Shown: one piece after another, positions 1-64,000 of the stretch
Layout of the letters: every line of letters starts with the position of its first letter
How positions within the stretch are numbered: position 1 is the first letter of the stretch
DNA from: Tubulanus polymorphus
Taxonomy: Eukaryota; Animalia; Nemertea
Length of the DNA: 64,000 bases
Direction of reading: 5' to 3'
NCBI RefSeq assembly: GCF_964204645.1
Contig: NC_134028.1
Coordinates: 8,184,001 to 8,248,000, forward strand
Notes under the pieces: generated by a model
Told to the model about the DNA's origin: nothing
The model's database searches: none
Seen by the model: only the letters and a program-made list of their open reading frames with translations
Made by a program: the position numbers and the translations under genes

Positions 1-85
1 TTCTTAGGTTATGAAAGGGTTACGGGGCTATTGAGAGATTGGATGAAAATGAATGCCTTAGATTTTGTATTTGATCGTTTTTCAG

Positions 86-3000
86 AATCTTCTCGTCGAT
101 ACTTGTGCAGACGTTAGAACTGTCGCTGTATATGGAGTTTGTAAGGTCTGTTGCGTATATTGGGAACTGGTTCCCGCTGAGATAGTCAAACAATATCTGA
201 CCAGTCTTACGCAACATTTAGTTTATGACGGAACCAGCGCGGATGTCCGAGTAGCCGTATTCCGGGTAAGTCATAATTCGAAAGTCCGACGGACATTAAA
301 AAAAGAAGAGACTAATCCATGGTGGCATAATTGATCGTTTTGTTATAGGGTTTTACTCATTTGTTGGACAATTACCTTAGTCATCCGGTGTTGAAGCAGT
401 TGTTGCCGCGCTTGCAGGATTTCATTCACGACCCTTCGGAGAAAGTTCGCATTGCGGTCGTCGAAATGTTGCTGAAAATTCATCCGATTCGAGGAATAAA
501 GGTATCGTATTCATTTGGATAAAGTTATAGAAGATTCTAGATTGATTCAAAATAATAGATTAATAATAATGACATAAAATTGTAATTAAATGTCTTCTTT
601 TAAAACCAGTTTTTACAAAATTTGATGAGAGTACTTTGAAGCTATGTTGATGGCTGTATAATAATATGTAGTTAGTGTTTTAATGTCAAATCTAACTGAA
701 AGTTCAATGAAAATACCTTTCTTTACAGTGTTAAATTGGTAATAACGCTCTACATTTTTTTCTAGTCCAAATTGTGGCATTTAATCTTTTGAAAATAAAA
801 ATAAATTTAATATTTTTGACATATTTCTAAAATTTGATTTGATATTTAGTGCACACTGATAATTTCATGCGCTGTCTGTGAGCTCAAAGGACTAAATAAT
901 TCACGATAGTGTATCCCTGGTTAAATCTAATTGTAGGTTTGGTCGGTCGTACCGATGACTCATCTGCTCACGCGTTTAGAGCTCGATTCCGCGGCTGTGA
1001 TTCGTCGAATCGTGCGTCTGATCTTCCCGAGTTTTGTCCCCATCGACAAGTCGAACGACACTTTGCTCAAACGTTGTTTAGCGTTGCTGCAAACGAATCC
1101 GCGCGCCGCTCGAGTCTTCTTTCAGTACTCGCTGAAACATATGTCCGTGAAAAGTGTCGGTACGTAAGTCATGCCAGGATGATTTATTACGTATATGCGT
1201 GAAACCTTGATTTTTTAACCCCCTTGTATGCAAGCATTTTAAAGTTTGTTGCGTACATGCTGTCTGCATACTGAGGCTTTTTTAATCCTCAAGAGCATAG
1301 ATTTTTAAAGAAAAAATGGAAATGCAAAGGGAGAACAAAGAAAAATGAAAGTAAAAATTCATTACAGACGATATGAAATGATAGGGAACAGGAAGTGAAA
1401 TAAAAACGTGAATATTTTCGAGTATTTTCCACATAAAATCTAGATAAAATAAAAAAGGAGTGAAAATTGTGAATTCTGATGATGGGAGAAATGAAGAAAA
1501 ATAACTCTTTGCAAATCATGTGATTGAAATTTAAAACAGACGTCGTGATGAAATCGTGATGAAAACACTGCAGAGAGCTAGGAAAATTCTAATTGATGTT
1601 TTTTGTTTAATTCTCACAAGGCGAATCTTATACTCCCAGTATTAAAGGCTTTCAATTACGAAAACATGTTGCGTGAAATATTCTTTTCTCTCGTTTTTTA
1701 GAAAAATATCTACTGGTGCTCACCTCGTGTGTAATGTCCTGCGTCAAGAAAGAGCTCGCCAAAGAAAATCCAGATCTAAGTCAAGATCTAAATGATCAGG
1801 TTTGAATTTTTTCATCCATTTCCATAAAGCATAATAATAATGATTCATTTTTCATTTAACTACATTAGAAAGTAGGGTTATTTTCACAATTTGGAATAAC
1901 GAGGTGTTAGTGATAAAGTGATTACATGATTGATCCAAATATAGGACTAGTTGATTCGTTACATTTAGAAATGGTGCGACTAGTTCGAAACTGTTACATT
2001 TGTTTGTCTTCAAGAACTAATCATTCACTTTCCATTCACTATAATTCAGCCGGAAGATGACGATAATGATTTATCGGTCGATGATGCGGATATTTTATGC
2101 GGTTTGGTTGAATCTATGACGATCCTTTACGCTGGGATTGTTCCAGAACTCGGTAAACCGATCAACGCGTCCTCTAAGACGCTCCTCGAGGATAAATTTG
2201 CCCAGGCTCTGCCAGAATTCTTCCGTGTTTTTAAGGTGAGCTAAGCTAAAGAAAACTGGTACCTTGTTTCTCCTTTATGCATAGCTTAAAAGTTGACCCG
2301 GCTGGCTGCTTATCTACCCTGTACATAACATTTAAAAAAATCATGATCAATTTTACCGTAACACCCGGCAGCTATAGAAATGAACTGATTACAAATTTCA
2401 TTGCTGTTTACAAAATGACCCGACCGATTAGGAGAACCAAGATATCATTTTTGTTTAGCCTTAGTTTCCTAAGTTGCACGATTCTGACCTAAGAACTAGT
2501 AAACGTTAAGACAAATAGGACTTTGAAGGTTAACTTGATTTAATTTAAAGTGCGGCTCCTCCACAAACCTAAGAACTATATTCTATTCAAGCTTAGATGA
2601 TGGACACCTTTTTAACATTACTTTTAAGGATGCGAAGATATTATCTCCACTCTGTCTGCTGGCTGGTTTTATGCCACCAAACGCTGTTCCTTTGTACAGG
2701 TATGTATATGTTGCTTATAGGTGGTACATGTTTATTCAATTTTTCCTATATTAAGGACAGGCGAACCTTGACCAAATTTGCAATTAATGATATATTCATT
2801 AATTGTTCGCAGCAACTTGGCCAATACTAAGGTTCATAGCAGTCCTTAAAAGTAATGAAATTAGAATGGGTCAATTCAAGGCCTTGAGTATCATGGATCG
2901 GGCTCTAAAATGCTTAAAACATTATGGTCCTTGAATGGCCTCAGTCATTAGTTATCATCTGCAAATCCAAGATACAAGTCACTTTTACAGCTCTTGAAAT

Positions 3001-6000
3001 CTACTGATTTTGACAATATAAGGTTCAATGAGTAGGGGTTATAAAGATAGACAGCTTATATTGACCGATTATCCCAATTATTCTCATATTGGCTGACTTA
3101 TGGATTCAATTGTCTTTTTTTCAAGTTATGCCGATGCAGTTGATAATTGTCAAGAATGTGTATATCTTTCTAGTCGAAGTTGTTTAGCGAAACTGCGTAA
3201 CTTCGATCAAAGCGCCACCCCGACGGAATACGGCCCCCTACTGGAAGCGATGTGTAATTGGGGCAAGGCAGGAGATGTCATAGAGTTATTCACGGATTGG
3301 TTAAAGCTTACGTTTACACCCGTTCAGAAGGTTGATATGATTTTGAATTCTAAATTCTGTACGCTTGTCAAATGATACAGTAGACTCAGAGTACATGTAG
3401 ATTTGTAGATTTAGAGTACATGTAGTACGATTTTAAACATTTTAAGCCCACTTGGGACTTAAGAACATGCGGGTTATTCTTTGGGACACTTTCAACCGGC
3501 CATCACCTTAGTGGCGAGCTTAGTTTACTGTAAATAAAATTCATGTATATTTCCTATAGGTTTCTAAGAAGGCGAAAAAGAAAGGAGTTTCATTCAGTAA
3601 AGAAGCGATGGTTGCGAAACCGGTTTTAGGATTGAACTTACTCGGATACTTGCTGAGTCAGTTGTTGTGTCAACAGAGGATTTTAGAAGGAAATGGCGAT
3701 GAAATGAATGCGTTGAAAAACGTTCTCAAAGACACGATGGTGAGAATGCCAAAAATGTTCCATTCACTGACTTGAATTTTTCTTGAACTACCACCGTGGA
3801 AGATACAGTTGAACTTTGTTATGTCCTAAGGAATAACGATTCATTGGATACTGGGGTCAGTTGCTCATAAGTTGGCTAAAGATAACCGGCGAACAAATAC
3901 CATACGAACTTTCAATTGTCACCATGTCAATGATCCACTGGTTAATAATCAACTTCTAACCAACTTCGGAGCAACTGGCCCCTGAATTTTTACCCAAAAA
4001 ACTTAGACCATTGCCGACTGTTGATCCATCGCATCAGTAGTTTCAGATTCATACTGAATATATAATAGTTTCAGATTCATACTAATAACTAGCTGATAAT
4101 CATTGAATGACCAGACATGGCCAAACTTCAGGCAGGACTGTACCTGCTGTATGAAAGTCTCAAAAGTACCTACTGGATATAATGAACTAATTTTCTCATC
4201 CCTTTAAACAAAATGCTACTGTTAGTACTGGATAAAATGAAACTTCAAGTTGTATAATGAACAAATTCTCATTCCCCTGGGGTAAATTCAAGGCTTTTCT
4301 GTCATTCCATACTACTATGGTAGATATAGAATAACTAGACTTTTGCTCCACTTACACTTTGTTGGTATATATGGCATAATCTGATAGGCCTATGAATCAA
4401 TACCATATTGAATGAGTTTCATGTACGTCATGTATATAGTTTTAACATGTTTTTTAGGTTCACATCGAGCAATACATCACAAAACCAACTGATGATAAAA
4501 ATTCACTAATTACACCCGAGTTTCTGCAACAAGCTTTCGATCTCTACTGCAAAATGATCGTTCTCATGCACCAACAGGTTCGCTATAGTTTATAAGCTTT
4601 GAATTGTGGGTATGTTTTAGTTAACTTTATGATAAACTAAATTTGTTTTGTTTTTCAACAGAAGGAAGGAGAACTTAACAACTACGTCATTGAGTCCTTC
4701 GAATATATTTTGACGTGGGTTGATCGAGAATTGTTGCCGACACTCGAACGCGAGAAACAGTCAACTCAGCGCAAACGAAAACGAACTTCAAATGCAGCCG
4801 CTAGTCACGAAGCTGAAGTGAACAAACTGTCCAAAAATATCATAAAGGTTTGTTCACACGGCATTATACAGTCCTTCAGTCCTTACGAAGAAGGTTCTTC
4901 TTAAACTTTAGCCAGTTGTTGTGGCTTAGATTTAAGATCAGCGTAAAAAAATCTTAGTTTCATCTACTTACGACCGGTCTAAAGATTTAGGAGCACTTTT
5001 TGACTTTTCAGTCATGACAAGTGGCTGATCGAACATGATTGTAATTGATGATGAACTGAATTGTGGAGCATTTAAATTTTCAGCGGAAAATATGATAAAA
5101 ACCCACTATGTACAGATTTCAAAGTTCTAAAACCAAGGAAAGTTGATGGTGGCAGAAAATCGAATCATGGGTGTTGACTGTAGATATTTCATCTTACAGG
5201 TGCTGTTAGATATTTGCAATGATTTGTTGCTGGTAGGCTTGGGTACATCAGACTTCACCATTCTTCTCTCTGACGTGATAGTTAAAATCGCACAGACAGG
5301 TACGAACAGCTTGACTGAAAAATGTCTTTCATCTTTTCAAAACCTTTTAGATTTATGAATACGGATGATTGAAATATCCATACAAACTCTCATGCTTAAG
5401 AAGTCTCAAAGTATCTCCGATCAGATAAATTTGGCTCGAAAATCTTTTGTTTGTATTACTGAAACCCAATTAATCAAATGATTTGTTTCTGATAGATGTA
5501 GTGGCTGAATTTATTGCTGTTCTGGTAAGGACCTTATATCAAATCACAGAAGCGAATATCAACCACGACTGGAATCTCGCTACGACAATCCTGCCGAATC
5601 TTTTTACCGAGGTTACAACTGCAATCCTAAATGTAACAATTTCTAATCCGGATACTTCGCTTGAGGTAGGAATGACTTCTGGCATAATTTCTATTTTTGA
5701 GTGAAATATCCGAATCCATCTGTCGGCTAACACGGGCGACACGTTGGACACACGGGACTAGTTAAGCAGGACATCTAACATTTGTGCTATTTCCAGATAA
5801 ATCTGGGGGACTGGGTTTACGGGAATTTTGAAAAAAAAATTTCGAGATTTATTTGGAAATGAGCCTTCGAATCAAATTACATGCCCGTTCAATTTCTATT
5901 CAGGTGGTCGCGTCTGTAAGGCCAGCTTTTACCGAAGCCATGAACGCCTACTTCGTCCATCATCGCTCCGTGAAATCGACGAATAACGATGTCATGGCGA

Positions 6001-7176
6001 CTATTATGATTACGACGATGAACGAGTCGACTTATCGAGTCAAGTCTGAGAACGAGGTCATCGTCGATTCGTTACCACCGGTAACGGCGATGTTGGTGAA
6101 CGTCGTCAAGCAGAACGCGTACATGTTAGGATTGTATTTGGAAGAGATTTACAGCTACGCGCGTTCAGAGGCCTTGGAAGGATTGAAATCTTTGGCTAGT
6201 TTAGTGCAGATTTTACAGGCTGTACAGAAAAGTAAGGCCTGAAGTGCTTAACACTATTTTTGTCTGTGGCACAAAAAAATTGATAACCTCGCTAAAATGC
6301 TTGAACCTCTCCCAATAGTTGTGAATTATGAAAAGTTTACTAAATATGAAAAAGCTTGATAAGTTAAATGCATTAAGTTCACTTGTCTGTGACGGCCACT
6401 ATTCATCATTTGAATTTTACTACAGTAAACTCAACCATATCTGATAGCATCATAAGGGCCAGTCGCTTAAAAGTTGTTCAGAGTTAACCAGTGGATAGTT
6501 GACGTAGTGACAATTAAATGTTCATTGTTACTTCGTTATGCGTCCGTCTGTAACCTTTAACCAACTTCTGAGCAACTGGCCACTGACTGTTTATATTTCC
6601 GAGAGTTAACAAGTTGAAAATCAAGTAAATTTAAGATACAGTAGACTCCGATTGGATCCGATCAACTCGGATTTTCGATGAAATATCTTTGGGACACTAG
6701 CAGTATTTATTCAATACATAACATCCGTCTCACTCAAGTCAGACACACTTATACAGTCGGAAAACGTCTGAATTGAGTGGAGTCTAACAATCTATTGTCT
6801 TAAATGCTTAAACTTTTTCAAGATCGGTAACTGGTAACTTTTAAATTGTTCGTTTAACTCATTACAATCGATTAAGGAAACGTATTTTTATTTTAGGTAA
6901 AGCGAATGCGTCAGGATTGAAGGATTGTTTCAGTGCTGTACAGATTCGGCTTGATAAAATTGAACAACCAAAAGCCGAAGATGCCGTAACAATGTAAGAT
7001 TATGTGATTTCTCTACAAATGAAGACAGCTATGCAAGATTTGAAAAATATTTCGAAGTTCATTCGAATATTTTCTTTTATGGTTTGAAGTAATTTCTTCT
7101 GTTTTTCAGGGAGATGTACGCAGTGACGAAGTCAATGTTGAAACAATGTTGCGGCGTTGTTGGTATGGTAAACTAA
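86..7176 (+). CDS. NCAPG2: Condensin-2 complex subunit G2, 3' part (5' exons lie before the window)
   Basis: GT-AG exons read in frame: 86-265, 349-501, 937-1159, 1702-1799, 2050-2235, 2629-2699, 3174-3330, 3560-3739, 4458-4577, 4662-4847, 5200-5299, 5495-5666, 5905-6232, 6897-6993, 7110-7176 (TAA). Peptide SADVRVAVFR-GFTHLLDNYLSHPVLKQLLPRLQDFIHDPSEKVRIAVVEMLLKI...HLLTRLELDS...NPRAARVFFQY matches the CAP-G2 HEAT region as I recall it from vertebrates. AATAAA at ~7285. Confidence 0.9.
2242..2463. mobile_element. MITE family A (TIR ~TAAGGCTA-A(n)-TGATACCTTGTTTCTCC), PIF/Harbinger-like; further copies at 9395-9698, 11974-12190, 15727-15935 and remnants at ~24948-25110 (repeated in each array unit)
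   Basis: Imperfect ~30-bp terminal inverted repeats, TAA/TTA-like flanks, shared interior (agcttaaaagttgacc...atagaaatgaac...aaatttcattgc) in several introns in both orientations. Confidence 0.75.
3852..3985. mobile_element. Short palindromic MITE family B (GGGGCCAGTTGCTC...GAGCAACTGGCCCC); related copies ~6457-6582 and ~18472-18588
   Basis: Terminal inverted repeats and homologous interiors (aaagttgg...ccactggtta) at three intronic sites. Confidence 0.65.
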
Positions 7177-7580
7177 ATTGCGCGCTCTGGAATTTGAATT
7201 CGAAAAAAGTGTGGCGACACGCTTTCCTGCCCTGTTGAACCAGTTGTATACATGTAATTAGTAAATGTGATTGTTATTTTTGTAAATAAATGCTTATCTT
7301 AGATGAAAATAGCTTCCTTGAAATTTTTATTCTGTGAAAATAATGCTTTATTAGAGACTGATGTGCGATCCCACCAAGTACATAATGTAATTTTATTGGG
7401 GTGGGAGTTCAGATGTTTACTTTTTCCTAAATCAGAGCAAACTCTGTGCAGTCTCCAGGGTCCATACCCTGAATTTCTTTTACCCGGTTTATTGACCTGT
7501 ACAACGCGCGCCGGTTAATAATTAGTCCGTGACCGTATTATAGTGTCCTGCCTTAATCCGTGATTTAGTTTATACCCCTC

Positions 7581-7650
7581 TCGACCAATCATAATCGAGT
7601 AAACAGTGGTGACCCGGAAGTAAGTTGTCTTGTGATTTTCATCCGGAATT
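7581..7650 (+). promoter_or_regulatory. Putative TATA-less core promoter of prosaposin copy 1
   Basis: CCAAT at 7585-7589 and ETS-type CCGGAAGT at 7614-7621, 110-150 nt upstream of ATG 7731, in the short gap after the NCAPG2 polyA signal. Confidence 0.45.
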
Positions 7651-7730
7651 TGGTCATAAGTGCGTTGTAATTAGTCACTGGAACGGCGATAACCGAGCAG
7701 TAACAGTGTCAGTGAGACGTTTCTGACGAT

Positions 7731-9555
7731 ATGATGAAGATTTTGATTATTTTTGCCGTACTGACGGCGTCCGGTAGGTGTATTGTTTTTCATAAGTCGT
7801 CAGTTTTTTTCGTCATGATTATTGATTTGTTCGACAACAAAACTAAAACTAAAAGGAAATTTTATTTCGGCTTTGCCTTTTGTTCTATTACGCAAAAAGT
7901 TTGTGTCTTTGTGCTGTTGTTGAGAAAACTGACATTTTTCGTAACTCTATGGTCCTCGCCTGGTCTAACTGCAGTTTAGGTCACCTTTCCACTGTGTCTG
8001 AGTGTGGCGTTAGTGTTATTACTATTAGGCCTAAGGACCCTTGGAATACTGAATAGCATTTGGTAAGGTAACCATTAGGAACACTTTAAGTGCAGTCACT
8101 CCACCATCATCAGCATTGCCCTGGTGGCTGAATTATAGGCCTAATGGTTACTGACCAGGTTTTGGGATTCACATATTTAAACTGTGTTCTTCATTAACAA
8201 TCTATTTCCAGCCAGTGCATCACCATTACTGGGTACCGATCGATGTACGTGGGGACCGTCGTACTGGTGCAGTCACATCAGCCATGCTTCTGAATGTCGC
8301 GCCGTAAATCACTGTATCGACACTGTTTGGAGTAAGCAACAACTGCCCACTGAACAGGTATGGTCTATCTATTTGAAAAATAGGCCTATTTTGGCCAAAT
8401 TCAATATTCGCAATGTTTCATTTCGTTAAATACCTATGCAACCTTTTCGAATGGTGTAAAAGTTCCTTCATGCGGATAATCTAAACCCGATGAAGTATCA
8501 TACCTTCTTCCATACATTTGGATACCTTACAAATGTTATCGGATATCCATCAGCCTTGATTAGATGTCAAAAATCAATGTTCCAATAATGGTAGATTGGG
8601 TAGGACTAATCGAGATCAATAAAATTCTGGATTAGGCCCATAAACTGGTATCCGCAATAAGTAGGTTTTGCGTAAGTTCATTTCTTATTTGTAAATATTT
8701 TTTCTACATGCAATTTCTAGAATAATGGTGAAATTTGCACGTTATGCGAAGGCGTCATTGCGCAAGTCAAACAAATGCTGCTTGATCCAAATGCTGATGT
8801 AAGTAATGTAATTAAGGATAGGTAGCTCATACCGCCTACACACTTGTTCTTCTTTAAAAAAAGAAATCGTTCATGGTTATAACTCCCTTGCTCATGCTTC
8901 AATTTGTTGGGAATTAAGACAAATGAGATACATCTATTTTGATTCACAGTTGAATTAGCCAAGACTACATAAGGCCCCAGTTAGATATAGGCCTAGGACA
9001 GCAGGGGCCTTATGATTTTACCGAAAATCCATAAAGTTTGAATATCGATGATAAATAATTTTGTTTTTATTCAGGCTCAAGTCAAATCATTCCTGGATAA
9101 AAGCTGTACTCTTTTGCCCGCTGTTCAGTCGCAAAGACAGGTTCGTGTTGAGCTAGATATTTTCTAAAAACGCAGATCGTGTGTGTGAAATAAAGTGATT
9201 GCTAAAGAAATTGAGTGCAATTACTTCAAATTAATTGGTAATTAAAAGTAAATTATAATGTAAGAAGTTTGTTTGAGGAAAATTTCATTGAATATTTGAA
9301 TAAGAATTTTAGGAAGGTTGTTATGCTGTATTGAAAACAAGAACAGCATTTATATAATTTTATAATATTATTTCCAGTGTCAAAAATATACTGATTAGGT
9401 TAGAATAAAATGATATTTTGTTTCTCCATATCGGCTGGGTTATTTCGTAAACTGCAATGAAATTTGTAACCAGTTCATTTCTATAACATCCGGGTCTGTA
9501 ATGGCTACTAGCTTGATCATGATTTTGAAAAAAAGGAATGTGCATGGTTGATAGG

Positions 9556-9637
<82 letters not shown>

Positions 9638-12600
9638 TCTGGGTCAACTTTTAAGCTCAGCAGAAATGGGAAACAATGTATAAATTTTTTTTGCCGTATG
9701 CGTTTGGCCTCACTGATGGATTATTTATTTGATTGATTGCACTGAGACAGTTAACGATACAATTGTTAGAAATAAGAATCCTTGAAAAATATGAAATTGC
9801 AAATGTTTTAGTAGTTTCAGGACGGTTGAAACATTAAGATTAGAGTTGATTTCAATGTTTCGTCGAATGAATACTTTCAGTGTAAACAAATAGTCGATAC
9901 ATATTACAACGAAGTGATTCAGATGATCAAGAGTAAATTGTTACCGCATCAAATCTGCGCCGCCCTGAAATTGTGCCCGGCAGTAGCTGCGGGTAAGACG
10001 ACACCGAAACGCGAGAGCAGTCTGAAGTTCACATCTCTGAAAGCGCCCACTGCAAAGGTATGTCGTGTATATCGTGTGAAATAGCGTGAAAAATCCTTCT
10101 TAGTTCTTGGTAAAATAGTACTCGGAAACTCTCGGTTATCCTAGAAAATTCTTCGAAAACAGGCGAGAATTATCTGATTACGAAAAGATATTTCTTTGGA
10201 AATTATTTTGTTCATACGTTATTAGATAGATTTTATTTCGATGAGATTTTGTGTTCGAGCTAGGGTACAATAGCTCTAAGATCTAGGATCTAAGATAGCT
10301 CTAAGATCTAGATCTATATCGCGACTAACGGCTTATTTGATTTGGTAAACAAAATTGAGCATTAGCATTGTATAAAGTATAAAATTGAGCATTAGCATTG
10401 TATAAAGGCTCATTATTTTTCGTGCTATGTACTTGCTACTGATTCATCGGAGAACTTCTGTGTCAAGTTGTGAAGCTACTACTATTGAGGGGTACACGCT
10501 GGTTTAACCACAATCAGCTGATAAACCGCATGTCGGCTGACTGTCATTAAGCAATCATTAACATGGCTAAAATGTAAATAGACTCATAACCATTGTGATT
10601 CATGTAGGCCCCAGCTGGCATTGCTATAAATTTGAGAAAATCATTCTTTCGCCTCAAATTAGTCCATTCTAATTTCTTTCTCGGCAAAAGCATAGGCCTA
10701 CGCCTACCAATGTTTTTGTTATTTGGTGGTACCTCACAGACCACGCTAATCTGTAAAGAATAATATAAAAGTAAATTCGAACGGTTTATCTTGATTCCAC
10801 TATCGTCATGACTAAATTCACAATCTTTCTAAGTACCGGTTTACGAAAACGTGAACAAATGCAAAATCATGACTACCTGATTTTATGAACGCGACGCACT
10901 GATAAAGTTCAGAATGATCTTGATTCCACTAGTCGACCTTTAACATTGATTAAGTGAACATAAGTGAACGACACAAGTGGACAACACAAATAGATAATAT
11001 TGATAATTATCGTGTGAATGTCATATGATGAGCTCGAGATAAGCTTTATTGAATTTCGGGGAAGATTTTCTTCTCGCCGGCTCGAAAAATAGTTAGCGTT
11101 ATTAAAATCGGCGCATAAAGATGTCTCTAAAGCCTTAGGCAGGTTTCGATTGATCTCTACTGATTCAGAGAGTTACTAATCCAGACCTGAACATTCAATC
11201 GAAACCTGACTCAGTCGTATTATTTTGAATATATTTGTTTTCTAATATGATGACTTTCGTCTCTTATTCTGGCCTTGTCCACTCATCCGACCTCGTCCAA
11301 TTTTCTACCACTCTGATTTTTATCTTTCGCACATCAATCCACTTGTCCAACGTCAATTCTTTTTTCCACTAATTATAATACCTCGTCCAACTCTACTCTC
11401 ACTCACCACTCAACCTTTCGTCTCTCCTTGTCCACTTATCTTGCAACCTCATCTAATTACCTACCCATATCCTTTCGTTCTTGCCCTTTCACTCTTTTAC
11501 CGTTTTCTTCACGCCTCTCTCGTGCTCCCTGCCCCTTGTTTAGGTCAACGTACCGTTACAGTGTACCATCTGCAAAGCCATTCTGACCGTCGCCAAAGAT
11601 TTCGTTAGCAATAATGCAACCGAGGTAAATAATTCAAAAACTCTTCCATTACGTTGTACATATGAAACGTTTACTATATTTTCAGTGCGAAATGTGCAAA
11701 ATTGCAATTCAAAAGGCTAAAGCTATGTTTGATACTAAGAAGTCTCAGGTAGACCCGATATCTATGTGCTAGGCATGACTTGTTTAAAAATGGGCTTGAA
11801 TAATTATCATCTTTCGCATTTCTACTGTGTTTTTAACGTTTGGCTTTGTGTCTTTATTTTTTACTCACTCTCTTGATAATGCACAATCATCGGTTGAGCG
11901 GTTAGCGGAGACACATGCAAAATATCATCTAAATGATACCTGTGACTTGTCGTTTTGATGTGCCTCCGGAGACTTAGGCTAGAATAAAATGATACCTTGT
12001 TTCTCCTAATTGGCCGGGTCATTTTGTAAACTGCAATAAAATATGTTCATTTCTATAACTGCCGGGTTTGTTATGGTTGACTTGATCGTGATTTAAAAAA
12101 TAATGTACAGTGTAGATAGGCGGCCGGCCGGCCGGATCAACTTTTAAGCTTGGCAGAAATGAGAAACAATGTATCAATTTTTTAGCCTTTCATTATCTTC
12201 ATTATCATTAGATTAATATTAGATTGACTTACTTAGTTCTTTTAATGTGTTTTCATTTTTCAAATTTGATTTATTTGGTGGTGTTGGTTGAATTTTGATC
12301 GAATTTATGAGGAACTAACATATACAAGAATGACAAATCTATAAGTGGCATTAAAAAAGCATTGAAGTATAGTAGCTTTCCCTAGAATGAGGACCCGGCG
12401 CTGTAGACTATCCCACAAGATGGCTGTGACAGTGAGGTTCATTTTGAATGAACTTCTAATTAAAATTTCAGCTTCTGCAAACAAATCTTGCACCTAGATA
12501 AATCATCTTCTTGGATATTGGTTGTTTGTTTATTCATCATTCATTTAATTTCAATAGAATTATGGATGGATTTTATTTTATTAATCCTCGCTTGCCATTA

Positions 12601-15600
12601 GTGGAATCCTCAACTGCCGAATTGCAGAGGCCTCCGCTCATTGCGAGTTTTGGTTTCCTATGTCAATTTCATATTCTGATCAAAGTTCAACTGACTGAAA
12701 AAAGATTCTAATACAGCTGGAAAAACTCATTTGCAACATATCTAATACTGTGTTTGTTTATTTGAAATTAGGCGGAAATCACTGCTTTCATCAAAAATGA
12801 ATTGTGCACAAGACTGGGACCTGAGCAACAAGCTGTAAGTTAACTGTAGAAATCTGATGATGTTTTTATACCCAAAAATTTATTACTACAAGGACTCATT
12901 TCAGTAGTTCATATGTTCATGATGAATATTCAGAAGAAAGCATTTTGTTCAAATGAGGCCAGTACTTATCAATATGTGTACATAAGTCTGCATAGAACTG
13001 GTCACAGATCTGCAATTTATAGAATAGGTTGAAATCAATAATAACTACGTGCTGGAATTTAGTTAGTACCGATATAATCAATTTATTTTCATATTTTTCA
13101 GTGCGATTCATTAGTTGATCAGTATGGCAATCTGATATTCCAACTTCTCGCCAATGAAATAGTGAGTATTTCATAATGACTTTAATTCTTCCATTACCAA
13201 CTGTAAAGGGGGCGATAATGGCCGCCTCGTTACCAACATCTGGTGCACATTCTTCACATATTTCAAACTTAAATATTGGCTTTACCGTAAGAAGATACAC
13301 TGATATGGCCTTAGAACTGTTTTCTAAGTTTCTATTGATACCAATATTTGTATTGTATCGCTACTTACTGATATTTATCCACAAATGATTCCACGAGTGT
13401 TCTGTTCAATGTCTGAGCTAGTGTTGGACTGCAAAGTAAAAAATAATGCCGAAAATGGCAAGTTTCCGAATTTGATCGGCGTGTATACATTTGAGCGGTT
13501 CCGCATGATGTTTCGGAACGTCAATTCAACCAATATGAGTCAATTAAATCAAGAACATCGACTATTGATAATGTTTGGTTGAGAAAAAATGTGAGAAGAG
13601 CTTTGCAATAACGTCCACTCATCTTACGATCTTGTAAGATAAAGTTGATGAGAAGTCCAATCCTCAATGAGTGATGGCCCTATTGCGACTATACTTGTAT
13701 TGGCAACTGAAAAATAATGGCCTGAAATTTTCTTTTGTATTCATTTTAGAAACAGATTTCAACTCAGGATCCACTTCCACAGTTGTGAGTTAAGATTTGA
13801 CTCGGAGTTTGCTCACTGAAAACCTCAATGATGTAATCGTAAACTCAGAGTTAACTCTAACTCGCCACTGTGGAGCCAGGTTTTATAGTTCAGGAATTTA
13901 CGCGTGTAATCTCATGGTTTTGCTAATTCGACGTTTATTTCAGGACCCGGAACAGATTTGCCACGCGATCGGTTTGTGCACCACCGCGACGAAATCGTCA
14001 TCGAACACGGTCATGGCGCAACTGCCTCCGAAAACGCCGGCTCAATCGCCGAAAAAACCGAAAGCGGTGAAAACTTCAGCCGAATGCGTCATGTGCGAAT
14101 TCATGGTCGGAGAACTCGAAAAATTGCTCGGCGACAAACGCAGCGAAGCGGCGATCGCCGAGGCTTTGGACAAAGTGTGCGGTCTTTTACCGGCCACGGT
14201 GACCGACGAGTGTAAACAGTTGGTACAGATCTACACGCCGATGATTATACAGTATTTACTGAAAGGCATGACCCCCGATCAGTTGTGCGTCGAGATGCGC
14301 CTGTGCACGGCGGCGGCGTCGCTGCTGAAGGTCAACGTCCAGCGGATACCGGGCGTTAAACAAACGGCTCAGTGCGTCGCCTGCGAATTCGTGATCAAAA
14401 CCCTCGACGGCATGTTGACTAAAAATGCGACTGAGGTAATGATAATTATGTATATATATTTTACTGATTCTTTGTTTCAGTCGATTAATTATGTTGAGTA
14501 TATAAGTTTATATATTCTGCTGATTCTTCGTCGTTTGAATGTTGAATATTATATTTGATTTCATAGTTTGAAATTTTATGTGTATAGTACGGATGATAGC
14601 ACGGAAACACCATCTTTAAATCGCCTTCAGTATCGGGCATAACTCAAATGGGCTTGCGAAGTGCCGAAACATCTGTGAACGCAACTCGCTCTGTTAAGCG
14701 CAGTATTCTGACAAATTTGGCACCGCACAAGTACGGTACTTCGTAACCCAGAATCCTGAGTGAACGTGGCTAATATGCTTGTCAAAGAGGTATCTCTTAT
14801 ATTCTGATTAGAAGGAGTCCGGCCGTAATATACATATAGTAAATTGCGTTTTGCTACCCAAGTCATTTGAAACTTGTTAGCCCTGAGAAAAACATGGTAT
14901 TTTGCGAGAGCGCTAATATTGTTGTTGAGTTCAAGTAAGATTTGTTATGGTAGAACAGAGTCTCTAGAAAGGTGCTTACAAAACGAGCTTATGATATGAA
15001 AGTGATGCAGACGCTTCCCAGAAATTTGAAATTTTCTCCTTTTAAACTCCTTGAAAACTCTTTATATCCAGGAATGACTGATTTTTAGGGACCCCGCATA
15101 TGAACATGCTAACCAATCACAATTAAGTTAAGATTTGATGTTTGTTATTTCAGCAACAAATTGTACGTGCTTTAGATAGAGTGTGTACGTTAATGCCGAA
15201 GACAGTGAGAGCTGAGTGTCAATCGTACGTCAACGCGTACGCCCCGGCTCTGATTCAGCTGCTCGCATCAGACATCGACCCGCAACAGATTTGCACGTTC
15301 CTCGGAGTTTGCAGCCCGGCGGTGAAAAAACATCAACCGACTAGGCAACAAACACCTGTGAAGGCTGGGCCGACGTGCGTCCTCTGCGAATTCGTCATGA
15401 AAGAACTCGATGGACTTCTTTTGAAAAATGCGACCGAGGTAAGATGAAATACGTTTCGGTTTTGGCAATAAACCTTCAGTTCTGATTATATATTTGATTG
15501 TTTATCTGATTATATATTCATTTTCAGCAAGATATCATTGCAGCTTTAGACAAAGTTTGCAGTCTGCTACCGTCTACTATTAGTGGTCAATGTGAAAGTT

Positions 15601-18600
15601 TTGTAAATCAGTACGCACCATTAATTATCAAACTGTTGATTAATGATTTTGCTCCGGGAGTCATTTGCAAACAACTAGGCCTCTGCACTGCTGTTCGTAA
15701 GTATTCTATAGAAATCTCATGCTCAATGAGGCTAGAAAAAATTGATACGTTGTTTCACCTTTCTGCTGAGCTTAAAAAAGCTGTCCCAAGCAGCCACCTA
15801 TCTCTACCTTCCTTGTACATTACTTTTTTGCTAAATCATTATCAAGCTAATCATGAATTGATTGAAATTTATTGTGGTTTCCAAAAGTGCCCTGGCTGAT
15901 TAGGAGAAACAAGGTATCGTTTTTCTTTAGCCTTATTATTGTGTGTGTACAGTGTTGGTGAATTCGTAAACCCCAGGACCTGGTTCCACAGTTGTGAGTT
16001 TTAAGATTTGACTCTTGAAAATCCCCGCCGCCCCCCTCCCCCCCGCTTGCACACGGATTAGTCCAAAAATGGTCTCAAATTTAAGGTTATAGACTAAGAC
16101 TGGCTATAGAACTAAGTTCGTCTTAAGCCGGGCATAGGTCATCCTTGTGACAGCTTGCGACCGCCAGCGACAATCGCGTCGCAACAATTCACCGACCTAC
16201 GCTACCTTGCGACGGGTTGCGACTGGCAGCGATGCCAGTCGCAATGAGTCGCACATGTTCTACTTTCTGCAACGCGACGCGACCGTCGCAACTGACCAAC
16301 GCGCTCTTGCGACTGGGAGCATCTAGACGCAGACAGTCGCTGGAAATCACATCGCAACCGACTTACGCCCCCACTTGTGACGCAACGTGACGATTGCGTC
16401 GCGAGGTCGACCTACACCCGGCTTTAGACTGGTCTTTTCTTGAATCCATCTAAGCTATCACTGTGAAACCAGCTATCACTAGATATATGGTCCTCGCTTG
16501 AAACTTGGCACTATCCCTCACAAAATGCTTATCGTCGTTGGCTCTGTAGCAAACGCAGATGTTACTTCCCTGGTCAAACCAAGTTTGATACTTGTGCTTA
16601 TGATCGGAAGTGTCACTGGTCACATTCATCGTCGATTGGCACTTAAAGTAATTGTTATTACTGTGTCCATTCAATGCTGTTGCTTTGATATGAAGTTATA
16701 ATGACTGGCAAAATTTCAATACTTCAAGCGATAGATATTTATTGATGTTTTTATACTGTCTACATGTACCGGAAATTGTTTCGTTACAGAGACCCAAGTC
16801 CGAGCGAGTGGTGAGGTTTGTCAGTTGTGCAAAACGGTTATGTCGTATTTGGCTATGCTCTTGAAGGAACAGTCGACCGTACAAACGATCGACCACGCAG
16901 TCGAACGAGTTTGCAACTTCTTACCAGCTGCGATGAAAAAACCGGTACGTACTGAACTCTATTGGTGGGATCCAACATCGATCACTGGAAATATTTTGTC
17001 AGCCATTCCTAATTTTATACAGACACAGACCAGACCATTATCGTCAGTTTTACTTCATCAAAGTTAGTTTTTTTTCGATCATCTATAAACTGGATTTTTT
17101 TCTTGAATCCATATGTTATCAAAAGAGTGCCGGTAATTAGGTACATAATTACAAGAGTAACTTTTCAACTCAGTGTTTGGTATAGTTTTCACTGGTAATT
17201 GACGAGAAAAATGCCACAAATTCCTTCTATTTTGAGAAAGAGGAAATTAGAAATTTTTGAAGTCATACAGTAAATAGACTACGCCTAAATTTGTACAGTT
17301 AGTACCAGAATTTGTTACCCAATTAGGCCAAATTAGTAAGGGTAGGAATTTGCTTACAAAACCACCGGACTGACAATTTTTGCGAGATAAACAGTACAAA
17401 TTTAGAGGGTGCCTACTATAGCAGGGATATGAAAGTGATGCAGACGCCTTAAAATTCCTTCTATCCCGGAATGGCTGATTTGTAGGGACCCTGTAGTCGC
17501 CTTGCTTATCCCAAGGTGATCAAAGCTATTGACCATCACCTCTGATATTAATAGGGAAGGGTCACTGACAGTGCAGTAAATTTTCAATCAATAACTGTCT
17601 CTGAATTCTTCACTGCACTTGTTGAGAAGAAAACCTTCGGAATTGTTTATTTCATGTACGTTATATTTTTCAGTGTGACGATATGATAGAACAATACGGA
17701 CCGTTTATCATTCAAAAATTGGACCAGCAGCTCATAAACCCTGCCGATGTTTGTGCCGTAAGTGTTCGACTGCAACTATTATATTCTTCAATACAACAGT
17801 ACGAATGGCACTGATTTATTCTAATAATTTTAGAAAACAGGGAAAAAACAGAGAACTAATTTCTCTAAGGGAAAACACATGGAATTCGATATACCATTAA
17901 CCCTTTCAGTGCGGTGTAAGAATCAGTGATGGATTTTGCTAGTACACCGCATTGTGGTGTATTGATTTAATTAGTAATTACTAATTATCTCTCTTGAAAG
18001 ATGGCAGCACCTGTCAAACATAGTGAAATATTATAACTAACGATATACCGCGCCAGGGTGTAGACGCACTATAGTGCTATTCCCGTTATTCAACACACTA
18101 GGGTGGAATTTTTCAGAATTTTCAAATTATCTTCAGCACTATAGGATATTAACTAGCCAGCACTGAAAGGGTTAACTTTGAAAAACAGAGAAAATGCAAC
18201 TGAATTGTTCCTAATTTTATTTTCATGATCTGTTGTAGGAGATTCGTCTGTGCACGGCGGCTAAAAAACCGACTATCGGCCTCGTTCATTTGCTCGGCGG
18301 TGAGAAATGTACGTACGGCCCGGCGTACTGGTGCGCAAGTGTTCAGAATGCTAAAAGATGTCAGGTGAATATGGTTCCAATGAGCTTTACTGGTTCTGAC
18401 GAATTTGAACTACAGTGCAATAGAATTAACTTAGTTAAGGCTAGAAAAATATGCAATGGTTTTGTGGCATCTGGGGCTCAAAAGTTGGTCATAGTTGACT
18501 GGTGAACAAATACATAGACTTGTCGCTCAATTGTCACTATGGCATTTGTCCACTGGTTAGCTCTAACCTAGTTTAGAGCACAGGCCCCTATATGTGAAAT

Positions 18601-19206
18601 TATATCGGAAATATGGATCAGATATATCCATTCATTATAACCAATAGGCTGACGAAACTAACAAATCGAACTTTCTCATTTCGGTCGAAATGTATGATTT
18701 CTTACAGCCAATGAATTGTCTATTGAAAATAGTCCACGGGAACATTTTGAAATTTGTCAGTTATAACCATGGTTTCTCATTGTTACTATTTTTGGTGGTT
18801 GTTACCCCGATTTAGGAGTTGCCCCTAGGGATAACTTCGATACCAGTCTATAAATCCGGCACCTGGTGTTTTGTGGGGTTTTACTGTATAAGTGATTAAA
18901 GGATGGTGGATACATCATACATATTTTACCAGTTAACGTAACACCAAAGTTCACGTGAATTTAAAACCCACTATATACAGAATTTGAGAGATTATAAACG
19001 AATCTGACACCTGATGATGATCTCTAGTGAAAGTTCGAAATGTTGTGTATTTTGATCTTTTAAATTCAGTATATAGTGAGTTTTAAACTTATTATCTTTT
19101 CTCCGAGTGTTGCTATTCTACTGAAGTACAGGTTATTCGAATGTTTCTTTTCGTATATTTTCAGGCTATGGAACATTGTCAGACTCACGTTTGGACTCGA
19201 GATTAA
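7731..19206 (+). CDS. PSAP: Prosaposin (signal peptide, SapA, six SapB domains, SapA); ~688 aa with exon 6a or ~682 aa with exon 6b
   Basis: Exons 7731-7773, 8212-8357, 8721-8798, 9075-9140, 9881-10057, [6a 11544-11624 | 6b 11686-11748], 12772-12834, 13102-13161, 13944-14435, 15154-15438, 15528-15696, 16790-16944, 17674-17757, 18239-18364, 19165-19206; phases compatible. SapA motifs CTWGPSYWC and CTYGPAYWC; six CxxC...C...C...Y...PxxxCxxxxxC domains. Confidence 0.93.
9557..9636. repeat. (GGCT)20 microsatellite inside a MITE-A copy
   Basis: Directly visible; other MITE-A copies carry only a short ggct/ggcc run at this position. Confidence 0.95.
11215..11541 (+). promoter_or_regulatory. 327-nt AG-exclusion zone / extended polypyrimidine tract upstream of alternative exon 6a
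   Basis: No AG dinucleotide between 11214 and the acceptor at 11542-11543; C/T-rich, many YCAY and TCTT/TCTCT motifs. Confidence 0.7.
11544..11624 (+). CDS. PSAP: PSAP alternative exon 6a (VNVPLQCTICKAILTVAKDFVSNNATE)
   Basis: tttag acceptor, second in-frame acceptor ttacag giving a 63-nt exon from 11562, GAG/gtaaat donor; CxxC helix 1 with N-A-T sequon. Confidence 0.8.
11686..11748 (+). CDS. PSAP: PSAP alternative exon 6b (CEMCKIAIQKAKAMFDTKKSQ)
   Basis: ttttcag acceptor, CAG/gtagac donor, 63 nt, phase 0-0, CxxC helix 1 without sequon; intact in all units of the paralogue. Confidence 0.85.
13766..13880. mobile_element. Short MITE family C (GGxCCxGTTCCACAGTTGTGAGTT...AACTCACAACTGTG); related at ~15974, ~28343-28460 (each array unit), ~40745-40857
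   Basis: Recurrent cagttgtgagttaagatttgact and its inverse aactcagagttaactctaactc in several introns. Confidence 0.55.
16126..16423. mobile_element. Harbinger-type MITE (AGCCGGG...CCCGGCT) with TTA TSD, GTCGC/GCGAC-rich interior
   Basis: TTA at 16123-16125 and 16424-16426; homologous site in the paralogue (~40940-40955) is empty. Confidence 0.8.
17901..18171. mobile_element. piggyBac-type MITE
   Basis: TTAA|CCCTTTCAGTGC ... GCACTGAAAGGG|TTAA; absent from the paralogous intron. Confidence 0.85.
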
Positions 19207-19238
19207 GATTATAGAGAGCGCGCATTTTTTTTTTCAAA

Positions 19239-19381
19239 CAGTACGGGCGGATCTTGGTGACCAAGATCCCTTTATATTGAGTTTTTTAGAAAAAAAAATA
19301 AAGCGAAATCGCGTCGTTTTCATTCCTTAAATTTGATTTGTCCTTTTTCGTTAAGACCCTTGCCTAGATCCGCCCGTGCTG
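19239..19381. mobile_element. Inverted-repeat element in the PSAP 3' UTR (also ~43180-43317); similar GGCGGATC-type MITE at 54112-54372
   Basis: cagtacgggcggatct ... agatccgcccgtgctg; cagtggcggatccag ... ctggatccgcccctg. Confidence 0.6.
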
Positions 19382-20371
19382 CCCTCTCGGTCAACAATGA
19401 TTTCATATATTGATCTCGCGTCGTAATTCTGAACAGTACTTCGGGATGTTTACAAAACCTTTCACCCGCTATACAAGTTGGAATTTTGAAGAGCAAATCT
19501 GAAATTCTTTTTTTTATATAGATTAGCGGTAATTAGTCTGTAATTATTATATATGTGTTTTTATTTCCAATTCAAATTATTAATATATATATATCATATT
19601 TCGTATACCTAGCTTAATTTGGGCGTGATTTTTATTTGTCGCCTAATATAATAATAATCCAAAGCATTGAGGTGTTATTTTCTCTGAGGTGAAATTTTGG
19701 ATGTAGATATTTTCGGTAATGCATATGTTTAATTGTACGTGGATATTGAATGATAGAAATAATAGTGATTTTTTTTCTTTTCTATTTCTGGTAGCTAGAA
19801 ATAGGCTATATGATATGTTGACTGTGAATTGAATACACCATCTTTTATATCGAAAATTGGGGGTTGAAGTTAAATGCGGTAATATTTTGTGAAAATCAGT
19901 TTGGCAGGTGTGAATCTGCTGTCCCTCAGACGTTGGACACCTCATGGCCTAGCATACAATTTTTGATCGTCCAGTTGACTACTTGGGGTATTTTGAACTA
20001 GCTTATACGCCCAAAAATGTTGCCAGCACACTTTCATGAGGCGATTGTCCATACTTCACAATTCAATTGATCTTGGAGTAATCATTGTCAAATGATTAAT
20101 CTTGATCTTGGAGTAATCATTTGACAATGATTACTTCAAGAATTGATAGAGTGTTTTGTTAGAATGTAATTACTCGCATTATACTAAGGTTCATCTCACT
20201 GTTTAATTTAACGTTAAAGATTTATTAGTAATCTGGTATGACTAATGTAACTTTGGAAGTCATTCGGTGAAATGCGGTCCTTTTTTCTAAGCTTTGATAT
20301 ATATGTTATCACTCATTCTACGATACTAATGTATTTTGATTATGATGCTTGTAAGTTGTATATCGGTTGTA

Positions 20372-20547
20372 CAGTGGAACCTCGTTAATACGATTCTGTT
20401 TAAGACAAAACCTGTTCATTGCGATGATTTCCAGCATGTCCCGGCTAAGATATTTATATTATTCCTGATTTGGATAATACAAAATCTGTTTAATACGACA
20501 ATTTCGTCACTTTCGCCCACGAGATTCATATTAACGAGGTTCCACTG
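20372..20547. mobile_element. Tc1/mariner-type MITE (paralogous copy 44190-44366)
   Basis: TA|CAGTGGAACCTCGTTAATACG ... TATTAACGAGGTTCCACTG; TA on both sides in the 44190 copy. Confidence 0.8.
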
Positions 20548-21208
20548 AATTATCTGGTAAAATCGCACATTCTTGAATCATCGCTGGTGCCGACTACGTC
20601 CTTCTCAATGGAAACAATGGTGAGAATTGATTTCACCGCGTGATTCAAGGAATTATTTTGGGAATAGTTGGATATTCTGTGATAAAATGTTAAATATTTG
20701 AAACTGTAAGGGAACATTGTTCTAATTATCAATCACTAAAATGATTTGTAATAAAAACACGATCTATCATGAACAATAATCTTGTCTTTATGGTTGACTT
20801 TGACTTCCTTATGGACGATTAATGAGAGTTCTTGATGAATACACTTATGAATATTGAAGATTTAGTATTTTTCTTATGATACGGCAGTTAAAGGATGCAG
20901 GCTTTAAGTGACATCCTGATGCCGGAGATCCCACCCAGCAGGCCTACCCCTTGTACACTCAATTCTGAGACTAAGAGGTGTGTCCAGACGCCTGTCGTTA
21001 TGTCAGCATTTTAACCCAGTTTTCGGGAATAGAAACCGGTATTCAAAACTTCAATCGTCCGATTTAAAAATGGATTTAGATATACCAATTGTATACAACC
21101 ACTGTAATAGAGTGGTTGTATAACGTGCCATATTTGATTCAGCTTTGAAACCGAACTTCACATCAGGACTGGGTGAACAGTGTCAGTCAGTGAGACGCTT
21201 CTGGCGAT

Positions 21209-24200
21209 ATGGTGAAGATTCTTATTATATTTGCCGTACTGGCGGCGTCCGGTAAGTGTTGTATCGTCGTCAGATAACGATTTTTTCGACTTGATTTGAT
21301 AATCAAATTTTTAAAAACAAAACAAGGCCAAATTTTGCATTTTTTTCTGAAAAAATTGACAACTTTTTTCATATATATGGCCCTCTAGCTGCTGGTCCTG
21401 GGCCAGTGCCTCGGGCTCAGTTGACAATTATATTTGTTCCCATACTCCTTCCGGTTGCTATAGCCTAGGCTTAAGCGACTACAGTAGTCCTTTATTGCTG
21501 GCCCAGTTTCACGAAAAAGTTTAAGCCTAAATGGCTAAGTTTGAATCGTTGTCCTATTTGAATACATCTACATGAAGAAATCAATGGCAATTACACCAAA
21601 AATTTGAGTTAAACTTTTTTGTGAAACAAAAAGGTTTAAGGCCTTAAATCGATCTAATTTCTTCATTAGTTCAATTCATCTTAAATCGATTTAATCCTTT
21701 CTGTGAAACTGGGCCCCAGGTAGAGAAAAAAATGTAGGTATAAAGCCAAGTGAAGTTCTTTTTATATATTTGAGCAACGTTTCAGCTTGAGCCACCGGCG
21801 TATTTTGTTCTCGAGAACCTCTTTACATCATTCTGAATTACCGTGGGATTTTTGTAATATGGCACTAAGCTATGGTGGCTGATAAGGGCCATAGCAAAAA
21901 ATTTCTGGTATGCAATTCAGGGCGCCAGAACGCCAAAACTATGGTGGCTGATAAGGGCCATAGCGTAAAATTCCTGGTATGTAAATGAGGGCGCCAGAAC
22001 GCCAGAACGCCAAAACGAAAAAAAACGTCCAATTTTCTCTGAAAGTTCGTTTTGGCGCGCCAAAACAAAGAAAATTCCGTTTTGGCGCCCCCGCCAAAAC
22101 GAACTTTCATTTTGGCGCCCCCGCCAAAACGAACTTTCGTTTTGGCGCCCCCGCCAAAACAACGAAAAACGTCGAAATTTCTCTAAAAGTTCGTTTTGGC
22201 GCGCCAAAACGGAGAATATTCCGTTTTGGCGCCCCCGCCAAAACGAACTTTCATTTTGGCGCCCCCGCCAAAACGAACTTTCGTTTTGGCGCCCCCGCCA
22301 AAACAACGAAAAACGTCGAAATTTCTCTGAAAGTTCGTTTTGGCGCGCCAAAACAAAGAAAAGTTCGTTTTGGCGCGGTTATTTTCGTTTTGGCGCCCCC
22401 GCCAAAACAAGCATTCAACCACAGTAAAATTATTTTTCAAATTGGCGCGTTGATCTTGTGTGTAATTTGCATAAATTTGCATAAATGAAAATATTTTACG
22501 TATATATAGAATTATTTTACGTGGTTTAAAGTTCGTATTGGCGGGGGCGCCAAAACGAAAGTTCGTTTTGGCGGGGGCGCCAAAACGGAATATTCGTTGT
22601 TTTGGCGCGCCAAAACGAACTTTCAGAGAAAATTGGACGTTTTTCGTTGTTTTGGCGGGGGCGCCAAAACCAAAGTTCGTTTTGGCGGGGGCGCCAAAAT
22701 GAAAGTTCGTTTTGGCGGGGGCGCCAAAACGGAATTTTTTTCCGTTTTGGCGCGCCAAAACGAACTTTCAGAGAAATTTCGACGTTTTTCGTTGTTTTGG
22801 CGGGGGCGCCAAAACCAAAGTTCGTTTTGGCGGGGGCGCCAAAATGAAAGTTCGTTTTGGCGGGGGCGCCAAAACGGAATTTTTTTCCGTTTTGGCGCGC
22901 CAAAACGAACTTTCAGAGAAATTTCGACGTTTTTCGTTGTTTTGGCGGGGGCGCCAAAACCAAAGTTCGTTTTGGCGGGGGCGCCAAAATGAAAGTTCGT
23001 TTTGGCGGGGGCGCCAAAACGGAATTTTCTTTGTTTTGGCGCGCCAAAACGAACTTTTAGAGAAAATTGGACGTTTTTCGTTGTTTTGGCGGGGGCGCCA
23101 AAATGAAAGTTCGTTTTGGCGGGGGCGCCAAAACGGAATATTCTCCGTTTTGGCGCGCCAAAACGAACTTTTAGAGAAAATTGGACGTTTTTTTTCGTTT
23201 TGGCGTTCTGGCGTTCTGGCGCCCTCATTTACATACCAGGAATTTTACGCTATGGCCCTTATCAGCCACCATACAAAACAAAAAAAAGTCCAATTTTCTC
23301 TGAAAGTTCGTTATGGCGCGCCAAAACAAAGAGAATTCCGTTTTGGCGCCCCACCCAAAACGAACTTTCATTTTCGCGCCCCCGCCAAAACAACGAAAAA
23401 CGTCCAATTTTCTCTGAAAGTTTGTTTTGGCGCGCCAAAACAAAGATTATTTCGTTTTGGCGCGGTTATTTCCGTTTTGGCGCCCCCACCAAAACAAGCA
23501 TTCAACCACAGTAAAATTATTTTTCAATTTGGCGCGTTGATCCTGTGTGTAATTTGCATAAATTTGCATTTATAGAATTATTTTTCGTGGTTGAAAGTTC
23601 GTTTTGGCGGGGGCGCCAAAACGGAATATTCTTTGATTTGGCGCGCCAAAACGAACTTTTAGAGAAATTTCGACGTTTTTCGTTGTTTTGGCGGGGGCGC
23701 CAAAACGGAATTTTCTTTGTTTTGGGATCTGATGTGAAAAATCTATTTCCAGCGAGTGCATCACCATTACTGGGTACCGATCGATGTACGTGGGGACCGT
23801 CGTTCTGGTGCAGTCACATCAGCCATGCTTCTGAATGTCGCGCCGTAAATCACTGTATCGACACTGTTTGGAGTAAACAAAAACTCCCCACTGAACCGGT
23901 ACGGTCTATCTATTCGAAAAATAGGTCTATTAGGGCCAAATTCAATATTCGCAATGTTTCATTTCGTTAAATACGTATGAAAACATTTGGATACCTTAAA
24001 AATGATGACTCCACTGTGGTCAAACCTCGGTACGTTATCTGCCTCCATCGCATATCCATAAGCCTTGATTATTCGTCAAAAAGTCATCAAAGTCCAAATA
24101 ATGACAGATTGGATAGGACTAATCGAGATCAATAAAATTCTGGATTAGGCCTATAAACTAAAATCGGCGCATTAAGACGGTTTTATGCAAGTTCATTTCT

Positions 24201-27200
24201 TATTCATAAATATTTTTTTCTACACGCAATTTCTAGAAAAATGGGGAAATTTGTACATTATGCGAAGGCGTCATTGCGCAAGTCAAACAAATGTTGCTTG
24301 ATCCAAATGCTAATGTAAGTAATGTAATTAGGTATATGTAGCTCATACCGCCTACAGATTTATTCTTTCTTTTGAAAAAAACTTCTGGGGTATTGTTTGT
24401 ATTTGTTGGGAATAAAGAACCCTGGGGATGTAATTGTGCAGAAAAATGATACACGTATATTTCAATTTCCGGAAAAATAAGCCAAGACTGAATAAGGCCC
24501 CAGTTAGATATAGCCTGCCTGGGATGGCAGTGGCCTAAGGATTTTACCAAAAATCCATACAGTTTGAATATTGATGAATTCGTAATTATGTTTTTATTCA
24601 GGCTCAAGTGAAATCCTTCCTGGATAAAAGCTGTACTCTTTTGCCTGAAGTTGAGTCGCAAAGACAGGTTTGTATTAGGCTGAGTTTTACTGGACACGCA
24701 GATACGACCCATGATCGTAAAACTATCTGCTCTGTGGCCTGGATCGTGTGAAATGAAATGATTGCTAAAGAAATTTAGTGAAATTGCTTCAAATGAATAG
24801 GGAGTTAAAAGTAAATTTCAACGTAAGAAGCTTGTTTAGGAAAATGTCAATACGAGTTTTGGGAAGGTTGAAATGCTGTATTGAAAATAAAAACAGGATT
24901 CACATAATGTTCAAATAATTCTTTCCAGGGTTGAAAAATAAACTGAATAGGCTAGAATAAAATGATATCTTGTTTCTCCGAATCGACCGGGTTATTTTGT
25001 AAACTGCAATGAAATTTTTAACCAGTTCGTTTCTAAAACATCCGGGTCTGTTATGATTAGCTTGATCATGATTTTGAAAAAAGTAATGCACAGGGCCGGG
25101 TAGATAGGTGTTCTACTATTATTAGATATTAGAGGGAAGTTTCCAGTTATCAGGCGCCATTTTGAGGCGGACCCACAGATCCCGCATTGTTGGACAGATT
25201 TTAACATTTTTAAACTATAGCACCTTTAGCGCGATTCAATGTAGTCCATCCCACTTTTGCCTCAAAAATCAAAGTCATGCATCGTTAGAAAGGTGACAAT
25301 TTCTATTTTCTGATGTCAATGTAGAATTTTGACAGAAAATCGACAGTCGACCACTCGCGCGCGCTTTGCGCTTAACTTAACAGGTGACCACGCGCGTTTC
25401 TATGAAGATATTTTTACGTATATTTTTAAACTGTAATGGTATCCGATTGTTGCAGCCGATAAAAATGAAATAAACACCATCAGAAAATAGAGATTGTCAC
25501 CTTTCTAACAATGCATGACTTTAATTTTTTTGCCAAGAGGGGTATAGACTACAATTAATCGCGCTTAAGGTTTTAATGTAAAAAATGTTAAAATCTGTCC
25601 AACAATACGGGACCTGTGGGACCGCCTCAAAATGGCGCCTGGTAAGTGAAAACTTCCCTATCCTGGTAAAGAAATTTAGCTAAGTTATAGTAGTTTGGGG
25701 ATGGTTGAGATGTTAAGATTAAGATTGATTTGACTGTTTTGTCGATTGAATATTTTCAGTGTACGCAAATAGTGAACACGTACAACAATGAAGTGATTCA
25801 GATGATCAAAAGTAAATTGTTACCGTGTCAAATCTGCGCCGCCCTGAAATTGTGCCCGGTAGCAGCTGCTGATGGAAAAACGACACCGAACCGTGAGAGC
25901 AGTCTGAAGTTCACACCTCTGAAAGCGCCCAGTGCTCGGGTATGTCAATTATGAGAAATAGTGTTACTAAGGTTTCATTTATAAGAATTAGCAATCTTTG
26001 CGGACAAGGTTTCCCAGTAAGTCATTGATCCTTGGTAAAATAGTACTCGGGAAATCTCGGTTTTCGAAAACAGGTATGATGGGTTTCTAATGGCACCAAG
26101 AATTATTGATTACAAAAAAATATTTGTTTGAAAATTTTTTTGTTCATACTTTATTAAATAGATTTTATTTCGATGTAATTTTGTTTTCGAGCTAGGGTAC
26201 GATAGCTCTGAGATCTAGGATCTAAGATAGCTCTAAGATCTAGATCGAACCTAGGACTAACCACTTAAATTTAATAAACAGGTGCATTAGCATCATTGTA
26301 TAAAAAGGCTCATTCCCTCGTACTACGTACTTGCTGTTGATTCACGCGAGAAATTCTGAGAGTTTCAAATACAGAATTCGTAGAATATGTAGAATTATAG
26401 AGAGTACGGTATGTAATACGTTCAATCGAAACCTGCCTCAGTCGTATTATTTCGAATATATTTGTTTTCTAATGTGATGACTTTCATCTCTTATTCTGAC
26501 CACTCTTGTCGACCTAGTCATATTTTCTACCACTCTGATTTTTATCTTTCGCACATCAATCCACTCTCCAATGTCAATTTTTTTTTTCCAATAATTATTA
26601 TACCTCATCCAACTCTTCTCTCACTCACTTGACCAGCACTCAACCTCTCGTCTCTCCTTGTCCACTTATTTTGCAACCTCATATAATTACCTACCTTTAT
26701 CCTTTCATTCTCACCCTCTACATTTTCTACCGTTTTCCTCAATACCCCTTGTTTAGGTCAGCCGTCTGTAAAGCCATTCTGAACGTGGCTATAGATTTCG
26801 TCAGCGACAATGCGACCAAGGTAAACAATTCAAAAACTTCCTTCATGTTGTAAATATTAAATGTTTATTATATTTTCAGTGCGACCTGTGCAAAGTTGCA
26901 TTTCAAGTGGCTAAAGTTATGTTCGATGATAAGAAGTCTCAGGTAGACCCGATATCTATGTGCTTGGCATGACTTGTTTCAAAATCGGCTTAAATATTTA
27001 TCTTCTATCGCATTTCTATCGTCTTTTTAACATTTGGCTTTGTGTTTATTTTTAACTAACTTTACTGAACTTCTAATTTGAATTCCTGCATATATCAATA
27101 AATCTTGCACGTAAATCATCTTCTAGGATATTGGTTGTTTGTTTGTTTGTTTGTTTATTCATCATTCATTTAATTTGAAAACTCATTTATGGATTTTATT

Positions 27201-28686
27201 TTTCTTCACTTGCCACTGGTGGAATCCTCAATTGCTGCATTGCCACGTCTTCATTGCGAGATATGTTTTCTATGTCAATTACATATTTCAACAAAATTTA
27301 ACTGACTTTGAAAAAAGATTCTAATACAGCTTGAAAAACTTATTTGCTATATATCTAATACTGTGTTCATTTATTTGAAATAAGGCGGAAATCACTGCTT
27401 TCCTCAAAAAGGAATTGTGCGCAAAACTGGGACCTGAGCAACAAGCGGTAAGTTAAGTGTAGGAATATGATGATGTTTTGTACCCTAAAATTGTTTACGA
27501 TGAGGACTCTTCAGAAGAAAGCATTTTTGCCATTTTCAAACAAAGCCAGTACTTACCAATGCGTGTACATACATCTGCATAGGTCAAAGATCTGCAACTT
27601 ATAAAATAGATTGAAATCGATAACAACTATGGGCTGGAATTTACTCAGTACCGGCATAATCAATTTATTTTCATATTTTTCAGTGCAATTCATTGGTTGA
27701 TAAGAACGGCAATCTGATAATGCAACTTCTCGCCAACAATGTGGTGAGTATTTCGTAATGACTTTAATTCTTTCAGCATCAACTCTTATGGGCGACAATG
27801 GCCGCAGCGTTACCAATATCGGGGTGCACATTTTTCACATATTTCAAACTTAAATATTGGCTTTACCGTAAGGAGATATACTGATATGGCCTGGAATTGG
27901 TTAAGAACTCTTTTCTAAGTTTGATACCAATATTTGTATTGCATTGCTAACGTATGTTTATCCACAAATGATTCCACGAGTGTTTTGTTCAATCACCGAG
28001 CTAGTTTTGGACCGCAAAGTAGAAAATAATGCCATGAAAAATGGCAAGTTTCCAAATTCGATCGGCGTGTTTACGTTTGAGCGGTTCCGCATGATGTTTC
28101 GGAACGTCAATTCAACCAATATGAGTCAATTAAATCAAGAACATATACGATAATGTTTGGTTTTGAAAAAAATGCGAGAATGGCTTGGTAACAACAGATC
28201 ACTCATCTTATGATCATGCAAGATAGACATCGATAGAGTTGATGAAGACCGATCCTCAACGACTGATGGCCATATTGCAAAATACTTTTCTATCTATTTC
28301 AGCATCAGTTTTCAGCACTTTTCAGATAAACCTTTTAATGCATAGGATCCAGTTTCGCAGTTCCGAGTTAAGATTCGAATCAGGAGTTAACTCATCGATA
28401 ATGAACTTATTCTAACTCAGAGTTATAACTCTAACTCACAGCTGCTATGGACTTGGATCCAGGTTCAGGAATTTAAACTCGTAATATGATCTCATGGTTT
28501 TGCTAATTTGACAATTCGACGTTTATTTCAGGATCCGGAACAGATTTGCAAAGCGATCGGTTTTTGCCCCTTCGCGTCGCAGACGGTCATGTCGCAACGA
28601 TCTGCTCAGTGCGTCACCTGCGAATTCGTGACCAAAACCCTCATCGGCATGTTGACGAAAAATGCGTCTGAGGTAATGATAATTAT

Positions 28687-28731
<45 letters not shown>

Positions 28732-31700
28732 CTTCGGGGTTTGGATATTGGATATTGTATTTGATAGATTGAAATTATATGTGTATAGTTCGGATAAGAG
28801 CCCAGGCATTCATAATGAGAATGGCGTTGACTTTATTTATTACCTGAACAACCTACTTGGTTTTTACTCCCTTACGATCTGAGGTCCGTTTCTCACAAAG
28901 TCGTTAAGTTTGCCCCCGAGTTGCGCAGTGCTGACCACAAATGCCGTAGTTTTGGATCCTTGAGGAAGGTCATACATCTGATTTCTGCGTAGTCTGCGTA
29001 ACTGGACCGGGATTTTACCAAATTACGCGGTTACCGAATTAGAAATCGAGCTTAGGAGGTATATACGATAACAAGGTGCTTATAAAAACCACCAAGTTAA
29101 TGGTTTACTTAGATATACAGAGGCGATTTAGAGTCTAAAGTAATTAGGCCTATACGATACATTAGTGATTAGTCATACGGACGCTTCCCGGAAATTGAAA
29201 TTTTCTCCTTTAAAACTCCATATCCAGGAATGACTGATCTGCGGGGACCCTGCATATGAACTTGCTAACTAATCACAGTTAAGTCTAGATTTGATGTTTG
29301 TTTTTTCAGCAACAAATTGTACGCGCTTTGGGTAGCGTGTGTACGTTAATGCCGAAGACAGTGAGAGCTAAGTGTCAATCGTACGTCACCACGTACGCCC
29401 CCGCTCTGATTCAGCTGCTCGCATCGGACAACGACCCGCAACAGATTTGCACGTTCCTCGGAGTTTGCAGCCCGGCGGTGAAAAAACATCAACCGACTAG
29501 GCAACAAACACCCGTGGCTCAGCCGACATGCAACGTTTGCGAACAGGTCATGAAAGAACTCGAAAGCCTTCTACCGACAAATGCAACCGAGGTAAGATGA
29601 AATCTGACCTTTTTTTTAGAAACTTTCGAAATTCAATCGATTTGAATCGGATTTTCTATGGGACTCCATTGAAATCCGTCTTTCAATCTTCATTGAAATC
29701 CACCACGTTATCATATTTATGTGTGTATATACCACTCCAATGTATGTTTATCAACGAAAATTTGCATATAACAACATTCAGCTCTACCCCTTTCTTCAGT
29801 GGGCACTTGATTTTCCAAAAATCCATACAGTTTGAATATTGATGAATTCGTAATTATGTTTTTATTCAGGCTCAAGTGAAATCCTTCCTGGATAAAAGCT
29901 GTACTCTTTTGCCTGAAGTTGAGTCGCAAAGACAGGTTTGTATTAGGCTGAGTTTTACTGGACACGCAGATACGACCCATGATCGTAAAACTATCTGCTC
30001 TGTGGCCTGGATCGTGTGAAATGAAATGATTGCTAAAGAAATTTAGTGAAATTGCTTCAAATGAATAGGGAGTTAAAAGTAAATTTCAACGTAAGAAGCT
30101 TGTTGAGGAAAATGTCAATACGAGTTTTGGGAAAGTTGAAATGCTGTATTGAAAATAAAAACAGGATTCACATAATGTTCAAATAATTCTTTCCAGGGTT
30201 GAAAAATAAACTGAATAGGCTAGAATAAAATGATATCTTGTTTCTCCGAATCGACCGGGTTATTTTGTAAACTGCAATGAAATTTTTAACCAGTTCGTTT
30301 CTAAAACATCCGGGTCTGTTATGATTAGCTTGATCATGATTTTGAAAAAAGTAATGCACAGGGCCGGGTAGATAGGTGTTCTACTATTATTAGATATTAG
30401 AGGGAAGTTTCCAGTTATCAGGCGCCATTTTGAGGCGGACCCACAGATCCCGCATTGTTGGACAGATTTTAACATTTTTAAACTATAGCACCTTTAGCGC
30501 GATTCAATGTAGTCCATCCCACTTTTGCCTCAAAAATCAAAGTCATGCATCGTTAGAAAGGTGACAATTTCTATTTTCTGATGTCAATGTAGAATTTTGA
30601 CAGAAAATCGACAGTCGACCACTCGCGCGCGCTTTGCGCTTAACTTAACAGGTGACCACGCGCGTTTCTATGAAGATATTTTTACGTATATTTTTAAACT
30701 GTAATGGTATCCGATTGTTGCAGCCGATAAAAATGAAATAAACACCATCAGAAAATAGAGATTGTCACCTTTCTAACGATGCATGACTTTAATTTTTTTG
30801 CCAAGAGGGGTATAGACTACAATTAATCGCGCTTAAGGTTTTAATGTAAAAAATGTTAAAATCTGTCCAACAATACGGGACCTGTGGGACCGCCTCAAAA
30901 TGGCGCCTGGTAAGTGAAAACTTCCCTATCCTGGTAAAGAAATTTAGCTAAGTTATAGTAGTTTGGGGATGGTTGAGATGTTAAGATTAAGATTGATTTG
31001 ACTGTTTTGTCGATTGAATATTTTCAGTGTACGCAAATAGTGAACACGTACAACAATGAAGTGATTCAGATGATCAAAAGTAAATTGTTACCGCGTCAAA
31101 TCTGCACCGCCCTGAAATTGTGCCCGGTAGCAGCTGCTGATGGAAAAACGACACCGAACCGTGAGAGCAGTCTGAAGTTCACACCTCTGAAAGCGCCCAG
31201 TGCTCGGGTACGTCAATTATGAGAAATAGTGTTACTAAGGTTTCATTTATAAGAATTAGCAATCTTTGCGGACAAGGTTTCCCAGTAAATCATTGATCCT
31301 TGGTAAAATAGTACTCGGGAAATCTCGGTTTTCGAAAACAGGTATGATGGGTTTCTAAAGGCACCAAGAATTATTGATTACAAAAAAATATTTGTTTGAA
31401 AATTTTTTTGTTCATACTTTATTAAATAGATTTTATTTCGATGTAATTTTGTTTTCGAGCTAGGGTACGATAGCTCTGAGATCTAGGATCTAAGATAGCT
31501 CTAAGATCTAGATCGAACCTAGGACTAACCACTTAAATTTAATAAACAGGTGCATTAGCATCATTGTATAAAGGCTCATTCCCTCGTACTACGTACTTGC
31601 TGTTGATTCACGCGAGAAATTCTGAGAGTTTCTAATACAGAATTCGTAGAATATGTAGAATTATAGAGAGTACGGTATGTAATACGTTCAATCGAAACCT

Positions 31701-33950
31701 GCCTCAGTCGTATTATTTCGAATATATTTGTTTTCTAATGTGATGACTTTCATCTCTTATTCTGACCACTTGTCGACCTAGTCATATTTTCTACCACTCT
31801 GATTTTTATCTTTCGCACATCAATCCACTCTCCAATGTCAATTTTTTTTTTCCAATAATTATTATACCTCATCCAACTCTTCTCTCACTCACTTGACCAG
31901 CACTCAACCTCTCGTCTCTCCTTGTCCACTTATTTTGCAACCTCATATAATTACCTACCTTTATCCTTTCATTCTCACCCTCTACATTTTCTACCGTTTT
32001 CCTCAATACCCCTTGTTTAGGTCAGCCGTCTGTAAAGCCATTCTGAACGTGGCTATAGATTTCGTCAGCGACAATGCGACCAAGGTAAACAATTCAAAAA
32101 CTTCCTTCATGTTGTAAATATTAAATGTTTATTATATTTTCAGTGCGACCTGTGCAAAGTTGCATTTCAAGTGGCTAAAGTTATGTTCGATGATAAGAAG
32201 TCTCAGGTAGACCCGATATCTATGTGCTTGGCATGACTTGTTTCAAAATCGGCTTAAATATTTATCTTCTATCGCATTTCTATCGTCTTTTTAACATTTG
32301 GCTTTGTGTTTATTTTTTACTAACTTTACTGAACTTCTAATTTGAATTCCTGCATATATCAATAAATCTTGCACGTAAATCATCTTCTAGGATATTGGTT
32401 GTTTGTTTGTTTGTTTGTTTATTCATCATTCATTTAATTTGAAAACTCATTTATGGATTTTATTTTTCTTCACTTGCCACTGGTGGAATCCTCAATTGCT
32501 GCATTGCCACGTCTTCATTGCGAGATATGTTTTCTATGTCAATTACATATTTCAACAAAATTTAACTGACTTTGAAAAAAGATTCTAATACAGCTTGAAA
32601 AACTTATTTGCTATATATCTAATACTGTGTTCATTTATTTGAAATAAGGCGGAAATCACTGCTTTCCTCAAAAAGGAATTGTGCGCAAAACTGGGACCTG
32701 AGCAACAAGCGGTAAGTTAAGTGTAGGAATATGATGATGTTTTGTACCCTAAAATTGTTTACGATGAGGACTCTTCAGAAGAAAGCATTTTTGCCATTTT
32801 CAAACAAAGCCAGTACTTACCAATGCGTGTACATACATCTGCATAGGTCAAAGATCTGCAACTTATAAAATAGATTGAAATCGATAACAACTATGGGCTG
32901 GAATTTACTCAGTACCGGCATAATCAATTTATTTTCATATTTTTCAGTGCAATTCATTGGTTGATAAGAACGGCAATCTGATAATGCAACTTCTCGCCAA
33001 CAATGTGGTGAGTATTTCGTAATGACTTTAATTCTTTCAGCGTCAACTCTTATGGGCGACAATGGCCGCAGCGTTACCAATATCGGGGTGCACATTTTTC
33101 ACATATTTCAAACTTAAATATTGGCTTTACCGTAAGGAGATATACTGATATGGCCTGGAATTGGTTAAGAACTCTTTTCTAAGTTTGATACCAATATTTG
33201 TATTGCATTGCTAACGTATGTTTATCCACAAATGATTCCACGAGTGTTTTGTTCAATCACCGAGCTAGTTTTGGACCGCAAAGTAGAAAATAATGCCATG
33301 AAAAATGGCAAGTTTCCAAATTCGATCGGCGTGTTTACGTTTGAGCGGTTCCGCATGATGTTTCGGAACGTCAATTCAACCAATATGAGTCAATTAAATC
33401 AAGAACATATACGATAATGTTTGGTTTTGAAAAAAATGCGAGAATGGCTTGGTAACAACAGATCACTCATCTTATGATCATGCAAGATAGACATCGATAG
33501 AGTTGATGAAGACCGATCCTCAACGACTGATGGCCATATTGCAAAATACTTTTCTATCTATTTCAGCATCAGTTTTCAGCACTTTTCAGATAAACCTTTT
33601 AATGCATAGGATCCAGTTTCGCAGTTCCGAGTTAAGATTCGAATCAGGAGTTAACTCATCGATAATGAACTTATTCTAACTCAGAGTTATAACTCTAACT
33701 CACAGCTGCTATGGACTTGGATCCAGGTTCAGGAATTTAAACTCGTAATATGATCTCATGGTTTTGCTAATTTGACAATTCGACGTTTATTTCAGGATCC
33801 GGAACAGATTTGCAAAGCGATCGGTTTTTGCCCCTTCGCGTCGCAGACGGTCATGTCGCAACGATCTGCTCAGTGCGTCACCTGCGAATTCGTGACCAAA
33901 ACCCTCATCGGCATGTTGACGAAAAATGCGTCTGAGGTAATGATAATTAT

Positions 33951-33983
<33 letters not shown>

Positions 33984-36900
33984 CTTCGGGGTTTGGATAT
34001 TGGATATTGTATTTGATAGATTGAAATTATATGTGTATAGTTCGGATAAGAGCCCAGGCATTCATAATGAGAATGGCGTTGACTTTATTTATTACCTGAA
34101 CAACCTACTTGGTTTTTACTCCCTTACGATCTGAGGTCCGTTTCTCACAAAGTCGTTAAGTTTGCCCCCGAGTTGCGCAGTGCTGACCACAAATGCCGTA
34201 GTTTTGGATCCTTGAGGAAGGTCATACATCTGATTTCTGCGTAGTCTGCGTAACTGGACCGGGATTTTACCAAATTACGCGGTTACCGAATTAGAAATCG
34301 AGCTTAGGAGGTATATACGATAACAAGGTGCTTATAAAAACCACCAAGTTAATGGTTTACTTAGATATACAGAGGCGATTTAGAGTCTAAAGTAATTAGG
34401 CCTATACGATACATTAGTGATTAGTCATACGGACGCTTCCCGGAAATTGAAATTTTCTCCTTTAAAACTCCATATCCAGGAATGACTGATCTGCGGGGAC
34501 CCTGCATATGAACTTGCTAACTAATCACAGTTAAGTCTAGATTTGATGTTTGTTTTTTCAGCAACAAATTGTACGCGCTTTAGGTAGCGTGTGTACGTTA
34601 ATGCCGAAGACAGTGAGAGCTGAGTGTCAATCGTACGTCACCACGTACGCCCCCGCTCTGATTCAGCTGCTCGCATCGGACAACGACCCGCAACAGATTT
34701 GCACGTTCCTCGGAGTTTGCAGCCCGGCGGTGAAAAAACATCAACCGACTAGGCAACAAACACCCGTGGCTCAGCCGACATGCAACGTTTGCGAACAGGT
34801 CATGAAAGAACTCGAAAGCCTTCTACCGACAAATGCAACCGAGGTAAGATGAAATCTGACCTTTTTTTTAGAAACTTTCGAAATTCAATCGATTTGAATC
34901 GGATTTTCTATGGGACTCCATTGAAATCCGTCTTTCAATCTTCATTGAAATCCACCACGTTATCATATTTATGTGTGTATATACCACTCCAATGTATGTT
35001 TATCAACGAAAATTTGCATATAACAACATTCAGCTCTACCCCTTTCTTCAGTAGGCACTTGATTTTCCAAAAATCCATACAGTTTGAATATTGATGAATT
35101 CGTAATTATGTTTTTATTCAGGCTCAAGTGAAATCCTTCCTGGATAAAAGCTGTACTCTTTTGCCTGAAGTTGAGTCGCAAAGACAGGTTTGTATTAGGC
35201 TGAGTTTTACTGGACACGCAGATACGACCCATGATCGTAAAACTATCTGCTCTGTGGCCTGGATCGTGTGAAATGAAATGATTGCTAAAGAAATTTAGTG
35301 AAATTGCTTCAAATGAATAGGGAGTTAAAAGTAAATTTCAACGTAAGAAGCTTGTTGAGGAAAATGTCAATACGAGTTTTGGGAAGGTTGAAATGCTGTA
35401 TTGAAAATAAAAACAGGATTCACATAATGTTCAAATAATTCTTTCCAGGGTTGAAAAATAAACTGAATAGGCTAGAATAAAATGATATCTTGTTTCTCCG
35501 AATCGACCGGGTTATTTTGTAAACTGCAATGAAATTTTTAACCAGTTCGTTTCTAAAACATCCGGGTCTGTTATGATTAGCTTGATCATGATTTTGAAAA
35601 AAGTAATGCACAGGGCCGGGTAGATAGGTGTTCTACTATTATTAGATATTAGAGGGAAGTTTCCAGTTATCAGGCGCCATTTTGAGGCGGACCCACAGAT
35701 CCCGCATTGTTGGACAGATTTTAACATTTTTAAACTATAGCACCTTTAGCGCGATTCAATGTAGTCCATCCCACTTTTGCCTCAAAAATCAAAGTCATGC
35801 ATCGTTAGAAAGGTGACAATTTCTATTTTCTGATGTCAATGTAGAATTTTGACAGAAAATCGACAGTCGACCACTCGCGCGCGCTTTGCGCTTAACTTAA
35901 CAGGTGACCACGCGCGTTTCTATGAAGATATTTTTACGTATATTTTTAAACTGTAATGGTATCCGATTGTTGCAGCCGATAAAAATGAAATAAACACCAT
36001 CAGAAAATAGAGATTGTCACCTTTCTAACGATGCATGACTTTAATTTTTTTGCCAAGAGGGGTATAGACTACAATTAATCGCGCTTAAGGTTTTAATGTA
36101 AAAAATGTTAAAATCTGTCCAACAATACGGGACCTGTGGGACCGCCTCAAAATGGCGCCTGGTAAGTGAAAACTTCCCTATCCTGGTAAAGAAATTTAGC
36201 TAAGTTATAGTAGTTTGGGGATGGTTGAGATGTTAAGATTAAGATTGATTTGACTGTTTTGTCGATTGAATATTTTCAGTGTACGCAAATAGTGAACACG
36301 TACAACAATGAAGTGATTCAGATGATCAAAAGTAAATTGTTACCGCGTCAAATCTGCGCCGCCCTGAAATTGTGCCCGGTAGCAGCTGCTGATGGAAAAA
36401 CGACACCGAACCGTGAGAGCAGTCTGAAGTTCACACCTCTGAAAGCGCCCAGTGCTCGGGTATGTCAATTATGAGAAATAGTGTTACTAAGGTTTCATTT
36501 ATAAGAATTAGCAATCTTTGCGGACAAGGTTTCCCAGTAAATCATTGATCCTTGGTAAAATAGTACTCGGGAAATCTCGGTTTTCGAAAACAGGTATGAT
36601 GGGTTTCTAAAGGCACCAAGAATTATTGATTACAAAAAAATATTTGTTTGAAAATTTTTTTGTTCATACTTTATTAAATAGATTTTATTTCGATGTAATT
36701 TTGTTTTCGAGCTAGGGTACGATAGCTCTGAGATCTAGGATCTAAGATAGCTCTAAGATCTAGATCGAACCTAGGACTAACCACTTAAATTTAATAAACA
36801 GGTGCATTAGCATCATTGTATAAAGGCTCATTCCCTCGTACTACGTACTTGCTGTTGATTCACGCGAGAAATTCTGAGAGTTTCTAATACGGAATTCGTA

Positions 36901-39200
36901 GAATATGTAGAATTATAGAGAGTACGGTATGTAATACGTTCAATCGAAACCTGCCTCAGTCGTATTATTTCGAATATATTTGTTTTCTAATGTGATGACT
37001 TTCATCTCTTATTCTGACCACTTGTCGACCTAGTCATATTTTCTACCACTCTGATTTTTATCTTTCGCACATCAATCCACTCTCCAATGTCAATTTTTTT
37101 TTCCAATAATTATTATACCTCATCCAACTCTTCTCTCACTCACTTGACCAGCACTCAACCTCTCGTCTCTCCTTGTCCACTTAATTTGCAACCTCATATA
37201 ATTACCTACCTTTATCCTTTCATTCTCACCCTCTACATTTTCTACCGTTTTCCTCAATACCCCTTGTTTAGGTCAGCCGTCTGTAAAGCCATTCTGAACG
37301 TGGCTATAGATTTCGTCAGCGACAATGCGACCAAGGTAAACAATTCAAAAACTTCCTTCATGTTGTAAATATTAAATGTTTATTATATTTTCAGTGCGAC
37401 CTGTGCAAATTTGCATTTCAAGTGGCTAAAGTTATGTTCGATAATAAGAAGTCTCAGGTAGACCCGATATCTATGTGCTTGGCATGACTTGTTTCAAAAT
37501 CGGCTTAAATATTTATCTTTTATCGCATTTCTATCGTCTTTTTAACATTTGGCTTTGTGTTTATTTTTTACTAACTTTACTGAACTTCTAATTTGAATTC
37601 CTGCATATATCAATAAATCTTGCACGTAAATCATCGTCTAGGATATTGGTTGTTTGTTTGTTTGTTTGTTTATTCATCATTCATTTAATTTGAAAACTCA
37701 TTTATGGATTTTATTTTTCTTCACTTGCCACTGGTGGAATCCTCAATTGCTGCATTGCCACGTCTTCATTGCGAGATATGTTTTCTATGTCAATTACATA
37801 TTTCAACAAAATTTAACTGACTTTGAAAAAAGATTCTAATACAGCTTGAAAAACTTGTTTGCTATATATCTAATACTGTGTTCATTTATTTGAAATAAGG
37901 CGGAAATCACTGCTTTCCTAAAAAAGGAATTGTGCGCAAAACTGGGACCTGAGCAACAAGCGGTAAGTTAAGTGTAGGAATATGATGATGTTTTGTACCC
38001 TAAAATTGTTTACGATGAGGACTCTTCAGAAGAAAGCATTTTTGCCATTTTCAAACAAAGCCAGTACTTACCAATGCGTGTACATACATCTGCATAGGTC
38101 AAAGATCTGCAACTTATAAAATAGATTGAAATCGATAACAACTATGGGCTGGAATTTACTCAGTACCGGCATAATCAATTTATTTTCATATTTTTCAGTG
38201 CAATTCATTGGTTGATAAGAACGGCAATCTGATAATGCAACTTCTCGCCAATAATGTGGTGAGTATTTCGTAATGACTTTAATTCTTTCAGCATCAACTC
38301 TTATGGGCGACAATGGCCGCAGCGTTACCAATATCGGGGTGCACATTTTTCACATATTTCAAACTTAAATATTGGCTTTACCGTAAGGAGATATACTGAT
38401 ATGGCCTGGAATTGGTTAAGAACTCTTTTCTAAGTTTGATACCAATATTTGTATTGCATTGCTAACGTATGTTTATCCACAAATGATTCCACGAGTGTTT
38501 TGTTCAATCACCGAGCTAGTTTTGGACCGCAAAGTAGAAAATAATGCCATGAAAAATGGCAAGTTTCCAAATTCGATCGGCGTGTTTACGTTTGAGCGGT
38601 TCCGCATGATGTTTCGGAACGTCAATTCAACCAATATGAGTCAATTAAATCAAGAACATATACGATAATGTTTGGTTTTGAAAAAAATGCGAGAATGGCT
38701 TGGTAACAACAGATCACTCATCTTATGATCATGCAAGATAGACATCGATAGAGTTGATGAAGACCGATCCTCAACGACTGATGGCCATATTGCAAAATCT
38801 ATCTATTTCAGCATCAGTTTTCAGCACTTTTCAGATAAACCTTTTAATGCATAGGATCCAGTTTCGCAGTTCCGAGTTAAGATTCGAATCAGGAGTTAAC
38901 TCATCGATAATGAACTTATTCTAACTCAGAGTTATAACTCTAACTCACAGCTGCTATGGACTTGGATCCAGGTTCAGGAATTTAAACTCGTAATATGATC
39001 TCATGGTTTTGCTAATTTGACAATTCGACGTTTATTTCAGGATCCGGAACAGATTTGCAAAGCGATCGGTTTTTGCCCCTTCGCGACGAAACCGTCGCAG
39101 ACGGTCATGTCGCAACGATCTGCTCAGTGCGTCACCTGCGAATTCGTGACCAAAACCCTCATCGGCATGTTGACGAAAAATGCGTCTGAGGTAATGATAA

Positions 39201-39257
<57 letters not shown>

Positions 39258-42200
39258 CTTCGGGGTTTGGATATTGGATATTGTATTTGATAGATTGAAA
39301 TTATATGTGTATAGTTCGGATAAGAGCCCAGGCATTCATAATGAGAATGGCGTTGACTTTATTTATTACCTGAACAACCTACTTGGTTTTTACTCCCTTA
39401 CGATCTGAGGTCCGTTTCTCACAAAGTCGTTAAGTTTGCCCCCGAGTTGCGCAGTGCTGACCACAAATGCCGTAGTTTTGGATCCTTGAGGAAGGTCATA
39501 CATCTGATTTCTGCGTAGTCTGCGTAACTGGACCGGGATTTTACCAAATTACGCGGTTACCGAATTAGAAATCGAGCTTAGGAGGTATATACGATAACAA
39601 GGTGCTTATAAAAACCACCAAGTTAATGGTTTACTTAGATATACAGAGGCGATTTAGAGTCTATAGTAATTAGGCCTATACGATACATTAGTGATTAGTC
39701 ATACAGACGCTTCCCGGAAATTGAAATTTTCTCCTTTAAAACTCCATATCCAGGAATGACTGATCTGCGGGGACCCTGCATATGAACATGCTAACTAATC
39801 ACAGTTAAGTCTAGATTTGATGTTTGTTTTTTCAGCAACAAATTGTACGCGCTTTAGGTAGCGTGTGTACGTTAATGCCGAAGACAGTGAGAGCTGAGTG
39901 TCAATCGTACGTCACCACGTACGCCCCCGCTCTGATTCAGCTGCTCGCATCGGACAACGAGCCGCAACAGATTTGCACGTTCCTCGGAGTTTGCAGCCCG
40001 GCGGTGAAAAAACATCAACCGACTAGGCAACAAACACCCGTGGCTCAGCCGACATGCAACGTTTGCGAACAGGTCATGAAAGAACTCGAAAGCCTTCTAC
40101 CGACAAATGCAACCGAGGTAAGATGAAATCTGACCTATTTTTTAGAAACTTTCGAAATTCAATCGATTTGAATCGGATTTTCTATGGGACTCCATTGAAA
40201 TCCGTCTTTCAATCTTCATTGAAATCCACCACGTTATCATATTTATGTGTGTATATACCACTCCAATGTATGTTTATCAACGAAAATTTGCATATAACAA
40301 CATTCAGCTCTACCCCTTTCTTCAGTGGGCACTTGATTTTGGCGTCGGCTGAAAATTTCCATCATTAAAACCTCTGACGAATCTTCCATCATGTTCGTTA
40401 AATATCTGGTCAACTGGTCAACTATGTTAGGCGGTTGGGACAAAGAAGCTTTAATTCTGATCATATATATGATTGTATATCTGATTATATATTCATTTTC
40501 AGACAGATATCGTTGCAGCGTTTAACAGAGTTTGCGCTCTGCAACCAATGACTATTAGCGCTGAATGTACAGATTTTGTAAATCAGTACGGGACGTTAGT
40601 TATCCAACTATTGGTCGATGGTTTTGCTCCGGTAGTTGTTTGCAAAGAACTAGGCCTCTGCCCTACTGTTCGTAAGTATTCGATAGAAATTCCATGTTCA
40701 GTTATCATTGTGGAGTATAGAGTTTTGGTGAATTCCTAAACTCGCGGACCGGGTTCTACAGTTGTGAGTTTAAGATTTGACTAGAGAGTTACTTCGTTGT
40801 AAATCTACTAATTTTAACTCTGAGTAAACCCGAACTCACAACTGTGAAACTGACCTTCCAGTACGACTGTCACGACATTAGTCCACAAAATCAAATCTCA
40901 ACATTGGTTTAAGGTTATAAAATTTGCTATCGAACTAAGTTTGTTGTAGACTGGTCTTAAACGTAAGCCATGGCTGCACAGATGGCCACTCAGGTCGGCA
41001 CTTATATCCCTGGCTAGATTATTATCATCATTGGGAACCGAGGTTACTGTTGATTACTGATTAAAATGAACATTTCAACGAAATGTTGCCGAAAAGTTTC
41101 AATTTGTTACTAATAGCACTTTTAGAGGTTGGCAGCCGTTACCATTTATAGCCGCTATTGCTTTGATATGAAGCGATGACAGGCAAAATTTCAATATTTC
41201 AAGCGATAGATATTTATCGATGTTTTTATACCGTATGCGTGTACCGGTAATTGTTTCGTTACAGAGACCAAAGTCCGAGCGAGTGGTGAGGTTTGTCGGT
41301 TGTGCAAAATGGTTATGTCGTATTTGGCTATGCTCTTGAGGGAACAGTCGACCGCGCAAACAATCGACCACGCAGTCGAACGAGTTTGCAACTTCTTACC
41401 AGCTGCGATGAAAAAACCTGTACGTATATTGAATTCTATTTGTGAGATCAATACAACCAACATCGATCACTGGAAATACTTTGACCTAATGTTGTAGCAG
41501 TACCAAACTATATAGTCGGTTTAAATTCAAGATTAGTTAATTTTCGATCAACTTTAAACTGGATTTTTACAGGCTCTTGAATCCATATTTCCAAAATAGT
41601 ACTGGTAATCAGATGAATACACAATTGATTTTTGTACTCGGCGTTTGGTATAGTTTTCATTGGTAATTGGAAGTAGATTTTAATTGGTTACCGTTCGAAG
41701 AAATTGAAGCGTAGTAACAGAGTAACTACTACTAGCGAACCTAGCTGGAAATCTAGCTGAAGTGCTCCAGTCAGGCATTCTGAAGTGTTGGGCATATTCA
41801 CCACACAAGTAGGCCTACATATTTGTTAGACAAATAGCTGCAAAGTTGGAAACAAATAGCAAAGAGTCTCTACAACTCCTTGTTTCATATTCGGTTCAGG
41901 ATCCCTACGACTCATTGATCCCTTTAAAGCTCCTTCTCAATGAAAAGCGGTGTTTGAAACTACATTAATGCCAGAAGCTCCTTCAATTTTGAAAGATAGG
42001 AAATCAGAAGTTGTGGCACAGTAAAAAGACTACGCCTAAATCGATGCAGTCAGGATTTTTTACCAATTCGGTGGTTACCAAATTTGAAAGGATCAGAATT
42101 TGCCACCGAATTTACCGTTTTGCCGAGGTAGACAGTACAGATTTATGAGGAGTCTACTGTATTTGAGATATGAAAGTCATGCAGAAGCTTCATCAAAATT

Positions 42201-43125
42201 TGAAATTTTCTCCTTTAACAATTTCTTGAAAACTCCTTGTATCCAGGAATGGCTGATTTGTTGGGTCACCCTGTAGTCACCTTACTTATCCCCAAGATGA
42301 TCAAAGCTATCGACCATCACCTCTGATATTAATAGGGAAGGGTGACTGACTGTGGCGCAGTAACTTAGCAATCAATAACTGTCCCTGAATTCTTCACTGC
42401 ACTTGTTGAGAGGAAAACCTACGGAATTGTTTATTCCATGTAATATTTTTCAGTGTGATGATATGATAGAACAATACGGACCGTTTATCATTCAAAAGTT
42501 GGACCAGCAGCTCGTAAACCCTGCCGATGTTTGTGCCGTAAGTGTTCAAATGCAATTACCGGTAGGCCTATTATATTCTTAAATACAACAGTAAGAATGA
42601 TATATTCTAATATTGAGCCTTTCACCTTAACAATAATTTTCCCATAGGAATTCTATATTCAAGTCTTGTTTTTGACAAACCATAATTTTAGAAAACACGG
42701 AAAACACCGGGAAATGATTTCTCTCGGGGAAAACGCATGGAAAACAGAGAAATGGAATTTATTTTGCTTGTGCGGGTTCCTCCCCAATTGTGTTTAATGG
42801 ACTGCATGCCCGTTATCAGAACATTTACAACAACTTTACTACCTTCGCTTCATTTGGTGAATTTTTGAATTCCTATAAAATTTAAATTACCAGGTAACTG
42901 AAATATTTACTAGGCTAGTTTACTACTTACATCTGTCAAGATATGAATTCTCCGGTCTGTACTACTGCCGTTCATCGGAACACAGGAAAAGTCCTTAATT
43001 TCGTTTATCGGGAAAACACAGGGAATTCATAAGCGGATGGATTTTGACCCTGAAGCATTGTTTTACTTTTTTATCGTCAATATCAATTTCTTTTCGTATA
43101 TTTTCAGGCTATGGAACATTGTTAG
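21209..43125 (+). CDS. Prosaposin-like paralogue, ~1088 aa: signal peptide, SapA, 11 SapB domains, no C-terminal SapA
   Basis: Exons 21209-21251, 23753-23898, 24237-24314; unit 1: 24602-24667, 25760-25939, 26880-26942, 27385-27447, 27684-27743, 28532-28672, 29310-29591; unit 2: 29870-29935, 31028-31207, 32144-32206, 32649-32711, 32948-33007, 33796-33936, 34562-34843; unit 3: 35122-35187, 36280-36459, 37395-37457, 37900-37962, 38199-38258, 39041-39190, 39836-40117; then 40503-40671, 41265-41419, 42454-42537, 43108-43125 (TAG). Frame open if the 6a copies are skipped; expression not demonstrable. Confidence 0.75.
21871..23725. mobile_element. Older, right-truncated copy of the foldback element, host of the nested copy
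   Basis: Starts TATGGTGGCTGATAAGGGCC at 21871, is interrupted at 21939, resumes at 23280 with the sequence expected from the intact copy; right TIR ends prematurely near 23725. Confidence 0.75.
21940..23273. mobile_element. Non-autonomous foldback element, IS3EU-like termini (TATGG...CCATA) with 6-bp TSD CAAAAC
   Basis: Long inverted arms made of ~31-bp subrepeats TTTTGGCGCCCCCGCCAAAAC around a ~110-bp spacer; CAAAAC at 21934-21939 and 23274-23279. Confidence 0.8.
25133..25659. mobile_element. 527-bp MITE with long (~190 bp) imperfect TIRs; copies 30401-30927 and 35653-36179
   Basis: AGGGAAGTTT..CAGGCGCCATTTTGAGGCGG ... CCGCCTCAAAATGGCGCCTG..AAACTTCCCT; absent from intron 4 of copy 1. Confidence 0.8.
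26757..26820 (+). pseudogene. Frameshifted pseudo-exon 6a of the paralogue (also 32021-32084, 37272-37335)
   Basis: 17-nt deletion relative to 11544-11624 removes the first Cys and leaves 64 nt (59 nt from the next AG), neither divisible by 3. Confidence 0.8.
28688..28731. repeat. (GATT)n microsatellite, about 11, 8 and 13 copies in units 1-3 (28688, 33952, 39206)
   Basis: Directly visible. Confidence 0.9.
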
Positions 43126-44995
43126 ACCCACGTTTGGACTCGAGATTAAAATTATTGAGCACGCGTTTTTTTTCAAACGGTACGGGGCGGATCTTGGTGA
43201 CCTAGATTCCTGTCTTAAGTTTTATAGGTAAAATAAACCGAAATCTCGTCATTTTCATTCCCTAAATTTGATTAGCTCTTTTTCGTTAAGATCCCTTCCT
43301 AGATCCGCCCGTGCTGCCCTCTCCCGGTCAACAATGAATTTGTAATTGATCTCGCGTTGTAATTCTGTTCAACAGTACTTCGTGATGTCTACTAACACTT
43401 TCACCCGCCATACAAGTTGGAATATTGAGGAGCAAATCTGAAATATTATCTAGTGCTTCGTTTTAAGATTAGCGGTAGCTCTGTCTGTAATTGTATAGGC
43501 CTATGTGTTTTTATTTCCGATTCAAATTATTAATCAAAACATATTAGATATACATCATATTCCGTATTCATATTAGTTTTAGCTTAAGTTGAGCATAATT
43601 TTTATTTGTCGCCTATGATGATAATCCAAAGCATTGAAATTGAATGATAATAATGATGATAATTGTAATTTTTTTCTATTAGCTAGAAACAAGCTATGTT
43701 GCCAGTGAATCTTCTATATCGAAAATTGGGGGTTGAAATTAAATGCGGTTCTATTTTTTGAAAATTAAATTGGTGAGTGTGAATCTGCTGTCCCAGACTG
43801 GGTCCCTAAGACATTGGACACCTCATGGCCTAGCATACAATTTTTGATCGTCCAGTTCACTACTTCAGGCATTTTAAACTAGCTAATATGCCCAAAAACG
43901 TTTTGTCAGCACACTTTCATGAGGCGATCGTCCATACTTTACACTCCAATCGATAGAGTTAACAATTGTTAGAATTTATTAACTCGTATTAATCCTAAGG
44001 TTCATTTCACTGATTAACTTAACGTTAAAGATTCATTTGTAATCTGGTATGACTAATGTAACTTTCAAAGTCATTCTGTGAAATGCGGTCCTTTTTTCTA
44101 AGCTTTGATATATATTATGTTATCGCTCATTGTACGATACTAATGTATTTTGATTATGATGCTTGTTATTTGTATATCGGTTGTAGGTACAGTCGAACCT
44201 CGTTATTACGATTCTGTTTAAGACAAAACCTGTTCATTGCGATGATTTCCAGCATGTTCTGGCTAAGATATTTTACATCATTCCTGATTAAGAAAATACG
44301 AAGCCCGTTTGATGTTACAATTTCGTCATTTTTGTCCACAAGATCCGTATTAACGAGGTTCCACTGTATTTTCTGGTAAAATCGTACATTCTAAATCTTG
44401 AATCATCGCTGGTGCTGACTACGTCCAAGGGTGAGAATTGATTTCACCGCGTGATACAAGGAATTATTTTGGGAATACAGTTGGATACTGTGATAAAATC
44501 TGTGATAAAAAGATATTTGAAACTGTAAGGGAACATGCATATTGTCCTAATTATCCATCACTAAAATCATTTATAATGAAACGATCTTTTATGAACAATT
44601 ATCATGTCTTCGTGGTTGACTTTGACATCCTTGGACGGTTCACAAGAGTCTTTCTATTGACGATTTCATATTTGTCTTTTATCATACCACAGCGTATATA
44701 GAATGCAGGCTTAAAGTGACACCCTGATGCCGAGATCCCTCCCAGAGGCCTACCCCCGTACTTGAATGCTCGATTCACTAGAGGTTTGTCGTTATGTGAA
44801 GCATTTTAACCCGGTTTGTGCGAACATCATAGTCATATTAAAATCTTCAATACCCTGCTTCTCAAATTGACGGAATATTTTTACGTTGGAAGAATGAAGA
44901 ATTAAACTTGTAAGAAAAATAACTATGGCTAAATCCGGATTTAAGGAATACGAAAAGTTAAGTTACCCCATGGGTTAAAGTTAACACCAGTCTAT

Positions 44996-45243
44996 AGCCG
45001 CGATCACACGAGCGTTCTTGGCCAGAGCCAAATTTTGCCCATGATCGCTTATTGTGTTTGAATTGCAATTGGTTCCGGAAATGACTTACTTCGCATTTAT
45101 TTGTTTGAGCATTGTTTAGTATCGAGTGAGTGATTTATAGCTACGTGTGATCGCGTTCTTCTCAATTAGGAACGGGCCAGATTTGTATCAGGCCCGATCC
45201 GTACCAATTTGGCCCAGGCCAAATCGTCTGTGTGATCGCGGCT
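44996..45243. mobile_element. MITE with TIR AGCCGCGATCACAC
   Basis: AGCCGCGATCACAC ... GTGTGATCGCGGCT, flanked by TAT on both sides. Confidence 0.75.
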
Positions 45244-45354
45244 TATAAAACCAGCCTCTGGAAACCAAACCAACTATACCCATTCAACACCCAACTACCC
45301 ACAGCTTTGATATAAACATCATATTATCTAGTGTGTTTCTCCATATAGATGAAG

Positions 45355-46452
45355 TTATTTACGATGAAGTAAATGCCAGGCCGTGGCTCTAAAACGACCA
45401 TTCGTAAAACAATAAATGAAGAAATTCACAGAAGAATTCAATGTTGGCAACAAATCGCCGAACAGCCTTTTCACGATTTTCGCTTCTGGCGAGTAAAACC
45501 TTCGTGGGAGTTTGATAAAACGTCTCAAGAAATCGTAGTTTGACTTGAATGATGTCGGAACTTCGCAGAAGATAAAAAGAAATACAATGGCGACGGCCAT
45601 TTTTCCTGCCTTGGCGTCTAGTTTCCCCGCAGTCTTCTGGGTTGCATTATGATCGATTCCCTTTTCCCTAATTTTTGAAATATTACGAAGCGTCCAAATC
45701 AAATATGCATTGAAAATAATCAATAATACAGCCGGTAGAATTTCTTTGAAGACGGGGCCAATGAATTGGTTGACATATCCGTAAATTCGGAAGAAAACTT
45801 GTTGAATTGCATTATTTCCCGTGGAGCCGAGACCTGTTACGTACATCTGACTACACGCGTCATACTGGTGTGTGATTGTCGTGCCGATCACAAACGGGGA
45901 GTAAAGAAATGCGAATGAAATCACCATAAAAATAACGATCAGCTTCACGCGACTCGGAGTGAAATGACGGCGAGCAAAGAACGGAAATGCCACGGAAAAC
46001 GCCCGTTCGGATACGACCATTACAGTCAACCAATTACGAGTGAGTTGGGCCGAATACCGTGGTATCCAGGCTAGTTTATAAACCCACGGTACGACGCCCC
46101 AACTCAGACTGACTTTTCTGAATATTCGCGAACCTTGCGTCAGATAAGCAACGACGAATCGAAAAGGTTCTTGAATACCGCGGAACACCAGAAATGTTAT
46201 ATCAGCCAGCGCCAAACAACGCAGTAAATAAAGTGATATGTGGTTAGAAGACTGTCGTCGTAGAATCGAAATATTGAATACGTTGAGCAGAATTCCGACA
46301 ACAGAAATAGGCAAACTACCCGCTAGTTTAACGCTTACTGCGAATACAGACCAAAAGACAAAACGACATTTTTCAGAATCGTTTAGAATTTCACTGCGCC
46401 ACGTTGTTGTTACTGTTATATTATCTGCATCGGTCGTATCATTTGCCAACAT
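45355..46452 (-). CDS. Intronless class A GPCR, FMRFamide/sex-peptide-receptor-like orphan, ~365 aa
   Basis: Seven hydrophobic segments; GILLN (TM1), LALAD (TM2), SERAFSV (DRY-equivalent), FIFCEVP (TM6), NSSVNFFIYCF (TM7); N-terminal sequons NDT/NIT/NDS; first in-frame ATG at 46452. Confidence 0.88.
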   Translation of the reverse strand: MLANDTTDADNITVTTTWRSEILNDSEKCRFVFWSVFAVSVKLAGSLPISVVGILLNVFNISILRRQSSNHISLYLLRCLALADITFLVFRGIQEPFRFVVAYLTQGSRIFRKVSLSWGVVPWVYKLAWIPRYSAQLTRNWLTVMVVSERAFSVAFPFFARRHFTPSRVKLIVIFMVISFAFLYSPFVIGTTITHQYDACSQMYVTGLGSTGNNAIQQVFFRIYGYVNQFIGPVFKEILPAVLLIIFNAYLIWTLRNISKIREKGIDHNATQKTAGKLDAKAGKMAVAIVFLFIFCEVPTSFKSNYDFLRRFIKLPRRFYSPEAKIVKRLFGDLLPTLNSSVNFFIYCFTNGRFRATAWHLLHRK

Positions 46453-47532
46453 CTTTCTATACCGCAAAATGATGATTACTCATGGGCCAATAAAATTAGC
46501 TTACACTAATACTGCACAATTTGTCAAATACAAAAAGCAGTTTGAAATCATTGTGCTAAAAGGTTAAGCTTATTTCATCTTATATATACGCATGCAGATG
46601 AAACTTGCCCCGAGACTTTATTTGATTGGCTGAAAATATGAATAACCCGGAATGCATGGTTTTATCGAATACGAACAACTACGGCGTAACTATGAGGGGA
46701 TTTCGAAGAAATGAAGTGAGATTAGGTATGATGTTTTCGAGATACCCAGAGGAGTTGACCTATGGTTCAACTAACGGTGGGCGAACTTCGGTTATCGGAG
46801 TAAGTCGACTATGTTCGAACTAAGTGAAACCGAATGTCAGTTATTCTGAACTGTAGTCCGGAAATGGTCGATACAGGATTGAGCACGGTGGCCGACACTG
46901 TCAAATGAGTTTCGGCCGAACTCAAGTGCGTCCCGTAATATATTAGTTCCGACCACCAGTAATCGAGCTACGAACCGAAGTTCACCTAGACGGTTGCAAG
47001 GTGTAAGGGCTCAAGTAGGGTATTGCATAGTATAGTTCCTTCGCGTATGCTTACTGCGTTGTTCGGTTTATGTGTAACCCAAAGAAAGTTGTCATGTCGA
47101 CACATTTACATCGCCAGCCATTAACATTCCATGTGTCAACGTGTCGACGTATCTACCAACCGACAAATTGACTATTAATGATCTCTTAACCTCATACACC
47201 AAACACATCACGTGACCAAACACATGATAAACCCCATACTTAAAATACAAATTGCATTTTATATTAGTTTCAACACGGTTAAACATTCAAATTCACCGGA
47301 GATTCATTATTTATTTTCATCACTGTCATCGTGAGATGCGCCTCCCAAAAAACAAACGTGGGGACGGTGAAATATGGCATTGTTCACATTGCTACAGAAC
47401 GACGTCGATGCGTGCCGCCTCTCTTTTTCAAAATCAAAAATGATGCAGCTGATGCTTATAGTTTACTGTTTCGGTTTAGATTTTCTTCTCTTGTTTGTTT
47501 GTGTTTTGTGGTCACCCGTCAACCAGTCAACC

Positions 47533-47735
47533 CACGATGCTTGTACATACATTGGCGACAACATTGCGACGTGTCGTCCGTCGACCGTCAACCAGCGGAT
47601 GATATAGGTCTATGCGCTCTATCGTCTCTCATTTTTGTCACCACGATCCTTGTACATAAATTGGCGACAACATTGCATCGTGTCATCCGTCGACCGTCAA
47701 CCAGCAGGTGAGATATGCACTCTATCATCTCTTCA
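47533..47735. repeat. Two diverged tandem copies of a ~109-bp unit
   Basis: cacgat.cttgtacata.attggcgacaacattgc...ccgtcgaccgtcaaccagc repeated at ~47533 and ~47642. Confidence 0.8.
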
Positions 47736-48334
47736 ATGGGCCAACCAACAAACAACCAACAGTAGTCAACTGTCACTAGTCGTCGGTCAACCTGTACATG
47801 AACTGTTCCTTTGCTGCGCATCAATACCCAATTATCAATGTATTCATGCGCCAATGTATTAATGCGCTGATACATTAACCGCACAACTTACTAACTCTAC
47901 GCTAAGGCACTATACTATGCTATATCCAACTTGGGCCGGTGTAAGTTCATTTCGAAGGTCATTCGATCAGCAACCTGAAAAAGTAGAACCCTCCCTGCTC
48001 CTCATCAACATCTCACCAAATTTCAAAATATCGCAATGGCTGGTTCAGCCTGTATCATGTACGGTATACAAGATATTCCTGTATTTTTCAGCTCTCGACA
48101 GCAGCAAAGATGGCCGCAAGAGTGCTTACTTTTGCTAACCAAAATTTTCTCGGACAATAAAATGCTGTAGGCCCTATATAGATCAAGACGAAGGCGGCCG
48201 TCTAAAATGAATGATGAGAAAGGTGTCACTTTTTCGTTCAAAAAGTGCTTACTCAGGGTGGCCTCTGACAAAAAACTCATGGAATTAGAAAAATCATTGA
48301 AAACTCAGGGATTTCGGATAATGCTTTAGTGACT

Positions 48335-48538
48335 GCGAATGTAGGAAAAATGGCCACGGAAAAAATTGCCAGGAAAAAATTGCCATGGAAAAAATGGCCA
48401 AGGTATTTGCCTATGAAAAAAATGGGCATGGAAAAATGGCCACGAAAAAAAAGGCCAGGGACAATTTATGAGAACTACTGACAATGTTAATAAAACATTA
48501 AGCTTTCAATTTTTCCTTGGCCATTTTTTCCGTTCACC
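48335..48538. repeat. GGAAAAAATGGCCA subrepeat cluster with one inverted copy; probable DNA-transposon remnant
   Basis: About seven direct copies, then tggccattttttcc; AGTGACT occurs on both flanks. Confidence 0.55.
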
Positions 48539-49099
48539 AGTGACTACATGTAACTAGAGAGACACCGGCATCTGTAAAGCCCGCCGCACACCGCTTTTAC
48601 TTACGAAAGTCGGACGTCATCCAACTCTTACTACGACTTTTTTCAAATAAAATTTCCGAAAATATCTCGTTATAAAAAAAAGAATCTTGTTCGGCGATTT
48701 ATGTAGCCAACGCAGTAGAGCCACAACCTGATATTTACTAAACCAAATATTTAGAAAGGTCCATGAACATTTTCCACAAATTGAAAATGTTTGAGATCCT
48801 CATACTAGAACTATTCACACGAAGAGAAGAAGGCTAATATAGGACTTCATGAATCCAGCATGCGGTTGAATTTTTGTTTTGGCTTGGAATACAGACCGAT
48901 CAAAAACGTCGACATTTTGCAATAAACCCGTGGTCCACCCACATAACTGCGCGGAAGAACTTTTGTGACCCCATTAATCACCAACTCATTTGCGTCGGAA
49001 TAATTGCGTCGATTTACGATAGATGTATTAAACACGTAGGATACGCTATATACTGATTTTTCTTCGAGCAATCATTCTGCCAGACCCTAAATATCTGAT

Positions 49100-49500
49100 C
49101 GCGCCGCCGTCGAGTCGAAATGACTGTCAGTTGACTCTTTGAAGCGGGATACCAGTGGAAGGTTGGGCAGCGAATTGTCTAGCCTCGACAATAACGCCAT
49201 TTTTAACTTTTGTATGGGAGGCGGGGAACTTCAAATAAACCGATGTTGGATTATGTCTTTTTCAAACACGGGAAGGCGGGCAACTTCAAAGAATGTGATT
49301 TCACATAAAAGAAGGCGGGATCTTCAAAAGTGGTAGATCATATTCAATTGAATGATGAACTAACTATAAGCGCTACTGAGGTATTTGTATGGAAAACTTC
49401 AATTCTTAATCAGACCGTCGGTCCTTATTGTGAAAATCAACGGTACATCGCGTAGCGGCGAACTTCAAATATTTCAGCGCGTCAGCTGTACAAAGCAATT
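49100..49500. promoter_or_regulatory. Putative Wnt/TCF-responsive enhancer of Sp5
   Basis: CTTTGAAG 49137-49144 plus four GCGG-N3/4-CTTCAAA composites at 49219, 49274, 49313, 49454. Confidence 0.6.
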
Positions 49501-50092
49501 GTAATAGGTGGTTTTCTTAAGCCACCGAAAGCATTTCACATAGTCAATAAGAAGGATTGTGCGTCATGAATGGCGAACGTTCTTAAGGGGTCTCGACGCG
49601 GCACGATTTCTCCCGACACAGTCTATAAAAACAGACCGACGCGATATTCTCTCGCAAATTAACCGCCCCGGTCAACACCCGAATCACAAAAAACCGATTT
49701 ATCGCGCGGTATTTATGATCACGTGACCTCTCTCCCTCTCCCTCGTCGAAAATTGCGTTTGATCGACGATTATGAATCCATTTGCGAAACACATAAAACA
49801 GAAGCGAGCGGTTCCGCGAGTACGCCTAAACCGACCCCGCCGTGGCTTCCATTATATACAACGACAAATACACACAGTAGGTTAGCGTGAAGCACAAAAC
49901 AGAACGTTTACTTTAATGTCGACCGCCTATTGACTATAATTGGCCAGCGGTGCGCACCAAAGTGATTTTCCTCTTTATTCCATTGGATGACGGCAACGCA
50001 AAGTTTTTCTAGAAAACTGCTCGACAGTATTAGCACGTCCGAGGTTCGGGAGTAGAACACCTTCCGATCTGGTTACTTCAGACACGTCAAAT

Positions 50093-51795
50093 ATGGCTAT
50101 AGCATCTGGGTTTATTCGTATGCATTCGCAAGTAAGTGGTTGGAAGAGTTTTTTTCTATCGTTAGCGATGAATTGGATTTTTTGTTCGATTAAATGTGCT
50201 TAACAATCAAACTGATGTAATTCGTCTGCGCGATGAAGACTACGTACATAACATATATTTAGAATGACAACATAATATACATATTAGAAATAATAGAATT
50301 TTCATGTCAGACCCCTATTATGGATGTCATGTTTGACGAGTCAGTCGATGCTTAGTTCATCCTGTGCGGTGTATCCAGTCACATGTCTATCAGAGAAGTC
50401 CTAGTTAGGTAGCTTTCGTCATTATAACTCAAATGGTAACACGAGAATCATAAAAAAGGATCCTCCATATATACATCGATGCCAATGATTCCATTCATGG
50501 AGGAAGGCGTTTATGGTAGGATTTGAGAGTTGGTAAAAAGGATGCACATTTTGTGTAGGTACATAGTTGATAAAAAGAAAAGATATCTTTGAAAAACTAG
50601 GAACTGTATTTGTAAATAGCCACTATTGAGATGTACTCTATAAAAAAACATTGGACCCTTTAAATATCTACATAAATCTAAACATTTCACCATCTGTACT
50701 AAGTTGATATAGACTTTGATAATGTGGCAAACTTAATTATAAGCATTCCATCGATTTCAGGTGCAGCAATATGGAGATGTACCGGCAATTGAGACTATGA
50801 TACAATCGAACTGTGGACGGATTGGTATGTCGGCAAACCTCCCCATTAATTTTACCCGACCGAGTTCTATGTATTGCCTGCCTTCACAAACGACTGTACA
50901 AACTCCTCACCCCTACCGAGGGTATCACCAGGACCCGCGGTACTGTCAACAAAACGCATTGAAAGCGACGTTCGAACTGTCGCATCACAATTCACGGCAA
51001 CAAATGTTCAAATGTGCTTCAAATATCGAACAACGTTTGGATTTTATGGCAATGCCTCACCAGTTAGCCGCTCACCCGCCGTCGGCTATGGTCACGTCTG
51101 TGCCAACCGGGAATCTGTCCCCACCGCCGGCTCACGAGGCCGATATACCCTGGTGGAGTGTTGGTCACGCGGGACAAACGGCGCTGCATCATCATTCACT
51201 TCCGGTCACAGCAGCGCAGCGATCGATGGCCTACCATCAACCGATATCGAACTTGTATCAAGATCACAGTCAGCTCATTGAAGCGCCCGGGAAATCAGCG
51301 GCACCCACTGTTGCGCGTAGGTGTCGCCGCTGTCGCTGCCCGAACTGTCAAAACTCGACAAACTCCGATCCGAACAAACCGAAACAACACATATGTCACA
51401 TTCCAGGTTGCGGGAAGATTTACGGCAAAACGTCGCATTTGAAAGCGCACTTACGCTGGCACGCGGGGGAACGGCCGTTCGTTTGTAACTGGTTATTTTG
51501 TGGGAAAAGTTTCACTCGCTCGGACGAATTGCAGCGCCACCTACGCACGCACACGGGCGAAAAGAGATTCGCGTGTGCGGTTTGCGCGAAACGATTCACC
51601 CGCAGCGATCATTTGAGTAAACACGTGAAAACACACGAAAATAAAACTCAGAAAGCGAAGACGTCTTGCGCAAAAAGCGGCATAGAAAACCTCCCCGAGG
51701 AACCCGTTCAGAAAAACACAAGCTCGTCTTCTGACAGTTTTTCAGACAATGAAAGTGTCTCGGACTGCGAGGAAAATCTTATCGTCGACATTTGA
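50093..51795 (+). CDS. SP5: Transcription factor Sp5/buttonhead, ~357 aa
   Basis: Exon 1 50093-50131 ([13 protein letters not shown], gtaagt donor) and exon 2 50761-51795 (tttcag acceptor); PWW motif, Btd box [11 protein letters not shown], three Sp-type C2H2 fingers ([30 protein letters not shown]). Confidence 0.92.
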
Positions 51796-53087
51796 ATCGC
51801 GGGATTAACGCACGGGGGCTTGTTTGAAGCAATGATGGTGTTATCCCGAGGTGTAGAGAATAAATACACTGTTGCTGCCTTAAACTAAAAAAAAATTGTT
51901 GTCAATCATTCTGCGCATTGGTGACCACAGTTTTTGTTATCCGGAGCGTTTTAGGATTTATTAGTTCATTGGATTTTTATATAACACTGGAATTTATGAA
52001 ATAATGTCGGAATAAGCAAACAATATGAATTTATTCGAAAAACGTGGTCTGGTGGGGTCGAGCCAATGGTATAGCTTTAAATTGCAATACCGGTGATGAA
52101 TTGTATTTTGAAACACATCGTGTTGAGCCAAACTATTTTTTATAAACATTCTCATATGGTATTGGCTCCTGCTTTGATATGCCTACTAGCTGGTAGCAAA
52201 TGCAGGTTCAAGGACCTGCCTTAACCAATCTAAACCCACCTACCAACTTGACACATCGGTTTTTGATTTAGGGCAATTTCTGAATTTAGTCTGCATAGCA
52301 TAGCTGTGCAAATTGGCTTATGGGTCTGTTATTTGGAAATTCTGTGTCTTCAATCGAAAGAAAGCTAACAAATTGCCTCGAAAAATGTACCGTTGCAGCG
52401 GTAAAACCATAAAGAAAGAGTTTTAAAGAAATCGTCCAGATTGAATATAACATTAATTCGTATGGGTGAAAAATCCCTTCAAAATGACTAATGCTGACAT
52501 TTCGGAGCACGACTTCGCGGGGCTCAAAATGTCTTGGTGGTGCGAAACCGTCAATATGTCTCTGTTAGTTAAAGCAAAACATAGTCTTTTTCAAGGGAAT
52601 TGTCGTCCGTAGAAAGTGTGCTATTTGACCAGAATGACTTAACAACTCATTCGGAAAATTATAAATAATCGTTATATTAAATAGATATAAATATATACTT
52701 ACATAGAAACATACATACATGTAAATTCGATTTTGTTAAATCATATTGATTTATGTATTACTAAATAAATATACATATATAGAAAATAACTATTTTCATC
52801 TCCGAGTCATATCAGCCAGGAACGCACTCCTCGGGCAGTTGACCCTCATTTTTTTGGTTTATCGGTTGTTCGTAAGGCGTCACATTTTTATGTGCACCAA
52901 AGAAATTTCTTATTGAAAATGGCCAATGGAATACATACATCGAAATAGATATGTTCACCTTCAGAATGTGGTGAAGACAAGACTGCTACACGAATGGCGA
53001 GTCAGAAGGTGTGGTTACATATTGCATGCAAATCACGTTAGTTTAGCCATTTTAATGCGCTAGTCCCTACTTAAGTTGAGACAACAA

Positions 53088-56000
53088 CTATAACTCGGTC
53101 GTCGAGATCGGTTTTTCATCTTTTTGCAGGTAGGAATCGGGTAACGGTTTCCCTACTGTTTCCGGTATAGACAATAACACCAATACACCAAAGCCGAACG
53201 TGAACGTGGCGTAAAGAATGTACGGAATGACAGGATGAATGGCTGTCTGAAAGAAAACGACATGGAAAACATCGATGTTAATGACTATGATAAACCTCTT
53301 GACAACGTTAACACATTAGCTCTAGTTACTCTGTGACAGGGCTCCGACTAAATACAACTAGATTTTGGGCGCTACGTAGATGACTGATGACTGATCTCTA
53401 GTAAACGTCGTCAGTATCTTGGAGCGTGTCGCCTGCTAGTTCGATACACTTGCTTCAAGGTTTGAAGTCACGTCGGGAGGTTAATGATAGTAATGATAAT
53501 CTTTATTTACATTGAAATTATAACATAATATAACACTCAGGTTGGTTATCTTCCAAGAATAGTAATTTCATTCGGCCTGTATCAATCATAATAAACAAGG
53601 TAATTCGAGGTGAGGTTACGTGAGGTGAGGTTACGTGAAGTTACGTGAGGGGATTCAACCACTCGGAGGTTTAGCTTGCTGATGGCATTTCTTGTTTGCA
53701 AACACGGCCATAAAATGAATAATCAACTTACTAAGAGTGAAATCTGAGGTGACAGAACAGCGGCGAACCTTACTGCCGCGCCTAACATGGCATTAGATAT
53801 ATTTCTGAAAATACAAATGAAACTTATCAGCCAACTTAACAGATTATATAGGTCTAGCAGAGGATGTTACGCACAGTGTTTGCTTGTTACACCCACTTAC
53901 TAACCCTGTCCTTAGAGAACCAACAAATATAATTGAATTCTGTACTTTTATTGCGATGCTTCCGCGGGGGACAAAGCGTTTGTAAGTTTTTTTTTCTTTT
54001 TGAGGTTTTGCGAAAAAAAAAGCCAGGAGAATATCCCTAAAAAGATACACCGAACAGAAAAATTTTGGTATTGAACACTCGCGAAAAGTACACGAGATTG
54101 TCTATGTTTTCCAGTGGCGGATCCAGTGAGTACCGGGGAAGGGGGCGCGACCCCTTTTTTCGGCAGTGTAACTTTAGAATCTTCTACCCTTTTCGTTTAA
54201 AATATGGTGAAATTGTGAACATATGTCATTACTTATTCTAAACAGGAAAGTGCTCAGAATGCATCTAATTTTTCAAAGTTTTCTGGAGGAGCATACCCAC
54301 AGCCGCTACATGTGAAAGGTGACCCAAGTAGGGAGTGCGCGCCCACTTTCCGAAAAGCTGGATCCGCCCCTGTTTTCCTATTCGTCTCTACTTTCTTATT
54401 CCTCCGATCCGTTCTTGAAAGTGTATTAGAAGATTTTGTTTACTGTACCTCATGAGAGTTGGGTAGAGCTCACAGCAGCTGGTAATAATTCCCGACCAAC
54501 ATCCCGCGCAAAGCGCCAACGATACTATAGCGGAGTAAGTAATGACCGTTCCGTATTCTTCAGATTTACCTATCAGTTCGATAGCAATTATTATCAAGTA
54601 ACAAATACCCATCATTACCATGTACATGCAAAATCCCCTAACACGACCCATCCTGAAAGAAATATTGAAAACGATCATATCAAAGAATTTCCACGTGCGT
54701 GCCTTATATTAGTAGAACTAGCCGTTTGGCTAAAACCTGACGAAAAGGACCCAAAATCAAATAAAATCAAAATCAATAAGAAGGACAATTCCAATTTCAT
54801 GATAAAAGAAAAACCGTATCATTATTCGTCCAAAATCCAATATTTTATGAATTGAAGATGTTTATGTATTCTAAATTCCATCCGCATACTTATTTTACTT
54901 CTTTGTAGAAGAAGCACGTCGGTCAACTGATGAATTTGTTTTCATAGAAACTTCATTTTCCTTCTATTGTCGAGTTGATACCATTTCTGATAAATGATCA
55001 TTTTCTTACCGGTTATTCGTGTACAGCGACACGATACCGACAAAGATGGAACCGCTTCCGCTGAAAGCCACATTCAAATACATATTACCCAATAAGGAGC
55101 TTATTGAGCTGTTAACTCCGTACCAAGTGAGGCCTAGGCCAAAACTGAAATTAAACACAGATTTTCACGACTAATATTTTTCATATCATTTACTTCTATA
55201 TTATTATGAATATATCGGCATTTACCTGGATAATGCGATGACGATTGTCCATTTAGAATATTCTTTGTTATGAAACAAATCTAGATACGTGCTTCGTTTT
55301 ACTGCGGACGAAAGTTCACTTCTTTGTAGATCTTCTAGAAATGTTGCTAAATCGTCTGGTGGACTGAGTCGGTTCAACCTAAAGGCTTTTCGTACCCAAT
55401 ATTCCGCACCTTTCAGTGATCCTTTCTGCACGAGCCATCTTGGACTTTCGGGATAGATACTGTATAACGATAAAAAACCATAATAGAATCACAACAATAA
55501 CACAATTCATTTTGAGATAAATGTATCACTTCGTCATGGCTTTATCGCTCATTCGACTCTCTACCAAGGTGTACTGTAAAACGAAGTGGATGTTTTATTC
55601 GAAATTAACACTAGCAGAAAAGCCTAAATGACTGGTTTCAATTGAGTCTGAACAATGAGAGTAGCTACATTTCATTTCCTTTTGAATGATTTCACCAAGC
55701 AAGAGACTGCTTTTCATTAAGTTTCGATGATTTCTATTCTCGGTCTTTGGATCCCTATGGGACACAGCCTCCATTGGCTCTCCAAGCATACCTCGTAAGT
55801 ATGCAACTACGTGTGTATGTTTTTCCTTGTTTGTAATCACATTTTTATTTAAAATGCATATATACATTGCGAATGGATATTATTACACACTGCAGAACTA
55901 ATTGATATTCAATCAAAACTGTTATTTCAAAAAAGAGCATAGACTATCGCAACAACGGGACCATCGAGGGCCCGCTACAATATGACGCCTAAAAACTGGA

Positions 56001-57833
56001 AACTTCTCTATTTCGTTATGGAACTCGATTATTGGGAAACTCGGCTACTCTACTTACAGCATGTAGACGGGAAGCAACGGAATAGTGATAAGTCCAACGG
56101 CAGTGGTTAAAGTCTTCCAATCTCTGCATAAATATGCCAATAATGCTACCACCACTGGCGAGAATTGCCAACTAAATCGCCAGGAAGCTATGATCCTCCA
56201 TTTGGGACTAATCCATTCTATACTCAGCACCGGTGCCACGCAAACTATTGCACCTTAAACAACAACAAATCCAAATTTTCAACCAATTTTGGTAATCTTA
56301 AACAAACATTGCCTGGTGATATTTGGCGAACGACAAAATGAGCTGCGCACTTTGCGTCCGCGTAGTATTCGGCCTCGGAAATCGATTTCTTTGTACGTTA
56401 GCGTCCTGGGACATGAGAAAAAATGTTTTATTCTGATTCATGAATCAAGAAAAGAAAATTTCTCGATGAGATATAACTCGTCAAAAAATCAATTGAATGA
56501 TAGAAATAATCATATCCCATTTACCGAAGAGATAGGCCTATTTCTCGTCAACATATCTAAAATCTTTTTCATTAAATCATAAATACATTCTAAAGCATGA
56601 ATGAAACATTGCCCTCTCGAGGCCATCTTTCCAATTAAAAAATTGTTTTTCCATTTTTGAATTGAAAAACATAGATACGTACGATTTTCTAATATAGAAA
56701 ACAATTAAAAGTGAAAGTTATCAGAAGAAATGTATGATTTTCTCCATAATATTACAGTGTTTAATCTTTTAAAACTTTTACCCCGAAATTAGTTTTAGTT
56801 TTTACCTGCTAAACAGCCGGTTATAAACCTGATTACGACGTAGGTGATATAAGATGAAGTAAATCTGAGGCCGACTTGCGATATCGACAACAAAATCCAC
56901 ATGATCAGAATCGTGTGTCTCCTTCCGTAACTATCGCAGACTTGTCCTCCGACGAACGCTCCGGGTATCAAGCCGACGAAGAAAACACTTTGAATCACCT
57001 TCGTTTTCCAGAACTCGCTGCAAATCAAGTTCCACTGAAAAAGTATAATCAAGCATTAACAGTGATTAATCTCTGTCCATCGTTTATGTCACTGGTTTTG
57101 ATTTCTACAATTCACATTTGCAATGAGCAGGCCTCGGGTGGGTGCGAATTCTATAGTGGCTGATTCGGGCCATGTAATAAAAAATCAAATACGTTACATT
57201 TTTATCTCGTTTTAACGTGGTAATTTTCGTTTTATTGCGCGATAAAACGACTTTTAGGCGTCTGTCAAAAATTATTTGCACCATTTGTGGTCTTATTTTA
57301 CATGGCCCGAATTAGGCACCATAAAATCCAGATATGTATGTAGAAATCATTTAACGGCCTAGTTGGCAATCGGCGAGCGCCTTAGTCGCGACCGCCCGCC
57401 CGATGAGTATTGTATTAGCTCAGCGAAGATTTGAAGATTTGACTCTTCAACCTACCTCTGTGAGCGCTGATGTAAAAGTCGGGTTGAAAGTTCGGTTGAC
57501 ACAAATTAAATTCTCAGTTGAACAGAATCCATCGGTAGAATTCGGCATCGATAAATTGACGCACGAATTGGCACACTCGATACTCGCACATTTCCATCCG
57601 GGATCAGCGCATTCAAATATAAAATACATCACCGATACTGTTCCGCTTAATTCTAACAAATTCGACATGACGAAAACCAACAATTGATAAAATCCCAAAT
57701 CGCCAAGCGACTCAAATATATCGTCGAATTTTACATCTATTCGATCACTCGGGCTGTTATTTCTTTCGTGTTTGTTGATGAAAGAAGTTTCTTCGTCGAG
57801 TGCCTCCACTTTGTTCTGTTCCGATTCAGCCAT
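53088..57833 (-). CDS. SLC22/organic cation transporter-like MFS protein A, ~535 aa
   Basis: Exons (minus) 57833-57456, 57034-56806, 56253-56058, 55459-55226, 55144-55010, 54652-54449, 53804-53732, 53246-53088; motifs TEWNLIC, DSYGRR, PESPRW, ELYPTLMR, PETxGKPLPD. Confidence 0.88.
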
Positions 57834-58868
57834 TCTGGTCGCTAAGTCAATCTATGTACATAATACGGACTACAATTGAATATTTTATATTTACGCGAAT
57901 GTATATATCGTGGTATGAACAATCAAAAAATCGTACCAAAAGGTTATCGCAAAAAGAAATAATGATTAATTCTTTTTAGGAATCTCGACGTTATTTACTT
58001 TTTTTTAAATGAACGAAGTCCTTGTTTTCTGTTCAAACATTTGCGGTTTATAGATTACGTTTCCAATTGAACATACGTCACCGGTTCGAAACCGTCAGAT
58101 AAGATACAAGAACATCGAAAACTCATCAACGCTTATTTTTCCTTTTATTACCTATGATTATAAATACTACATTCTCATTTCATGTACGCATCTCAAACAA
58201 TACTATCCGCTTGACCCAATTTTCCATATGATACATAGGTGCATGTATAAGTTTACATATTGTATAGAAATTGAATAAAGAACAAGAAAACTAACTTGAA
58301 AGTTTACTGACGCCTTGAAAACCAACACACATATTGCTCAATATTGTCGACAATAAAAGGGATGATGTTATTACTCATGTACTATAAAGTTATTTTTAAT
58401 GTATATTATAATATGAATATATTGATAATTGAATTGAATTGGCCAGCAACCAGTCTCACCCCGATATGACGTAGCACAGATCATCTCAAAATAATTATCA
58501 AAATTTATCAAAAATAAAATAAGATTTATGAAATATATCTAGTCACAAAATAAATACCAAAATATATAATTGTAATCATCATTGTCAATATTGATGACGT
58601 AGTGCAAATCGACTCACAGAGAACCCTTCAATAACGCATACTAGGTATCAATGTATATAAACATTATTGTGACGGTTTTTACGGCGCCAAAAAGACGTAT
58701 TGAAAACGATAGCTCCAAAAGAGCTCGTGGATTCACAACACCTTGTGATTACTAAACATGAAATAAAAACATCTGTTCCAAAGATTCTAAGAACTACGCT
58801 ATCATCTTTGGAATTGGTTGGATTTTTTTGTGTCGTCTCCGTGTAAGATCGAAGATCGTTGAAAATCG

Positions 58869-61800
58869 TTAACAATTTTCCTGGTCGACGTCGCGTTTTA
58901 CCGGCTGTTTATTTCGCTTATCGTGTCGGCTCGGTAGGTCCTCCGGTAAAGGCTTGTTCTTCGTTTCCGGTATCAAGAAGAGGACCAGAAATCCGGATGA
59001 GAACGAAACTGTGGCGTATATTATAAACGGAACCGAACTGTGAAAGGTGGCCTGAAACCGAACGGTAAAAGACATGCATGCAATGGCGAAAATATAGACT
59101 TTAAACCGTGAAGACAATATAGGCGTAGCCATGCAAATTAACGAACCAGGACCGAGGAGGGAACGGGATACACCAACTCAGAAAATCAAACGAAATCTAC
59201 TTATCAAATAGAAAACAGGGGAATCCATATTTTAAGATTTTTAAAAATGATAAAGGCCACGTTAAAGACGAAAAGTCGTGCTCTTTTTCGTTCTAACGTG
59301 GTTTTCTCGTGTTAACGCCACGTTGAAACCAACTTTTTGTTACAAAATGTTGGAAATGTTTCCAAACTCATCAGTATGGAGCAGAACTGACGAGGATGGT
59401 GCAGAAACCTCTCCGTTTCCTACGCGGCTTGAGTGGATTTCATGTGTCAGTGGCTTCGCCCGAAGAGAAACAAGAAATCTCAAAACAGCTAATTGAAATA
59501 TCTTTGATGAAAAACATATTCACGTACTTACCAATAGAAAGATAAAAGGTGCTGCTACTGAACCGACTCTGACTGCCATATTAGCGGACCCCGATGATAT
59601 ATTTCTGAAACAAATCAGGTTCACAATCAGTGAATATATTGCCCCCCCCCCCCGCATAGGTCCAGTTTCATAAAAAAAGGTTGAACTAAAATAAACCGTT
59701 TAATTGATTTGGTTGCTTTATGTTTTCAATGAGGACAACAATTCTAAACTTAACCATTTTACGACTCTTTTTGCCGAGGCAAATTTTCTAAACATTTTTC
59801 CAGATGCAACGGGTTTACCAGAAACTGATGGTAATTTCATATTTACAATGACTTTGTAAATACATCGAGATTAGTTTCATGAAACCTGGAACCGTATTCC
59901 AGAGCACCCATGCCTATACGTGACGCGTAACCTACGGGTGTTTCGTGGTATGGGTCCCTGTTTTGCATGCCGGTTATCATCATCATGACATCACAACGCT
60001 GATGCAACCTCTATGAAATGTTAAGTCGTCCTATGGAATGGGCAACAAGTTTCACAATACCTAGTAGGATTACCGTAACATCGGAATTCTCTTTTTAATT
60101 GATTATTCATTATCTAAACGATATCTTGCACGTAGATGGATTTTCTTTCATATCGGAGGATAACTGAAGTCCTAGAAGTCATTCAATGTAACTGTTACAG
60201 TTGAATTTAATGTACGACCGATTATCATAGATTCTAGACACCAGACAGATTCTAGACACTTTGACAAGATATTCCGGATTTGTAGGTAATTTTCCATGAT
60301 CATGATCACTTGGACGATCAGTTGGACTATAGGTCAAAATAATGAAAAAGTAAAGGTTTAGCATGTTAGAAATACGTATTTTTCAAGTGGATTGACAAGG
60401 AATTTACCTCATCAAAGTCGGATATAGCTCCAAGAAGCACATCCAAGCTGAACACCAAGCTCCCGACATTATTGACAAGGCTGCTAATGCAAAATAGGTA
60501 ACGACCATTGGATGATTGCGTGACCCTCCGGTAACATTCATTGCTAATATCACTAGATGACAGCAACCAGTCACAGAAATGTATAACATGAAACTCTTCA
60601 CACGGCCGATCCTTGTAAAATAGACGAAATATACGTTTTCCGGTTTGATATTGAAAATACCACCAAACTCTCATCAAGCCAAATCAGGAAAAACATGTTA
60701 AGTTGTGGGGTCTCGAGCAAATATCCCTTTCGTATTATCAAACGTATCATGAAATATTATTTGAGCAACTTACCATCTAGTAACGAAGGTAGCTAGAAGA
60801 CCCATGAATAAAGCTCCGATACCACTAACAGCTACATTGAGATAGATATTTCCAGTAAGTGAACTTATCGAAGAATTAATACCGTACCAGGAAACCGATA
60901 AACTAAACCTTAAAATGTAAAATAAGCAATTTCCAATGATGAAATTGACGGTTTCGCAGATATCCTAGTAAAAATGAGAAACATTTTAGTCTTACGCTAC
61001 ATATATAAGAACTACTGTCCATATTGACATTTTGCGGTTGTGGAATAAATCCAAATAAGTGTACGGTACAGTTCTTCCTTGTCGTTTATTTTCAGTTCTT
61101 GCTATGTCTTCTAAATACGCTCGCAAGTCGGTTTTCGGGGCTACTCGATTAAACCAAAAAGCTTTTCGGATCCAGTATTCAGCCTTATCGAATCGTCGTT
61201 TTTGTATAAGCCACCTGGGGCTCTCTGGGAAGAAACTTGAAAATATAACATGTATCAAGAAAATCGTACATTTAGTTCTAAATGAATTGTTACCGAAAAA
61301 CGAAATCTCTGGGCGATGGCGCTGGTTTCACCAGTACTTACAAATAATACAGAGGAAATAAAGGAATAGTGATAATTCCCATGGCTGTCGTTAGAACCTG
61401 CCATTCTCTGCATAAATACGCCAGCAATGCTACCAACATGCTGCCTATTTGCCAACTAAATCTCCAAGAAGGCAACGTTCGCCATTTAGGACTCATCCAT
61501 TCCAGAGTCAGCACTGGCGCAATGCAAAATACTCCCCCTGTATTGCGAATACAAAAGAATTAGAATACTCCTCATATTCTCTCGTATTCGTTAATGTGCT
61601 TTGATAATGTTTTTTTAGAAAAAATATCGATGCATTTACTCACCGGCAAGAAGACCCGTCATAAATCGTATGGCGCAGTAGACGTAATAGTTCGGCGAAA
61701 ATCTTAAACAAGTTTGAAAAAGTGCGAGTAAAAACCACGCGATGAATATCGACCATCTTCTTCCAAACGTATCCGACATTTGACCTGCGACGATTCCTCC

Positions 61801-62949
61801 GACGCCCAAAGCGGCGAAAAAGATACTGATGATCGTTTTGGCTTTCCAGAGATCTCCACAAACGAGGTTCCACTAAAAGGATATAAATTTTTGTACATTC
61901 TTTTGATGAAAGCATTACGTAGCGTAAACCGCTGCATTTCCGACATACGCCCGCCTAAACAGACACGACTTGTTTTAACATTAAAAATGCTACCTTCAGG
62001 GTTCATCGTTTTTGTTTATAGTTCGATAGCTTTTCATTTCGCAATTTTCTCATGATCATTTACTAAATTTTAGATTTTATCGCAAGTGACACTAAATGTA
62101 TGAAAAAACTATATGCATGCCTATTTTATTGAAAATCTTTATGGAGTCCAGGGCATACGACACTTACATTTCATTTTAGGATTATAGGACATGGCAAATA
62201 TCTTTTCAGATGTTCCTGAGGTCTTTTTATTAATTACCTGGATGATGGACGTTTTTTTTCAAGAAAAATGGGAAAGGAAAACATTTGCGATAAATGATTT
62301 GTAACAGCCGTTTTAGAATAAACATGAATTAAAAAAAATATATATAAAAATGGATTTTTTTATCACTCGAGTATCTTCCAAATCAATTTTTTTTTGAAAA
62401 GTTGTCATGAAAACAGAAAAAGGATTAACAAAATAGTTTGAAAATAATTTGATGATATATGCAGAATTCCGGCAGGTGAGTCCGTACTCCAAGTAATTTA
62501 AATAGTTCTAAAGGGCAATACACATCTAACATCTAAGAGCTGTGAAAAGAACATCAATTTGTAATGGAAACTTTTACCTCGGTTAGAGCTGATGAATAGA
62601 TCGGGTTGAAAGTTCGATTGACGCAACTTAAATCCTCAGTTGAACAGAAACCTTCAGGAGAATTCGGCAGTGTTGAATTGACGCAAGAATTTTCGCACTC
62701 GATACTAGCGCATTTCCATCCGGGATCAGCACATTCAAATATGAAATACATCACCGATAACGTACTGCTTAATTCTAACACATTAGCCATGATGAAAACC
62801 AACAATTGATACAATCCTAAATCGCCTAACGTTTCAAACATTTCATCAAATTCCGAATTTTCTCCAGATTTGTCATCTGGGATGTCATCACCGTTGAAAA
62901 ATGCCGTCTTTTCTTCAAGTTCCGTGTGATCATTTTTTTCGTCACCCAT
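58869..62949 (-). CDS. SLC22/organic cation transporter-like MFS protein B, ~543 aa, tandem paralogue of A
   Basis: Exons (minus) 62949-62578, 61872-61644, 61537-61342, 61235-60996, 60908-60774, 60611-60408, 59604-59532, 59051-58869; same intron positions as A; TEWNLVC, DTFGRR, PESPRW, ELYPTLMR, PETKNKPLPE. Confidence 0.88.
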
Positions 62950-63445
62950 AGCTCTGCACTGTTTCTCTGGTTGAACAACAAATATCACTGAACCTCATTG
63001 ACATTCAGGCGGTTTAATCAAAACTTTTTTTGTCGTCAAGCTTAGTTTATGTCAATTATGATTTTCACGAATCAATGGATCTTTTGTGTTGAAATTATTC
63101 ATTACATTCACACATGTTAGGTCAAAAATTCATAAACCCGACGTGACGTTCGAATAAGACCTGTGAGGGTATATTCCGACGGTACATTCCGCAAAGGGTG
63201 TCTGCTTTAGTTTGTCGCAGTGCCGTGTTCTACGTTCTTCCTTTTCTCTAATTCGTGAAAAAATTACTTTTTAACCACAATTACTTTCATTATTATTCTT
63301 TATCATTTGTCATTATTCATCGCGCTACTTATGTTACTACTGTAATAATTCATGTAGTGTATTATGTACCGTATACTAGACCAAGATGTCTAGAAAGATA
63401 TCTTTGACTGTACCCAAACGTTGTTGGAAGTCATTCATTCAAATC

Positions 63446-63780
63446 TACGGAAGCGTCCTGGGGACATTCTATTAAAAAAAAATTTCGAGGTTAGTACAGT
63501 ATAGTTTATTTTGCATAATAGATTGATACAAAGATATGTAATTATACAATACGATACAGTATGAAAATATAATAACAATCAATCATTGTAGCAATAGATT
63601 ATGCGAGGAATGGGAAAAATCGCATTTAAATGACAAATCTAGTTAATTCCGAGTTGCAAACTCGAAATAAATCTCAAGAAATCACATTTAATTGAGAAAA
63701 CTAGTTTATTCAGAGTTACAAACTCGGAATTAATCTCGAAAATTTGTTTTTAATAGATATGTCCCCAGGACGCTTCCGTA
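63446..63780. mobile_element. Non-autonomous IS3EU-like element (TACGG...CCGTA) with 6-bp TSD CAAATC
   Basis: Perfect TIR TACGGAAGCGTCCTGGGGACAT ... ATGTCCCCAGGACGCTTCCGTA; CAAATC at 63440-63445 and 63781-63786. Confidence 0.85.
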
Positions 63781-64000
63781 CAAATCTGTCTTCGCAATTA
63801 TATTCAAGCTAGCACGTTGAATGAATGGCTTTCAATATATTTCTGGTATGGTCAAAGATTTCTTCCAAGAATGAACAGTTATCAAGTTAAGGTGACAAAA
63901 TACTACAAAATGTATCATTTTTGAAACATATTTCAAACGAGGTTTATAACACGTAATGCTAAGGAAAAAAATCATACCTTGAAATGTTTCTCATTTCTAA

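What the first reader, a model, noticed from the sequence alone, without database searches (positions are those of the whole stretch)
11544..11748. Duplicated, probably mutually exclusive exons swap helix 1 of a saposin domain (glycosylated vs cationic version)
Seen: two adjacent phase 0-0 exons each encode a 21-aa CxxC first helix for the same SapB domain 2 (6a CTICKAILTVAKDFVSNNATE; 6b CEMCKIAIQKAKAMFDTKKSQ), but only one set of downstream exons follows. The intron between them is 61 nt (59 in the paralogue), whereas every other intron I mapped is >=81 nt. 6a carries an N-A-T sequon at the usual saposin glycosylation position; 6b lacks it and has 5 Lys. Known: a SapB fold has exactly six Cys, too-short introns enforce mutual exclusion sterically, and cationic SAPLIPs (NK-lysin, granulysin, amoebapore) permeabilise membranes. 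Inference: a splice switch converts one saposin between a glycosylated lysosomal activator and a cationic form. The prosaposin splice variant I know is the vertebrate 9-nt exon, not a helix swap.
Basis: partly seen in the sequence, partly recalled or inferred. Interest (0 to 1): 0.88.

Follow-up and report, generated by a model that had tools for sequence, protein, structure and literature searches.

The report
Ribbon-worm prosaposin swaps a saposin helix
A ribbon-worm gene for a lysosomal lipid-handling protein splices in one of two alternative short exons, so that one domain is made either with or without its sugar-attachment site; a distantly related ribbon worm's annotated proteins show the same choice, which likely tunes which lipids the domain handles rather than turning it into a membrane-killing peptide.

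Summary
Confirmed, with corrections. The window holds Tubulanus polymorphus prosaposin. Spliced contigs join exon 5-6a-7 and 5-6b-7; no 6a-6b, skip-both or short-acceptor joint was listed (one sample; 1 and 6 joints hidden). Exon 6a is used as 81 nt/27 aa, not 21 aa. RefSeq already holds both isoforms. Lineus longissimus isoforms show the same sequon/no-sequon helix-1 swap in this domain, and a second one in domain 1. The 'cationic' reading is weak: the whole 6b domain stays acidic (net -3), and both Lineus forms are -5. Exclusion likely rests on the 61-nt spacer, since both-in would be in frame; 6a also has a 327-nt AG-free pyrimidine tract. The paralogue's 6a is broken. Annelid and mollusc prosaposins mostly carry a sequon-bearing and a sequon-less B-type domain in tandem; nemerteans have one and likely make both kinds by splicing.

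The parts
7731..19206 (+). Prosaposin gene 1 (signal peptide, SapA, six saposin B-type domains, SapA); 15 coding exons per isoform
   Evidence: Exon map of RefSeq proteins P0001/P0002; Pfam SapA x2, SapB_1 x6, SapB_2 x6; in-script joins give exactly P0002 (6a) and P0001 (6b)
9881..10057 (+). Exon 5, common upstream exon; donor at 10057
   Evidence: Joints to both 11544 and 11686
11215..11543 (+). 327-nt AG-free, 74% pyrimidine tract before the 6a acceptor; candidate distant branch points at its 5' end (A11209, A11245), inferred
   Evidence: Longest AG-free stretch in the window on either strand (next 178 on +, 181 on -); the other 14 acceptors of the gene have 19-59 nt; about 80% identical in the paralogue
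11544..11624 (+). Exon 6a, 81 nt, 27 aa: linker plus helix 1 of domain 2 with the N-A-T sequon
   Evidence: Joints 10057>11544 and 11624>12772 in X5 and X6; RefSeq X1 XP_074648493.1
11625..11685 (+). 61-nt spacer intron, GT...AG with no inner AG; not seen spliced out
   Evidence: no 11624>11686 joint among those listed
11686..11748 (+). Exon 6b, 63 nt, 21 aa: alternative helix 1 without sequon, 5 Lys
   Evidence: Joints 10057>11686 and 11748>12772 in X6; RefSeq X2 XP_074648494.1
12772..12834 (+). Exon 7, common downstream exon (helix 2 of domain 2)
   Evidence: Joined from both 6a and 6b
13102..13161 (+). Exon 8 (helix 3 of domain 2)
   Evidence: Joints 12834>13102 and 13161>13944
26757..26820 (+). 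Broken 6a of the paralogue, unit 1 (17-nt deletion, first Cys lost, 64 nt, out of frame); same at 32021-32084 and 37272-37335
26880..26942 (+). Intact 6b of the paralogue, unit 1 (also 32144-32206, 37395-37457); the only form in RefSeq P0003 and in paralogue-type contigs
   Evidence: X6 contig of depth about 10.6 joins exon 5 to 6b and 6b to exon 7 (tables 5 and 5c)

Best explanation
Exons 6a and 6b are a pair of homologous, mutually exclusive exons that give the single B-type saposin domain of nemertean prosaposin either a helix 1 with an N-glycan sequon or one without it, which likely yields two saposins of different lipid-handling behaviour from one gene. Shown: either exon alone is spliced between exons 5 and 7, each gives a six-Cys domain, and Lineus isoforms carry the same choice. 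Inferred: double inclusion is blocked because any branch point in the 61-nt spacer lies under about 50 nt from the 6a donor, while the choice is set at the 6a acceptor through a distant branch point and a long pyrimidine tract. Inferred: the pair arose by tandem exon duplication before Palaeonemertea and the Lineus lineage split; 6b resembles the unglycosylated second B-type domain of annelids and molluscs, and 6a supplies a glycosylated B-type saposin in a lineage that lacks the first, mostly glycosylated, B-type domain. Predicted: after cleavage in the lysosome the two forms differ in glycan, protease resistance and the hydrophobic face of helix 1 (positions 3, 7, 10), and so in lipid extraction or preference.
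For: Four either-or joints, none for both or neither among those listed; the X6 6a contig (139 nt) runs unbroken from exon 5 through 6a into exon 7. RefSeq X1/X2 differ only here. Both-in (709 aa) and neither (661 aa) stay in frame, so decay of frameshifted RNA cannot enforce the choice. AG-free tract 327 nt against 19-59 nt at 14 other acceptors; such tracts mark distant branch points and go with mutually exclusive exons (PMC2991248, passages); steric limit about 50 nt in vertebrates (PMC7969005, passages). Lineus: 1 of 7 isoforms has the sequon helix in domain 2, 6 of 7 the other; 2 of 7 swap a sequon helix into domain 1. Like pairs with like across species: BLOSUM 52 (6a-6a) and 47 (6b-6b) against 28 and 38 within species and 30 and 40 crossed; shared columns I7/N18/T20/E21 in 6a and M3/A7/Q21 in 6b. 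In 10 of 10 named annelid/mollusc proteins examined, a first B-type domain (sequon in 8 of 10) is followed by a second (sequon in 0 of 10); none of 7 nemertean proteins checked has the first type. [quoted passage not shown] Both isoform models give a helix over the exon.
Against: RNA evidence is assembled contigs from one sample of one study; contigs drop rare forms, and 1 and 6 joints were not displayed. No tissue or stage data. The minimum intron length of this genome was not measured, so 61 nt may be spliceable. Lineus rests on automated protein models; exon order and spacer were not seen. The quartet test prefers the ancestral-pair tree (bp-RELL 0.75) but rejects neither alternative (p-AU 0.14, 0.33); without Cys and positions 18-21 the within-Lineus score (20) equals the 6a-6a score (19). 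Lacking a sequon is common: 46% of 1824 fetched domains, and domains 1, 3 and 6 of this protein. Unglycosylated human saposin B still loads lipids onto CD1d, and glycosylation did not matter for saposin-hydrolase binding (PMC6807164, passages). The paralogue lost 6a and is still transcribed. The domain tree has 53 columns and weak support. No biochemical test.
Confidence: 0.62

Rival explanations
1. One reading: the splice converts a glycosylated lysosomal activator into a cationic, membrane-permeabilising (antimicrobial) saposin-like protein.
For: Helix 6b is +3, in the top 2.5% of 1681 helix-1 sequences. At pH 4.4 the 6b domain is +2.5 and the 6a domain -0.5; Dictyostelium prosaposin-like domains of pI about 5 with +2.2 to +3.5 at pH 4.4 form pores in acid, and the one at -1.4 is the least active (PMC11542183, passages). 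The paralogue keeps only 6b and its domain is +3.8 at pH 4.4.
Against: Whole domain is -3 at neutral pH. Both Lineus forms have the same charge, -5.3 at pH 7 and +1.1 at pH 4.4. Constitutive domain 1 is more basic than the 6b domain. Human saposins C and D rank far above NK-lysin and granulysin in the whole-protein search of solved structures (E 8e-16 against 1e-4 and 1e-3), though those best stretches lie in other domains.
Confidence: 0.17
2. The switch acts on the uncut precursor: one more or one fewer N-glycan (3 against 2 sequons) changes sorting between lysosome and secretion, as proposed for the vertebrate 9-nt exon 8.
For: X1 has sequons at 194, 399, 494; X2 only the last two. In mammals a splice choice in prosaposin is linked to secretion (PMC3828254, passages).
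Against: Two sequons remain in either form. The conserved changes at helix positions 3, 7 and 21 are not explained by sorting. No localisation data.
Confidence: 0.12
3. A near-neutral leftover: an old exon duplicate kept mutually exclusive by geometry, the two helices being interchangeable.
For: The paralogue lost 6a; 6a and 6b share only 5 of 21 residues, and each only 8 of 21 with its Lineus match; no helix-1 swap outside the two nemerteans among 2227 domains of 302 proteins.
Against: Both exons are open and used in two distant nemerteans with the same sequon polarity, and Lineus repeats the sequon/no-sequon choice in domain 1; the long AG-free tract implies upkeep.
Confidence: 0.07
4. Origin rival: 6a is the stranded helix-1 exon of the lost first B-type domain (collapse of a tandem domain pair) rather than a duplicate of 6b.
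For: Order sequon-then-none matches the order of the two B-type domains in annelids and molluscs.
Against: 6a lacks the CxDCxxF motif; over positions 1-17 both 6a sequences score higher against the second-domain profile than the first (-5.3 against -8.5; -10.8 against -24.1), all scores being negative.
Confidence: 0.15

Closest known systems
RefSeq automated models: T. polymorphus prosaposin-like X1/X2 (XP_074648493.1, XP_074648494.1) and L. longissimus X1-X7
   Same: The very isoforms are already in the database.
   Different: They carry only isoform numbers; no paper on them was found.
Vertebrate prosaposin 9-bp exon 8 splicing (PMC3828254, passages)
   Same: Alternative splicing of prosaposin; that it lies in saposin B is recalled, not from a call.
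   Different: A three-residue cassette, not an exchange of a whole homologous helix with two of the six cysteines and the sequon.
Homologous mutually exclusive exons with steric exclusion: C. elegans let-2 9/10, bet-2 3a/3b, gly-5, gly-6 (PMC4165533, passages); vertebrate OGDH 4a/4b (PMC7969005, passages)
   Same: Tandem homologous exons, lengths of 3n in the C. elegans short-spacer cases, spacer too tight for joint splicing, long AG-free pyrimidine tract in OGDH.
   Different: Here the long tract precedes the upstream exon, not the downstream one; 61 nt exceeds the 14-37 nt of the worm cases, so steric exclusion is inferred, not shown.
Human saposin B and its unglycosylated patient variant (PMC4393008, PMC6807164, passages; Remmel et al. 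2007 seen as a reference title only)
   Same: One N-glycan site right after helix 1 (Asn21); its loss impairs some functions.
   Different: In humans the loss is a disease mutation; here it is a programmed isoform with a rebuilt helix. Strict orthology of this domain to vertebrate saposin B is not resolved.
Membrane-permeabilising SAPLIPs: NK-lysin, granulysin, amoebapore, Dictyostelium Apls (PMC11542183, PMC5890168, passages)
   Same: Same fold; acidic Apls can form pores at low pH, a range the Tubulanus 6b domain falls in by calculated charge.
   Different: The 6b domain is net acidic at neutral pH, sits in a canonical prosaposin polyprotein, and its charge gain is not shared by Lineus.

Membership tests
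Homologous mutually exclusive exon pair | Two adjacent exons homologous to each other, same phase | tested here: met
   Both phase 0-0, both score as saposin helix 1 (32.3 and 22.4 bits; best non-saposin hit 5.1); 28/63 nt, 5/21 aa identical
Homologous mutually exclusive exon pair | Each exon is spliced alone between the common flanks | tested here: met
   Four joints in X6, two in X5
Homologous mutually exclusive exon pair | Both-in and neither forms are absent or rare | tested here: inconclusive
   Not among listed joints, but contigs drop rare forms and 1 and 6 joints were hidden
Homologous mutually exclusive exon pair | Conserved in relatives | tested here: met
   Lineus isoforms swap the same segment; protein level only
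Steric exclusion by a tight 5' splice site to branch point distance | Branch point under about 50 nt from the upstream donor | tested here: inconclusive
   Motif candidates at 5 and 49 nt from the donor in gene 1, 34 and 41 nt in the paralogue; branch point not mapped
Steric exclusion by a tight 5' splice site to branch point distance | Spacer shorter than the organism's minimal intron | not testable with these tools
   No genome held; shortest other intron in this gene is 89 nt
Exclusion by frameshift and RNA decay | Both-in or neither shifts the frame | tested here: not met
   709 and 661 aa open frames
Exclusion by docking-site/selector RNA pairing | Conserved complementary elements near each exon | tested here: inconclusive
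   No inverted repeat shared by gene and paralogue among 15 and 9 pairs; no orthologous DNA at hand
Prosaposin | Signal peptide, terminal SapA motifs, tandem six-Cys SapB domains | tested here: met
   Pfam; six Cys in both forms of domain 2; signal peptide read by eye
Cationic lytic SAPLIP (NK-lysin/granulysin type) | Net positive domain at neutral pH (recalled as the defining trait) | tested here: not met
   -3.2 at pH 7, pI 4.9
Cationic lytic SAPLIP (NK-lysin/granulysin type) | Membrane permeabilisation | not testable with these tools
   Needs a bench assay

The most novel reading that the evidence does not exclude
Invertebrate prosaposins are splice-built lipid tool kits: because saposin helices sit on separate phase-0 exons, nemerteans (helix 1 of domains 1 and 2, helices 2-4 of domain 3) and, separately, Ciona (helices 2-3 of several domains) assemble many saposins from one gene, and the sequon-less helix turns a lysosomal lipid extractor into an acid-activated membrane-permeabilising protein used in defence or digestion.
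Probability: 0.2. Interest if true: 0.78.

Novelty: new variant of a known kind. Interest (0 to 1): 0.53.

Why it matters
Prosaposin diversifies by adding whole domains, and the only splice variant found in the papers searched is a 9-base cassette. Here a natural, conserved swap of one helix on an otherwise identical saposin body gives a ready-made pair for asking what helix 1 and its glycan do for lipid extraction, lipid choice and membrane damage, a question raised by the human disease variant of saposin B that lacks the glycan. It also suggests that a splice choice can stand in for a lost tandem domain. The splicing type itself is ordinary and both isoforms are already in RefSeq, which caps the score.

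Tried and rejected
No own genome is held, so no genome-wide intron lengths. No listed holder run is on record as RNA; X5 and X6 are read as RNA because their contigs skip GT..AG introns, X2 and X4 as DNA because theirs run through introns. X7 laid one 40-nt repeat piece at 80% likeness and says nothing. Short 6a acceptor at 11562: open frame (682 aa) but no joint listed. A second helix-1 exon for domain 1 in Tubulanus, as in Lineus: none found in gene 1 or the paralogue. Tandem helix-1 pieces inside single protein models: 3 pattern hits among 208 proteins, none a helix-1 duplicate on reading. Isoform sets without a helix swap: Saccostrea (2), Branchiostoma floridae (2), B. lanceolatum (2); Mytilus edulis (4), M. 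trossulus (2), M. californianus (2), Macrostomum (3); Ptychodera and Halichondria differ by a whole-domain skip; absence from automated models is weak evidence. Docking/selector pairing: nothing shared. Collapse-of-tandem-domain origin: not supported by profiles. Structure models used alignments of different depth (22, 34), so their confidence values cannot be compared; the fold search of the whole model returned human saposins D and C on top with no E under 0.001 and cannot be assigned to domain 2. Literature: searches (15 listed; 14; 2; 0; 0; 0) gave no title or abstract start on an exon swap in a saposin domain; I saw listings only for these, and most subscription papers are outside the library. 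No supplements were read. Scan memory: nothing by sequence or place.

Full report
What the locus is. Exon 9 (13944-14435) matches one protein at 100%: Tubulanus polymorphus prosaposin-like isoform X2, a palaeonemertean ribbon worm. Its cluster has two members, X1 (688 aa) and X2 (682 aa). They map to 15 coding exons each between 7731 and 19206 and differ only in exon 6. The protein has two SapA motifs and six saposin B-type domains. A paralogue follows at 21209-43122 (P0003).

Observation. 6a = 11544-11624, spacer = 61 nt, 6b = 11686-11748, all phase 0. Both score clearly as saposin helix 1, and only domain 2 of gene 1 has two such exons. A DNA-type contig confirms 11530-11754 letter for letter. 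Spliced contigs of one sample show exon 5-6a-7 (X5 14.8, X6 44.6) and 5-6b-7 (X6 24.7); the flanking constant pieces in X6 have depths 59.8 to 78, which the sum 69.3 fits, although contig depth is a poor measure. No joint for both, neither or the short acceptor at 11562 is listed; 15 of 16 and 15 of 21 joints were displayed. So 6a is 27 aa in the transcript, not 21.

How exclusion probably works. Both-in and neither are in frame, so RNA decay cannot be the guard. The spacer has no inner AG and is the shortest intron-like interval of the gene (others 89-1486 nt); a branch point at the usual distance from its end would be under about 50 nt from the 6a donor, the steric limit proposed for vertebrates (PMC7969005, passages), and C. 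elegans enforces five in-frame clusters this way with spacers under 40 nt (PMC4165533, passages). The limit for ribbon worms is unknown, so this is inference. Such zones mark distant branch points and regulated exons (PMC2991248, passages). I infer that the choice is made at the 6a acceptor. No conserved pairing elements were found.

Conservation. Seven RefSeq isoforms of Lineus longissimus prosaposin differ in the same place: X6 has a sequon-bearing helix 1 in domain 2, the other six a sequon-less one beginning CEMCK like 6b. Lineus also swaps helix 1 of domain 1 (sequon in X4 and X7) and helices 2-4 of domain 3 (X2, X7). Like pairs with like across the species (BLOSUM 52 and 47 against 28-40); the quartet likelihood agrees but rejects nothing. 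That the two lineages split in the early Palaeozoic is recalled, not from a call. Among 2227 domains of 302 fetched proteins, same-body/different-helix-1 pairs occur only in these two species; Ciona models swap helices 2-3 of several domains, and some Ciona models hold both versions, so those need checking. The paralogue has lost 6a in all three repeat units and its contigs use 6b.

What differs between the forms. Conserved across both species: N18, T20, E21 and I7 in 6a; M3, A7 and Q21 in 6b; position 10 is apolar in 6a and charged in 6b. Not conserved: charge. The domain is -6 with 6a and -3 with 6b in Tubulanus, -5 and -5 in Lineus. At pH 4.4 the Tubulanus values are -0.5 and +2.5, which overlaps the range of acid-activated pore-forming Dictyostelium domains (PMC11542183, passages), so membrane activity of 6b stays possible. 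Both full-length models place a helix on the exon. In humans, saposin B has one glycan at Asn21 (PMC6807164) that is essential for some functions (PMC4393008), though not for all.

Evolutionary context. The body of nemertean domain 2 groups, weakly, with invertebrate B-type domains. In 10 of 10 named annelid and mollusc proteins examined there are two in tandem: the first with a sequon in 8, the second in none and ending in Gln21 in 9, like 6b; none of the 7 nemertean proteins checked has the first type. I infer that 6b is the old helix and 6a restores a glycosylated B-type saposin by splicing. That 6a is the physical remnant of the lost domain is not supported.

Verdict. A real, conserved, mutually exclusive helix swap that toggles the glycan site and the helix face of a saposin. 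The splice type is well known and the isoforms are in RefSeq; six literature searches (listings only) found no description in a saposin domain. The cationic-lytic reading is a minority rival. New variant of a known kind; interest 0.53.

Noticed in passing
window 24540-40340: The prosaposin paralogue holds three head-to-tail copies of a 5.26-kb unit at 99% identity (seven exons each), giving a 1088-aa model; real expansion or assembly artefact is open. The paralogue is transcribed (X6, depth about 10.6) and lacks domain 3.
   Followed up: partly
window 29310-29935 and 34562-35187: The repeat junction joins helix 1 of one domain (with sequon) to helices 2-4 of domain 1, making a chimeric glycosylatable domain: the same helix-1 exon boundary used as a shuffling point.
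   Followed up: partly
window 11134-11214: A 20-nt inverted repeat (90% complementary, 41-nt loop) ends at the start of the AG-free tract and covers the branch-point candidate A11209; that A is C in the paralogue, where 6a is dead. It may be a dispersed repeat, since an X6 contig matches it with unrelated flanks.
   Followed up: no
P0037-P0042, P0006 (Lineus longissimus): Three separate in-domain swaps in one prosaposin (domain 1 helix 1, domain 2 helix 1, domain 3 helices 2-4), up to eight combinations.
   Followed up: partly
P0014, P0024, P0054-P0067 (Ciona intestinalis LOC100176110): Alternative homologous segments for helix 3 or helices 2-3 in at least four saposin domains of the automated models.
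   Followed up: partly
window 21867-23707: Cluster of direct and inverted repeats of about 145 nt in intron 1 of the paralogue.
   Followed up: no
window 62-6242 (+), 45355-46479 (-), 50743-51795 (+), 54388-62994 (-): Neighbouring genes read by eye, 47 translations, labels recalled and not tested: a condensin II G2-like subunit, a one-exon peptide-receptor-like GPCR, an Sp-family zinc-finger gene, and two tandem SLC22-like transporters.
   Followed up: no

What the first reader, a model, noticed from the sequence alone, without database searches (positions are those of the whole stretch)
42454..43125. Loss of the C-terminal SapA exon is rescued: a borrowed Cys and new stop complete the last saposin
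Seen: no homologue of exon 14 (EIRLC...CTYGPAYWC) exists between 42538 and 43107, and the last exon has CAG>TAG. Splicing 13 to 15 gives ...NPADVCA-AMEHC*, the same C-x5-C spacing as VCAEIRLC in copy 1, so a former SapA cysteine becomes Cys6 of the last SapB and the protein ends there. Known: the C-terminal region of mammalian prosaposin mediates sortilin-dependent lysosomal targeting. Inference: not a pseudogenising stop but a redesigned protein that keeps its signal peptide and may be secreted, e.g. a poly-saposin antimicrobial or cytolytic precursor.
Basis: partly seen in the sequence, partly recalled or inferred. Interest (0 to 1): 0.82.

Follow-up and report, generated by a model that had tools for sequence, protein, structure and literature searches.

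The report
Prosaposin duplicate with a borrowed cysteine
A ribbon worm has a second, transcribed copy of a lipid-handling gene that lost one exon near its end yet keeps the six-cysteine pattern of its last domain by taking a cysteine from the next domain; the protein likely still goes to lysosomes rather than being a secreted weapon.

Summary
The window carries two tandem prosaposin-like genes of the nemertean Tubulanus polymorphus. Copy 2 lacks exon 14 and has CAG>TAG in exon 15. Spliced contigs from two studies join 42537 to 43108 and read the TAG. RefSeq already models this 1088-aa protein. Copy 2 is not a pseudogene: all 33 homologous Cys are kept, used exons have no stop or frameshift, and its one frameshift lies in an alternative exon that the transcripts skip.

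'Redesign' overstates it. Introns 13 and 14 of the parent gene both fall one residue after the first Cys of a C-x5-C motif, so losing exon 14 restores the spacing automatically. The borrowed residues are unchanged and include His where 0 of 1,844 other domains have it. The stop only trims 8 Cys-free residues.

Secretion or defence is unsupported. Fly Sap-r has the same architecture and is endolysosomal, the N-terminal SapA and six glycan sequons remain, and no domain is cationic. It is not excluded: copy 2 evolves fast and lacks the parental upstream region. Verdict: a neat new variant of a known kind.

The parts
42454..42537 (+). Copy 2 exon 13: second half of the last SapB domain, Cys4 to Cys5 plus one residue; phase-0 donor
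   Evidence: joined to 43108 in X3 and X5 contigs
42538..43107 (+). Fused intron 13/14 of copy 2. Homology to copy 1 ends near 42741 and resumes near 43087; about 345 bp without detectable homology stand where copy 1 has 1260 bp including exon 14
   Evidence: X1 contig 42518-43116 with 0 differences
43108..43125 (+). Coding part of copy 2 exon 15: five residues of the former C-terminal SapA ending in the borrowed Cys (43120-43122), then the new TAG (43123-43125)
   Evidence: codons identical to copy 1
43126..43149 (+). Former coding tail, now 3' UTR; old TAA at 43147-43149
21209..21251 (+). Copy 2 exon 1, signal-peptide-like (judged by eye and by likeness to copy 1; no predictor run)
23753..23898 (+). 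Copy 2 exon 2: intact N-terminal SapA (58.6 bits against 60.6 in copy 1, one Y/F difference in residues 24-54)
24237..24314 (+). Copy 2 exon 3: first half of SapB 1
24540..40335 (+). Three tandem 5.26-kb units (24540-29808, 29809-35060, 35061-about 40335) of exons 4-10, 14-24 mismatches between units, in frame and in domain register; the protein has 11 SapB domains
   Evidence: exon 10 to exon 4 joint in X3 and depth step at 24566 in X1
26757..26820 (+). Dead alternative exon 6a of unit 1: 17-nt deletion, frameshift and stop (also 32021-32084 and 37272-37335)
   Evidence: skipped in X3 and X5 contigs
26880..26942 (+). Alternative exon 6b of unit 1, intact and used (also 32144-32206 and 37395-37457)
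39041..39190 (+). Copy 2 exon 9 (unit 3), shortened in frame by 342 nt, which removes one whole SapB domain
40503..41419 (+). Copy 2 exons 11 (40503-40671) and 12 (41265-41419); exon 12 carries Cys1-Cys3 of the last SapB
7731..19206 (+). Copy 1, the parent gene: SapA, 6 SapB, SapA; RefSeq isoforms X1 (exon 6a, 688 aa) and X2 (exon 6b, 682 aa)
18239..18364 (+). Copy 1 exon 14 (126 nt, phase 0-0): native Cys6, linker and first three Cys of the C-terminal SapA; absent from copy 2

Best explanation
Copy 2 is a transcribed tandem duplicate of prosaposin that lost exon 14 and splices exon 13 to exon 15, which places a former SapA cysteine in the sixth-cysteine position of its last saposin domain; it is likely translated and likely still delivered mainly to endolysosomes as a lipid-handling saposin precursor. 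Shown: the exon loss, the splice, the TAG, the 11 six-Cys domains and the skipping of the broken exon 6a. Shown from copy 1: both flanking introns are phase 0 and lie one residue after the first Cys of a C-x5-C motif, so the deletion swaps one motif end for the other with no further change. Predicted: the last domain folds as a saposin, with the terminal Cys placed to pair with Cys1. Inferred: selection acted as a filter that let through only rearrangements leaving whole cysteine sets (exon-14 loss, exon-9 deletion, exon 4-10 triplication); the stop is a tolerated trim of the SapA remnant; non-Cys positions are under relaxed constraint; the retained N-terminal SapA and N-glycans would serve lysosomal sorting, with some secretion as for any prosaposin.
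For: Splice and stop in contigs of two studies. Pairwise dN/dS 0.52 (bootstrap 0.36-0.76), dS 0.19, introns 0.16; 33 of 33 Cys kept. If copy 2 had been neutral since duplication: P(no stop) 0.007, P(all Cys kept) 0.0012, about 15 frameshifting indels expected at the intron rate and none seen in used exons. Only 2 of 13 single-exon deletions, 12 of 91 block deletions, 12 of 91 block duplications and 614 of 5,000 random exon-9 deletions leave frame and whole Cys sets; the three real events all do. AlphaFold2 last domain pLDDT 85.2 against 84.9 for copy 1; best match saposin D, Z 13.2, rmsd 2.0, 77 aligned, through the last residue. The architecture is common: 55 of 170 relatives lack the C-terminal SapA and 8 of 241 end exactly at Cys6. 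D. simulans Sap-r has only an N-terminal SapA; D. melanogaster Sap-r is endolysosomal and is said to carry the SORT-1-binding sequence in its N-terminal SapA (PMC5483003). Mammalian prosaposin also uses M6PR and LRP1 (PMC4576858).
Against: Localisation is inferred from other animals; nemertean sorting receptors were not examined. The borrowed segment scores at the 0.4th percentile and has His at a position that is His in 0 of 1,844 other domains, so the last domain may be less stable than the model suggests. The alignment forced the terminal Cys into the Cys6 column, so the prediction leans towards pairing, and no S-S distance was available. A ratio of 0.52 also fits a constrained copy 1 plus a nearly neutral copy 2: one neutral lineage would give about 83 residue changes, and 88 are seen for both. 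Most changes fall on copy 2 (38 against 17; 55 against 21, where a few columns may be misaligned; only 14 against 8 with Lineus as outgroup). A prosaposin-like protein occurs in another nemertean's mucus proteome. The clean-rearrangement classes were chosen after seeing the events.
Confidence: 0.6

Rival explanations
1. Copy 2 is a neofunctionalised, secreted poly-saposin (mucus, gut or immune defence). Losing the C-terminal SapA would free it from receptor sorting, and the 11 domains would be released as membrane-active peptides.
For: Fast protein evolution on copy 2 (exon 11 pN 0.23 against pS 0.21). Very recent domain triplication. Homology to the parent starts only about 35 nt before the ATG, so the upstream region differs. 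ProSP-B has SapA plus three SapB, no C-terminal SapA, and a host-defence module (PMC4933373). A six-saposin precursor tops an octocoral nematocyst proteome (PMC11896702). A 716-aa prosaposin-like protein with 5 unique peptides is in the Amphiporus secretion table (PMC7460313 Table S2). Domains are nearer neutral than the family median of -5. NK-lysin is a near tie in fold (Z 12.3, rmsd 1.6, 76 aligned).
Against: Sap-r with the same architecture is endolysosomal. The N-terminal SapA and six sequons are kept. Net charges are -6 to +2 with no consistent shift from copy 1 (+2 to +1, -3 to +1, -1 to 0, -3 to -6, -2 to -2). Identity is higher to saposin D (35%) than to NK-lysin (20%) or caenopore-5 (19%). 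The Amphiporus protein has the length of an ordinary nemertean prosaposin, so mucus presence may not need this rearrangement (its domain layout was not seen). No exon has pN clearly above pS on adequate counts.
Confidence: 0.22
2. Copy 2 is a redundant duplicate in decay. It is still transcribed, constraint has recently lapsed, and the in-register exon loss is a tolerated accident giving a marginal last domain.
For: Loss of one alternative exon, one domain, exon 14 and the parental upstream region. Atypical substitutions such as Y>N at the conserved saposin Tyr in two domains and L>H in the last. Lower profile scores than copy 1 in all five domain pairs. An extra Cys in unit 1.
Against: No stop or frameshift in used exons, all Cys kept and splice dinucleotides intact, each unlikely under neutrality throughout. 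The same spliced form occurs in two studies. Domain scores (70.7-80.7 bits) stay at or above the family's lower quartile of 70.3.
Confidence: 0.15
3. Copy 2, or its missing exon 14, is an assembly artefact.
For: The three internal units are more than 99% identical, so their number could be wrong; no whole genome was available.
Against: Copy 2 differs from copy 1 at dS 0.19. The exon-less intron is contiguous in X1 and the 13-15 joint occurs in two studies. The unit junction is spliced in X3 and X1 depth steps up at the unit boundary.
Confidence: 0.03

Closest known systems
Prosaposin (PSAP); copy 1 and Lineus longissimus prosaposin-like proteins
   Same: Signal-like N-terminus, N-terminal SapA, tandem six-Cys SapB domains; 72% identity to copy 1 over matched stretches; last domain predicted saposin-D-like.
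   Different: No C-terminal SapA; 11 domains instead of 6 (copy 1, Lineus) or 4 (human); Cys6 and the four residues before it come from SapA; alternative exon 6a is dead.
Drosophila Saposin-related (Sap-r)
   Same: N-terminal SapA only, many SapB domains (8), short tail; endolysosomal in D. melanogaster (PMC5483003).
   Different: Sap-r is the single fly orthologue, has a native Cys6 and a 15-residue tail; copy 2 is a young paralogue beside an intact parent.
Pulmonary surfactant protein B precursor (proSP-B)
   Same: Prosaposin homologue with one N-terminal SapA and no C-terminal SapA; one released module acts in host defence (PMC4933373).
   Different: Three SapB modules, vertebrate lung-specific; no evidence here for a comparable route or activity.
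Multi-saposin precursor in Eunicella nematocysts; duplicated PSAP-like genes of Acropora
   Same: Invertebrate prosaposin-like genes recruited to secretions, or tandemly duplicated and fast-evolving (PMC11896702; PMC7850063).
   Different: Those have proteomic or expression support for a special role; copy 2 has none, and the passages read describe no cross-domain Cys swap.

Membership tests
Prosaposin-like precursor (broad, includes Sap-r) | N-terminal SapA domain | tested here: met
   Pfam PF02199 at 23-55, 52.7 bits, cut-off 22
Prosaposin-like precursor (broad, includes Sap-r) | Tandem SapB domains, each with six Cys | tested here: met
   11 domains by pattern; SapB_1 and SapB_2 each 11 stretches
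Prosaposin-like precursor (broad, includes Sap-r) | Cleavable signal peptide in the expressed protein | tested here: inconclusive
Prosaposin-like precursor (broad, includes Sap-r) | Endolysosomal delivery and processing to single saposins | not testable with these tools
   Needs localisation and proteomics
Vertebrate-type prosaposin (two SapA) | C-terminal SapA domain | tested here: not met
   One SapA only; not filed under this type
SapB domain (last domain, residues 1014-1088) | Six Cys at canonical spacing, C5-x5-C6 | tested here: met
   splice shown
SapB domain (last domain, residues 1014-1088) | Saposin helical fold | tested here: met
   Predicted only: pLDDT 85.2; saposin D Z 13.2, rmsd 2.0, 77 aligned; alignment-driven
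SapB domain (last domain, residues 1014-1088) | Family-typical (mostly hydrophobic) residue just before Cys6; a strong tendency, not an absolute rule | tested here: not met
   His here; L, F, M, V or I in 1,706 of 1,844 and His in 0. The whole domain still scores 70.7 bits
SapB domain (last domain, residues 1014-1088) | Cys1-Cys6 disulfide formed | not testable with these tools
The pairing pattern is recalled, not from a call
Cationic cytolytic SAPLIPs (NK-lysin, granulysin) | Strongly basic domain | tested here: not met
   Net charge -6 to +2, pI 4.1-8.3; 'basic' as in PMC11896702
Pore-forming SAPLIPs (amoebapore, caenopore) | Membrane permeabilisation or killing | not testable with these tools
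   Caenopore-5 Z 6.2, rmsd 2.6, 74 aligned; a fold shows no function
Pseudogene | Disabling change in exons used by the transcript | tested here: not met
   Only frameshift is in exon 6a, which is skipped; the new stop is in the last exon, 8 codons before the old one

The most novel reading that the evidence does not exclude
A young nemertean prosaposin duplicate under a new upstream region escaped lysosomal sorting by deleting exon 14, sealed its last saposin with a SapA cysteine (a route seen in none of 1,844 other domains), triplicated its core and became a secreted 11-domain precursor of membrane-active mucus or venom peptides: a proSP-B-like recruitment caught early, with the intact parent next door as a control.
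Probability: 0.2. Interest if true: 0.7.

Novelty: new variant of a known kind. Interest (0 to 1): 0.4.

Why it matters
It is a clean, transcript-supported case of a disulfide scaffold completed across two different domain types by one exon loss, explained by intron position. It shows one route by which SapA-(SapB)n proteins without a C-terminal SapA can arise; that architecture recurs in flies, in SP-B and in about a third of the relatives surveyed. The two neighbouring paralogues form a natural pair for asking whether the C-terminal SapA is needed for lysosomal sorting outside mammals. It is not a new system, and the secreted-defence reading has no direct support yet.

Tried and rejected
No whole genome was held, so other paralogues and sorting receptors in this species were not examined. 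No RNA holder was listed as such; X3 and X5 were judged spliced from their joints. X3 and X5 contigs did not cover copy-2 exons 2-3, and the exon 3-4 joint was not seen; contigs drop rare variants and the near-identical parent may mask them, so this is not used either way. Contig depths (copy-2 type 195-279, copy-1 type 3,426-6,464 in X3) were not used to rank expression. X5 showed no exon 10-4 joint; not taken as a copy-number difference. A search for shorter relatives of the copy-2 tail found one distant protein, 35% identical, so conservation of the stop in relatives is untested. The idea that the exon-6a frameshift kills the gene was rejected. The idea that the stop position is improbable was rejected: 4 of the 6 single-base nonsense options in exon 15 lie after the Cys and 1 of 6 is this one. 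No breakpoint relic was found in 42742-43087 (best 22, shuffle 95th percentile 27). Yuan and Morales 2010 is not held; only its title was seen, so the sortilin-binding residues were not mapped. Searches 'saposin + nemertea' (2 papers listed, neither on this gene by title and abstract start), 'Tubulanus polymorphus + genome' (12 of 13 listed) and 'prosaposin + mutually exclusive exons' (7 listed) showed no description of this locus; subscription papers and unseen supplements could hold one. Earlier scan notes: none. The bioRxiv M6P survey and PMC5319729 passages added nothing on nemerteans.

Full report
Locus. A self-comparison shows two tandem, co-oriented copies of one gene: about 7700-21070 and 21175-44870, the second with three 5.26-kb internal units. 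Exon 9 of copy 1 matches at 100% a protein named prosaposin-like X2 of Tubulanus polymorphus, a nemertean. Copy 1 has 15 exons and encodes SapA, six SapB domains and SapA; its RefSeq isoforms X1 and X2 differ by mutually exclusive exons 6a and 6b. The protein is thus already an automatic prediction. My paper searches showed no description of it.

The observation. Exon 13 (42454-42537), exon 15 (from 43108) and CAG>TAG (43123-43125) are as described. Exon 14 has no homologue in the intron or downstream. Homology to copy 1 stops near 42741 and resumes near 43087; about 345 bp without detectable homology replace 1260 bp. Five public runs hold the stretch; I laid four in each of two calls, all five at least once. 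Contigs of X3 (study P1) and X5 (study P2) join 42537 to 43108 at GT..AG and continue through the TAG with no differing letter. A copy-1-type contig in X3 instead continues from exon 13 into exon 14. The exon-less intron is contiguous in the DNA-like run X1, which may be the assembly's source.

Is copy 2 alive? Exon 6a carries a 17-nt deletion with a stop in all three units, which the finding does not mention. The transcripts skip it and use intact exon 6b. Over 499 codons dS is 0.19, dN 0.10, ratio 0.52 (0.36-0.76); introns differ by 0.16; 33 of 33 Cys are kept (the ambiguous middle of exon 9 was left out). In 20,000 neutral simulations of one lineage, 0.7% had no stop and 0.12% kept all Cys; about 15 frameshifting indels would be expected at the intron rate, against none in used exons. 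The reading frame and Cys scaffold have therefore been under purifying selection for at least much of the copy's history; a recent lapse cannot be excluded. Other positions are weakly constrained: a neutral lineage would give about 83 residue changes and 88 are seen in total. Most changes fall on copy 2 (38 against 17, p 0.006; 55 against 21), though the Lineus-polarised count for the N-terminal part is only 14 against 8.

Why the Cys lands in register. In copy 1, intron 13 lies one residue after Cys5 of the last SapB, and intron 14 lies one residue after the third Cys of the C-terminal SapA. Both are phase 0 and both Cys begin a C-x5-C motif. Removing exon 14 swaps one motif end for the other. 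Only 2 of 13 single-exon deletions leave frame and whole Cys sets, and this is one; the exon 4-10 duplication is one of 12 clean ones of 91; random exon-9 deletions of similar size are clean in 614 of 5,000. All three real rearrangements are clean, which fits selection acting as a filter on a modular gene (inference; classes chosen after the fact). There is no sign of later tuning: the five borrowed codons are identical to copy 1, the segment scores at the 0.4th percentile of 816 domains, and His before Cys6 occurs in 0 of 1,844 domains from 241 other proteins (the window's own proteins and ten isoform or cluster duplicates were left out). None of those domains has a SapA-type tail, so this route to Cys6 is unique in that sample. 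The stop is not needed for pairing, as the 8 residues it removes hold no Cys; it is 1 of 6 single-base nonsense options in the exon, 4 of which spare the Cys. Ending exactly at Cys6 does recur, in 8 of 241 relatives whose completeness I could not check.

Structure. AlphaFold2 with 41-sequence alignments gives the last domain pLDDT 85.2 (residues 81-86: 89) against 84.9 (88) for copy 1. The best solved match is human saposin D (Z 13.2, rmsd 2.0, 77 aligned, 35% identity, through the final residue), then NK-lysin (Z 12.3, rmsd 1.6, 76 aligned, 20%), a tie by Z. The alignment put the terminal Cys in the invariant Cys6 column, so this shows feasibility, not a bond.

Targeting. Reviews state that the PSAP C-terminus binds sortilin (PMC12345702, passages; PMC12864279, passages), and M6PR and LRP1 also carry PSAP (PMC4576858, passages). 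The primary paper on the 17-residue stretch was seen as a title only. Loss of the C-terminal SapA is common: 30 of the 120 other proteins then held and 55 of 170 in the wider set; many are related dipterans and some may be partial. D. simulans Sap-r, Argonauta, Brachionus, Candidula (partial) and Euwallacea proteins each show one N-terminal SapA. [quoted passage not shown] Copy 2 keeps its N-terminal SapA almost unchanged and has six N-glycan sequons. Lysosomal delivery is therefore the likelier default. For secretion: proSP-B has the same layout and a defence module (PMC4933373, passages); an octocoral nematocyst proteome is topped by a six-saposin precursor (PMC11896702, passages); a 716-aa prosaposin-like protein is in the Amphiporus secretion table with 5 unique peptides (PMC7460313, passages and one supplement row); Acropora has fast-evolving tandem PSAP-like genes (PMC7850063, passages); and copy 2 shares only about 35 nt of upstream sequence with its parent. 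But its domains are not cationic and show no consistent charge shift.

Verdict. Observation confirmed with transcript support; interpretation partly supported. Expressed paralogue, Cys register inherited and filtered, likely endolysosomal: 0.60. Secreted defence protein: 0.22. Duplicate in decay: 0.15. Artefact: 0.03. New variant of a known kind; interest 0.4.

Noticed in passing
window 11544-11624 and 11686-11748; P0122-P0127, P0018: Mutually exclusive exons 6a and 6b encode the first half of SapB 2; 6a carries an N-glycan sequon and 6b does not. Lineus longissimus isoforms show an equivalent pair with the same sequon difference, plus two further alternative segments. Search one search listed nothing on this.
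   Followed up: partly
window 24540-40335: Very recent in-register triplication of exons 4-10; exon 10 to exon 4 joint in X3 (28 letters on the short side, borderline); X1 depth 34-49 before 24566 and about 82-122 in non-repetitive bins after it. The unit number per individual is unresolved.
   Followed up: partly
window 21074-21175: The duplicate begins about 35 nt before its ATG, about 100 bp after the parent's 3' homologous region; the parent's upstream region, with a CCGGAAG motif at 7614, was not copied.
   Followed up: partly
window 21870-23725: Inverted satellite array (30-, 114- and 144-145-bp periods) inside copy-2 intron 1.
   Followed up: no
window 25760-25939: Unit 1 exon 5 has an extra Cys (residue 134) where units 2 and 3 have Arg and copy 1 has His, giving an odd Cys count of 71; X1 and X3 contigs show the Arg letter there.
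   Followed up: partly
window 25133-25659 (also 30401-30927, 35653-36179): About 526-bp insertion with 183-bp inverted ends and very high depth in X1, likely a MITE-type repeat.
   Followed up: no
window 45355-46479 (-), 50743-51795 (+): Long single ORFs: a 7TM receptor (Pfam Srw) and a three-finger C2H2 protein that looks Sp/buttonhead-like (C2H2; family name recalled).
   Followed up: no
window 54388-62994 (-) and 62-6242 (+): Two tandem transporter-like genes that look SLC22-like, and exons resembling a condensin II subunit G2; both names are recalled, and the pieces scanned had no Pfam hit.
   Followed up: no
P0018 residues 413-486; copy 1 SapB 6: The fourth Lineus domain resembles, by eye, the sixth Tubulanus domain, hinting at domain reordering between nemertean classes.
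   Followed up: no
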